Source: an uncultured Bacilli bacterium (GTDB taxonomy: Bacteria; Bacillota_I; Bacilli_A; RF39; UBA660). Taken from it: DNA of 38,433 nucleotides. Positions 1 through 38,433 of the stretch are shown here, one piece after another. How positions within the stretch are numbered: position 1 is the stretch's first letter; each line of letters opens with the position of its first letter. The stretch is taken from contig CAKOHL010000002.1 of the NCBI GenBank assembly GCA_934085635.1, forward strand, positions 1 to 38,433, in the 5' to 3' direction. The notes beneath the pieces were generated by a model that ran no database searches, had not been told where the DNA came from, and saw nothing but the letters and a program-made list of their open reading frames with translations. The position numbers were made by a program, and so were the translations under genes.

Positions 1-2
1 AT

Positions 3-560
3 AATTGGTATGCAAATAATATGACATCATATACAAAATACCTAAGTACAACAGCAGTATATTGTAATGATAGAGAAGTAGGAAGTGGAACATATTCAGC
101 AACAGAATCAGAATTCTACTATGCAGCATATACAAAACTAAAAACAAATAAAACACCAACATATGATTGTACAAATGATAATGATAAATTCACAGTAGAT
201 GCAAGTACTGGTAATGGAAAACTAACATATCCAATAGCCTTAATGACAGCAGATGAAATAGCATATGCAGGAGGAGTATATGATAAATACGCACCAATGT
301 GGTATTATACAAATAGCAAATATAATAGCATAACAGGTACAGAATGGTGGTGGTCTTTGTCGCCTGGCAAATGTGATGGCAACAATACTAACTCGTGGGT
401 TGTGGATGGTTCGGATTTTCCTGGTTATTTGAGTGGCAATTATATCAATAATTCTTATGCTGCCCGTCCAGTTACTTCGCTAAAATCTTGCGTAGTATGG
501 AAAAGTGGAGACGGCTCAGCAAATAATCCTTATGAAATAGAAATGAATGGGGGATGCTAA
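3..560 (+). CDS. Window-truncated 3' part of a secreted protein of unknown function, with a C-terminal 'EWWWSLSP...AARPVTSL' module
   Basis: The frame is open from base 3 (NWYANN precedes the ORF-track Met at 21), so the true start lies upstream of the window. Stop at 558-560. The WWxLSP...ARPV motif resembles a recurrent uncharacterised Firmicute module (possibly DUF6273-like), named from memory only. Confidence 0.5.
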   Translation, partial: NWYANNMTSYTKYLSTTAVYCNDREVGSGTYSATESEFYYAAYTKLKTNKTPTYDCTNDNDKFTVDASTGNGKLTYPIALMTADEIAYAGGVYDKYAPMWYYTNSKYNSITGTEWWWSLSPGKCDGNNTNSWVVDGSDFPGYLSGNYINNSYAARPVTSLKSCVVWKSGDGSANNPYEIEMNGGC

Positions 561-572
561 TCTAAAACAAAC

Positions 573-607
573 AAAAACATTTAGAATTCAAATTTCTAAA
601 TGTTTTT
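573..607. terminator. Bidirectional intrinsic terminator between convergent genes
   Basis: Perfect 14-bp stem AAAAACATTTAGAA (573-586) / TTCTAAATGTTTTT (594-607) with a 7-nt loop. The A/T runs give a U-tract on either strand. It overlaps the permease stop codon. Confidence 0.7.
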
Positions 608-1376
608 CTATTTTATTAATAATACCATAAAGTACAATTGATATAATAAGCAGTATAACTATTCCGCTCATAACTAAGGTCAAATTAAATACCTGAGACC
701 CATAAAGAATTAAATACCCTATACCAGCCTTACTCGTAAGAAACTCGCCCATAATAACACCTATTAAGCAAAGTCCTACACTAATTTTAGAACTATTTAT
801 AATAATCTTATAATTACTAGGCACCACTGCATATCTAAGAATATCCACTTCACTAGCGCCTAAACTCTTCAAAAGTTTAATCCTGTTTTGATTAGTACTC
901 TTAAAGCCTATACTTATAGACTGAATTCCAACAATAACACTAATAAGAACTGCCATTAAAACAATACTCTTTTGATTAGCCCCAACCCAAATAATTATAA
1001 TCGGACCAAGTGCTACCTTAGGTAAACTATTAAAAGCAGTCAAATATGGATCAATTATCTTATCAAAAGTCTTACTCTCATAAATCAGTGTACTAACCAT
1101 TAAACTAATAACGAGCGTTATAAAGAAAGCCAGAAGAGTTTCCTTTAAAGTAACAAATATATGATTTACTAAGTTTCCATTAATAAATAGAGAACTAATA
1201 GACCTAACAATCTTACTGGGAGAACTAGTTATAAAAGAATTAATAATCTCATACTTAGCAAGAAGTTCCCAAACAAGAAGCAAACCAATCAATATAAATA
1301 TCTGAGTAAACCTAATAAAAATCTTATTTCTCTTAATTTTCTTTAAATAATTCTTTTGTTTATCACTTACTTTCAT
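588..1376 (-). CDS. ABC transporter permease, NitT/TauT (nitrate/sulfonate/taurine-type) family
   Basis: 262 aa and polytopic. Carries a BPD-transporter (EAA-loop-like) region, 'KSLGASEVDILRYAVVPS'. Its start overlaps the stop of the ATPase gene by 14 nt. Confidence 0.85.
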   Translation of the reverse strand: MKVSDKQKNYLKKIKRNKIFIRFTQIFILIGLLLVWELLAKYEIINSFITSSPSKIVRSISSLFINGNLVNHIFVTLKETLLAFFITLVISLMVSTLIYESKTFDKIIDPYLTAFNSLPKVALGPIIIIWVGANQKSIVLMAVLISVIVGIQSISIGFKSTNQNRIKLLKSLGASEVDILRYAVVPSNYKIIINSSKISVGLCLIGVIMGEFLTSKAGIGYLILYGSQVFNLTLVMSGIVILLIISIVLYGIINKIEKHLEI

Positions 1377-2112
1377 CTATATCACTCCACAACTTTTCAT
1401 AGTAAAGATTAAACAAAGGACTCTTTCTTTTATCAAGTGGTTCCATATTTTCCACTTCATACTTCATATCATAAATATTCTTTATGTGAGTGGGTCTTTT
1501 GGTCATAACAATTACTCTAGAAGAAATACTAGCAGCCTCTCCAATGTCGTGAGTAACCATGATAGCAGTAATACCTTCTTCCTTCAATATATGATAAACA
1601 TCATTACTAACATTAAGCCTTGTCTGATAATCCAAAGCAGAAAATGGTTCATCAAGAAGTACTAACTTAGGCTTAGTAGCAATTGTCCTAATAAGAGCCA
1701 CCCTTTGCCTCATCCCACCACTCAAACTACTAACTTTCTTATTTTGAAATTCTTCAAGTCCATACTTTTTAAGTAAATATTTAACATAACCTACATTTTC
1801 ACTTGATAATTTCTTTTGAACTTTAAGCCCAAGACAAGCATTATCAAGTACACTAAGCCAAGGAAATAAAGCATCATCTTGAAGCATATAACTAGTAGTA
1901 ATACCACTTCTTAAATTAACAGACCCAGTATAATCCTTATCAAGTCCACCAATTATATTAAGAATAGTACTCTTACCACATCCACTAGTACCTATAATAG
2001 AAATAAACTCATTCTCAAATACATCAAAACTAACATCATGGATTACATCTATTTCTCCATTCAAACTATTATAACTCTTACATAAATGTCTAACTTCTAA
2101 AACATTATTCAT
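1363..2112 (-). CDS. ABC transporter ATP-binding protein (SsuB/TauB-like)
   Basis: Walker A 'GTSGCGKST', signature 'LSGGMRQR', Walker B 'LVLLDEPFSALD' and H-loop 'VTHD'. Overlaps both neighbouring genes. Confidence 0.9.
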   Translation of the reverse strand: MNNVLEVRHLCKSYNSLNGEIDVIHDVSFDVFENEFISIIGTSGCGKSTILNIIGGLDKDYTGSVNLRSGITTSYMLQDDALFPWLSVLDNACLGLKVQKKLSSENVGYVKYLLKKYGLEEFQNKKVSSLSGGMRQRVALIRTIATKPKLVLLDEPFSALDYQTRLNVSNDVYHILKEEGITAIMVTHDIGEAASISSRVIVMTKRPTHIKNIYDMKYEVENMEPLDKRKSPLFNLYYEKLWSDIDESK

Positions 2113-2506
2113 TATAAACTATAGAATTAAAATCTACTCTTTCTTCTAAAACATTATTATATTCCATTAAATCTACCAGATTGTTATAAGCATATTCTTC
2201 TATCTTAGTACTTTCCCACCAAGAGTCAGCACTTTTATATCTATCCACAACTTTAACTAAATCATCAAACTTAGTATCAGCAAATTCACTCTTAATAACC
2301 TCTGCTATTTCTTTAGAACTCTTTTTACTAACAAAATCTAATCCCTTTTGAATAGCATTTCTGAATTTAATAATATCACTCTTATTACTATCTAAATAAC
2401 TCTTCTTTGTATGAAAAACAGTATAAGGTACTTCTCCACTTAAAAGTCCAATACTTGAAAGTACACATCCGTAACCTTCTTTCTCAATTAACAAAGCATT
2501 AGGTTC
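2105..2506 (-). pseudogene. 3' (C-terminal lobe) fragment of the NMT1/THI5-like substrate-binding protein gene of the ABC importer
   Basis: 129 codons with no proper ATG; the ORF track starts it at a TTG that is an internal Leu codon. Its stop overlaps the ATPase start, as in an intact operon. It continues in frame from the 5' fragment at 5679-6276 once the insertion is removed. Confidence 0.85.
2494..2506. repeat. Left copy of the 13-bp direct repeat (att core)
   Basis: AAGCATTAGGTTC, identical to 5679-5691. Confidence 0.9.
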
Positions 2507-2523
2507 TCTTAAAGCAAGAATAA

Positions 2524-2533
2524 GAAGTCACTA
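2524..2533. repeat. Left element-internal inverted repeat (putative recombinase half-site)
   Basis: GAAGTCACTA is the exact reverse complement of 5663-5672. The flanking AAGAA(T/C) also partly matches. Confidence 0.6.
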
Positions 2534-2574
2534 ATATTGATCAAAACAAATTTCCATATAAAAGACTGTTTAAG

Positions 2575-2604
2575 TTGAGAAAAACCCAATTTTTTTGGTA
2601 TAAT
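2575..2604 (+). promoter_or_regulatory. Sigma-A-type promoter for the RhuM gene
   Basis: TTGAGA (2575-2580), an 18-nt spacer, then the extended -10 TGgTATAAT (TATAAT at 2599-2604). Confidence 0.5.
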
Positions 2605-2638
2605 TATATCGACAAGTGCTTAACGAGGAGATGATATA

Positions 2639-3616
2639 TTGAAAAATAATATGCTTATATATGTATCAAAGGATGGCAATGTGAAAGTTGATGTCAATGT
2701 ACAAAATGAAGACATATGGATGAGTCAAGAAGTAATGGCTAATCTCTATGGTACAACTAAAAATAATATTTCAACACATTTAAAAAATATATTTGATGAA
2801 AATGAATTACAAAAAGATTCAGTTGTTAAGAAATTCTTAACAACTGCCAGTGATGGCAAAAATTATAATATTTTGCATTACAATTTAGATGCAATAATTG
2901 CTGTTGGTTACAGAATTAACTCTAAGAAAGCAACTGAATTTAGAATATGGGCAACTAAAGTTTTAAAAGAATATATGATTAAGGGCTTTGCCTTAAATGA
3001 TGAAAGATTAAAAAATAATGGTGAAAATCCATATTTCGAAGAATTACTAGCTAGAATTCGTGACATTAGATCTAGTGAAAAAATATTTTGGAGAAAAGTA
3101 TTAGATATTTATGCTACTAGTATTGATTATAATCCTAAAGACAAATTGTCAATTGACTTTTTTAAAACAGTTCAAAATAAAATGCACTACGCTACGCACG
3201 GAAATACAGCCGCTGAAGTAATATTCAATAGAGTTAATTCAAAAAAAGAAAATATAGGACTAACTAATTTTAAAGGAGAATATCCTACTAAAAATGAAAC
3301 TGAAATAGCTAAAAACTATTTAACGGAAGAAGAATTAAATATATTAAATAGAATAGTATCCGCTTATTTAGACATTGCTGAAATTAATGCTTTAAATAGA
3401 CATCCAATGAAAATGCAAGACTGGATAGATGAATTAGACACCTTTTTAAAAATGACAAGAAAAGACATACTAAAAGGAAGTGGTAAAATATCACATAAAC
3501 AAGCCTTAAAAAAAGCACACGAAGAATATGACAAATATATGCAAACACACTTAACTACTGCTGAAAAGGATTATCTTGATAGTTTAAACAAAAAAATAAG
3601 TGATATCGATATATAA
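2639..3616 (+). CDS. rhuM: RhuM-family virulence-associated protein
   Basis: Colinear match to the RhuM pattern: 'YNLDAIIAVGYRINSKKATEFRIWATKVLKEYMIKGFALNDERLKN', 'IRDIRSSEKIFWRKVLDIYATSIDYNP', 'FFKTVQNKMHYATHGNTAAEVI', 'IAKNYLTEEELNILNRIV'. The start may be TTG 2639 (after GAGGAG) or ATG 2651. Confidence 0.85.
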   Translation: MKNNMLIYVSKDGNVKVDVNVQNEDIWMSQEVMANLYGTTKNNISTHLKNIFDENELQKDSVVKKFLTTASDGKNYNILHYNLDAIIAVGYRINSKKATEFRIWATKVLKEYMIKGFALNDERLKNNGENPYFEELLARIRDIRSSEKIFWRKVLDIYATSIDYNPKDKLSIDFFKTVQNKMHYATHGNTAAEVIFNRVNSKKENIGLTNFKGEYPTKNETEIAKNYLTEEELNILNRIVSAYLDIAEINALNRHPMKMQDWIDELDTFLKMTRKDILKGSGKISHKQALKKAHEEYDKYMQTHLTTAEKDYLDSLNKKISDIDI

Positions 3617-3629
3617 AATTAAATTTAAC

Positions 3630-3660
3630 AGAAACTATATAAAAACTAGTTTCTTTTTTA
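3630..3660 (+). terminator. Intrinsic terminator after the RhuM gene
   Basis: Stem AGAAACTA (3630-3637) / TAGTTTCT (3647-3654) followed by TTTTTT. Confidence 0.6.
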
Positions 3661-3715
3661 TAAAGTATTATTCTATATTATTTCTCATATTTTTAAATAT
3701 GGGGGAGTAATGATT

Positions 3716-3901
3716 ATGAATAACAATTATGTATCAATAAACAAAGCAATAAAAAATAAGAATAAAGAAATGATCTTAGAAGTAGCCTTAACGTTAAACA
3801 AAGAACTATTTAATGAAAATAAAATTTCATACAAAATGTTCAAATATACCGAAAATAATATTTTAAAAGAATTGAAAAGTTGTAATGTAAATAGTACTTA
3901 A
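3716..3901 (+). CDS. Small basic hypothetical protein; candidate recombination directionality factor or regulator
   Basis: 61 codons from ATG 3716, 8 nt after GGGGGAG. ATG 3710 is too close to the RBS. Sits directly upstream of the recombinase gene. No recognisable motif. Confidence 0.4.
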   Translation: MNNNYVSINKAIKNKNKEMILEVALTLNKELFNENKISYKMFKYTENNILKELKSCNVNST

Positions 3902-3935
3902 TGAATTTCTAAAATTATATTATGAGAGGGGAAAA

Positions 3936-5642
3936 ATGGATTTATATAATGTTCGAAAACAATTAAATATGGGAATGCCACTTACAAGTATAAAACTCAG
4001 GGTAACAGATTATGCAAGAGTATCAACAGATCATTTAAAACAAAAGAGATCTCTTCAAAATCAAGTGGAACATTTTGAAAAATATATAAAAGATAATCCA
4101 AACTGGACTTATGTTAATGGTTATGTGGATGATGGAATAACCGGTACAAGTGATATAAAAAGAGATAATTTTATGAAAATGATTGAAGATGCTAGAAATG
4201 GTAAATTTGATTTAATAGTTACCAAAGAAATATCTAGATTTTCAAGAAACACTCTTGATAGTATTAAGTATACTAGAGAACTTTTGTCTTATGGAGTAGC
4301 TGTACTATTCGTAAATGATAATATCAACACAGCTATGCCTGATTCTGAACTCAGACTAACTATAATGGCATCTATGGCTCAAGATGAAATAAGACGCTTA
4401 TCAGAACGTGTTAAATTTGGTATGAATCGTGCGATAGAACGTGGAGAAATACTTGGTAATAACTTACTATATGGTTACAAAAAGGATAAGGATAGTAAAG
4501 TATTAAACATCGTAGAAACAGAGGCAAAAATTGTTAGAAGAATTTATGAACTTTACGCGGTTGAAGAACTCTCACTTTCTAAAATTACTAAAACTTTAAA
4601 TAATGAAGGACTAAAAACTTGTCAAGGTAAAAATTGGTGTATATCTACAATATCTCGAATGATAGAAAATCCTAAATATAAGGGATATTATTGTGCTAAA
4701 AAATCTGAAATACTAGATTATATGACAAAAAAAATAAAATACTTTAAAAAAGATGATTGGATTACCTACGAAGATACAACAAGAATTCCACCTATAATTG
4801 ATGAAAATTTATGGGAAAGAGCTAATACTCGATTATTACAAAGAAAAAAATCGTTTAAAGGGCGAAAAGAAAATAAAAACATTTATAAAAATAGATACAT
4901 ATATAGTGCTAAAATATTTTGTGCTGAGCACAATACGGTTTTCTACAGGAGAGAATTCAGAAAAACCAAAAAAGATATTACTTGGGTATGTTCAGAGTAT
5001 TTAAAAAGTGGTAAAACCATTTGTGATTCACCTAATATAAGAGAGTCAGAACTAGATGCTATTTTTAAAGATATAATTTCTAAATTACAATTAGATTTTA
5101 ATGAAATAATCGATACCCTTATAAACTCTTATAAACATTTAGAAATAGTTACTAGTATAGATGAAGAAATTTTATTACGTGAAAAAGAAATAAATAATAT
5201 TCATATCAAAAAAGATAAATTATTAGAACTTAGTATACAAAATAATTTATCTAATGAAGAATTTTATGAAAGAAATAATTCGTTTAATGAAAAAATTAAA
5301 GTACTTGAAGATGAAATAAGTAAACTAAAAAATCAAAAAATCAATTTCAAAAACGTAGCAGACGAAATTGAAGAATTAACTAAAATATTAAAACAAAAAG
5401 TAAGTTCCAAATCAACTATAAATAAATTAATTAGCTACTTAGTAGAACGTATTATAGTATCCAAAATAGATAATAACAAAAATAATATGGAATTAAAAAT
5501 ATTTTTATCTTATAAAGGAAATGCAGAAACAAATTTGAAACCTATATTAAAAGATAATTATGAATTTAAAAGAGGTTATGACACAAATGGAACTAAAAGG
5601 TATAATGTAAATTATCAAGTGAATTGTTATTTCTGTCTTTAA
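3936..5642 (+). CDS. Large serine recombinase (resolvase/invertase catalytic domain, recombinase domain, zinc ribbon and coiled coil)
   Basis: Contains 'YARVSTDHLKQKRSLQNQ' (catalytic Ser), 'DDGITGT', 'LIVTKEISRFSRNTLD', 'MAQDEIRRLSERVKFG', a Cys cluster CAEH...WVCSEY...CDSP, and a long K/E/N-rich coiled coil. RBS GAGAGGGG. Confidence 0.9.
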   Translation: MDLYNVRKQLNMGMPLTSIKLRVTDYARVSTDHLKQKRSLQNQVEHFEKYIKDNPNWTYVNGYVDDGITGTSDIKRDNFMKMIEDARNGKFDLIVTKEISRFSRNTLDSIKYTRELLSYGVAVLFVNDNINTAMPDSELRLTIMASMAQDEIRRLSERVKFGMNRAIERGEILGNNLLYGYKKDKDSKVLNIVETEAKIVRRIYELYAVEELSLSKITKTLNNEGLKTCQGKNWCISTISRMIENPKYKGYYCAKKSEILDYMTKKIKYFKKDDWITYEDTTRIPPIIDENLWERANTRLLQRKKSFKGRKENKNIYKNRYIYSAKIFCAEHNTVFYRREFRKTKKDITWVCSEYLKSGKTICDSPNIRESELDAIFKDIISKLQLDFNEIIDTLINSYKHLEIVTSIDEEILLREKEINNIHIKKDKLLELSIQNNLSNEEFYERNNSFNEKIKVLEDEISKLKNQKINFKNVADEIEELTKILKQKVSSKSTINKLISYLVERIIVSKIDNNKNNMELKIFLSYKGNAETNLKPILKDNYEFKRGYDTNGTKRYNVNYQVNCYFCL

Positions 5643-5662
5643 AAGACATTTATTTTATCACC

Positions 5663-5672
5663 TAGTGACTTC
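5663..5672. repeat. Right element-internal inverted repeat (putative recombinase half-site)
   Basis: TAGTGACTTC is the reverse complement of 2524-2533. Confidence 0.6.
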
Positions 5673-5678
5673 GTTCTT

Positions 5679-5691
5679 AAGCATTAGGTTC
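5679..5691. repeat. Right copy of the 13-bp direct repeat (att core)
   Basis: AAGCATTAGGTTC, identical to 2494-2506. Confidence 0.9.
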
Positions 5692-6276
5692 AAAAAGATT
5701 AACAAAGTCACCTTGCTTACCAATATAAGCACCACTTAAACTAGCAAAATCAACACTAGTATCAACATTAACATCTTTAATATCTACACCATTTTTATGT
5801 AGTGCATAAAGAAACACCATTGCGGGCATCCCACCTTTTCTCCCAGCAAGCACCTTTTTACCATATAAAGACTTTATATCAAAATTATCTTTTAACTTAC
5901 AATCACCAACAAGAAATTGACCATCTCTCTTAGTTAAACTTGAAAAATTAACTAAATAATCCTTTGCACTATTGTTCTTAACATAAATAGTAGCCTCAAG
6001 TCCGGAAAGACCTATCTCAGTATCACCACTTAAAACACTACTTGCGACCTTATCTGCACCACTAGTTAAAATAACTTCAACATCAAGTCCCTCTTCTTCA
6101 AAATACCCATTATGCAAACTTACATAAAATGGAGCATAAAACACACTATGTGTAACCTCTGCAACTCTAATCTTCTTTAAGTCACTATCTGTATCCTTGA
6201 AACTATAATAAACTCCAACAAACCCCAATATAGCAAACAAAAAAATACCTAATATGTAATAATAAACTTTCTTCAT
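5679..6276 (-). pseudogene. 5' (membrane anchor plus N-terminal lobe) fragment of the NMT1/THI5-like substrate-binding protein gene
   Basis: N-terminal TM anchor, then 'IRVAEVTHSVFYAPFYVSLHNGYFEEEGLDVEV', typical of NitT/TauT-type binding proteins. It ends '...FVNLFEPNA' at a TAA (5677-5679) two of whose three bases come from the inserted DNA. Confidence 0.85.
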
Positions 6277-6403
6277 ATTACCTCACTTTCTGTATTAGTA
6301 TATGGGTAAAATAATTAATGTGTTACATAATAATGTAAAACTAACTATTCAAAATATTGATATTTACAATAAAAATAATATATAATTAATATGGAGGCTG
6401 GTA

Positions 6404-6970
6404 ATGAAATATTTCTGTTATCATTTAGCAAGACCTTTTATAAAGATATTTATGAAAGTATTCTATAGAATTAAAGTAGAAAATGAAAACGTCCTTAAAA
6501 ACGAAGCTTTTCTCCTAGCGGGTAATCACACATCAGTACTAGACCCATTACTAATAATATCATCTACGAAAAAACACATAAACTTCTTTGCAAAAAAAGA
6601 AATATTTAAGCCTATAATAAAATATCTATTTAAAAATGCAGGAGTAATTAGTGTAGACAGAAAAAGCAAAAATAAAGAAGCAATGGAAGAAGGAAAGAAG
6701 AGACTTTTAAATAATGAATTAGTACTAATATTTCCAGAAGGAACAACAAATAAAACTCGTGAGTTATTACCTTTTAAATATGGAGCAGTAAGTTTAGCAA
6801 GCAAAACTAATTCAAAAATATTACCATTTGTAATAAAAGGAAAATATAAATTATTTAGAAAAAGTATTAAACTAATATATTTAAATCCATATTACTTAGA
6901 ATCAGATGACTTAACAAAAGAAAATGAAAAATTAAAAAAAATAATTGAAAAGGAGTTAAACAATGAATAA
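6404..6970 (+). CDS. 1-acyl-sn-glycerol-3-phosphate acyltransferase family protein (PlsC-like), copy 1
   Basis: HX4D motif 'NHTSVLD' and 'FPEGT'; 188 aa. Confidence 0.8.
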   Translation: MKYFCYHLARPFIKIFMKVFYRIKVENENVLKNEAFLLAGNHTSVLDPLLIISSTKKHINFFAKKEIFKPIIKYLFKNAGVISVDRKSKNKEAMEEGKKRLLNNELVLIFPEGTTNKTRELLPFKYGAVSLASKTNSKILPFVIKGKYKLFRKSIKLIYLNPYYLESDDLTKENEKLKKIIEKELNNE

Positions 6971-7532
6971 TTTTTGGTATAAATTTTTAAGACCAATATT
7001 AAGTCCAATATATAAATTTTATTATAATCCAAAAATAGAAGGAAAACAAAACATACCTGAAGAAGGACCTATAATAATCGCAGGTAATCATAAACATATA
7101 ATGGATCAGTGTAATATAATTATATCAACCAAAAGAGTTATTACCTATATGGCTAAAAAAGAATACTTTGATAATCCACTAACTAAAGTATTCTTTAAAA
7201 TGGTAAAATGTATACCTGTTGATAGAAGTAAAAAAGATGAAAATGCAAAATCAAAAGCATTAGATGTTTTAAAAAATGGTGGTGCAATAGGAATATTTCC
7301 AGAAGGAACTAGAAACAAAACAAAAGAAAAACTTCTTGCGTTCAAATATGGTACTGTATCAATGGCAAAAAAAACGAACTCTTTAATAGTACCTTTCGGT
7401 ATAAGCGGAGACTACAAATTTAGAAGTAAAAACCTAAAAATTAAAATAGGAAAACCAATTGATGTATCTAAATTAACTATAGAAGAAGCAAATCAAAAAC
7501 TTTATGATGAAATATCAAATCTAATTGATTAA
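6963..7532 (+). CDS. 1-acyl-sn-glycerol-3-phosphate acyltransferase family protein (PlsC-like), copy 2
   Basis: HX4D 'NHKHIMD' and 'FPEGTRN'. Its start overlaps the stop of copy 1 by 8 nt. Confidence 0.8.
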   Translation: MNNFWYKFLRPILSPIYKFYYNPKIEGKQNIPEEGPIIIAGNHKHIMDQCNIIISTKRVITYMAKKEYFDNPLTKVFFKMVKCIPVDRSKKDENAKSKALDVLKNGGAIGIFPEGTRNKTKEKLLAFKYGTVSMAKKTNSLIVPFGISGDYKFRSKNLKIKIGKPIDVSKLTIEEANQKLYDEISNLID

Positions 7533-7685
7533 ATAAAGAAAGGTAGATTAAAATAAATCTATCACATTTATATATAAAAAAACATGAAGATCCCGATTTA
7601 TTCTTCTTGCAAAAACCTCATACTTTGTTGTACAATGGATATACAAGGTAGAAAACCTAATACGCTAGTTCAGGAGGTAATCAAA

Positions 7686-9077
7686 ATGGTATTTTCAGGC
7701 ATAACTTTTCTATATTACTTTTTACCAATAATGCTATTAGTTTATTTTATATGTCCTAAAAAATATAGAAACATAATATTACTAATAGGCAGTCTAATCT
7801 TTTATTTTTATGGAGAAACAAAATATTTCTTACTACTAGTTTTTTCTTCAATATTTAACTATCTTGTAGGTAAAAAAATAGAAAGCAGCAAACATAAAAA
7901 AATATTTTTAGCACTAGGTTTAATTGTTAATTTTGGTTTGCTATTTTACTTTAAATATTTTGACTTCTTTATAGAGAATATAAATGCTTTAATAGGTACA
8001 CAAATAAGTCTTTTAAACATAGTAATACCTATAGGAATAAGTTTCTTTACATTTAAAAATGCAAGTTACTTAATAGATATATATAATTGTAAAATAAAAG
8101 CATCAAATAGTCTTATTAATTATAGCTTATACTTATGCATATTCCAAACTATCGTGCAAGGTCCAATAGTAAGATACAAAGATGTAGAAAAAGAACTTAG
8201 TAGCAGAAAAGAATCATTTAGTCTATTCTCCAAAGGAGTAAGTAGATTTATACTTGGATTATCTAAAAAAGTATTAATAGCAAATGTTTTAGGAGAGTTA
8301 ACAACTAGTTTAGCTGGTATGGCTAGCAAAAGTATAATTTCATACTGGTTAAAAGCAAGTACTGACATACTAAGATTATACATAGACTTCTCTGGCTACA
8401 GTGATATGGCAATAGGTTTAGGCCTTATGTTTGGATTCAAGTACCTAGAAAACTTTGACTATCCATTTATGTCAAAAACAATGACAGAATTCTGGCGCAG
8501 GTGGCACATAAGCTTATCAAGTTGGTTCAAAGACTACATATATATTCCACTAGGAGGTAGTAAAGTATCTCCAAAAAGAAGAATAATCAACATACTAATA
8601 GTGTGGTTTTTAACAGGATTATGGCACGGATCAAGCTGGAATTTCATATTATGGGGACTATACTTTGGAATAATACTAATAATAGAAAAGAAATTCTTCT
8701 ATAAATATCTAAACGAACACAAAGTAATAGGTAGACTAATAACTGACATATTAGTAATGATAGGATTCATATTCTTCTATCAAACAACAATGCCAGAAAT
8801 AACAATATTCTTTAAATCAATGTTTGGATTTAAAGGCTTACCACTATTAACAAACGAAACAATATACTACATAAAAAACTATCTTATAGTGTTCATCCTT
8901 GGAGTAATAATAAGCACACCACTACTTAAAAACATAATAGCAAAATTAAAAGAAAACAAAAAAGTAAATATAATTATAAACGTACTAGAAGTAATAATGT
9001 ACATTGCATTACTAATAATTAGCACAGCTTTTATAATAGATGAATCTTTTAGTCCATTCTTATACTTTAGATTCTAG
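7686..9077 (+). CDS. MBOAT-family membrane O-acyltransferase (AlgI/DltB/PatA-like)
   Basis: Contains 'EFWRRWHISLSSWFKDYIYIPLGGS' and 'WFLTGLWHGSSWNFILWG' (conserved His region); polytopic. Start set at ATG 7686 after AGGAGG. The ORF-track extension from 7584 lacks an RBS and is not part of the family N-terminus. Confidence 0.85.
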   Translation: MVFSGITFLYYFLPIMLLVYFICPKKYRNIILLIGSLIFYFYGETKYFLLLVFSSIFNYLVGKKIESSKHKKIFLALGLIVNFGLLFYFKYFDFFIENINALIGTQISLLNIVIPIGISFFTFKNASYLIDIYNCKIKASNSLINYSLYLCIFQTIVQGPIVRYKDVEKELSSRKESFSLFSKGVSRFILGLSKKVLIANVLGELTTSLAGMASKSIISYWLKASTDILRLYIDFSGYSDMAIGLGLMFGFKYLENFDYPFMSKTMTEFWRRWHISLSSWFKDYIYIPLGGSKVSPKRRIINILIVWFLTGLWHGSSWNFILWGLYFGIILIIEKKFFYKYLNEHKVIGRLITDILVMIGFIFFYQTTMPEITIFFKSMFGFKGLPLLTNETIYYIKNYLIVFILGVIISTPLLKNIIAKLKENKKVNIIINVLEVIMYIALLIISTAFIIDESFSPFLYFRF

Positions 9078-9090
9078 GAAAGGAGAAAAA

Positions 9091-10182
9091 ATGAAAGACA
9101 AAATAATAACAATAACATTCGTAAGTTTTCTATCTATATTCCTAATAATAAACATATTTACAAAAGACAAAGAAGTATCTAGAGAAGAAAGAAGAACCCT
9201 TGCCTCATCTCCAAAACTAGAAATAAAAGAAATGATAAAAGGTGATAATTCATATTTTAATGAACTAAATACATACTTTCTAGATCAGTTTTCCTATAGA
9301 AGTACATTTAGAAAAATAAAAGGAACCATTGCCACTAGACTTTTACAAAAAAAAGAAAACAATGGAGTATTTGAAACTGAAGGACACTTAGTAAAAGTAG
9401 ACTCTAAAATAAACTATTCTTCACTAGATAACATAACATCAAAAATAAATTATATAAATGAAAAATATCTAGATGAAACAAACAAAAAATACTTTGCCTT
9501 CATTCCAGATAAAAACTTTTACATAAAGAACAAAACATTGCCTAAACTAGACTATAATGAACTAGAAACAAAACTAAAAAGCGAATTAAACTATTTAAAA
9601 TGGATAGACTTAAAAGAGGAATTGTCTCTAAGTAACTACTATAGTACAGATATACATTGGAAACAAGAAACTTTAAGCAAAGTAGTTAACAGACTAGAAA
9701 AGGAAATGAACTTAAAAATCACAAAAATGCCTGAAGAAAAAAGTTCATACTACCCATTCTATGGTGCACTTTACAGCAGCACAGCGTCAAACGTTGAAAA
9801 AGATACGATATATTACTTAAAAAATGATATAATAAATAATGTATTAGTGTATAACTATGAAAAGAATAAATATGAAAAAGTATATAACGAAGAAAATCTA
9901 AAACACATAGATAGTTATGATATATATTTATCAGGAGCAACAGCTTTACTAACAATAGAAAACAAAGCAGCACCAATTCAAAAGGAACTTATAATGTTCA
10001 GAGATTCATTCTCTAGTAGCCTAGTTCCATTATTAATAGAAAACTATAGTAGAATAACTCTAATTGATTTAAGATACATAAGTAGTAAATACTTAGAAAA
10101 AGTTGATATTAATTTCAAAAATGCTGATGTACTTTTCATATATAGTATGCCAATAATTAATAATAGTTTTTCACTAAAATAA
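9091..10182 (+). CDS. DHHW-family protein (AlgJ/AlgX-like SGNH-fold partner of MBOAT)
   Basis: N-terminal TM anchor, 'STDIHW' (a DHHW-type motif) and 'FRDSFSSSL'. Start at ATG 9091 after GGAAAGGAG. Sits immediately downstream of the MBOAT gene. Confidence 0.65.
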   Translation: MKDKIITITFVSFLSIFLIINIFTKDKEVSREERRTLASSPKLEIKEMIKGDNSYFNELNTYFLDQFSYRSTFRKIKGTIATRLLQKKENNGVFETEGHLVKVDSKINYSSLDNITSKINYINEKYLDETNKKYFAFIPDKNFYIKNKTLPKLDYNELETKLKSELNYLKWIDLKEELSLSNYYSTDIHWKQETLSKVVNRLEKEMNLKITKMPEEKSSYYPFYGALYSSTASNVEKDTIYYLKNDIINNVLVYNYEKNKYEKVYNEENLKHIDSYDIYLSGATALLTIENKAAPIQKELIMFRDSFSSSLVPLLIENYSRITLIDLRYISSKYLEKVDINFKNADVLFIYSMPIINNSFSLK

Positions 10183-10193
10183 AGGAGGACAAA

Positions 10194-10667
10194 ATGAAAA
10201 AAATAACAAAAATATTACTTTTAACAGCACTATCATTTATGCTAATTGGATGCACTACAAAAGGAAAAAACATAGATGGAAACCTTAGCAATATAATGAA
10301 TGAGATATACAAAGGAATGCCAGAAGGAGAATTACCAGAACTAGAACAGACTAAAGTAACAAAAAAAAATGAAGAATATTACTTAGGAAAAATAACTTTC
10401 TCATATAAAGAAGCTTTAGCAAGCGAGCCGTTAATGTCTTCAATCGCCCATTCAGTAGTGCTCGTAAGATTAAACAGTAGTAAAGATGCAGAAAAAGCTA
10501 AAAAAGAAATAAAAGAAAAAGTTGATCCTGCAAAATGGGTATGTGTAAACGTAGAAGATAAAAACGTATTAGTTGAAAGCAAAGGAGATTTAGTACTTCT
10601 AGTAATGGATAATGAATACTCACAAAAAATAATGGATAAATTCTTATCACTAGGAGAATCCAAGTAA
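10194..10667 (+). CDS. Lipoprotein, DUF4358-like
   Basis: Lipobox 'LIGC'. The pattern 'VVLVRLNSSKDAEKAKKEIKEKV...W...V' matches my recollection of DUF4358, which commonly follows DHHW/MBOAT genes. Confidence 0.55.
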   Translation: MKKITKILLLTALSFMLIGCTTKGKNIDGNLSNIMNEIYKGMPEGELPELEQTKVTKKNEEYYLGKITFSYKEALASEPLMSSIAHSVVLVRLNSSKDAEKAKKEIKEKVDPAKWVCVNVEDKNVLVESKGDLVLLVMDNEYSQKIMDKFLSLGESK

Positions 10668-10677
10668 AATATCTTGT

Positions 10678-10710
10678 AAAAAGCAATTTAGTTAGTTGCT
10701 TTTTTTATTT
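10678..10710 (+). terminator. Intrinsic terminator
   Basis: Stem AAAAAGCAA (10678-10686) / TTGCTTTTT (10696-10704) followed by a T-run. Confidence 0.6.
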
Positions 10711-10744
10711 ACTTAGACTATACTATTATTAAGGGTAAGTAGTT

Positions 10745-11728
10745 ATGAAAAAAAGAAGAAGAAAGAAAAGAAAACTTATAGTTAAGAATTTAATAAAGTT
10801 AATAGTATTATTCTTAATACTAGTATTTTTGATTGTCCTAACAATAAGTAAAATATATAGAAGTAGAAGTTTTAAAGTAAACTTTAACTCTGATGGTGGA
10901 AGTGCTGTTAAAAAAGAAGTAGTAAAATATGGAGAAAAAGCATATACTCCACAAGATCCAAATAAAGAAGGATACGAATTTAATGGTTGGTACATTAACG
11001 ATAAATTATATGACTTTGATTCAAAAGTAAAAAAAGATATAACCTTAACAGCTAAATGGGATGAAATTCAAAAAGATAATCCAGTCAATCCAGACGAAAA
11101 TAATAACACAAATCCGGCCCCACCAAACGAAAATAATAATACAAATACTGAAGAAAAAGACCCATATCCATATGACCATTTAAGTACAGATGATGCTAAA
11201 AGAATATTTAGTGAGAAAAAAGCGCTTGTAGTTTCTGACTCAATGGGAGAAGGACTAAGTGCATATAAAGTTTTAAACGAAGAAAATGTTATCTGGCATC
11301 GTGGTAGAAGAGTAGATAATATGGACATAGATATAGATAAAATATTAGAATTTAATCCATCATACATCTTTATGAGTTATGGAGCAAACGACATAAAATG
11401 GTGGGGAGGAAATGCAGAAAAATTTATAAATGCTTACAAAACACAAATAGAAAACCTACAAAGTAAACTACCAAATACCAAAATAATAATCAACTCAGTT
11501 TTACCAGTAGGAGAAAAAGCTATAGAAAAAGATGCATCATTTACTCATCAAGAAGAATTTAACACAGCATTAAAAGCCTTAGCGAAAGAAATGAACCTAG
11601 ACTTTATAGAAAATGGATTCATAGTATACACTGATGAAAAACCATTCTCATCAGATGGAGTACATCCAAAAAGTTTCTTCTTCTTTGCTTGGGGTAAACA
11701 TATGGCAAGTTATTTAGAAAAAAACTAA
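10745..11728 (+). CDS. Membrane-anchored protein with a Listeria-Bacteroides (InlB B-type) repeat and a C-terminal SGNH/GDSL hydrolase domain
   Basis: N-terminal K/R-rich segment plus a TM. Repeat 'FNSDGGSAVKKEVVKYGEKAYTPQDPNKEGYEFNGWY'. An Asn/Pro linker. SGNH block I 'VVSDSMGEG', then 'SYGANDI' and 'SDGVHP'. Confidence 0.75.
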   Translation: MKKRRRKKRKLIVKNLIKLIVLFLILVFLIVLTISKIYRSRSFKVNFNSDGGSAVKKEVVKYGEKAYTPQDPNKEGYEFNGWYINDKLYDFDSKVKKDITLTAKWDEIQKDNPVNPDENNNTNPAPPNENNNTNTEEKDPYPYDHLSTDDAKRIFSEKKALVVSDSMGEGLSAYKVLNEENVIWHRGRRVDNMDIDIDKILEFNPSYIFMSYGANDIKWWGGNAEKFINAYKTQIENLQSKLPNTKIIINSVLPVGEKAIEKDASFTHQEEFNTALKALAKEMNLDFIENGFIVYTDEKPFSSDGVHPKSFFFFAWGKHMASYLEKN

Positions 11729-11752
11729 TGCACACTTAAAAGTGCATTTTTT
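11727..11752 (+). terminator. Intrinsic terminator
   Basis: Stem AATGCAC (11727-11733) / GTGCATT (11742-11748) followed by TTTT. Confidence 0.5.
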
Positions 11753-11848
11753 AATTTGTAAAAAAATAAAGAAAAACATAAACTTATTGCCAAAAACTAC
11801 CTATTTAATGATATAATATATAATGAGATAATATAGTAGGAGGCATTA

Positions 11849-14113
11849 ATGAAAAAACACATACTAATAATTTTAACAATAATAATTAATATTTTGACAA
11901 TAACTAAGCTTAATGCCTTAGCGGGCTATACAACTGGCACATATGTCAAAGTAAGAAGTGAAGCAAGTGTTAATGGTGCAGAACTAGCAGAAATAGCAAA
12001 TAGAAACACAGTCCTTAATTTAATTAGTGATGAACTTTATAATGTAGGAGACACAAATTGCTCAGTAGGTTGGTATAAAATAAATTATAATGATAAAGAA
12101 GGATATATATGTGGAAAATATGTATCAATCGGAGAATTACCTAGCATAGATGATGGGCCAGGATTCAATGAAGAAACATATGAAGCAAGAATAAATGGAG
12201 TAAACATATATGTAAGAAAATCAGCAAGTTCTTCTTCACAAGTGTTAGATACACTTTTGCCAGGAACGAACTTAAAAATAGTAGGAAATAAAGTAAGTGG
12301 AACAGGATGTACAGAAGGGTACTATAAAGTAAACTATTACAAAAATCAAACTGGTTATGTGTGCTCAAAATTTGTAGTAACAAAGGGTGAAATAACAAGT
12401 AAAGACGAATCGTATGAACAAACACTAAAATCTCTTGGATTCCCTGATTCATACATTCCATATCTAGTAAAACTACACCAGGACCACCCAACTTGGACAT
12501 TCAAACCAATACTAACGAATCTTTACTGGTCGGAAGTATTAGATGGATTCAAAGGCAAAACTGCACTTCTAAACTACAAAATAGAAGCATATCTAGAAAA
12601 CTTAAATGACAACATCGACGGGGCAGGTTGGTATCCAGCAAAATCCTCAGTCGTAGCATTCTACTTAGACCCAAGAAACTTTCTAACAGAAAAATTTGTA
12701 TTTATGTTTGAAAGTTTAAGATATGATTACACAAGTTCAACTAAAGACTCACTAAATATGGAAAATGAAATAACAAAGAAATACTTATCAACAATGTCAT
12801 CAGTTTTATCAAGTTCATTTTTAAACACTGATGAATACAAAAAATACTATGTAGAAGCTGGATTTAATTTTGACATTAATCCAGTACATCTGGTGACACG
12901 TTCAAAAGGAGAAGGTGCAGCAAATGAAAACTACGTAGCAGTATCCGGGAATAACCCTGATTTGTACTGTAATTCAGTAACTGGGGAATGCTTCAATATA
13001 AATAATTTTTACAATTTCTACAACATAGGTGCATATAAACAAAATGGATTATCTAACCCAGTAAAAAACGGCCTTCTATATGCATGCGGACCTGCATGTG
13101 GATACGGAACTTCATATGGTAGACCTTGGGACACAAGAGAAAAAGCAATAAAAGGTGGGGCTGAATTCATATCCAACAGATACATAGGAAAAGGACAGTT
13201 TACTAGATACTTACAAAGATATAACGTTAACCCGTTCGGACAAAATGCACTATACACAAACGCATATCAAACTAACGTAATCGCAGCTTGTTCAGACTCA
13301 GCAGATGCATACACTTCATATAAAGAAATGAATTTATTAGAAGAACCATACTTATTTGAAATACCAGTATTTTTAAATATGCCAGACGTAGTAAGTCTTC
13401 CAAATATAGCAAGCACAGTAAACACTATAGAAAGCATAACAATAAATGGTAAAAAAATAACATCATTTGATAAAGACATATTAGAATTCACAGTTTATGT
13501 AAACGTAAACGACAAAGAATACGACATCGCAACAGTTCTTACTGATAATACAAGTAAAATTGAAGGTACTGGAAAAATATCTTTTGAAGAACAATCAAAA
13601 ACTCAAGAATTAAAAGTAACAGCAGAAAACGGTGATGTAAGAATATACAAAATGACTATGGTAAAAGTAAATGACACCACAACTGTTGAAGAAATAATAA
13701 GCAACTTATCAGTAAAAGTAACTGGTAACATAATGCACGGAATAAGTCCTGGAACTCTTGGAAGCACTCTTGTAACAAGCATAAACAAATTTAGCCCAGG
13801 CACAACAGTTGTTTTAAACGAAATGGATGGAAATGCAGCTTCAATATCTGGAATCTTAAAAACAGGACAAACAATCAAACTAACAACACCATCTGGAGAA
13901 ACAAAATCATTTGTGGTATCTGTAATAGGCGACACAAGTGGAGATGGAGAAGTAACAATCTTAGACTTATTAAGAGTACAAAAACACCTTCTAGGTTCAT
14001 CAAAACTAACAGATTATAACTTAGTTGCAGGAGACACAAATGCTGATGGAGAAGTAACAATACTAGACCTACTAAGAATTCAAAAATACATACTAAAAAC
14101 AATAAATCTATAG
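11849..14113 (+). CDS. Secreted peptidoglycan hydrolase: 2x SH3b, GH73-like N-acetylglucosaminidase, cadherin-like beta-sandwich and a C-terminal type-I dockerin
   Basis: - Signal peptide.
- Two 'GYxxxxxVxVRSxxS...GWYKVNY..GYVC' SH3b repeats.
- GH73-like blocks 'FYNIGAY', 'RPWDTREKAIKGGAEFISNRYIGKGQFTRYLQRYNVNP', 'NAYQTNV'.
- Cadherin-like 'ITINGKKITSFDKDILEFTVYV...VTAENGDVRIYKMTM'.
- Duplicated Ca-binding dockerin repeat 'GDTSGDGEVTILDLLRVQKHLLG' / 'GDTNADGEVTILDLLRIQKYIL' (nt ~13922-14110). Confidence 0.8.
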   Translation: MKKHILIILTIIINILTITKLNALAGYTTGTYVKVRSEASVNGAELAEIANRNTVLNLISDELYNVGDTNCSVGWYKINYNDKEGYICGKYVSIGELPSIDDGPGFNEETYEARINGVNIYVRKSASSSSQVLDTLLPGTNLKIVGNKVSGTGCTEGYYKVNYYKNQTGYVCSKFVVTKGEITSKDESYEQTLKSLGFPDSYIPYLVKLHQDHPTWTFKPILTNLYWSEVLDGFKGKTALLNYKIEAYLENLNDNIDGAGWYPAKSSVVAFYLDPRNFLTEKFVFMFESLRYDYTSSTKDSLNMENEITKKYLSTMSSVLSSSFLNTDEYKKYYVEAGFNFDINPVHLVTRSKGEGAANENYVAVSGNNPDLYCNSVTGECFNINNFYNFYNIGAYKQNGLSNPVKNGLLYACGPACGYGTSYGRPWDTREKAIKGGAEFISNRYIGKGQFTRYLQRYNVNPFGQNALYTNAYQTNVIAACSDSADAYTSYKEMNLLEEPYLFEIPVFLNMPDVVSLPNIASTVNTIESITINGKKITSFDKDILEFTVYVNVNDKEYDIATVLTDNTSKIEGTGKISFEEQSKTQELKVTAENGDVRIYKMTMVKVNDTTTVEEIISNLSVKVTGNIMHGISPGTLGSTLVTSINKFSPGTTVVLNEMDGNAASISGILKTGQTIKLTTPSGETKSFVVSVIGDTSGDGEVTILDLLRVQKHLLGSSKLTDYNLVAGDTNADGEVTILDLLRIQKYILKTINL

Positions 14114-14122
14114 GAGGAAAAA

Positions 14123-15502
14123 ATGAATAAAAAAATAAAAATAATACTAATGCTCTTGCTAACACTAACTATGTCACTAGGACTAATAAAAGAACTAAAC
14201 GCAGCAAACGCAAACATAAAAGTAACGACAAATAAATCATATCTAGTCGTGGGAGGAGAAATAACTGTAACAACAAGAATCTCTTCTGCCGAAGCATTAG
14301 GCTCTTGGGAGTACACATTATCATATGACTCAAGTAAACTAAAACTAATAAGTGGAACAACAAACGTAGTAGACTATGCTTCTAACTCATCTACTAAATC
14401 AAGAAGTTACACATACAAATTTAAAGTAATAGCAAAAGGAACAAGTACAGTATCAATAAAAGGATACAATGGATATGCATTTGACGAATCAAAACTAAGC
14501 ATATCAGCTGGAAGTGTAAAAATAACAGCAATAACACAAGCAGAACTTGAAGCAAGCTACAGCAAAAACAACAACCTAAGCTCACTAGGAGTAGAAGGCT
14601 ATGAACTAAGTACTCCATTTGACAAAAACACTCTAGAATACACTGTAAGCGTGCCATCAGATGTAGAAAAAATAACAATAAACGCAGCTGTAGAAGACAA
14701 AACAGCAAGTCTAATAGGAACTGGAGAATTTGAAGTATCAGAAGGAGAAAACAAATTTGAAATCAAAGTAACAGCGCAAAATGGTGGATTAAAAACATAC
14801 ACACTAAAAATAAATGTTGAAGATAAAAACCCTATAGAAGTAGTAATAGATAACGAAAAATACACAGTAGTAAAAAGAGTAAAAAGTCTTGAAATCCCAA
14901 GAACATACGAAGAAACAACTGAAAACATAAACGGAATAGACGTACCAGCATTTAAAAGTACAATAACTAACTTCACTTTAATTGGTTTAAAAAATATAAG
15001 TGGAGAAGTGAGCTTATACCTATATGATAATGGTGTATACACAAAATACACTGAAATAAATACAGGTGGAATCGTAATATTCCCTAAAGAAACAAAAAAC
15101 ATACCAAAGGACTACACAAAAACAGAAATAGAAATAAATGGTATAAAAGTAACTGCATACAAATACAAAAAACAAACAAACTTCTATCTAATATATGGAG
15201 TTAACATTGAAACAGGAAAAGAAGGATTATATGAATATGATATAGAAAATTCTAGCATAATAAAATATAACTCTGAAATAATAGATGAATTAAACAAAAG
15301 AATAGACAACTACTTCCTAATCATAGCAGTTTTAGGAGTAGAAAGCCTAGTATTATTAACAGTACTATTAATAACAAATGTAAAAAGAAAAAGTAAAAAA
15401 AGAAACAAAAAACAAATCAAAAACATAACTGAACAAGAAGAAAAAGAAAAAGAAACTGAAAATGAAGACAAAACAAAAAAATCCCTTGAAGATAAAGCAT
15501 AA
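14123..15502 (+). CDS. Type-I membrane protein with an N-terminal cohesin-like domain, a cadherin-like beta-sandwich domain, a C-terminal TM helix and a K/E-rich tail
   Basis: Signal peptide. Cohesin-like 'ANIKVTTNKSYLVVGGEITVTTRISSAEALGSWEYTLSYDSSKLKLISG'. Cadherin-like 'LSSLGVEGYELSTPFDKNTLEYTVSVP...VTAQNGGLKTYTLKINV'. TM 'FLIIAVLGVESLVLLTVLLI' followed by KRKSKKRNKK. Starts 10 nt after the dockerin gene. Confidence 0.7.
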   Translation: MNKKIKIILMLLLTLTMSLGLIKELNAANANIKVTTNKSYLVVGGEITVTTRISSAEALGSWEYTLSYDSSKLKLISGTTNVVDYASNSSTKSRSYTYKFKVIAKGTSTVSIKGYNGYAFDESKLSISAGSVKITAITQAELEASYSKNNNLSSLGVEGYELSTPFDKNTLEYTVSVPSDVEKITINAAVEDKTASLIGTGEFEVSEGENKFEIKVTAQNGGLKTYTLKINVEDKNPIEVVIDNEKYTVVKRVKSLEIPRTYEETTENINGIDVPAFKSTITNFTLIGLKNISGEVSLYLYDNGVYTKYTEINTGGIVIFPKETKNIPKDYTKTEIEINGIKVTAYKYKKQTNFYLIYGVNIETGKEGLYEYDIENSSIIKYNSEIIDELNKRIDNYFLIIAVLGVESLVLLTVLLITNVKRKSKKRNKKQIKNITEQEEKEKETENEDKTKKSLEDKA

Positions 15503-15540
15503 AGGAGTTATAATTTACTAAGTCTAAGGAGAAAAGAATT

Positions 15541-17337
15541 ATGAAAAAAATAACAATATATAAAATATTAAGCGGTATACTAATTTCCCTTTTGGTTATA
15601 TCAATGGGATTTATGCTTTACACTTTATCACTATTATCAGGAATAGAAACATTCTATAGAATAATGTTCTCAATCCTTTTAATACTATTTCTAATAGTAC
15701 TAACATACTCACTATTAGATAGTGTAAAAAATAACAAAAAGAAAAAAATGATTATAAGTTCAATACTAACTATCTTACTAAGCATAATATTAGGAGTAGT
15801 ATCATTCTACATCTACCGTGCTTATGTAGGGCTAGATAATCTAAACAAGAGTGAAATAACATACACAACTAAACTTATATCATATGAAAAACTAAACGTA
15901 AACGAAATAAAAGATAAAAAAATAGGTATACTTTCAAACGAAGAAGATATAACAGGATACATATTACCAAATGAAATTATTGATAAATTAAATCTATCAA
16001 AAAATAATGAAATAATAAAATATGGAGACACTATTACCCTAATGAGTGCTTTCATAAATAATGAAGTAGACTTAATATTTATAAGTGATAACTATAGAAA
16101 TATGTTTAATAACATTGAAGAATATGATAGCTCAAAAGAAATATTTGAAATAACATCATTAAAAAAAGTATATAAGAAAAAACAAGTAGAAAACACAGCA
16201 ATAGATAAAACAAAAGTAACTAAACCATTCACAATGCTACTACTTGGTATAGATAGTGAACAAGATGACATTAGAAAAAGTAGTTCATTTAATGGAGACA
16301 CAATAATGATGGTCACATTTGACCCAGAAACACTAAGTACAACAATGTTCAGTATTCCTAGAGACACATACGTAAAAATGGCTTGTGGTGGAAGAATAAC
16401 AAAAATAAATCACGCATCTTGGGGTGGAACAAGTTGTATGGTAAAAACAGTAGAAAACTTAACTGGAATAAAAATAGACTACTATGCAAAAATAAACTTT
16501 AAAGGTGTAGTAGACTTAGTTAATATACTAGATGGAATAAATGTAGACGTACCGGTAAAATTCTGTGAACAAAACTCAGATCGTCAGTGGGGCGACAAAA
16601 CGATCTGCCTTGAACCAGGAATGCAAAAATTAGATGGAGAACAAGCATTAGCCTTAGCTAGACACAGAAAAACACTTCCACTAGGAGACTTCCAAAGAGG
16701 ACAAAATCAGCAATTAGTAGTAGAAGGAATGATAGGTAGTCTTAAAAACGTAAAAAGTGTAGAAGACTTCTATAAAATACTTGATACAATTGGTAAAAAT
16801 ATGGATACAAATATGACTACAGAAGAAATGTTATCATTCTATAATATAGGTAAAAACCTACTACTAAAAAGTGGAGATGTTAACCTTAACATAACAAAAA
16901 CATTCCTAACTGGATATGACCAATATATTACTGTTGGTAACTCAAAAAGCTATACATTCCAATACTATAAACAAAGCTTAGCTGAAATAGTAAAAGCAAT
17001 GAAAATAAATCTAGGTTTACTAAAAAAAGAAGAAATAAAAACATTTAACTTTGACTTAAACACACCATATGAAAAGAAAATAATCGGTAAAACATACTAT
17101 AGTGATGAACAAAGAGTATCACTAATGCCTAACCTAAGCTCTTACACACTAGATGAAGCAAAAGCCTGGGCATCAAGAAATGGATTTACCCTAACAGTCA
17201 AAGAAGCACTAGTAGAAAGCGAAACATACACTGATGGGCAAATAATAAACCAAAGCTTAAAAGAAGGCTCACTATTAGAAGGTGCAGATAAAAACATAAC
17301 AATAACTATTGCAAAAATAAGCAATATTGATAATTAG
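15541..17337 (+). CDS. LytR-CpsA-Psr (LCP) family glycopolymer transferase with a multi-TM N-terminus and a C-terminal PASTA domain
   Basis: LCP blocks 'LLLGIDS...GDTIMMVTFDP...SIPRDTYV', 'YYAKINFKGVVDLVNILDGINVDVP' and 'LDGEQALALARHRK...GDFQRGQNQQ'. PASTA-like 'MPNLSSYTLDEAKAWASRNGFTLTV...DGQIINQSLKEGSLLEGADKNITITIA' (nt ~17125-17320). Confidence 0.8.
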   Translation: MKKITIYKILSGILISLLVISMGFMLYTLSLLSGIETFYRIMFSILLILFLIVLTYSLLDSVKNNKKKKMIISSILTILLSIILGVVSFYIYRAYVGLDNLNKSEITYTTKLISYEKLNVNEIKDKKIGILSNEEDITGYILPNEIIDKLNLSKNNEIIKYGDTITLMSAFINNEVDLIFISDNYRNMFNNIEEYDSSKEIFEITSLKKVYKKKQVENTAIDKTKVTKPFTMLLLGIDSEQDDIRKSSSFNGDTIMMVTFDPETLSTTMFSIPRDTYVKMACGGRITKINHASWGGTSCMVKTVENLTGIKIDYYAKINFKGVVDLVNILDGINVDVPVKFCEQNSDRQWGDKTICLEPGMQKLDGEQALALARHRKTLPLGDFQRGQNQQLVVEGMIGSLKNVKSVEDFYKILDTIGKNMDTNMTTEEMLSFYNIGKNLLLKSGDVNLNITKTFLTGYDQYITVGNSKSYTFQYYKQSLAEIVKAMKINLGLLKKEEIKTFNFDLNTPYEKKIIGKTYYSDEQRVSLMPNLSSYTLDEAKAWASRNGFTLTVKEALVESETYTDGQIINQSLKEGSLLEGADKNITITIAKISNIDN

Positions 17338-17364
17338 AATAGTAAAAACTATTCTTTTTATTTT
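17336..17364 (+). terminator. Intrinsic terminator after the LCP gene
   Basis: Stem AGAATAGT (17336-17343) / ACTATTCT (17348-17355), loop AAAA, then TTTTTATTTT. Confidence 0.7.
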
Positions 17365-17395
17365 AAATGTTGTATAATTAAATAGGTGACTAAAA

Positions 17396-18367
17396 ATGAA
17401 AATATGTATAATTGGATCAGGAGCATATGGTATATCATTAGCTTCTAGATTAATAAAAAACAACCACGAAGTAGTATGCTACTCAAACAACAAAGAAGAA
17501 GTTAATATACTAACAAAAGAAAGAAAATCAGACAAACTAAAAGGTTATAAAGTACCAAAAGAAATAAACTTTACAACAAACATCAAAAGTGCAATAAAAG
17601 GAAGCGTGCTTGTAATATTTGCTCTTCCCGCAGTCGCACTAGACGAAGTAACTAAAAAAAGTAGTAAATACATAACAGAAAATATGCACATAGTAATAGC
17701 AACAAAAGGAATAGAAAACAACACCTGTGCTTTTCTAAATGAAATAGTAGAAAGAAATATAAACACAAATAAAATAGCAATAATAAGTGGCCCAACATTT
17801 GCAGTAGACATTAAAACAGATACCCCAATTGGACTTACACTTGCAACAACTAACATAGACACAAAAGAAGTAGTAAAAAATTTGTTAGAAAGCAAAATAA
17901 CTAAAATAAGAACAACACAAGACCTAGTAGGAGTAGAAATATGTGGTGCAATAAAAAATGTAATGGCAATCGCATCAGGTATGCTAGGTGGAATGAATGC
18001 ACTAGACTCAACAAAAGCTTTATTTTTAACTGAAGCATTAAACGACATAAAAGAATTAATAGATGCTCTAGGTGGCAACAAAAAAACAATACTATCATAT
18101 GCAGGATTCGGAGACATACTAATGACTTGCACAAGCACAAACAGTAGAAACTACACATATGGCAAACTAATCGGAGAAGGAAAATTAAAAGAGGCTGAAG
18201 AATATGCGAAAACAACAACAGTAGAAGGACTATACACCCTAAGAAGTGTAAAAGAACTAATAAAAAAAGAAAATGTTAAAATGCCAATAATAGACTTAAT
18301 AAGTGACATCATATGTGGAAACCAAGACAAAGAAAGTATGCTAACATTTTTAATAGAAAAAAAATAA
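17396..18367 (+). CDS. gpsA: NAD(P)H-dependent glycerol-3-phosphate dehydrogenase
   Basis: Contains 'MKICIIGSGAYGISLA' (Rossmann), 'GPTFA', 'GAIKNVMAIASGM' and 'TCTSTNSRNYTYG'. Confidence 0.9.
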   Translation: MKICIIGSGAYGISLASRLIKNNHEVVCYSNNKEEVNILTKERKSDKLKGYKVPKEINFTTNIKSAIKGSVLVIFALPAVALDEVTKKSSKYITENMHIVIATKGIENNTCAFLNEIVERNINTNKIAIISGPTFAVDIKTDTPIGLTLATTNIDTKEVVKNLLESKITKIRTTQDLVGVEICGAIKNVMAIASGMLGGMNALDSTKALFLTEALNDIKELIDALGGNKKTILSYAGFGDILMTCTSTNSRNYTYGKLIGEGKLKEAEEYAKTTTVEGLYTLRSVKELIKKENVKMPIIDLISDIICGNQDKESMLTFLIEKK

Positions 18368-18435
18368 TAATGGCCTAATTTTTATAAATTGATTATCTAA
18401 ACAATATATAGTATAATATCTTTGGTGACAAATAT

Positions 18436-19362
18436 ATGAAAAAATGCGCAGTTATATATAATCCAGAAAGTGGTAGACCAGTTGATAAAAAGAATCTAAA
18501 AGACTTACCAGAGATATTAAAAGCAAATGACTATGAGGCACTTATGTGTCCTACTAAAAAAGCTAAAGATACAATAAACATAATAAAAGATTTACCAGAT
18601 GACATAGATTTAGTAATATGTGCTGGAGGAGATGGAACTCTTAACGAAGGAATAACTGGTAACCTAATGAGAGATAAAAAACTACTAATAAGCCAATTAC
18701 CAGTAGGTACAATGAATGATGTAGGTACAATGTATGGCTTCACAAAAAATATGTTAATAAATGCACAAATGGTATTAAACGGTACTAATAAAAACATAGA
18801 CGTATGTATGATAAACAAAGTACCTTTTGTATACGTTGCTTGCTTAGGTAGCTATGTAAGTGTAAGTTATAGTACACCTAGGGAATATAAGAAGAAATAT
18901 GGACGACTAGCATACATCTTTAATGCACTTCACGCTTTAAGAGGAGAAGTTAAACTTTTTGATTTATCCTATGAAGTAGATGGAATCAAAAAAGAAGGTA
19001 CATACTCTTTTATATTTATAACAAACACAAGTAGAATGGGTGGAGTATCTAACATATACGATGACATTAAACTAAATGATAATAGATTTGAAGTAATACT
19101 AATAAGTGCAAAAAAGAAAACCGAATTAGTCTTACTTGCTAACAAAGTATTAACAGGAAAAGTAAGAAATATGCCTGGACTTGAATATTATAAAACTGAT
19201 AGCTTTAAAATAACATTTAAAGATGTACCACAAAGCTGGGTACTTGATGGTGAAGAATTCAAACACAACACTAAAACATTTGAATTTTCAATTAACAAAG
19301 ACATAACTATGAGAGTACCAAGCAAAAACATAGTAAAACTATTTATAGACGACGAGGAGTAA
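18436..19362 (+). CDS. Diacylglycerol kinase-family lipid kinase (DagK/YegS-like)
   Basis: 'GGDGTLNEG' catalytic-domain motif and 'LPVGTMNDV'; 308 aa. Confidence 0.8.
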   Translation: MKKCAVIYNPESGRPVDKKNLKDLPEILKANDYEALMCPTKKAKDTINIIKDLPDDIDLVICAGGDGTLNEGITGNLMRDKKLLISQLPVGTMNDVGTMYGFTKNMLINAQMVLNGTNKNIDVCMINKVPFVYVACLGSYVSVSYSTPREYKKKYGRLAYIFNALHALRGEVKLFDLSYEVDGIKKEGTYSFIFITNTSRMGGVSNIYDDIKLNDNRFEVILISAKKKTELVLLANKVLTGKVRNMPGLEYYKTDSFKITFKDVPQSWVLDGEEFKHNTKTFEFSINKDITMRVPSKNIVKLFIDDEE

Positions 19363-19368
19363 AAAAAT

Positions 19369-20226
19369 ATGCTGTATGTAAACAAAGATAGACAAGATAA
19401 TATGGACTACGACAAAGAAAGCAAAGCTGTAAATTTCTTCTACGGCACAAAAATAGGTAGATTCTTAATAAAAATAATATCGCTTCCAATATTCTCTAAA
19501 ATAATGGGACTATTTCTAAGTAGTAGAATATCTAAACTAATGATAAAACCATTTATTAAAAAGAATAGCATAGATATAAATCTCTATGAACAAAAAAAAT
19601 ACAAATCATTTAATGATTTTTTTGTAAGAAAAAAGAAAAATATTATAATAGACAAAAACAAAAAAATGTTAATAAGTCCCTGTGATGCCAAACTAACAGT
19701 ATATGACATAAATGAATTTTCTTGCTTTGAAATAAAGGATTCTTTTTATAGTTTAAAAGATTTGGTAAATAATAATGAAATATATAAAGATTTTATAGAT
19801 GGACAACTCTTAATATTTAGACTATGTAAAGATGACTATCATAGATATCACTACATAGATAATGGTTATCAAGAAGAAAATAATTTTGTAAAAGGTGTAT
19901 TAAATACAGTAAGACCTATTGCTTATAGAAAGTGTAAAGTCTTTAAAAGAAACTCAAGAGAATATACTATCTTACAAACAGAAAACTTTGGTAATGTACT
20001 AGAAGTTGAAGTAGGTGCTGTTATGGTAGGTAAAATTAAAAACTTACACGAAAACTATAAATTCAAAAAGGGAGAAGAAAAAGGCATGTTTTTATTTGGT
20101 GGTTCGACCATATGCCTAGCATTTCAAAAAGGAAGTATTAAACTAGATAAAGATATACTAAATAACTCAGTTAGAAACATAGAAACAATAGTTAAATGTG
20201 GAGAAAAAATAGGTATAAAAAATTAG
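19369..20226 (+). CDS. psd: Phosphatidylserine decarboxylase proenzyme
   Basis: Contains 'SPCDAKL' and 'DYHRYHY', plus the self-cleavage region 'FLFGGSTI' (GST). RBS GAGGAG lies 9 nt upstream of the ATG. Confidence 0.8.
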   Translation: MLYVNKDRQDNMDYDKESKAVNFFYGTKIGRFLIKIISLPIFSKIMGLFLSSRISKLMIKPFIKKNSIDINLYEQKKYKSFNDFFVRKKKNIIIDKNKKMLISPCDAKLTVYDINEFSCFEIKDSFYSLKDLVNNNEIYKDFIDGQLLIFRLCKDDYHRYHYIDNGYQEENNFVKGVLNTVRPIAYRKCKVFKRNSREYTILQTENFGNVLEVEVGAVMVGKIKNLHENYKFKKGEEKGMFLFGGSTICLAFQKGSIKLDKDILNNSVRNIETIVKCGEKIGIKN

Positions 20227-20258
20227 GATATAGATGATTAGTCTATATCCTTTAATTT
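20226..20258 (+). terminator. Intrinsic terminator after psd
   Basis: Perfect 9-bp stem GGATATAGA (20226-20234) / TCTATATCC (20242-20250), then TTTAATTTT. Confidence 0.65.
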
Positions 20259-20457
20259 TACTTGTTCAACATCAAAGTTTCTTTGATTTATCTTATTTTC
20301 TATACTAGTGGTAGCAATATAATCATTACTCATTCTATGAGTAAGTCTAACACCATTATACCAAGAAGTAAACAAACTATTTAATTAACAGTGATATATA
20401 ATTAAAAGGTATTAACTAAGTAAAAAGGCATGTAATTAACCAAATTAAATATGTTTT

Positions 20458-21600
20458 CTAATCAAGTTTCTCTTTATGTTCTATCTTAGTCCACTCATCA
20501 TCCTTTGAAAAAATAGCCTTAAATAAACAAAGTACATAAGTTAAAAGTAAAAGTGGGTTCATTAATATTGTTTTAATATAAAGTTTAAAATCAATATCTA
20601 ATTTCTCTAAATGAATTAAATAAATTGTAAAAATAATTAATCCTAAATAAATAGCAAATATAGTGAAAAGTGGATGATTTAATAAAATAGGAAGTATACC
20701 TAATATAATAAATATCAAATCAACAACACCAACCTCACTATTATAAACTGACTTAAAATTATTATTACTTAAATTAAGGGCGCTATCGAGTTTACAAGCA
20801 TACTTTCTTCTTGCTTCAAAATATCCTTTAACCCATCTAGTTCTTTGATTAAAATATGCCTTATAAGTAGTAGGTTGCTCATCATAAAAAATAGCTTTAT
20901 CATTATATTTCATAGTCAAATTATTAACAGTTGCATAAAGTGAAATCTCATAATCTTCAGTAAGTGTATGAAATGGATAAGTCTTAAACTCATTAATAAC
21001 TTTACCAGTAATATAAAAACCAGTACCAGAAGCATTTAAATTAAGATTATTTTTACTTTTATTTTTATTATCCACTTCATTAATCAAAGTGAAAATAAGA
21101 TGACTAGAAGTACTTATACTATTAGTTTTATTTTTTATCTTTCTCTTACCAATCCCAATATCATACCCTTCTTTATAAGTCTCTTCCATATATTTAAAAT
21201 AATCTTTATCTAAAACATTATCTGCATCAAATATAAAATAAGCGTTATACTCTTTATCCTTTGTAATCTTTTCTATTGCCTCCATAAGAGCATATCCTTT
21301 TCTTTTTAAATCTAACTTTTCTCTAATAATGACATTAGCTCCATACTTTCTAGCAATACTATTTGTCTTATCATTAATACTTTCAGTAATAACATATACA
21401 TCCTTAAAAGACACTTTAAGTGACTGGTTCTTAATACTAATAAGTAAATCTTCTATAACTTTACTCTCATCTCTTGCAGGAATTAAAATAGCAAAATTAC
21501 TAAGTTTATTATAAGTTTTAGTTGGTTTAATTCCCTTTAAATATCTAAAAATAATCTTTGATATAAAAAGAAAAAGTCCAATAATTAAAAATGGATTCAT
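20458..21600 (-). CDS. Membrane-bound family-2 glycosyltransferase
   Basis: N-terminal TM, 'ILIPARDESKVIEDLL', 'FDADN' (DXD), 'QRTRWVKG' (QxxRW-like) and C-terminal TM helices. Confidence 0.8.
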   Translation of the reverse strand: MNPFLIIGLFLFISKIIFRYLKGIKPTKTYNKLSNFAILIPARDESKVIEDLLISIKNQSLKVSFKDVYVITESINDKTNSIARKYGANVIIREKLDLKRKGYALMEAIEKITKDKEYNAYFIFDADNVLDKDYFKYMEETYKEGYDIGIGKRKIKNKTNSISTSSHLIFTLINEVDNKNKSKNNLNLNASGTGFYITGKVINEFKTYPFHTLTEDYEISLYATVNNLTMKYNDKAIFYDEQPTTYKAYFNQRTRWVKGYFEARRKYACKLDSALNLSNNNFKSVYNSEVGVVDLIFIILGILPILLNHPLFTIFAIYLGLIIFTIYLIHLEKLDIDFKLYIKTILMNPLLLLTYVLCLFKAIFSKDDEWTKIEHKEKLD

Positions 21601-22271
21601 TTCTTCACCTTTACTTTCATATTAGGGTAGGCTTTTTTAAGTCGTTCATCATCATAATACTTATCAAAGAACTCCCCAATTGGAGTATAAGCAGGAATAT
21701 TTTCTCTTCTTAAATTCTGCCTAATAACTGCCCCAAAAGATATAAACATATCAACAAGTATAATAACAAGAAGCACTTTAGTTATGTTCATGCCTTTCTC
21801 ATAAGGAATTTTATATATAAGTTTACAAAGAAATGGATAAACTACTTTAACAAAAACTAAACAAATTATACCCCATAAAAGCATAATAGGAAAAGTAGTT
21901 CTACCATTAATATCAAGTACCTTATTAGCATAATTCCACGATGTAGTACCGGTAAATACTTCTTGTAAATAACTAATAACATACTCAGTCGCACCACCTA
22001 AAAGGGATCCATAAGCAAGTATCTGATACCACTTATAATTCTTCTCAGCTAAAAAATAAGTCATAATAACCGCGCCAAGTCCATAAACAGGACTAAGTGG
22101 GAAGTAAATTAAACCTCTTCTAACTTCCCAGAAAATAGATCCATCTCTTAAATAATGCCTAACTAAATTAAGAATCATTTCATAATAATTTCCAAACAAA
22201 CACCCGATTAGAAATATAACAAATAATTTAGTCAAACATATCCCTTCTCCAAATATTCTTTTTTCTTCCAT
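21597..22271 (-). CDS. Polytopic membrane protein ('putative ABC-transporter type IV', PF06541-like)
   Basis: Five to six TM segments; 'YFPLSPVYGLGAVIM' matches my recollection of that family. Its stop overlaps the GT2 start by 4 nt. Confidence 0.5.
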   Translation of the reverse strand: MEEKRIFGEGICLTKLFVIFLIGCLFGNYYEMILNLVRHYLRDGSIFWEVRRGLIYFPLSPVYGLGAVIMTYFLAEKNYKWYQILAYGSLLGGATEYVISYLQEVFTGTTSWNYANKVLDINGRTTFPIMLLWGIICLVFVKVVYPFLCKLIYKIPYEKGMNITKVLLVIILVDMFISFGAVIRQNLRRENIPAYTPIGEFFDKYYDDERLKKAYPNMKVKVKK

Positions 22272-22283
22272 ACTACCTCACAC

Positions 22284-24392
22284 TCATACTCGTTTAACTA
22301 ATTTTTTACCTTCAGCCTCAGTAAGTGTTAAATTATCTACTAACTTATAATAAATCATTTTATCAGCATAAGAAGCGTCTAACAAATTAAGTAAAACTTT
22401 ATGTCCAACTTTATAAGTTCTTTCTGTATCAGTACCTTTAAGTTTTCCACCTGGAGTCAAATAAGTCATCTCAGGCATATTATCACTATAAACAATACCA
22501 TCCATAAGTCCAGGCACTCTTACTTTAATATAAGAAGGACTAACCATCTCAATAAACCCAATTCTCTCTTCTCCAATATGACTCTTAATATAATTAATTA
22601 CTTGAAGTTTATCAGCTTCATACTCAGCCTTATCGGCTTGTCTTTCCATAAACGAAGACCTTTCACACAAATCTATTAATAAATTATTAATTTGCTCTAA
22701 CTTCTCCATATTTACTTCTTCACTCTCATATAAATCAATTAAATGATGAACAATTAAATCCGGAAGCCTTCTAATAGGGCTAGTATAATGTGTATAACTT
22801 TCTAACGCAAGCCCAAAATGTCCTTCATTCTCAACACTATAATAAGCAAGCTTTAAACTCCTTAAAATAATCTCACTAATAACACTAAACTCTTCCTTAT
22901 CTCTAAAATCTTTAATAAGTCTTTGAAGCAAGAAAGAAGTCTTCATATTCTTTAAATTATTAGTATGATAACCAAGTTCCTTTAACTTATAAAGAAGTTC
23001 ATTAACCTTAAATTCACTAGGATAACCATGACATCTATATATAAATGGTAAACAAAATAAAGTAGTAACTAAATGATTAGGAATTAACATAAAGTTTTCT
23101 ATAAGCTCGTGACTCTCTAAATTATCTTCAACCTTAATATCAACAGTATTACAAAGTGAATCAAGTTTAAACTTTAACTCTTCATTAACAAGTCCAATGT
23201 ATCCTCTTTCATTCTTAATATTACTAAGTTTTCTAGACAATTCTGCCATTAACTTTAACTCTTTAGCAAAATTTTCATATCCCTCTGGTACTTCTTTAGA
23301 AGTTATAATTTTAGAAACATCATCATAGTTCATTTTCTTCTTAGATCTGATAACAGACTTATATGTCTTAAAATCTAATATCTTACCAGTAGGACTAAAA
23401 GTAATATCTGTAGTTCTAGTAAGCCTATCTTCATTTTCATTTAAACTACATATACCATTAGAAATCTCAAAAGGAAGCATAGGTACTACTGAATTAGGAA
23501 AATATACTGATGTAGTTCTTCTAGCAGCTTCCTTAAAAATCTCAGAATCTAATTTAACATAATGAGACACATGTGCAATATGAACTGACAAAACATAATT
23601 ACCATTATCTAACTTCTTAATAGAAACTGCATCATCCATATCCTTACAATCACTACCATCTATGGTAAAAATATTCTCATTTCTAAGATCAACTCTACCT
23701 ATAGTATCTTCTTCTCTAACCTTAGTAGGAATCTTTCTAACTTCTTCCATAACTTTATCGGGAAACTCTAAATTAAACCCATATCCATAAGCAATAGTTT
23801 TAAAATCAATATCTGGATCATTAATATTACCAATAGTTTTAACATACTTACCAACATACATATCATCATACTTTTCAGTAGTAGTATTAACAAGTACCCT
23901 TTGTCCCACAAGAAGCTTCTTCATATCCTTAGTACCAATAGTAACCTTTAAATTATTATTAGTATTAATAGGATATAAATACTTCTTACCATCACTATTA
24001 ATTCTAACCTCACATACTACATTAGGAAGTCTTCTAATTAAAATCTTCTCAACATTATATTGATTATCTTTATAACTAACAATAACCTTATCATATGTAA
24101 GTGCACCATTTAAATTTTTAGGCCTTATAAGAACTTGATTACCATTAATCATAACATACTTAGTATTCTTAGTAGTAGAAGACACTTCTGTAACAAAAAA
24201 ATTAGAAGGGAATTTCTTGTACAAACCATCTTTATCTTCATACAAAAGACCTTCTAATTCAAATGAAAGAAGCATATTTCTAATATCATCATCCATATGC
24301 TTTCTACTAACCCCTAAAAATCTTTTTATCCCGCTAAAAGTCATAGCTTCAAACTTATCACTATTTATATAGTCTAAAAGTTGCTTTTTCAT
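22284..24392 (-). CDS. rnr: Ribonuclease R (RNB-family 3'-5' exoribonuclease)
   Basis: RNB motifs 'FTIDGSDCKDMDDAVS', 'VHIAHVSHYV', 'RTTSVYFPNSVVPMLP' and 'HFGLALESYTHYTSPIRRLPDLIVHH', with a C-terminal S1-like region. Confidence 0.9.
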   Translation of the reverse strand: MKKQLLDYINSDKFEAMTFSGIKRFLGVSRKHMDDDIRNMLLSFELEGLLYEDKDGLYKKFPSNFFVTEVSSTTKNTKYVMINGNQVLIRPKNLNGALTYDKVIVSYKDNQYNVEKILIRRLPNVVCEVRINSDGKKYLYPINTNNNLKVTIGTKDMKKLLVGQRVLVNTTTEKYDDMYVGKYVKTIGNINDPDIDFKTIAYGYGFNLEFPDKVMEEVRKIPTKVREEDTIGRVDLRNENIFTIDGSDCKDMDDAVSIKKLDNGNYVLSVHIAHVSHYVKLDSEIFKEAARRTTSVYFPNSVVPMLPFEISNGICSLNENEDRLTRTTDITFSPTGKILDFKTYKSVIRSKKKMNYDDVSKIITSKEVPEGYENFAKELKLMAELSRKLSNIKNERGYIGLVNEELKFKLDSLCNTVDIKVEDNLESHELIENFMLIPNHLVTTLFCLPFIYRCHGYPSEFKVNELLYKLKELGYHTNNLKNMKTSFLLQRLIKDFRDKEEFSVISEIILRSLKLAYYSVENEGHFGLALESYTHYTSPIRRLPDLIVHHLIDLYESEEVNMEKLEQINNLLIDLCERSSFMERQADKAEYEADKLQVINYIKSHIGEERIGFIEMVSPSYIKVRVPGLMDGIVYSDNMPEMTYLTPGGKLKGTDTERTYKVGHKVLLNLLDASYADKMIYYKLVDNLTLTEAEGKKLVKRV

Positions 24393-24481
24393 AATACCAC
24401 CCTCTAACTTAATTTAAACATAAAATTAATAAATTGTCCACAAATTACTCATTAAAATATAAAAAAACAAAATCTTCTCAC

Positions 24482-24510
24482 TTGTTAAAAATAAAAATAT
24501 ATCTTATAAT
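24482..24510 (+). promoter_or_regulatory. Sigma-A-type promoter
   Basis: TTGTTA (24482-24487), a 17-nt spacer, then TATAAT (24505-24510), upstream of the CDS at 24543. Confidence 0.4.
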
Positions 24511-24542
24511 AAAATTGTAATTCATATATGAGGAGGTAATAA

Positions 24543-25136
24543 ATGAAAAAAATACTAATTATGTTTTCACTTGTTATTATTTCACTAATGCCTAATATAT
24601 TAAATGCAGAAATAAAAAGTGAAACACTACCAGAAGCTTTAAAAGCAGAAAACATTGATACTAATATTAACTATAAAGAAGATGATAACCAAGTAACAAT
24701 ATACTTTTTTAGGGAGCAAGGAGAATCAAAAAGTAGAGAATTCCTAGAACATATGAATAGTATATATGATAGATATGGTGTATTCTTTAAAATGAGAATA
24801 TATGAAGTAAGTAATAACAAAGATAACTATGAACTAATGATGAACACATTTGATTATTTACAAGGTAATTTAACTGGTGCACCATTTATAATGATTGGGC
24901 AAACTTACTTTATAACATATAATGATAGTGTTAATGAAAACATAGAAAAAGCATTCTTAGAAATGTATCAAAGTGGTAGTAAAAAAGATGTAGTAAAAGA
25001 AGTAATGACTAAATATTATAGAAACTATACACTTATCTTATCTGTAGTATTTACAATAATAACTTCTATAGTAGTATTAATAACTTATTTAACTATTAAA
25101 AATATTAAAGAAAACAAAAAAGCGAAAAATTCATAA
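24543..25136 (+). CDS. Hypothetical exported protein with a C-terminal membrane anchor
   Basis: Signal peptide 'MKKILIMFSLVIISLMPNILNA', C-terminal TM 'LILSVVFTIITSIVVLITYL' and a strong RBS GAGGAGG. No recognisable catalytic motif. Confidence 0.6.
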   Translation: MKKILIMFSLVIISLMPNILNAEIKSETLPEALKAENIDTNINYKEDDNQVTIYFFREQGESKSREFLEHMNSIYDRYGVFFKMRIYEVSNNKDNYELMMNTFDYLQGNLTGAPFIMIGQTYFITYNDSVNENIEKAFLEMYQSGSKKDVVKEVMTKYYRNYTLILSVVFTIITSIVVLITYLTIKNIKENKKAKNS

Positions 25137-25145
25137 TCGCTTTTT
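25117..25145. terminator. Bidirectional intrinsic terminator
   Basis: Stem AAAAGCGA / TCGCTTTT with A- and T-runs on both sides. Overlaps the stops of both convergent genes. Confidence 0.55.
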
Positions 25146-25548
25146 ATTTTTCTAAATTGGTAAGAATCTCTTCTGAAATATCTTCAGCTTTTTCTCTTAA
25201 GTCTTCTATTAAATCTTCAAACCCATCAAGCTTCTTCTTAGCTGTATAACTAATTAACTTATTAATTTTCTTAATAACTTTCTTAGCTTGTCTTCTTGCT
25301 TGTTTATAATTGTTCATAAGTTCAAGAGTATTAATCTCTCTATCAATTTCATCTAACTTCTTTTCAATAACTTCTTGTACATCTTCTTCGCTGATATTAG
25401 AAAGTTTATCTTTTAAATTAATAAAAGTTTCTTTAATCTTCTTTCTAGTATCGCTTCCTTTTCTAGGCGCAAATAATATACCAGCACCAGCTCCTATAAT
25501 TGCTCCAGCTCCCATTGCTGCTAATACTTTTCCAGTTCCTTTTTTCAT
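25144..25548 (-). CDS. YtxH domain-containing protein
   Basis: Gly/Ala zipper N-terminus 'LAAMGAGAIIGAGAGILFAPRKGSDTRKKI', then a charged helical region. Confidence 0.75.
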   Translation of the reverse strand: MKKGTGKVLAAMGAGAIIGAGAGILFAPRKGSDTRKKIKETFINLKDKLSNISEEDVQEVIEKKLDEIDREINTLELMNNYKQARRQAKKVIKKINKLISYTAKKKLDGFEDLIEDLREKAEDISEEILTNLEK

Positions 25549-25678
25549 TTATTATCACATCCTTACATATCTATTATATCATTTTAAAAATAAAATATTA
25601 TAAAAAGTATAACAAAATATGTAAAATAACTGACATTTAATTATTTATTTGATAAAATTTAATAAAGGAGTGAATGTA

Positions 25679-26395
25679 ATGAGGAGAAAAGCAATATTAA
25701 TAATCCACGGTTTTGCAGGAGGAACATATGATGAAGAATATTTAGCAAACTCACTTGAGTTCGTTAAAAACTTTGACGTATTCTCTTTCACATTACCAGG
25801 ACACGAATCAAGAAAGGATAAAGCCACAAGGGCAGACTGGATACAAAGTGCTAGAAATCACGTAGAAATGTTAATAAATCATGGCTATAAAGACATCTAC
25901 GTAATAGGCCATTCAATGGGAGGAGTAATTGCATCAATAGTAGCAAGTGAATACAAAGAAATAAAAAAAGTTGTTCTAGCAGCAGCAGCATTTCAATATT
26001 TAAATAGTGGAAGTGATAAAACAAATGTAAAAGAACTAGCTAGTTTAATAAAAAGAAATGTAATAGATTACAGTGCAGAAGAAATATTCTCAAGATTCTT
26101 AAAAATGCCACTTAACTCACTAAAAGAATTTATGAGTATAGTAAAAGAAAATCAAGATGTAATAAAAAGTGTTGATACACCAATACTAATATTGCATGGT
26201 AAAAATGACAAACTAGTGCCTCTAACAAGTTCTAGGTATATATATAATAATGTTAAAAGTAAATCTAAAATATATTATAAAATAAAAGGTGTAAATCATG
26301 ACATATTTAATAGTAACAGAAAAGAAGAAATATGTGAAATAATAATTAAATTCTTAAAGAAAAATCATAAATGTATAATAGAAGAAGAAATATAA
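25679..26395 (+). CDS. Alpha/beta-fold hydrolase (carboxylesterase or monoacylglycerol-lipase-like)
   Basis: Contains 'ILIIHGFAG', nucleophile elbow 'GHSMGG', 'LHGKNDKLVP' and 'NHD'. Start set at ATG 25679 after AAAGGAG. Confidence 0.8.
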   Translation: MRRKAILIIHGFAGGTYDEEYLANSLEFVKNFDVFSFTLPGHESRKDKATRADWIQSARNHVEMLINHGYKDIYVIGHSMGGVIASIVASEYKEIKKVVLAAAAFQYLNSGSDKTNVKELASLIKRNVIDYSAEEIFSRFLKMPLNSLKEFMSIVKENQDVIKSVDTPILILHGKNDKLVPLTSSRYIYNNVKSKSKIYYKIKGVNHDIFNSNRKEEICEIIIKFLKKNHKCIIEEEI

Positions 26396-26454
26396 TCTGG
26401 GCTTTAGCATAAACAGATAAGTAGATAAAAACATAAAATAACTTGGAGGGCAAT

Positions 26455-27255
26455 ATGTTAGAATATGTTTTTACTTTAAGTCCAGTATTACTAGCCCTGA
26501 TGGCTGGAATAATAACTTGGTTATTCACTTTACTAGGTGCTGGACTCGTCGTGTTTTTTAAAAATATAAATAAAAAAGTTATGGATTTAATGCTAGCTTT
26601 AGCCGCAGGACTAATGCTTGCTGCGAGCTTTTGGAGTTTATTAAATCCTGGAATAGAAATGGCAAAAATTCAAAATCAAATTGCACCATTAATTGCTAGT
26701 TTAGGTTTTTTATCAGGAGCATTATTAATTGTACTAAGTGATAAAATAGTTAATAAAATAATAAAAAAGAAAACAGAGAGTGAAAATAGTAAATTCAAAA
26801 GAAGTCTATTATTAATATTTAGTATAACAGTCCACAATATTCCAGAAGGTTTAGCGGTGGGTTTAGCCTTTGGCTCACTAACATTTACGTGTACATCATC
26901 CGCACTTGTAAGTGCCTTTGTCTTCGCTTTTGGCATAGCGGTGCAAAACTTTCCTGAAGGTGCAGCAATAAGCTTGCCTCTAAGAAGAGAAGGTTACTCT
27001 AGAAAAAAAGCATTCTTCTATGGACAATTAAGTGGTATAGTCGAGCCAATCGCTGCAGTAATAGGCGCAATACTAGTAATGAAAATAAAAGTAGTACTTC
27101 CATTCTTCTTATGTTTTGCAGCAGGAGCGATGGTCTATGTAGTAACAAAAGAAATAATACCTGAAAGCCAAGATAACAATTACAAAACAAAAGCGGCACT
27201 TTTTACAATGATAGGCTTCACCATAATGATGGTACTTGATGTAGCGCTTGGTTAA
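26455..27255 (+). CDS. ZIP-family divalent metal (zinc) transporter, ZupT-like
   Basis: Polytopic. Contains 'HNIPEGLAVG' and 'QNFPEGAAIS', the paired ZIP signature motifs. ATG 26455 follows GGAGGG. Confidence 0.85.
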   Translation: MLEYVFTLSPVLLALMAGIITWLFTLLGAGLVVFFKNINKKVMDLMLALAAGLMLAASFWSLLNPGIEMAKIQNQIAPLIASLGFLSGALLIVLSDKIVNKIIKKKTESENSKFKRSLLLIFSITVHNIPEGLAVGLAFGSLTFTCTSSALVSAFVFAFGIAVQNFPEGAAISLPLRREGYSRKKAFFYGQLSGIVEPIAAVIGAILVMKIKVVLPFFLCFAAGAMVYVVTKEIIPESQDNNYKTKAALFTMIGFTIMMVLDVALG

Positions 27256-27346
27256 ACTTTGCTAATAAGCAGAGTTTTTTTATGCCCTTAAACTTAACAT
27301 TGTTATTTTTCCTAGTTTTGGTATAATTATAAAGGAGGATAGATAT

Positions 27347-28090
27347 ATGAAATGTTTAATAACAGGAGCATCTAGTGGAATAGGTAAAGATATGGCTAAA
27401 TACCTAAGCACTCTAGGTCACGAAGTGATATTAGTATCAAAAGATAAAACTAAATTAGAAAGCACTAGTAAAAATATAAAAAACTCTAGCATCTTTATAT
27501 GTGATTTAAGCAAAGAAGAAGAATTAAATGAACTATGCAAATTTATACTAAAAGAAAAACCAGAAGTAGTAATAAATGACGCTGGATTTGGTGCATTTGG
27601 CGACTACACAGAAGTTTCAGTAGACAAAGAAATAAATATGATTATGGTAAATGTAGTCGCACTTCATAAAATTACAAAAACTTGTCTAAAATATATGGAA
27701 AACAATAATTACATATTAAATGTAGCAAGTATTGCTGGAGTATTACCTGGTGGGCCACTACTTTCAACTTACTATGCAACTAAAAGCTATGTAAGAAGTT
27801 ATACCCTAGGTTTATATGAAGAATTAAGAAGAAACAAATCAAAAGTTTCAATTAGTAGTCTTTGTCCAGGACCAGTAGACACTAACTTCAATAAAGTTGC
27901 TGGTGGACATTTTAGCATAAACTCAAAAACAAGTGAATATGTTAGCAAATATGCAATTGATAAAATGTTCAAAAGAAAAGTATTAATATTCCCAGGAATA
28001 GATGTAAAACTAGGATATATATTTGGCAAAATATTACCATATAAACTAGTATTAAAAGTACTATACAAAATAGAACATAAAAAAAGATAG
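27347..28090 (+). CDS. Short-chain dehydrogenase/reductase (SDR)
   Basis: 'ITGASSGIGKD' cofactor motif, 'NDAGFG' and the catalytic 'YYATKSY' (YxxxK). Confidence 0.85.
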   Translation: MKCLITGASSGIGKDMAKYLSTLGHEVILVSKDKTKLESTSKNIKNSSIFICDLSKEEELNELCKFILKEKPEVVINDAGFGAFGDYTEVSVDKEINMIMVNVVALHKITKTCLKYMENNNYILNVASIAGVLPGGPLLSTYYATKSYVRSYTLGLYEELRRNKSKVSISSLCPGPVDTNFNKVAGGHFSINSKTSEYVSKYAIDKMFKRKVLIFPGIDVKLGYIFGKILPYKLVLKVLYKIEHKKR

Positions 28091-28099
28091 GGGTAGTAA

Positions 28100-28936
28100 A
28101 TGAAAAATAGAAGAGATGGTAAAAGAGTAAAGGACTTAGATGCAATGCACGCACTTATGCCATACATAAAACCAAATAGATGTGACAGTGATGTATTCAT
28201 AAATCAAATAATGGATGTAACAGAATTAGTAAAATATTATGGCAAATTAAAAGCTAAAGATAAAGATATAACATACTTTCATATGTTTATAACACTTATT
28301 GCCAAAACAATATACAATAGACCACTTTTAAACAGATTCATAATAAATAAAAATTATTATGACAGAAACGAAGTAACTATCGCGTTCACTTCTAAAATAA
28401 ATTATGAAGACAAAGCAAAAGAAATACTTAAAGTTCTAACTATTGAAGAAAATGATAATTTAGAAACTATAAAAACTAAAACATTAAAAGCAGTTAATGA
28501 AGTAAGAAATGCAAAAGAAAGTGGTACTAATAGCATAATGAGTATAGTAAGCAAACTTCCAAATTTTATTATGAGTTTAGTTGTAAAAATAGTAAAATTT
28601 ATGGATAGACACGACTTACTTCCAAAAAGTCTAATAGACGACAACTTATACTACAGCACTTGCATAGTAAGTAATTTAGGAAGCATACAAAGTGGAGCAA
28701 TATATCATAACCTAACTGACTTTGGAACAAGTAGCATTTTAGCAACAATTGGAGAAATAAAAGAAGAAAATGGTAAATATTTTTGTGAATTTGGAATAAA
28801 TATAGATGAGAGGATTGCAGATGGTGTATACTTTGTTAAATCAGTTAAACTAATGCAAGAAATATTAAATAATCCAGAAAGTCTTGAAAGGAACGTAAAT
28901 GATAAAATTGAAATTAAAACAAAATTCAAATATTAA
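28100..28936 (+). CDS. Stand-alone 2-oxoacid-dehydrogenase E2 / CAT-like acyltransferase catalytic-domain protein
   Basis: E2-type blocks 'ITYFHMFITLIAK', 'VSNLGS' and 'DERIADG' (in place of DHRxxDG). No lipoyl or subunit-binding domains. Confidence 0.6.
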   Translation: MKNRRDGKRVKDLDAMHALMPYIKPNRCDSDVFINQIMDVTELVKYYGKLKAKDKDITYFHMFITLIAKTIYNRPLLNRFIINKNYYDRNEVTIAFTSKINYEDKAKEILKVLTIEENDNLETIKTKTLKAVNEVRNAKESGTNSIMSIVSKLPNFIMSLVVKIVKFMDRHDLLPKSLIDDNLYYSTCIVSNLGSIQSGAIYHNLTDFGTSSILATIGEIKEENGKYFCEFGINIDERIADGVYFVKSVKLMQEILNNPESLERNVNDKIEIKTKFKY

Positions 28937-30626
28937 CAAACCTTGGGTAAACTTTTATGATGAAGGTGTACCTAAAACAATAAATTACCCAGATAAAATG
29001 TTATGGGAAATGATTAAGGATAGTGCAGATAGAAATCCAAACTTACTCGCATATGAATACTATGGAACGACAAGTACATTTAAAAAACTTATGAAAGATA
29101 TAGCATCTTGTGCAAGAAGTTTAAAAAGCATAGGGGTAAGAGAAAAAGACATTGTAACAATATGTTCTCCTAATATGCCTCAAGCAATAATATTATTCTA
29201 TGCAATAAATATGGTAGGCGCTATCAGTAATATGGTTCATCCATTAAGTGCAGAAAAAGAAATTGAATATTTCCTAACTGTATCAAAAAGTAAATATATA
29301 TTCACTGTAGATATTGCTTGTGAAAAAGTAATGAATGTAATAAAAAATACTCAAGTAGAAAAAGTTATAGTAATGTCTCCAGCAGAAAAGATGAATAAGA
29401 TAACTCGCTTTGCCTACAACTTAACAACAAAAAAAGCAAAAGTCCCTTATGATAATGATATGGTATTCTCATATAATAGCTTTATTGATTTTGGATATAT
29501 GTATGATGGAAAATATATTCACAATGGTAAAGCACTTGATAAGGCAGTAATACTTTATAGTGGAGGTACAACAGGTAAACCAAAAGGAATTGTATTATCT
29601 AATAATAGTTTTAACGCAGCAACACTCCAAACAGGTAGTATGATAGGACCTATTGAAAAAGGAGACTCAGTTCTAACAATAATGCCTATATTCCATGCAT
29701 TCGGACTAGATGTATGTATTCACACTCCATTAACTTTCGGAGTAAAATGTATATTAATTCCAGTATTTAACTACAAAAAATTCGGTAGACTTATAAAACA
29801 ATACAAACCTAACTTTATAGTTGGTGTACCTACATTATTAAACACAATGATAAATGATAAAGGATTAGAAGAAATGGATTTATCATTCATAAAATGTATA
29901 ATAACTGGAGGAGATACTGTAAGTCCTGAACTTAAAAGAAATGTTGATAACTTTATGAAAAAACACAATAGTAAAGCAACGGTAAGACCTGGTTATGGAC
30001 TAACTGAAGGAGCAGGCGCAAGTTGCTTACTTCCAAATAAAGTTCAACCAGAAGGAAGTATAGGAATTCCTTGTCAAGATTGCTTATACAAAATAGTAGA
30101 CATAAACACTAAAGAAGATTTAAGGCCTAATGAAATTGGAGAAATATGCATAAGTGGTCCTAATGTGATGATAGAATACCTAAGTGATGAAGAAGAAACT
30201 AAAAAAGTACTAATAAAAGACAAAAAAGGAATTACTTGGCTTCACACAGGCGATGTTGGTAAAATGGATGAAAATGGTTTCGTATATTTTGAACAAAGAC
30301 TAAAAAGAATAATTATATCAAGTGGATACAACATATATCCTTCACACATAGAAAGCATTTTAAATAAACACCCACTAGTAAGTGAAGTATGTGTAGTATC
30401 AATGCCTCATCCATATAAAACAGAAGTAGCAAAAGCATTCGTAGTTTTAAATGATCAAAATGTAAACAAAGATAAAGTAAAAAGTGAACTTAAAAAATTA
30501 GCTAGTGAATACTTAGCTAAATATAGTTTACCTTATGAATATGAATTCGTAAGTGATTTACCTAGAACTAACCTAGGAAAAGTAGATTATAAGAAACTAG
30601 AAGCAAAAAGTAAATCTTTCAACTAA
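28899..30626 (+). CDS. AMP-dependent synthetase/ligase (long-chain acyl-CoA-synthetase-like)
   Basis: AMP-binding motif 'YSGGTTGKPKGIVLSN', then 'GYGLTEG', 'TGDVGKMDENGFVYFEQRLKRII' and 'PRTNLGKVDYKKL'. The ATG, with GAAAGGAA upstream, overlaps the preceding CDS by 38 nt. Confidence 0.85.
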   Translation: MIKLKLKQNSNINKPWVNFYDEGVPKTINYPDKMLWEMIKDSADRNPNLLAYEYYGTTSTFKKLMKDIASCARSLKSIGVREKDIVTICSPNMPQAIILFYAINMVGAISNMVHPLSAEKEIEYFLTVSKSKYIFTVDIACEKVMNVIKNTQVEKVIVMSPAEKMNKITRFAYNLTTKKAKVPYDNDMVFSYNSFIDFGYMYDGKYIHNGKALDKAVILYSGGTTGKPKGIVLSNNSFNAATLQTGSMIGPIEKGDSVLTIMPIFHAFGLDVCIHTPLTFGVKCILIPVFNYKKFGRLIKQYKPNFIVGVPTLLNTMINDKGLEEMDLSFIKCIITGGDTVSPELKRNVDNFMKKHNSKATVRPGYGLTEGAGASCLLPNKVQPEGSIGIPCQDCLYKIVDINTKEDLRPNEIGEICISGPNVMIEYLSDEEETKKVLIKDKKGITWLHTGDVGKMDENGFVYFEQRLKRIIISSGYNIYPSHIESILNKHPLVSEVCVVSMPHPYKTEVAKAFVVLNDQNVNKDKVKSELKKLASEYLAKYSLPYEYEFVSDLPRTNLGKVDYKKLEAKSKSFN

Positions 30627-30662
30627 CTGAAAGATTTTTCTTTTTTTGGTAAAATCTTTCAG
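30627..30662 (+). terminator. Hairpin immediately after the ligase gene
   Basis: 12-bp stem CTGAAAGATTTT (30627-30638) / AAAATCTTTCAG (30651-30662). No clean U-tract after the stem. Confidence 0.5.
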
Positions 30663-30791
30663 TATAATTATTATTATGGTTTAAATGATAAAACATATGA
30701 ATTATTATAACAAACAATGAACTAGATTATTCTACAATTGTAGTTGAACATATAAAATTAAAATATTTCCTACTTATAGAAAGTTTGGATT

Positions 30792-30834
30792 AAAAAAAGT
30801 TTTGCAACTTTATTTGCAAAACTTTATTTTTTTT
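30792..30834. terminator. Bidirectional intrinsic terminator (serves hsp20 on the minus strand)
   Basis: 12-bp stem AAAGTTTTGCAA (30796-30807) / TTGCAAAACTTT (30814-30825), flanked by A7 upstream and T8 downstream. Confidence 0.75.
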
Positions 30835-31222
30835 AGTCTATATTAATAAGTTTTTTATTATCTTTTTTAGGTGTTTCAGGAACAATTACTCTTAAAGTTC
30901 CATCTTTAAATTCAGCTTTAATATCTTTATGATCTACATCACCAATATAAAATTCTCTCTTAAATGAACCATAATATCTTTCTCTCTTAATGTAATGTTT
31001 ATCCTTATCATCGTTTTCTTTGCTCTTATGTGCACTTATAGTAAGGTATCCATCTTCAACTTCGATTTTAACATCTTTCTTGTCAAATCCTGGAATATCC
31101 ATTACGATGTTGTATTTACCTTCTTTCTCATAAATATCACAATTCATATTCATTAATTTTTTATCAGTATCGAAATCATTAAAGATATCATCTAAATAAA
31201 ATCTTCCTGGTAATAAACTCAT
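30833..31222 (-). CDS. Hsp20 / alpha-crystallin family small heat-shock protein
   Basis: Alpha-crystallin domain 'DIYEKEGKYNIVMDIPGFDKKDVKIEVEDGYLTISA...ERYYGSFKREFYIG...IKAEFKDGTLRVIVP'. Confidence 0.9.
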   Translation of the reverse strand: MSLLPGRFYLDDIFNDFDTDKKLMNMNCDIYEKEGKYNIVMDIPGFDKKDVKIEVEDGYLTISAHKSKENDDKDKHYIKRERYYGSFKREFYIGDVDHKDIKAEFKDGTLRVIVPETPKKDNKKLINID

Positions 31223-31245
31223 AATATCATCTCCTTACGATTATG

Positions 31246-31274
31246 ATTATACTACTATCATTAGCACTTGTCAA
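31246..31274 (-). promoter_or_regulatory. Consensus sigma-A promoter of hsp20
   Basis: On the minus strand: TTGACA (31274-31269), a 17-nt spacer, then TATAAT (31251-31246). It is followed by AAGGAG and the ATG. Confidence 0.7.
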
Positions 31275-31287
31275 CACTGAGTGCTAA
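31261..31287. promoter_or_regulatory. CIRCE element (HrcA operator)
   Basis: TTAGCACTT-N9-GAGTGCTAA, against the consensus TTAGCACTC-N9-GAGTGCTAA. One mismatch. It overlaps the -35 hexamer of the hsp20 promoter. Confidence 0.8.
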
Positions 31288-31418
31288 TTTTTTCAAACTT
31301 TTTTGTAGTACATTAAAATTATGTACATTAATTCAAAAAATATCCTTTATCTAAATGGTATATATTGGAAGTAAAAATATATTTATAATGTTAATAATAT
31401 ACCTAGGAGGAATTATTA

Positions 31419-31615
31419 TGAATGAAGTACCAAATATAATATCTACTAAAGACTTATCTTATATAAAAGATATGCTTAAGTGGAATTTCACATTAATTAA
31501 AAAAACAAATATGTATGCAGAAATGTGCACTGATGAAAGTGTAAAAAAATTACTTGAAAGAGTAAGTAAAGTTCATAAAGCACAGTTTGAAGATTTAATG
31601 GACATACTTAAATAA
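31419..31615 (+). CDS. Small helical spore-coat-associated protein (CotF-like partner)
   Basis: 65 codons from the ATG after AGGAGG; the ORF-track start at 31355 has no RBS. Sits immediately upstream of a Coat F-domain gene, with a helical pattern similar to it. Confidence 0.45.
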
Positions 31616-31624
31616 GGAGGACCT

Positions 31625-31930
31625 ATGGCAAAAATAGAAAATAAGAAAAAAGAAGTTTCTAAAGGAAAAGAAATGAATGATAAAGATATATTAAATGATA
31701 TATTAGAATACGAAAAAAATATGAGTAATAATTATAGCATAGCATTAAATGAAATGAGCAATAAAGTTCTTTATAAAAAAGTATTCACACTATTTAAAGA
31801 AAGTAAAGGACTTGCTAGAGACATATTTGATACTATGTTTGTAAATGGATGGTACAGTCTAGAAACAGCAGAAGAAAATAAAATTACAAAAGCTTACGAT
31901 GAAGCTAAAAAAGAATATGGTGAACTTTAA
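31625..31930 (+). CDS. Coat F domain spore coat protein
   Basis: 'DKDILNDILEYEKNMSNNYSIALNEMSNKVLYKKVFTLFKESKGLARDIFDTMFVNGWY' fits the Coat F pattern. RBS AGGAGG. Confidence 0.65.
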   Translation: MAKIENKKKEVSKGKEMNDKDILNDILEYEKNMSNNYSIALNEMSNKVLYKKVFTLFKESKGLARDIFDTMFVNGWYSLETAEENKITKAYDEAKKEYGEL

Positions 31931-32292
31931 TTAAAAAGTCCACCATATTTATCTTCCATCTTATTTATCTCATTTCTAAGAGAATTAAAAACAGATTTCA
32001 TCTCCTCTGGATAAACTTTACTTAAAATTTTCCTTAAATATTCTATATTATATTCAAAAGGATTATAAAGATTTTTAACTTCTTTTGAATTAATATTCAT
32101 AACTGTACCGTGAACTCTTCTTTCAACAAGTCCTTGGCTAGCCGAGTTAGTTATAATTAGCTGACTGATAAGCATTAACCAGTTACCAATAACATTCTGT
32201 TCATTAGCGGTAAAGTCATCTATAAGCAAATAACCTATAAGAACACAAATTGCAGTAGAAACTTTAGGATTTAACTCAAATAAGTCTTCCAT
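31927..32292 (-). CDS. Hypothetical protein
   Basis: 121-aa ORF with a hydrophobic N-terminal helix pair ('AICVLIGYLLIDDFTANEQNVIGNWLMLISQLIIT'). Convergent with the cotF-like gene and overlaps it by 4 nt. No family assigned. Confidence 0.5.
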   Translation of the reverse strand: MEDLFELNPKVSTAICVLIGYLLIDDFTANEQNVIGNWLMLISQLIITNSASQGLVERRVHGTVMNINSKEVKNLYNPFEYNIEYLRKILSKVYPEEMKSVFNSLRNEINKMEDKYGGLFN

Positions 32293-32387
32293 AACTTCAC
32301 CACTTTCTTATTAATTCTATTCTTTTAATTAAATAATATCGACTTTTATTTTAAAATTTGGTAGAATTAAATCGGAGGTAAAAAATT

Positions 32388-32927
32388 ATGGAATTAAAAG
32401 GAAGTCAAACAGAAAAGAATTTAATGACTGCGTTTGCAGGGGAAAGTCAAGCAAGAAATAAATATACATATTATGCTAGTCAAGCAAAGAAAGATGGTTA
32501 TGAACAAATTGCTGCTATCTTTGAAGAAACAGCTGGTAACGAAAAAGAACACGCTAAATTATGGTTCAAACTTTTAAACGGAGGTAAAGTTCCAACTACA
32601 ATGGATAATCTAAAAGACGCAGCTGAAGGTGAAAACTATGAATGGACTGATATGTATAAAAGTTTTAGTGAAACTGCAAAAGAAGAAGGCTTTGACGACA
32701 TAGCAGAACTATTTAAAATGGTAGGAGACATAGAAAAACATCACGAAGAAAGATATCTAACACTACTAAAAAAAGTAGAAGACAATTTAGTATTTGAAAC
32801 AGAAGAAGAAACTATTTGGATATGCAGAAACTGTGGGCACGTATACAGAAGCAAAGAAGCACTTGAAGTTTGCCCAGTATGCAAACACGGTAAAGCTTAC
32901 CAAGAAAAAAGAGCAACTAACTACTAG
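32388..32927 (+). CDS. rbr: Rubrerythrin
   Basis: Ferritin-like di-iron motifs '[10 protein letters not shown]', 'EKEHAKLW', 'EGENYEW' and 'IEKHHEERY', plus a C-terminal rubredoxin 'CRNCGH...CPVCKH'. Confidence 0.9.
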
Positions 32928-33175
32928 TTGTTCTTTTTCTTACTTTTGAGTTCATCTAATCTATCTAAAAGATCAGAATACTCTTTGTAATCTGGTCTAC
33001 TTTCAGTAAAAACATTTAAATTGGTTAAATCATCTAATATACTTAGTGCTATATCTTTATCAGTAATATATAAAATATTAAATAAATTAACATAAGTTTT
33101 AAAATCTGCAATCATAATTGGAGTATTATTTTCTTTTAATGATTTAATTTTAATTAAAAATTCTTCAATAGTCAT
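32924..33175 (-). CDS. Hypothetical protein
   Basis: 83-aa ORF preceded by an RBS-like GAGGAGA (reverse complement of TCTCCTC at 33181-33187). No recognisable motif. Confidence 0.45.
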
Positions 33176-33230
33176 ATTAGTCTCCTCTAGATAAATAAAA
33201 AAAACGCATAAACGCGTATCTTTAAAAATA

Positions 33231-33306
33231 TGGCGCCCGTTGCAGGACTCGAACCTGCGACCTAACGGTTAACAGCCGTGCGCTCTACCGACTGAGCTAA
33301 ACGGGC
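33231..33306 (-). tRNA. tRNA-Asn (anticodon GTT), CCA encoded
   Basis: The reverse complement is GCCCGTTTAGCTCAGTCGGTAGAGCGCACGGCTGTTAACCGTTAGGTCGCAGGTTCGAGTCCTGCAACGGGCGCCA. It has a 7-bp acceptor stem, D arm GCTC/GAGC, anticodon loop CTGTTAA and T arm GCAGG-TTCGAGT-CCTGC; 76 nt. Confidence 0.9.
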
Positions 33307-33320
33307 GGGCTACGTATTTA

Positions 33321-33349
33321 ATTCTACTTCAAAATATGTTTAAAGTCAA
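33321..33349 (-). promoter_or_regulatory. Sigma-A-type promoter of tRNA-Asn
   Basis: On the minus strand: TTGACT (33349-33344), a 17-nt spacer, then TAGAAT (33326-33321), ending 14 nt before the tRNA 5' end. Confidence 0.55.
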
Positions 33350-33418
33350 TTAAAAATACTAAAAAAAATAAAAAATGTGAAAAAATTTGTAAATTTATAC
33401 TCTTTCTTTTGTATTTTG

Positions 33419-33447
33419 TGTACATTTTTGGTACAATAATTATGGTG
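33419..33447 (+). promoter_or_regulatory. Sigma-A-type promoter of the AAA+ gene
   Basis: TTGTAT (33419-33424), a 17-nt spacer, then the extended -10 TGgTACAAT (TACAAT at 33442-33447). Confidence 0.45.
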
Positions 33448-33454
33448 AGGTACT

Positions 33455-34405
33455 ATGAACGAAGATGTTGAAGTTGTAGATTTTAATAATAATGATAAAT
33501 TTAGTGTACTCAAAACATATGGGGAAAATTTAAAAACAAAAGAATACATAACGGACCCAGCAATTGGTAGAGACAAAGAAATAAAGGAAACACTTTTAAT
33601 ACTTTTAACACCAGAAAAAAGTGCAATGCTTGTAGGTAAAGCAGGTATTGGTAAAACAGCAATTGTTGAAGGTATAGGGTATAGAATGCAAAAAGGAGAA
33701 GTACCTAATGCATTAAAGGATTATGATTTAATTAAAATAAACATATCTAGTTTATTAGGTAATGTTGATTCATCAGGTGTTAATGAAAACAAACTTCAAA
33801 TACTTGTAGACGAATTAAAAGAAAGAGAAAATATAATATTATTTATAGATGAAGTTCACTTATTAGTAAGTAGAAATACAAGCAACTTAAATGTTGACTT
33901 TGCTAATATGCTAAAGCCAGGACTAGACAGAGGTACAATCAAAATGATAGGCGCAACTACTAGCGAAGAATATGAAAGTTATATTTTAAGAGATCGTGCT
34001 TTCTTAAGAAGATTCCAAAAAGTAGATGTTGAAGAGCCTACAATTGAAGATACAGTTAAAATACTAATGGGAACCTATCCTAAACTAGAAAAGAAAAGTG
34101 GAGTAATAATTCCATACAGTGACTACCAAAAAGAAAGAATATTTAGGTTTCTAGTAGAACTAACTGATGAATACAAGAGAATATATGAAATAGGAAACAG
34201 ATATCCCGACATTGCTTTAACATTGCTTGGGAACGCATTTAGTAATGCAGTATTTGAAAACAAAAATGTACTTAGCATATCAAACGTATATGATGCAGTA
34301 AAAAACTGTAAAAGTGTATATGATGATGCTAGAAAAAAAGCAATAATAAACTTTAAAGAAGAATTTAAAGACATAATTGATAGTGAGGGTGTAATTTTAA
34401 ATTAA
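33455..34405 (+). CDS. Single-module Clp/Hsp100-like AAA+ ATPase (D1 nucleotide-binding domain only)
   Basis: Colinear with ClpA/B/C D1: 'DPAIGRDKEIKETLLIL', Walker A 'GKAGIGKTAIVEGIGYRM', 'GEVPNALKD', Walker B 'ILFIDEVH', 'MLKPGLDRGTIKMIGATTSEEYE' and 'RDRAFLRRFQKVDVEEPT'. No N-domain, M-domain or D2; 316 aa. Confidence 0.75.
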   Translation: MNEDVEVVDFNNNDKFSVLKTYGENLKTKEYITDPAIGRDKEIKETLLILLTPEKSAMLVGKAGIGKTAIVEGIGYRMQKGEVPNALKDYDLIKINISSLLGNVDSSGVNENKLQILVDELKERENIILFIDEVHLLVSRNTSNLNVDFANMLKPGLDRGTIKMIGATTSEEYESYILRDRAFLRRFQKVDVEEPTIEDTVKILMGTYPKLEKKSGVIIPYSDYQKERIFRFLVELTDEYKRIYEIGNRYPDIALTLLGNAFSNAVFENKNVLSISNVYDAVKNCKSVYDDARKKAIINFKEEFKDIIDSEGVILN

Positions 34406-34563
34406 AAAAATTATACTTTTTTTATGCCTCAATATTAAAAATTAAAAAGCATTAATAAAAAATAGAGTACTTAATTCACAAAAAAGTGCTACTAAAACTC
34501 AGTATTTAGCCCATTTGCAATTTACTCTCACTTCTGTTATAGTGTATTTAGAAAGGAGGAAAA

Positions 34564-35076
34564 ATGTACGAATTAAAAGGTATAATTAAGAATAACAAAA
34601 TAAGAAATTACTTAAACTATATAGAAAAAGAATACTATTTTAGTATACTAGATGTTATCTCTTCTCTAGAAATAGAAAACCCAAAAGGAAAATGGCAAAA
34701 GATAAAAAAAGAACTACTATATGAAAGCAGTAACGTATTAAATAAAGTAGCTAAAATAAATATAGTAAATGCAAATGGTAATAAAAAATATACTGATATG
34801 TTAGACGTAGCAAGTATAATAAGAGTCATATCTATACTAACTGAGAAAAAAGCAAAAGACTTTATAAGTTGGTATGAAAAGTTACTAAGTGAGAAACTAA
34901 TGAGAAATAATGAAAAAGAAAATCTTATTGAATTAGTAAACCTAATATATGAAGGTTACAAGTATAATGATATTAAATTAAAGAAAGCACTAAAAGAAGT
35001 AAATCATATCGTACTAAGTTATTTATTAAGTAATAAATGTGTTGAAAATAATTGTGAAAATTTATATTGTGTGTGA
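34564..35076 (+). CDS. Hypothetical protein, weakly Bro-N/antirepressor-like N-terminus and Cys-rich C-terminal tail
   Basis: 'YFSILDVISSL...W..IKKEL' and 'YTDMLDVASIIRVISILTEKKAKDFISWYEKL' resemble the Bro-N pattern. The tail is 'KCVENNCENLYCV'. RBS AGGAGG. Confidence 0.4.
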   Translation: MYELKGIIKNNKIRNYLNYIEKEYYFSILDVISSLEIENPKGKWQKIKKELLYESSNVLNKVAKINIVNANGNKKYTDMLDVASIIRVISILTEKKAKDFISWYEKLLSEKLMRNNEKENLIELVNLIYEGYKYNDIKLKKALKEVNHIVLSYLLSNKCVENNCENLYCV

Positions 35077-35093
35077 ATAGGAGTGTGAATATT

Positions 35094-35924
35094 GTGAATA
35101 AAAAGATCGAGTTTTTGAATGTAGAAAAAACTATTAATGGAAAAGAATTATTAAATAATGTAAATTTAACTTTAAGACCAGGAAAAATATATGGGTTAGT
35201 AGGCGCGAATGGAAGTGGAAAAAGTACACTTTTAAAAATAATGTTAGGACTTACTAATTTTAAAGGCGAAGTATATATAAACGGATACAATGTTAGAAAA
35301 GAATATAGAAATGCTATTAAAAATGTCGGAGGTATAGTAGATGATGTTGCTTTATATGAATTTATGTCAGCCAAAGAAAATTTAAGATACTTCAGTCTTT
35401 TGTATGGAGCAAAAGAAGAAAGAACAAAGGTAGTTTTAGACTTAGTAGGATTAGATATAAATGATACTAAAATGGTAAAACACTATAGCCTAGGTATGAA
35501 ACAAAGACTAGGTATAGCTATAAGTTTACTTAAAGATCCTGACATCTTAGTATTAGATGAACCTACAAATGGATTAGACCCTAAAGGTATACTTGACCTT
35601 AGAAACTTACTTAAAAGTTTAAACAAAACCATAATTGTATCTAGTCACTTAATAAGTGAAATAGAAAAAATAAGTGCAGATGTATTATTTATAAATGATA
35701 AAACAGTAAAAGAGCAAGACATAACCAAATACAGAAAAGCAAGGACTTTTAGGGTTGGTAATATGAGCAAAGCATCACAAATACTACCTAAAACAAAATT
35801 ATTAACTGATGATGAAGTAAATGTTTATGTAAGAAAACTTGTTGAAAAAAACATACCAGTATATAGTGTAAACGAAACAAGCTCATTAGAAGACATATTA
35901 ATTAGTATGATGGAGGACAAATGA
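35094..35924 (+). CDS. ABC transporter ATP-binding protein (ABC-2 / bacitracin-lantibiotic-export type)
   Basis: Walker A 'GANGSGKST', signature 'YSLGMKQR', Walker B 'ILVLDEPTNGLD' and H-loop 'SSH'. Probable GTG start at 35094, 10 nt after AGGAG; the ORF track begins at TTG 35067. Confidence 0.85.
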   Translation: MNKKIEFLNVEKTINGKELLNNVNLTLRPGKIYGLVGANGSGKSTLLKIMLGLTNFKGEVYINGYNVRKEYRNAIKNVGGIVDDVALYEFMSAKENLRYFSLLYGAKEERTKVVLDLVGLDINDTKMVKHYSLGMKQRLGIAISLLKDPDILVLDEPTNGLDPKGILDLRNLLKSLNKTIIVSSHLISEIEKISADVLFINDKTVKEQDITKYRKARTFRVGNMSKASQILPKTKLLTDDEVNVYVRKLVEKNIPVYSVNETSSLEDILISMMEDK

Positions 35925-36856
35925 AAGAATTAATAAAAGCAGACATATATAAAGAAACAAAGAAGAAAAGTTTTAAACTAATTATATTTTTAATCCCCAT
36001 AGTAGTACTATTCTCCTTAATAATCATAAAAAATAACCTTAAAAAAGAAACATATGAAAACAAGCTTGATGAAATATCTTATTATGAAATAAATAAAAAA
36101 GGTAATTATAATAAATATTCTGATTCGTATGAAAAATATAAAGAAAAAGAAAACTTAATAAATGAAATTAATTCCACTGAGAGAGAAAGTAAAGTAAGAG
36201 ACTTGATAGTTAATGCTACTCCAATATATTACATAATTGGTTTTTTCATAATTTATATAGTCTTCAATAATTTCAGTTATGATCTAAACTATAAAACTCT
36301 AAAATATGTATTTTTAAGTGGTAACAGCAAAGCAAAAATATATTTATCAAAAATAATAGGAATTACTATAATAAGTATTTCACTTTTATTATACTCTTCA
36401 ACATTAGTATTAATCTTATCACACTTGCTAACAAAATCATCACCTTTATTAATAACTAAAATGATATATATAAATCATAGTTTTATAAAAGTACCTTTAG
36501 TCATTTATTCACTTTTACTATCATTAAAGTTTTTAATTCCAATAACATTTATTACGTTTCTAACTAGCTTACTTTCACTGTTATTTAAAGGTAATACTTT
36601 TGGCCTAATAATAAGTATACTAATATACATATTCTCTTCAAGTGTGCTAAACATTTGCCTTATCCACAATTTATCCTTCATCAAATATACTTTCATTCCA
36701 TATATGGATTACACATACTTTAGTGGTATTTCTTATCTCTATGTTAATGCTATTTATAACACTAATATAACAGAAAAACTAGGCTTTATCGTGCTAGTTA
36801 TATACTCTCTAATATTTGCAAAACTATCAATAAACTTATACAAGAAAGACCTATAA
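35921..36856 (+). CDS. ABC-2-type transporter permease
   Basis: N-terminal TM, a large extracytoplasmic loop and five C-terminal TM segments. Its start overlaps the ATPase stop (ATGA). Confidence 0.7.
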   Translation: MKELIKADIYKETKKKSFKLIIFLIPIVVLFSLIIIKNNLKKETYENKLDEISYYEINKKGNYNKYSDSYEKYKEKENLINEINSTERESKVRDLIVNATPIYYIIGFFIIYIVFNNFSYDLNYKTLKYVFLSGNSKAKIYLSKIIGITIISISLLLYSSTLVLILSHLLTKSSPLLITKMIYINHSFIKVPLVIYSLLLSLKFLIPITFITFLTSLLSLLFKGNTFGLIISILIYIFSSSVLNICLIHNLSFIKYTFIPYMDYTYFSGISYLYVNAIYNTNITEKLGFIVLVIYSLIFAKLSINLYKKDL

Positions 36857-36880
36857 AAAAACTCCATAACGGAGTTATAA
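36854..36880. terminator. Short bidirectional hairpin between convergent genes
   Basis: Stem AACTCC (36860-36865) / GGAGTT (36871-36876), flanked by an A-run and a T-run. Overlaps the cotJC stop. Confidence 0.4.
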
Positions 36881-37432
36881 ACCTTTTTTCTTATATTCAT
36901 CATGTAAACTTTTAAATCTATTATAATGAACTACTTCTCTTTGTCTTAAAAAACTTAGAGGTGCTAATAAGTCAGGATCACTAGTAAGATCCATAAGGTT
37001 TTCATAAGTAGCTCTTGCTTTTTCTTCAGCAGCCATATCTTCAGCAAGATCAACTATAGCATCTCCGCTTGAAGCAATATAAGCTGCAGTAAATGGCATT
37101 CCATTCGCACCACTTGGATAAATACCTTTCTTATGAGTAGTATAATAATCAGATAAACCAGCATTCTTTATCTCATCTATAGTTACTCCATTCATAAGTT
37201 GATGAATCATAGTTGCAATCATCTCACAATGCCCGATTTCTTCACATCCAATATCCGATAATAATGCACGTCCTTTTTCATCAGGCATAGTAAATCTTTG
37301 ACATAAGTATCTAAGTGATGCTCCGAGCTCGCCATTGGCGCCACCAAGTTGATCCGATAAAAGTTTAGCCATCTTTAAATCTTTTCTTTTAATATTAATT
37401 GGATACTCAAGCATTTTCTCATATTTAAACAT
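36875..37432 (-). CDS. cotJC: Spore coat protein CotJC (manganese-catalase family)
   Basis: Contains 'LGGANGELGASLRYLCQRF', 'EEIGHCEMIATMIHQL' and 'AAEEKARATYENL'. Its start overlaps the upstream stop (TAATG). Confidence 0.9.
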   Translation of the reverse strand: MFKYEKMLEYPINIKRKDLKMAKLLSDQLGGANGELGASLRYLCQRFTMPDEKGRALLSDIGCEEIGHCEMIATMIHQLMNGVTIDEIKNAGLSDYYTTHKKGIYPSGANGMPFTAAYIASSGDAIVDLAEDMAAEEKARATYENLMDLTSDPDLLAPLSFLRQREVVHYNRFKSLHDEYKKKGL

Positions 37433-37956
37433 TAATACTTACCTCCTTCATTCATCCAAGGCCAAGGATTACTACTCCACATATACTTATCATACTCTCC
37501 AGAATCTGTTAAACATAGTGGTCCATACTTCTTCTCATAAAGTGCCTTAGTATTATTAAGTTCTCTTAAAGTTCTTCTAAATTCATTATACAAATTAGAA
37601 CTAGGCATAATATCTAAATATAAATTTAAATCAATAACCCTAAAAGTAAGTTCTTGCACCCTTAATAAAAGTTCATCCTTATCTCCCTTAACAACTACTC
37701 TATAAACATAATTTTTATATGGGATATACTCATCTTTAAAAGAATTACCTTTATTTAAACCTTCCTCTAAACTATATAAATCTTTAGAATGTTCTTTTCT
37801 AAAATTATTAATATTAATGTTATTTATATTAATATCAGTATCATTAAGTTTACTATTAAACTCATTATAATTTTCTTCATAACTATTAGTAATATCTAAC
37901 TCTTCTTTATTACTAGTATTATAATTCAAATTATTTTCTCTCTCATCATAATACAT
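37432..37956 (-). CDS. cotJB: CotJB spore coat protein with an N-terminal Asn-rich extension and a CotJA-like motif (apparent CotJA-CotJB fusion)
   Basis: The CotJB domain is 'LLLRVQELTFRVIDLNLYLDIMPSSNLYNEFRRTLRELNNTKALYEKKYGPL'. Preceding it, 'LYSLEEGLNKGNSFKDEYIPY' resembles the CotJA core 'Y.P.EGL..GTIFPEL..PY'. No separate cotJA lies upstream. Confidence 0.7.
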   Translation of the reverse strand: MYYDERENNLNYNTSNKEELDITNSYEENYNEFNSKLNDTDININNININNFRKEHSKDLYSLEEGLNKGNSFKDEYIPYKNYVYRVVVKGDKDELLLRVQELTFRVIDLNLYLDIMPSSNLYNEFRRTLRELNNTKALYEKKYGPLCLTDSGEYDKYMWSSNPWPWMNEGGKY

Positions 37957-38064
37957 AACATTTTCCCCTTTCGTAATTATTCTATGTGTTAATAACTACT
38001 TTGTATGGTTAAAAGTTTATATTGTAAAGCCCATTTAAAAAATTGTAAAATTATTAAATAATAC

Positions 38065-38092
38065 TTGAATTAAAAAACTCATATGTTACAAT
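38065..38092 (+). promoter_or_regulatory. Sigma-A-type promoter of tsaE
   Basis: TTGAAT (38065-38070), a 16-nt spacer, then the extended -10 TGtTACAAT (TACAAT at 38087-38092). Confidence 0.4.
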
Positions 38093-38110
38093 AAAATAGG
38101 TGAAGCAAAA

Positions 38111-38433
38111 ATGAATTACAAAATAACATCTAATTCTGATTTAGATACAATAGAATTAGCAGAAAACATTGAAAGTGAAAAATTTCCAAATATGGTAATA
38201 TGCTTGGAAGGAGATTTAGGAAGTGGAAAAACTCTTTTTACTAAAGCATTTGCTAAATCTATGGGAATAATTGATAACATAACTAGTCCTACATTTAATA
38301 TAATTAAAGAATATGATGGGGAAGAAAACTATAAACTTTATCATATGGATGTGTACAGATTAAATGAAGTAAAAGAAGACTTAGGTATAGAAGAATACTT
38401 TAAGAAAAAAGGTGTAACCATAATTGAATGGGC
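38111..38433 (+). CDS. tsaE: tRNA threonylcarbamoyladenosine biosynthesis ATPase TsaE (3' end truncated by the window)
   Basis: My own translation gives MNYKITSNSDLDTIELAENI...'LEGDLGSGKTLFTK' (P-loop), 'SPTFNI', 'HMDVYRL' and 'IIEW'. No stop codon before the window end. Confidence 0.85.
   Translation, partial: MNYKITSNSDLDTIELAENIESEKFPNMVICLEGDLGSGKTLFTKAFAKSMGIIDNITSPTFNIIKEYDGEENYKLYHMDVYRLNEVKEDLGIEEYFKKKGVTIIEW

Follow-up and report, generated by a model that had tools for sequence, protein, structure and literature searches.

How a 3.2-kb piece of DNA came to lie within the binding-protein gene of an ABC importer, and whether it serves its host as a switch, persists as a relic or travels as a mobile element, is the question raised by this locus, which we examined within a 38,433-nt stretch of DNA from an uncultured Bacilli bacterium (the window).

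The interrupted importer operon and its empty allele

The interrupted gene encodes an NMT1/SsuA-type ABC substrate-binding protein (SBP) and is followed by its ATPase and permease genes:

5677..6276, minus strand: 5' part of the split binding-protein gene, holding codons 1-199 and a junction-spanning TAA; identity to the matching N-terminal stretch of the uninterrupted gene in contig L001, 100%
2105..2494, minus strand: 3' part of the split binding-protein gene, holding codons 200-328 (129 aa); identity to the matching C-terminal stretch of the uninterrupted gene in L001, 99%
588..2112, minus strand: intact importer permease (588-1376; PF00528, 2e-17) and ATPase (1363-2112; PF00005, 2.2e-28) genes

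ORF and domain searches find the two halves as an earlier note on this DNA had described them. The 5' ORF encodes 199 aa, ends in ...FVNLFEPNA before its stop and matches NMT1/THI5 in a profile search (PF09084, 3.7e-11), while the stop of the 3' ORF overlaps the ATPase ORF by 8 nt. In-silico deletion of 2507-5691 (3,185 bp) produces a 328-aa ORF reading ...VNLFEPNALLIEKEGYG..., and precise excision thus rebuilds the gene in silico, a trait in common with sporulation intervening elements. The rejoined product aligns over its full length with an uninterrupted 328-aa protein, P0001 (100% coverage and a tool-reported identity of 100%, although a single V/L difference is visible by direct comparison), so that the 328-codon ORF first predicted from precise removal has a counterpart in a natural intact allele. 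The product is also colinear with 14 intact homologues (53-74% identity), with neither gap nor duplication at the junction, in the comparison that the earlier note had suggested as a check.

P0001 is encoded on L001, a conspecific metagenome contig that aligns to the window in two blocks abutting at the repeat. Positions 1-8598 of this contig correspond to window 14275-5679 (95.9% identity) and positions 8586-11085 to window 2506-1 (92.3%); what the two blocks share is precisely the 13-bp core. The unoccupied target that had been sought thus exists as a natural empty site in L001, with the alignment breaking exactly at the core. The permease and ATPase of the window are 99% and 97% identical, respectively, to their counterparts in this contig. 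Precise excision would restore an intact, otherwise normal importer operon.

Occupancy is polymorphic within the species, with about 68 occupied and at least 103 intact contigs among the cluster members listed. The 199-aa fragment is found on 58 + 3 + 3 + 1 contigs, the 129-aa fragment on 56 + 9 + 3 and the large serine recombinase (LSR) on about 56; both alleles are common, and the empty allele is at least as frequent. A chimeric join of unrelated contigs, made in assembly or binning, could in principle mimic an insertion, and the window is indeed assembled sequence, but nothing further speaks for such an artefact and we consider it negligible. The same junctions are seen on many independent contigs from different studies (e.g., L002 and L091), and the att architecture at the junctions is common to 40+ related loci. 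Since the occupied allele is present on dozens of independent public contigs, it is not an artefact of assembly.

Attachment sites and crossover

The insert is bounded by a 13-bp direct repeat, AAGCATTAGGTTC, for which 0.02 chance matches are expected and 0 of 100 shuffles gave 3. The repeat and its two arms are placed as follows:

2494..2506, plus strand: left copy of the 13-bp repeat (attL core), with the putative crossover TC at 2505-2506
5679..5691, plus strand: right copy of the 13-bp repeat (attR core), with the putative crossover TC at 5690-5691
2507..2533, plus strand: left 27-nt att arm, TCTTAAAGCAAGAATAAGAAGTCACTA, kept in about 35 related loci, likewise at their left junction
5663..5689, plus strand: right 27-nt att arm, TAGTGACTTCGTTCTTAAGCATTAGGT, which agrees with the right arm of relatives in length and in its distal motif (GTGACTTC)

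Both copies are exact and flank 3,185 bp, as originally noted, and the right copy has one mismatch in L002, a Hadza contig. The left arm matches the inverted right arm at 18 of 27 positions, symmetrically around TC, and the attL and attR of relatives have only GTTC/CTC in common. From this comparison across the family, crossover appears to be confined to one TC dinucleotide, which lies at an edge of the repeat, such that the 13-bp core proposed earlier is real as a repeat but overstates the extent of the crossover region. The deduced attP has the organization of the attP sites of LSRs, which span about 50 bp, with imperfect inverted repeats, a central non-palindromic dinucleotide that is the presumed point of cleavage (TC), and a short shared core. 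Together with the empty site, these imperfect inverted-repeat arms back the original view of the insert as a minimal site-specific LSR element. Of the two junctions that the earlier note had proposed to look for, the empty-site junction is present in L001, whereas the attP junction of an excised circle is found in none of the assembled JGI metagenome or IMG/VR contigs.

Gene content of the insert

The insert carries three genes, namely a RhuM gene, a small ORF of 61/63 aa, and an LSR gene with Resolvase, Recombinase and Zn_ribbon_recom domains:

2575..2604, plus strand: promoter-like site upstream of RhuM, sigma-70-type with extended -10 (TTGAGA-18-TATAAT, TG), a match only, at 11 of 12 consensus positions
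2639..3616, plus strand: RhuM-family cargo gene, with an N-terminal Bro-N-like region and a RhuM domain (PF13310, 7.7e-108)
3630..3659, plus strand: terminator-like hairpin, AGAAACTA...TAGTTTCT, and T-run after the RhuM gene, read from the sequence
3660..3709, plus strand: almost invariant block, AAGTATTATT...TCTCATAnnTTTTAAAT, and RBS upstream of the small ORF, from an alignment of 9 elements
3710..3901, plus strand: small conserved ORF, 63 aa from 3710 or 61 aa from the ATG at 3716
3936..5642, plus strand: LSR of 568 aa (PF00239, 6.4e-33; PF07508, 1.9e-24; PF13408, 7.9e-09; phrog_95 integrase, 8e-114)

Domain searches agree with the first description of three genes, one of them an LSR, and detect no phage structural, replication or conjugation domains in the insert. 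No relaxase or Mob domain is recognized in the window element, which is therefore not counted as an IME (an element that encodes a relaxase/Mob protein and/or an oriT), and this minimal element has no recognizable transfer function.

The RhuM protein matches the PADLOC profile PDC-S05 (PDLC04843) over its full length (residues 2-318, 1.3e-148), and a toxin role has been proposed for the RhuM domain where it occurs in defence loci (PMC3710099). We regard the window gene as a candidate anti-phage defence gene, its presumptive function being read from these matches. The hairpin that follows it is kept in relatives, just upstream of the small ORF. The adjoining block at 3660..3709 has no sigma-70-like site on the plus strand and is possibly a regulated promoter or operator.

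In most related loci the small ORF immediately precedes the LSR, irrespective of the cargo, and it has 224 homologues, of which all with examined genomic context belong to this element family. Its product has a highly conserved core and is modeled by AlphaFold2 as a helical hairpin (pLDDT 91); it belongs to no family of Pfam, PHROG or PADLOC, and its fold has no significant counterpart in the PDB. Recombination directionality factors (RDFs) bind their LSR at the DBD2/coiled-coil junction and so permit attL x attR recombination. Because RDFs have no conserved fold in common (PMC12286644), this generic model is neutral on an RDF role. Synteny and small size point to the 61-aa protein as a candidate directionality factor or LSR partner.

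In the LSR, the catalytic domain (PF00239) is of the resolvase type with a nucleophilic serine and spans residues 26-171. The YARVST motif is intact, with YARVSTD aligning to YCRVSTD of PDB 3g13 (137 bits, residues 20-174, about half of the aligned residues identical by eye). The protein also matches SPbeta SprA over residues 72-515 and contains the "recombinase" and zinc-ribbon domains (PF07508, PF13408) of LSRs, and heptad-rich sequence at about 390-470 suggests an embedded coiled-coil. The enzyme is predicted to be active.

A family of cassettes at one conserved target

LSR relatives that are 51-84% identical to the window LSR are carried by 43 GTDB species representatives. In virtually all 43, the LSR adjoins an N- and/or C-terminal SBP fragment split at about 196-199, a single-target picture that is seen from the LSR side, as all family loci were collected with the LSR as query. 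The SBPs of these species are only 40-60% identical to that of the window, yet the split residue is the same, and the target codon lies in a VNLFEP motif that is invariant in intact homologues. LSR pairs with 95-99% identity are found beside ATPases that are only 56-61% identical (Spearman 0.14), and the cassette therefore moves horizontally. These loci represent a large, apparently undescribed family of 3-10 kb LSR cassettes in uncultured low-GC gut Bacilli, of which the window insert is the smallest member.

The cargo varies across the family. Relatives carry QatA/B/C, PDC-M43A/B, an OLD/Gabija/AriA-like ATPase, or an M78-HTH protein beside a DUF4411 protein (a toxin-antitoxin-like pair), and the cassette cargo is, by predicted function, a set of swappable defence-type genes. 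Approximately 20 of the 43 related species have at least one additional LSR insertion in the same operon, and one excision would therefore not restore function there. In L033, a 1.15-kb cassette lacking an LSR lies behind an attP-like junction.

The window element corresponds to the left and right modules of larger relatives, to which it is 86% and 83% identical at the nt level, but has nothing of their middle part. The 173-aa and NikA-like 131-aa genes of most larger relatives are absent from it without remnants, the NikA-like match in those relatives being itself sub-threshold (23 bits vs a cut-off of 27). This traceless absence would fit an origin by deletion from a mobilisable cassette of 6-10 kb, in which the transfer and maintenance genes were lost and a non-mobile scar was left that inactivates the importer in one sub-lineage of the species. 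Such a stranded remnant would also agree with the absence of an excised form from the JGI and IMG/VR contigs and with the copies from different samples, which are 98-100% identical with the same flanks, as in clonal inheritance. We nonetheless judge this account unlikely. No copy examined has a damaged ORF or att arm, the catalytic motif of the LSR is intact, and the three-gene core of RhuM, the small ORF and the LSR is found colinear in L030, L035, L041 and L093. The recurrence of this core in other species marks it as a viable arrangement and not as an isolated deletion.

Mobile cassette or host switch

The reading we favor, and hold to be likely, is that the window insert is a minimal integrative LSR cassette with an anti-phage payload, belonging to a family that is widespread in uncultured low-GC gut Bacilli; the cassette is probably still functional. 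The LSR would recombine a 56-bp imperfectly palindromic attP (two 27-nt arms around TC, or GA in gene orientation) with an attB that lies in the gene for the binding protein of an NMT1/SsuA-type ABC importer, within the segment coding for the invariant VNLFEP(N/T)A. In window coordinates, the putative attP would be 5663-5691 joined to 2507-2533, and the putative attB 2470-2506 joined to 5692-5730. Because this target sequence is conserved, the cassette could land in many diverged species, and inactivation of the importer would be a by-product of conserved target use. The payload would act in anti-phage defence, consisting of RhuM/PDC-S05 alone in the window and of other systems in relatives, and the 61-aa hairpin protein, whose gene immediately precedes the LSR gene, would most likely be the directionality factor for excision.

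The earlier note had instead proposed an on/off insertion akin to sporulation intervening elements and phage switches, which the host would keep as a reversible interruption. The LSR and the 61-aa factor would then excise the element under a signal, which could be sporulation, phage attack or nutrient state, in the manner of skin/SPbeta/gin or of A118 in Listeria comK. Precise restoration in frame is possible, and no damage is seen in either gene half, in the ATPase or in the permease, but intact gene halves would be expected equally from a recent insertion. The host does carry spore-coat genes, as had been noticed (Coat_F, CotJB and CotJC), and predicted spore-formers occur among related orders of uncultured Bacilli (PMC10868615). 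However, we find no link between the element and these genes, and a 10-mer common to the element and the cotJ upstream region is within chance. The block that precedes the small ORF and the LSR hardly varies, does not resemble a sigma-70 site and has a CATA-type motif, and non-phage LSR elements can be developmental intervening elements, as in the case of gin (PMC5595907).

Against these points, the target is neither a sporulation nor a mother-cell gene, and the element family is horizontally spread rather than a fixed developmental element; the proposed kinship with sporulation elements is not borne out. A mother-cell sporulation gene as target, the mark of skin, SPbeta, vfbin and gin, was rejected, the target being an ABC binding protein. 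Horizontal spread and polymorphic occupancy are also indirect signs against excision in the mother cell only with inheritance through the spore. The on/off role fares no better, given that occupancy is polymorphic with the empty allele at least as common, that no attP junction is detected in the assembled JGI and IMG/VR contigs, and that further LSR insertions, beyond repair by one excision, occur in this operon in about half of the related species. As for phage switches, the element has no capsid, tail, terminase, lysis or replication domains, and the closest deposited phage LSR is at most 41% identical to that of the window. We thus find it improbable that the host uses the element as a switch.

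We give similarly little credence to a broader proposal, in which the importer operon would be a selected multi-site "landing pad" where at least five unrelated LSR lineages use sites in its three genes to park defence cargo, and RhuM-s63-LSR (s63 being the small ORF) would be a reversible, directionality-factor-gated switch coupling loss or regain of the binding protein to immunity carriage. If this were true, the surface-exposed binding protein could be, for example, a phage receptor, or the importer could be costly, and the trigger might lie in the conserved non-sigma-70 control block upstream of s63-LSR.

Comparison with known systems

The window insert is a genuine mobile element, and its general kind is known. 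It resembles SCC/SCCmec (CcrAB/CcrC), which are small-to-medium, non-phage, non-conjugative LSR cassettes with variable cargo at one conserved chromosomal site and which form composite or tandem arrays including recombinase-less att-flanked cassettes, comparable to L033 here. However, the window LSR is not a Ccr orthologue, scoring 126, 120 and 61 bits against NCBIfam CcrB, CcrC and CcrA (cut-offs of 900, 900 and 700), and whereas SCC lies at the 3' end of rlmH (orfX), the window element lies inside an ABC binding-protein ORF, which it destroys. Assignment to SCC was rejected on both counts. The window family also differs in carrying defence cargo rather than resistance genes and in its hosts, which are uncultured gut Bacilli.

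Like skin/SPbeta and gin in Bacillus cereus gerE (GirC/GirX), the window insert is a serine recombinase element that splits a protein-coding gene. It also has in common with gin a short consensus repeat at each junction, one end of which holds the crossover dinucleotide (a putative one in the window element), and an attP with an imperfect inverted repeat. The gin element, too, is non-phage and carries defence (R-M) cargo, and a small accessory factor controls its direction (PMC5595907). It comprises 31 genes with three recombinases, targets a mother-cell sporulation regulator and has been shown to excise specifically in sporulation. The window element, in contrast, has three genes, a transporter target and clear horizontal spread.

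Tn4451/Tn4453 and Tn5397 (TnpX/TndX) are mobilisable or conjugative transposons of clostridia, with a 2-bp GA crossover at the element ends and a less site-restricted choice of target. They resemble the window family in being few-kb elements with an LSR as the only recombinase, and among solved structures the window LSR best matches the catalytic domain of a C. difficile "putative conjugative transposon recombinase" (3g13, 6.2e-39). Larger relatives also show a weak NikA-like match of the relaxosome-accessory type. The likeness to TnpX itself is weak (33 bits against 2mhc). Unlike these transposons, the window element lacks both Mob and relaxase genes, and its family uses one strict site across 40+ species.

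Finally, P4-like satellites, Tn7-like transposons, integron cassettes and defence islands have in common with this family a conserved integration module, hot-swappable anti-phage systems and a fixed hotspot. In contrast to these carriers, the window family integrates by an LSR with a 61-aa partner, is as small as 3.2 kb, and has as its hotspot the coding sequence of an ABC importer gene.

Interruption of the binding-protein gene and its natural empty site

The insert lies in the operon of an ABC importer, within the gene for its NMT1/SsuA-type binding protein (SBP).

Genes of the interrupted importer operon
5677-6276, minus strand: 5' half of the SBP gene, 199 aa, with NMT1/THI5 domain
2105-2494, minus strand: second half of the SBP gene, 129 aa, overlapping the ATPase gene
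1363-2112, minus strand: ATPase gene, followed by the permease gene
588-1376: permease gene, downstream of the ATPase gene

The earlier note had read the first two ORFs as halves of a single gene, separated by DNA with a 13-bp repeat at both ends whose precise excision would restore 328 codons, and our analysis bears out each of these points. The ORF positions and the NMT1/THI5 domain agree with one split gene, and the 13-mer AAGCATTAGGTTC is found at 2494-2506 and again at 5679-5691, with 0.02 matches expected by chance (a third site, with one mismatch, lies at 14292). In-silico deletion of 2507-5691 (3,185 bp) yields a 328-aa ORF, and its product matches a real uninterrupted database protein (P0001) from end to end, with a tool-reported identity of 100% and one V/L difference visible in the alignment. 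When aligned to intact homologues of 53-74% identity, the joined product is colinear, with no gap and no duplication. P0001 is encoded on a contig of an ENA gut metagenome assembly (L001) that has the same gene neighbors as the window and aligns to it in two blocks, overlapping by exactly the 13-bp core. L001 thus comes from a conspecific strain in which the site is naturally empty.

The occupied allele is found in a Hadza gut metagenome (L002), with 98.8% identity across 14.3 kb that span the insert, as well as in a further assembly (L091). In protein-cluster tables, the SBP fragments and the large serine recombinase (LSR) of the insert each occur on about 56-68 contigs, while intact 328-aa alleles occur on at least 103 contigs among the cluster members listed, and thus both states are common. 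An assembly artefact is excluded by the recurrence of the occupied allele across many contigs in these tables. In approximately one-third of the sampled strains of the window's species, a mobile cassette, which is unlikely to be a dedicated regulatory device, disables the transporter.

The cluster of 199-aa fragments also includes shorter N-terminal SBP pieces from the same species (P0376, 154 aa; P0380, 151 aa), on contigs of up to 102 kb, which suggests that some strains also have an insertion at the second site, codon ~147-154. Adjoining the operon, a cell-surface cluster (7584-14113) is kept in empty and occupied strains; it encodes an MBOAT acyltransferase, two PlsC-type acyltransferases, a GDSL lipase-like protein with Flg_new repeats, a 754-aa SH3_3/dockerin protein, and then a cadherin-like protein.

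Gene content of the insert

Domain and profile searches agree with the initial description of a three-gene insert in which no phage, replication, or conjugation genes are found.

Features within the insert
2575-2604: predicted sigma-70-type promoter with extended -10 for the RhuM gene, a good consensus match
2639-3616: RhuM-family protein (PF13310, 7.7e-108)
3710/3716-3901: small ORF of 63/61 aa (s63)
3936-5642: LSR, 568 aa, with Resolvase, Recombinase, and Zn-ribbon domains

The RhuM protein, whose gene is followed by a predicted hairpin terminator, matches the PADLOC candidate defence family PDC-S05 over its full length (1.3e-148), and an earlier study put RhuM forward as a toxin domain in such loci (PMC3710099). 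The LSR has an intact catalytic motif (YARVST) and all of the features by which its family is recognized. Among solved structures, it is closest to the catalytic domain of a "conjugative transposon recombinase" from C. difficile (3g13; 6.2e-39, 137 bits, residues 20-174), to which roughly half of the aligned residues are identical by eye, and residues 72-515 also match SPbeta SprA. In a search against Rfam for a riboswitch or other RNA that would name the importer substrate or lie inside the element, only a tRNA at 33234-33306 was returned.

The small ORF could be assigned to none of the families in Pfam, PHROGs, NCBIfam, or PADLOC. In most loci it immediately precedes the LSR, with any cargo and at whichever element end the LSR is found, and among its 224 homologues, none of those with examined context falls outside the element family. 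Its core is nearly invariant, and AlphaFold2 (with 50 homologues) predicts a confident two-helix hairpin for the 61-aa protein (pLDDT 91), for which a PDB fold search gave nothing at E<0.4, only generic helical hairpins. Based on synteny, this protein is a candidate directionality factor. Known directionality factors do not have a common fold and are recognized by contact at the DBD2/coiled-coil junction (PMC12286644), and for this reason the proposed role continues to rest on gene order.

Upstream of the small ORF, we observe a block of ~50 nt (3660-3709) that is almost invariant in comparison with eight related loci (L004, L011, L020, L025, L030, L035, L041, and L093). It is preceded by a conserved terminator hairpin, does not resemble a sigma-70 promoter, and contains a CATA-type motif; it may serve the s63-LSR operon as a regulated promoter or operator. 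Partial matches to a sigma-E/K promoter consensus in this block are indistinguishable from AT-rich background. A 10-mer, AAGTATTATT, that occurs both here and upstream of cotJB is no more than chance would give (two or more matches in 32 of 100 shuffles).

Attachment sites

Two inverted arms were resolved at the element ends.

Element ends
2507-2533: left inverted arm, 27 nt
5663-5689: right inverted arm, 27 nt

The arms match at 18 of 27 positions, share a distal motif (GAAGTCACTA/TAGTGACTTC), and are symmetric about the dinucleotide TC at 2505-2506 and 5690-5691, which is the GA of a GAA Glu codon in gene orientation. In ~35 related loci, the left end is conserved as TC|TCTTAGTGCAAGAATAAGAAGTCRC and the right end as GGTGACTTCATTCTCTTACACTAAGT|TC. 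Because only GTTC or CTC is common to both junctions of related loci and the arms flank TC, exchange probably occurs at this dinucleotide. The 13-bp repeat would then consist of the crossover plus 10-11 bp over which the right arm happens to match host sequence. The predicted layout is that of standard serine-integrase architecture, and the gin element displays the same geometry, in which the crossover lies at the end of a 9-bp consensus (PMC5595907).

The excised-circle junction (attP), a product anticipated in the earlier note, was not found in assembled contigs from JGI metagenomes and IMG/VR: no match was obtained with a degenerate pattern of 34 nt, and 4 were obtained with one of 22 nt, all of them attL junctions of integrated relatives, in searches whose sensitivity is low as they detect exact matches in assembled contigs only. 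A 40-kb contig filed as viral (L095, IMGVR_UViG_3300006217_003178) has at 2944-2965 the attL junction of a related element, adjoining an SBP C-fragment and ATPase gene, and is either an element beside a prophage or host DNA misfiled as viral.

A mobile element family with a conserved target

More than 100 recombinase clusters were found at 80-84% identity. With one genome scanned per GTDB species, LSRs of 51-84% identity are present in 43 species representatives, all of them MAGs of uncultured "Bacilli/Mollicutes/Tenericutes" from the gut of human, mouse, rabbit, goat, and deer hosts. In virtually all 43, the LSR adjoins the N- and/or C-terminal fragment of the same SBP gene, and the split is at residue ~196-199 wherever both flanks fall within the locus, with SBPs that are just ~40-60% identical to that of the window. 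In the alignment, the split sits within V192-N-L-F-E-P197-x-A199, which is invariant in intact homologues. Pairs of LSRs that are 95-99% identical are found next to ATPases of 56-61% and SBP fragments of 41-57% identity, and the divergence of LSR and host is almost uncorrelated (Spearman 0.14). The family therefore moves horizontally between species, re-finding the same site. Among deposited phages and plasmids, LSR relatives are all at or below 41% identity; the best "phage" match (MT837325, 7.1 kb) is to an unrelated contig that is high in GC and lacks terminal repeats. A literature search returned no paper describing this family or target, while the mechanism is already well established, as is the idea of integrative cassettes that use one specific site and exchange their defence cargo.

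Element length runs from 3.2 kb, in the window, which has the shortest example found, up to about 10 kb, and relatives have variable genes between the arms that match defence models.

Defence-model matches in the cargo of relatives
L017: QatA/B/C and HD-domain protein
L020: PDC-M43A/B
L022: OLD/Gabija/AriA-like ATPase with TOPRIM domain
L021: M78-peptidase-HTH protein, adjoining a DUF4411 protein

RhuM is the cargo in many related loci, and kinase or reductase genes are that of others. Within the cargo region of 9-kb elements (L003-L007, ~3338-6510), we observe a group II intron (RVT_1 and GIIM reverse transcriptase, in places as several ORFs). Most larger relatives also have two further ORFs in common, one of 173-178 aa and one of 131 aa whose NikA-like match is below threshold. 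The window's element consists of a left module (arm and RhuM; 86% nt identity to larger relatives such as L004 and L018) and a right module (terminator, small ORF, LSR, and arm; 83% nt identity), with the middle absent, and on comparison with the larger relatives, the 173-aa and 131-aa backbone genes have left no trace in it. In L041 and L093, RhuM, the small ORF, and the LSR form a colinear block. That the element is a stranded remnant is, in our estimate, rather unlikely; the model we find best, and judge probable, is a functional minimal defence cassette for which disruption of the gene is incidental.

Further insertions in the operon

At least one extra insertion, with its own serine recombinase, is found in the same ABC operon in ~20 of the 43 species representatives, although this is a biased sample for counting the operon as a target, all related loci having been retrieved with one LSR as the query. 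Five other positions are involved.

Additional insertion positions and the loci concerned
SBP codon ~147: L032 (11901-14659), L036 (7188-11472), others
SBP codon ~95: L025 (12066-17844), L026
SBP codon ~70: L053 (12181-13516)
ATPase codon ~139: L039 (849-4134), L043 (823-6731), L048, L052 (815-8982), others
Permease codon ~206: L009 (1-1349), L012, L016, L019, L028 (726-3230), L050

The recombinases form site-specific groups that are 21-30% identical to one another, the exception being the codon-95 group, with 41% identity to the LSR of the window. In L033 (3448-3500 and 4600-4640), an LSR element is followed by an attP-like junction (right arm, TC, left arm) and then by a 1.15-kb cassette with family-type arms, one 167-aa ORF, and no recombinase; this arrangement is a tandem array built by accretion and resembles composite or pseudo-SCC elements. 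In four other loci (L009, L012, and L010, 10003-17710; L008, 10344-17710), the LSR is followed by a short SBP fragment (codons 146-196), past which are further islands with KAP NTPase, Macro domain, Ser/Thr kinase, SMC-like ATPase, DUF4268, or rolling-circle Rep and DnaB. The target site in these loci accumulates other mobile and defence DNA.

These insertions also bear on the earlier note's proposal of an on/off insertion akin to sporulation intervening elements. [quoted passage not shown] The intact halves of the SBP gene are what a regulated switch would leave, but they are equally expected from a recent insertion, and five findings stand against such a switch: the interrupted gene is not one for sporulation, the family spreads horizontally, site occupancy is polymorphic, the excised junction was not found in assembled contigs, and the same operon has further insertions in ~20/43 species. 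We thus consider a regulated switch unlikely, so that the interpretation given in the earlier note is borne out in part, for the site-specific element but not for its on/off role. On a conspecific contig (L014, ERZ15610569 NODE_198; 13421-15342), a different LSR (483 aa), lying at the edge of a prophage-like element that encodes an S24 repressor, DnaB, and HNH, truncates cotJC to 137 aa; the window's copy has 185 aa. Such disruption of a sporulation gene by an LSR prophage is a classical configuration that the window does not have.

Implications and relationship to known systems

The element is an unusually compact LSR system in which both att sites are defined, consisting of the LSR, its 61-aa candidate partner, and 27-nt arms. 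The family comprises dozens of naturally occurring variants, and its target is shared between species; it offers raw material for the discovery of integrase/directionality-factor tools, and it illustrates the movement of putative anti-phage genes among uncultured, genome-reduced gut Bacilli. The presence of several unrelated serine recombinases on one small transporter operon raises the question of whether conserved dispensable genes provide a neutral safe harbour or whether inactivation itself is selected.

When compared to known systems, the window's element differs from SCC in that its LSR is not a Ccr orthologue, from sporulation intervening elements in that it does not target a sporulation gene, from prophages in lacking their defining features, and from mobilisable elements in the absence of a Mob module. 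Its closest functional analogues are SCC-type cassettes, the gin element, and LSR transposons of the Tn4451/Tn5397 type.

Follow-up and report, generated by a model that had tools for sequence, protein, structure and literature searches.

The hydrolase and scaffold genes and their conservation

The 38,433-nucleotide stretch of DNA analyzed here (the window) carries two adjacent genes, and all coordinates below refer to its + strand. The upstream gene (11849..14113) codes for a predicted 754-aa wall hydrolase with an N-terminal signal peptide (residues 1 to ~24, ...LNALA/GY), and the downstream gene (14123..15502) codes for a 459-aa scaffold, recognized from the ORF and an AlphaFold model as a type I membrane protein with its signal peptide at residues 1-27. 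Both ORFs lie where an earlier note on this DNA had placed them, and the scaffold start that it described as 10 nt downstream corresponds to an intergenic gap of 9 nt, the start codon beginning at the 10th base past the stop. The scaffold ribosome-binding site AGGAGG (14112..14117) is 5 nt before the ATG, its GGAGG overlapping the hydrolase TAG stop (14111-14113), and a scan of the intergenic sequence found no terminator-like site between the genes. Upstream, a terminator-like hairpin (11727..11748; a 7-bp stem followed by a T run) closes an SGNH gene and sets it apart from the hydrolase-scaffold unit. A putative promoter and ribosome-binding site for the hydrolase gene (11787..11843) are composed of TTGCCA, 19 nt, and a TG-n-TATAAT extended -10 at 11809-11817, with AGGAGG at 11838-11843; promoter-like matches are no commoner than chance in DNA this rich in AT, which limits the promoter reading.

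Throughout a large lineage of uncultured gut Bacilli, represented by MAGs labeled uncultured Bacilli or Tenericutes, the two genes occur as a strictly conserved pair. Of 80 related species genomes, 79 have the dockerin-bearing hydrolase immediately upstream of the scaffold; among 77 measured pairs, 75 are spaced by 8 to 18 nt and one overlaps by 4 nt. Each locus (~17 kb) has one dockerin ORF and one cohesin ORF, as does the 38-kb window. In two distant relatives, with hydrolases 32 to 38% identical and in other genomic contexts, the next gene, 10 nt on, still encodes a cadherin-like protein, and one of these two proteins has a Cohesin match. These patterns bear out the proposal of a dedicated two-gene module, and, as judged from sequence, the two genes most likely belong to one operon with coupled translation, which encodes a minimal non-cellulosomal cohesin-dockerin system, a single plug for a single socket.

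The neighboring genes are as previously described (MBOAT, DHHW, SGNH, LCP, and lipid-metabolism genes), and no plant-polysaccharide enzymes are present nearby. The MBOAT/SGNH neighbors recur in only 1 to 2 of the 80 loci and are outside the conserved module; the commonest nearby gene is an LCP wall-polymer ligase (56/80 loci). At one distant locus the pair is near division and wall genes, divIVA and a polysaccharide deacetylase gene.

Domain architecture of the two proteins

From its N terminus, the hydrolase consists of a cleavable-looking signal peptide, two SH3b domains, and a GH73-type glucosaminidase, after which come a cadherin-like module, a small domain, and a type I dockerin with an internal duplication. 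The SH3b wall-binding domains (residues ~27-95 and 118-180; 11927..12388) match Pfam SH3_3 twice (E 1.1e-17), and SH3_3 is found in all 46 hydrolase relatives. The GH73-type N-acetylglucosaminidase domain (residues ~195-512; 12431..13384) is recognized by a family profile against PDB. The Pfam glucosaminidase family PF01832, proposed earlier as a check, has no match in the window hydrolase or its 46 relatives and so does not support the GH73 call; the support is homology to solved GH73 enzymes, with profile matches to 6fxo (Atl; 5.5e-18), 6fxp and 6u0o (~1e-16; SagB among them), 5wqw (Acp; 4e-16), and 4pi7 (AtlE; 2e-13). In a single-sequence PDB search, the window hydrolase alone matches the catalytic domain of 5wqw at 2.4e-7. 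Glu355 (12911-12913) is invariant in the relatives and aligns with the Glu of ALLETG in Atl and SagB, and the domain includes a Y473-Q-T-N motif of which Y-x-T-N is conserved. The match to the NCBIfam SagB model (4.7e-9) does not reach the cut-off of that model; with 35.9 bits against the required 425, the hydrolase is not a SagB orthologue. Its sequence predicts a secreted N-acetylglucosaminidase that acts on peptidoglycan and belongs to the Atl/SagB/Acp branch of GH73.

The C-terminal part of the hydrolase begins with a cadherin-like beta-sandwich module (residues 525-610; 13421..13678). PF12733 matches 36 of 46 relatives, the window hydrolase itself falling under the Pfam threshold, and the module is 34% identical to that of the scaffold (E 2e-13), in agreement with the earlier view that the two proteins share it. 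A small, presumably beta-rich domain follows (residues 611-692; 13679..13924), delimited by sequence and alignment conservation, its last stretch joining the dockerin directly; a few relatives have weak beta-sandwich family matches somewhere in the protein, which may or may not fall in this domain. The type I dockerin (residues 693-754; 13925..14110) matches Dockerin_1 (PF00404) at residues 694-749 with 48.7 bits (cut-off 22.9) and PDB dockerins 8x39, 2ccl, and 1ohz, and Dockerin_1 is found in 46 of 46 relatives. The segments on which its duplication was first recognized, GDTSGDGEVTILDLLRVQKHLLG and GDTNADGEVTILDLLRIQKYIL, are both present. It consists of two near-identical Ca-loop and helix segments with D-L-L-x-x-Q-K invariant in both by per-column conservation, a repetition that suggests a dual binding mode.

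The scaffold starts with a signal peptide and a cohesin, continues with a cadherin-like module and a third beta domain, and ends in one TM helix and a K/E-rich tail. In its AlphaFold model (mean pLDDT 85), three beta-rich domains lie between a signal-peptide helix and a long helix at the C terminus. The full-length scaffold has no Cohesin match in Pfam; the isolated domain at residues 28-138 (14204..14536; model pLDDT >90) matches PF00963 with 25.2 bits (cut-off 24.1, a margin of ~1 bit; E 2.1e-5), and Cohesin matches are found in all 57 relatives. A profile of the domain retrieves cohesins in 17 of 18 PDB matches (best 1.4e-5), and Foldseek with the scaffold model finds 2w1n (1.4e-7), 2vo8, 2jh2, 2xdh, 4dh2_C, and 5nrk_A, led by non-cellulosomal Clostridium perfringens cohesins. 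The N-terminal cohesin of the earlier note is thus matched by both HMM and structure.

Between the cohesin and the cadherin-like module is a nearly invariant segment, TQAELEASYSKNNNL (residues 138-152; 14534..14578). No other part of the scaffold is as well conserved, and the model places a short helix at residues 139-145. The scaffold cadherin-like beta-sandwich module (residues 152-233; 14576..14821) matches PF12733 at residues 152-231 (E 4e-11), as do those of all 44 scaffold relatives. A third beta-rich extracellular region (residues 234-385; 14822..15277) has AlphaFold strands at 239-381 with pLDDT 85-93 and has no Pfam match. A single transmembrane helix (residues 396-420; 15308..15382), placed by the hydropathy maximum and the model helix, has a mid-membrane Glu407 followed by Thr or Ser, and Glu407 is found in 38 of 44 scaffold relatives. 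The Lys/Glu-rich cytoplasmic tail (residues 421-459; 15383..15499) is poorly conserved, with the highest column entropy within the protein. The layout anticipated for the scaffold, from signal peptide and cadherin-like domain to C-terminal TM helix and K/E-rich tail in type I topology, is therefore verified. As read from sequence and model, it is a predicted single-pass type I membrane protein, with an N-terminal cohesin atop a stalk of two further beta domains.

Tethering and other readings of the pair

The pair probably holds a wall-cutting enzyme at the cell surface, judging by the domains it encodes. We consider it fairly probable that the operon encodes a 1:1 non-cellulosomal cohesin-dockerin pair by which an Atl/SagB-like autolysin is tethered close to the membrane. 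An unlikely alternative is peptidoglycan foraging, in which the glucosaminidase would digest wall debris or other bacteria's walls and its tether would keep the released muropeptides near the cell, following the nutritional logic of cellulosomes and amylosomes. Cohesin-dockerin systems otherwise keep polysaccharide-degrading enzymes on the cell surface (PMC4611034), and the uncultured Bacilli orders RF39, RFN20, and ML615J-28 are predicted to be without some peptidoglycan precursor steps and are possibly muropeptide scavengers (PMC10868615). The MAGs of the host lineage here carry the labels uncultured Bacilli or Tenericutes; the modeled stalk of ~350 residues could also push the enzyme outward. 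However, in the loci examined, including the two distant ones, the pair is not accompanied by any linked gene for muropeptide transport or catabolism, and the LCP ligase so often found nearby points to the cell's own wall.

It is rather improbable that the partners cooperate without a cohesin-dockerin contact, the N-terminal domain being a generic Ig-like or BatD-like sandwich and the dockerin a Ca-binding stabilizer or a ligand of another partner; contact or regulation might then run via the shared cadherin-like modules or segment 138-152, the high conservation of which fits such a role. In 30 of 57 relatives, the domain also matches BatD and Inhibitor_I42, other beta-sandwich families, and the part of the hydrolase that covaries most strongly with cohesin columns is its cadherin-like module, not the dockerin. 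Dockerin-cohesin covariation itself is not specific, hydrolase control regions being enriched to a similar extent. A fused AlphaFold run, in which the dockerin was without alignment (pLDDT 28-56), yields no readable dockerin-cohesin interface. [quoted passage not shown]

The window has spore-coat genes (Coat_F, 31625-31930; CotJB, 37432-37956; a CotJC-like Mn catalase, 36875-37432), which makes it probable that the organism sporulates. Known sporulation lysins include GH73 enzymes with SH3b domains, but a sporulation-specific lysin (for cortex remodeling, germination, or mother-cell lysis) held by the scaffold on the mother-cell or forespore membrane is the least probable reading, given that none of the other loci examined links the pair to sporulation genes, that one distant pair sits near divIVA and a polysaccharide deacetylase gene, and that the sequence upstream of the hydrolase reads, weakly in such AT-rich DNA, as a housekeeping-type extended -10 and not a sporulation-sigma promoter.

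Relation to known systems and proposed role

The pair resembles cellulosomal type I pairs (C. thermocellum Xyn10B dockerin/CipA cohesin 2; 1ohz and 2ccl) in that the dockerin is of the same Pfam family and matches these structures, and the scaffold domain matches Cohesin. It differs in having a single, short cohesin (~110 residues) and not an array, a peptidoglycan hydrolase as cargo in place of a plant-polysaccharide enzyme, and a C-terminal TM helix as anchor in place of SLH domains or sortase. The dockerin helix contact positions are I-L and Q-K here, whereas those of cellulosomal dockerins are S-T and K-R. The best structural matches, the C. perfringens GH84C and GH33 cohesins (2w1n, 2vo8, and 2jh2; E 1.4e-7 to 5e-5, TM 0.6 on the target), share cohesin-dockerin use outside plant-fiber degradation, there in toxin and enzyme complexes, but are modules on secreted enzymes that bind one another with no membrane scaffold, and the C. 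perfringens dockerins belong to a different type.

[quoted passage not shown] 2014, via PMC4611034); a GH73 enzyme is also among those unique to R. albus in the GH table of PMC4081043. The novelty is thus less than the earlier note implied, since a GH73-linked dockerin and cohesin were already reported. As relayed there, the R. bicirculans case likewise connects a GH73 wall hydrolase of a gut Firmicute with a non-cellulosomal, apparently one-to-one pair, but it is in the Clostridia (Ruminococcaceae) and is a genome remark without architecture or function. Here, the operon includes a TM-anchored scaffold and is conserved in at least ~80 species of uncultured Bacilli. The Ruminococcus bromii amylosome also organizes non-cellulase enzymes in gut Firmicutes through cohesins and dockerins, but with 26 dockerins and four cohesins, and starch-degrading GH13 enzymes that serve nutrition (PMC4611034).

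A precedent for a membrane-held GH73 enzyme is SagB-SpdC of S. aureus (bioRxiv 10.1101/2020.05.21.109470; PDB 6u0o), which has a homologous catalytic domain (profile E ~1e-16) and an enzyme kept at the membrane by a partner, as proposed here. SagB carries an N-terminal TM helix of its own and its partner SpdC is polytopic, whereas the present enzyme has a signal peptide, SH3b domains, and a dockerin, and its partner is a single-pass cohesin protein. We propose that after export the dockerin would bind the cohesin in a Ca-dependent manner, and that this contact would keep an otherwise soluble enzyme on the producing cell, roughly 10 nm off the membrane. By analogy, the tethered enzyme may act on the cell's own wall, cutting glycan strands during growth or daughter-cell separation without diffusing away. 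The effect would resemble that of SpdC keeping SagB at the membrane, achieved with cellulosome-type parts.

Domain architecture of the hydrolase and the scaffold

The hydrolase gene (11849-14113, + strand) is a 754-aa open reading frame whose product ends in a duplicated dockerin, as the earlier note had read from the sequence alone. Dockerin_1 (PF00404) matches residues 694-749 with 48.7 bits against a cut-off of 22.9, the two Ca loop-helix segments are near-identical, and all 46 hydrolase relatives examined (46/46) match PF00404 as well. Type I dockerins consist of two tandem segments of ∼22 residues, each with an EF-hand-like Ca loop (D-x-N/S-x-D-G ... D at position 12) followed by a helix, and the two loops here are D695-T-S-G-D-G-E-V-T-I-L-D706 and D729-T-N-A-D-G-E-V-T-I-L-D740. 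The Ca-loop Asp and Gly residues and a D-L-L-x-x-Q-K motif in both dockerin helices are invariant in 72 orthologous pairs.

The remainder of the hydrolase is modular, with two SH3_3 matches (Pfam, E 1.1e-17) and a central catalytic region. GH73 activity is the cutting of the GlcNAc-MurNAc bond of peptidoglycan, and the earlier note had assigned the central region to this family and suggested PF01832 as a check. PF01832 matches neither the window hydrolase (E ≤ 0.1) nor any of the 46 relatives (E ≤ 0.01), and the assignment is supported without it, by homology to solved GH73 catalytic domains. As a single sequence, the region is homologous among PDB entries to Clostridium perfringens Acp (5wqw, 2.4e-7) and also matches Staphylococcus aureus Atl (6fxo) and SagB (6fxp and 6u0o). 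A profile built from the alignment of the 46 relatives (A7) strengthens these matches when compared with the PDB: Atl 6fxo at 5.5e-18, SagB 6fxp and 6u0o at ∼1e-16, Acp 5wqw at 4e-16, and AtlE 4pi7 at 2e-13. Glu355 does not vary in A7 and lines up with the ALLETG Glu of Atl and SagB, and Y473-x-T-N is aligned with HQYATD, with Y473 and N476 invariant and T475 nearly so; we take these to be the GH73 catalytic acid and the GH73 signature tyrosine motif, respectively. The NCBIfam SagB model NF052642 scores only 35.9 bits (E 4.7e-9), far under its cut-off of 425, and the hydrolase is thus, as judged from homology, a member of the Atl/SagB/Acp branch and not a SagB orthologue.

Between the catalytic region and the dockerin lie two further modules. 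Residues 525-610 form a cadherin-like module that falls under the Pfam threshold in the window copy, although PF12733 is matched by 36 of the 46 relatives. Residues 611-692 (13679-13924) form a small unassigned domain of ∼80 residues that leads straight into the first dockerin Ca loop, an arrangement that recalls the X-module-dockerin dyads of type II and III complexes.

The scaffold gene (14123-15502, + strand) codes for 459 aa, and its N-terminal domain had been proposed to be a cohesin. With the full-length scaffold, Pfam reports no Cohesin match and only a cadherin-like domain at residues 152-231 (PF12733, 4e-11); this negative reflects the scanning of the whole protein, as the isolated domain does match PF00963, in 57 of 57 relatives tested as the domain alone (best 8.7e-10) and, marginally, in the window protein (25.2 bits against a cut-off of 24.1, E 2.1e-5). 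Among full-length relatives, 12 of 44 match PF00963, several of them above the gathering cut-off at residues ∼32-149. BatD and Inhibitor_I42, two other beta-sandwich families, are each matched by 30 of the 57 domain relatives. A profile of the cohesin domain compared with the PDB at E ≤ 1 finds 18 sequences, of which 17 are cohesins (best 3l8q, 1.4e-5).

An AlphaFold model of the scaffold built with 44 relatives has a mean pLDDT of 85, with residues 29-233 above 90. From the N-terminus, its elements are a signal-peptide helix, a beta sandwich (29-137), a short helix (139-145), a second sandwich (152-233), a third region rich in beta strands (239-381), and then, starting at residue 384, a long helix that holds the membrane span. 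Foldseek against the PDB ranks a C. perfringens cohesin-FN3 construct (2w1n) first (1.4e-7), and also returns the C. perfringens cohesins 2vo8 and 2jh2, the non-cellulosomal Archaeoglobus fulgidus cohesin 2xdh, and the cellulosomal cohesins 3l8q, 4dh2_C, and 5nrk_A, with target TM-scores of 0.5-0.64 for the cohesin matches; the query was the whole scaffold model, and the list also includes many multi-domain beta-rich proteins. The cohesin proposal therefore stands, as the isolated-domain PF00963 search, the domain profile against the PDB, and Foldseek all match cohesins. Known cohesins bind dockerin on the 8-3-6-5 sheet. The cadherin-like module that the earlier note saw in both proteins is likewise borne out, with PF12733 in the scaffold and a hydrolase copy that is 34% identical to it (E 2e-13).

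Two parts of the scaffold are conserved in ways that may bear on its role. Nowhere is the scaffold more conserved than in the inter-domain segment TQAELEASYSKNNNL (residues 138-152; 14534-14578), a short helix and linker that joins the cohesin to the cadherin-like module and in which A144, Y146, S147, N150, and L152 are invariant in 44 relatives; to judge from the alignment, this is more conservation than a passive linker would need. Hydropathy peaks in the membrane helix (396-420), beyond which the tail is Lys/Glu-rich and poorly conserved. Mid-membrane Glu407 (Glu407-Ser408, 15341-15346) is Glu in 38 of 44 relatives, and the residue after it is Thr or Ser in 38 of 44. A conserved Glu in a single membrane helix suggests an intramembrane partner.

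Organization and conservation of the pair

The two genes are separated by 9 nt. The junction reads ...CTA TAG GAG GAA AAA ATG, such that the AGGAGG ribosome-binding site of the scaffold gene overlaps the TAG stop of the hydrolase gene and lies 5 nt before the scaffold ATG. A terminator-like hairpin (11727-11748) closes the upstream SGNH gene, and no terminator-like site was found either between the hydrolase and scaffold genes or between the scaffold gene and the next gene, which codes for an LCP protein. A TG-n-TATAAT extended -10 element and an AGGAGG site lie 5′ of the hydrolase gene; a hydrolase promoter here is tentative, because promoter-like matches in this 26-33% GC DNA are no commoner than in shuffled sequence. 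We considered whether the two genes could be read through as an in-frame fusion, but a single-frame reading is possible in only 20 related loci, and the scaffold comes with a ribosome-binding site and a signal peptide of its own, so this was rejected.

A scan for scaffold relatives, using one genome for each of 185,579 species, returned 487 stretches, of which the best 80 loci (L004-L083) were analyzed. These 80 are all from gut or rumen metagenome-assembled genomes labeled as uncultured Bacilli, Tenericutes, Mycoplasmatota, Firmicutes, Clostridia, or Muribaculaceae (the last probably a mis-binning), and they include Clostridium sp. CAG:628 and Candidatus Onthocola stercoravium. A hydrolase homologue is directly upstream on the same strand in 79 of these best 80 loci, and in the one exception just 42 nt separate the start of the scaffold gene from the end of the contig. 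Among 77 pairs resolved by ORF extraction, the gap is 8-18 nt in 75 and there is a 4-nt overlap in one; the gap of the 77th is an artefact of a mis-chosen start codon. One pair with a 14-nt gap adjoins a run of N, and every other resolved hydrolase carries this duplicated dockerin at its C-terminus. When searched with HMMs made from the dockerins and cohesins of these pairs, each locus contained a single dockerin ORF and a single cohesin ORF, as did the 38-kb window. Two hydrolases that are far more distant (32-38% identity) each have a cadherin-like protein coded 10 nt downstream, with a recorded Cohesin match in one of the two; the pair has divIVA and a polysaccharide deacetylase gene as neighbors at one of these loci, and obg with ribosomal protein genes at the other.

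Variation among the 80 loci is seen in both hydrolase length and dockerin sequence. The hydrolases are either ∼725-770 aa, with two SH3b domains as in the window, or ∼540-690 aa, and helix positions 9-11 of the dockerin are T-I-L or D-I-I in some and N-A-L or N-S-L in others. The length groups together with the helix differences suggest that there are subtypes of the pair.

The genes around the pair are far less constant. Upstream in the window are genes for an MBOAT protein (7584-9077), a DHHW-family protein (9040-10182), a small lipoprotein (10194-10667), and a Listeria-Bacteroides-repeat and SGNH/GDSL protein (10745-11728), a set that looks like a surface-polymer O-acylation system. We rejected these four genes as part of the module, since no more than 1-2 of the 80 loci have them alongside the pair. 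The LCP (LytR-CpsA-Psr) gene (15541-17337), whose product has N-terminal membrane helices and a C-terminal PASTA domain, has counterparts within 8 kb of the pair in 56 of the 80 loci, in several positions and orientations. Membrane-lipid genes also surround the locus, with GpsA, a DAGK-family kinase, and phosphatidylserine decarboxylase downstream (17396-20226) and two PlsC-type acyltransferases upstream (6404-7532); GpsA is near the pair in 18 of the 80 loci. Since the surroundings vary and the pair persists, the conserved unit is the pair itself, which, in the loci compared, has stayed together despite extensive rearrangement of the genomes. Nothing favors a phage endolysin or other mobile origin, and chromosomal housekeeping neighbors are present in every locus examined.

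Elsewhere in the window, a RhuM-family gene (2639-3616) adjoins that of a large serine recombinase (3936-5642), and this region may mark the border of an integrated element or be what is left of one. The window also codes for a Coat_F spore-coat protein (31625-31930), a CotJC-like Mn catalase (36875-37432), and CotJB (37432-37956), so the organism probably sporulates, though its relatives are labeled ‘Tenericutes/Mycoplasmatota’. No link of the pair to sporulation was found, despite these spore-coat genes.

Tests of binding and a proposed tethering mechanism

Two computational approaches were applied to the predicted dockerin-cohesin contact. A fused AlphaFold model, consisting of the dockerin, three linker residues, and the whole scaffold, and run on an alignment of 43 scaffold relatives (A6), reproduced the scaffold, and the dockerin, which had no aligned relatives, was modeled at a pLDDT of 28-56, too low for an interface to be read from the model. 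Covariation was calculated as APC-corrected mutual information over 72 pairs. Of the best 40 dockerin-scaffold column pairs, 28 are in the cohesin domain, which has 31% of the columns, and dockerin positions 9 and 10 of both repeats are involved; this enrichment is not specific to the dockerin, with control regions of the hydrolase similarly or more strongly enriched in the cohesin (0.95 for the cadherin-like module and 0.68 for SH3b-1). Because the controls are enriched as well, which reflects clade structure, we do not count dockerin-cohesin covariation as evidence. The strongest covariation with cohesin columns is that of the hydrolase cadherin-like module (13421-13678), which supplies 31 of the 100 highest-ranking pairs with the scaffold, 30 of which lie in the cohesin (14204-14536); this may reflect either clade structure or a second contact. 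Together with segment 138-152 and Glu407, it hints that the scaffold may do more than hold the hydrolase passively.

The domain identities, topology signals, and conserved catalytic residues are plain from the data, as is the strict conservation of the operon, and they are consistent with a simple mechanism. Both proteins would be exported, and the C-terminal helix of the scaffold would retain it in the membrane, with the cohesin as its outermost domain. Having no anchor of its own, the hydrolase would be caught through its dockerin in a Ca-dependent manner, and the three consecutive beta domains of the scaffold would set its distance from the membrane at roughly 10 nm. There, the SH3b domains would engage peptidoglycan and the predicted GH73 activity would cut glycan strands. 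The frequent presence of an LCP gene near the pair fits a role in the cell's own envelope.

A wider role is conceivable. Related orders of uncultured Bacilli have reportedly lost sortases and many classical lytic enzymes, and possibly precursor-synthesis steps too (PMC10868615), and given those losses both an alternative anchoring role and a foraging role can be envisaged. The pair could then be a minimal ‘murosome’, a dedicated holder of the main glucosaminidase across a reduced-genome lineage of uncultured gut Bacilli, which either replaces classical wall-anchoring modules for cell separation or harvests environmental peptidoglycan in a cellulosome-like manner, with Glu407 and segment 138-152 serving as the scaffold's connection to another membrane partner, for example the machinery of wall synthesis. 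We regard this reading in full as rather unlikely.

Relation to known cohesin-dockerin and hydrolase-tethering systems

Cohesin-dockerin pairs are the glue of cellulosomes, and scattered non-cellulosomal occurrences are, to our knowledge, mostly without an assigned role. In the loci and window covered, the pair does not have the make-up of a cellulosome or amylosome. In those systems a scaffoldin carries several cohesins, polysaccharide-degrading enzymes with dockerins are numerous, and the anchor is SLH or sortase, whereas here there is one cohesin and one dockerin per locus and the anchor is a transmembrane helix; no plant-polysaccharide enzymes were found in the window. Non-cellulosomal cohesins and dockerins are known from C. 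perfringens enzyme complexes, the A. fulgidus cohesin, and the Ruminococcus bromii amylosome (PMC4611034). A GH73 enzyme with a lone cohesin-dockerin pair has been seen before, in a remark on the R. bicirculans genome that itself gives no architecture, distribution, or function (PMC4611034), and in a rumen survey a GH73 enzyme is one of the glycoside hydrolases given as unique to R. albus (PMC4081043). To these we add the full architecture, including a membrane-anchored single-cohesin scaffold and a cadherin-like module common to the two proteins. We also show that the pair forms a translationally coupled operon which is conserved in a large lineage of uncultured Bacilli, and we tie the catalytic domain to the Atl/SagB branch.

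In function, the nearest precedent is SagB-SpdC of S. aureus, in which the membrane protein SpdC positions SagB, a membrane-bound glucosaminidase homologous to the hydrolase, so that it processes glycan strands as they are made (bioRxiv 10.1101/2020.05.21.109470). The same outcome would here come from different parts. SagB has its own N-terminal transmembrane anchor, whereas the hydrolase begins with a signal peptide followed by SH3b domains, and SpdC is polytopic, whereas the scaffold is single-pass.

The proteins are currently annotated as ‘hypothetical’, ‘SH3 domain-containing’, or ‘cadherin-like beta sandwich domain-containing’, and these names could be corrected. If the binding is true, protein engineering would also gain a cohesin-dockerin pair that is compact, natural, and derived from a mesophilic gut organism. 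It is an unusually clean case, with one plug, one socket, and one cargo of known enzyme type, strictly co-inherited across a large uncultured gut lineage and with a proposed role in wall-hydrolase tethering. Such binding, if confirmed, would reveal a new means by which Gram-positive cells keep an autolysin in check at the membrane, and a functional convergence on SagB-SpdC.
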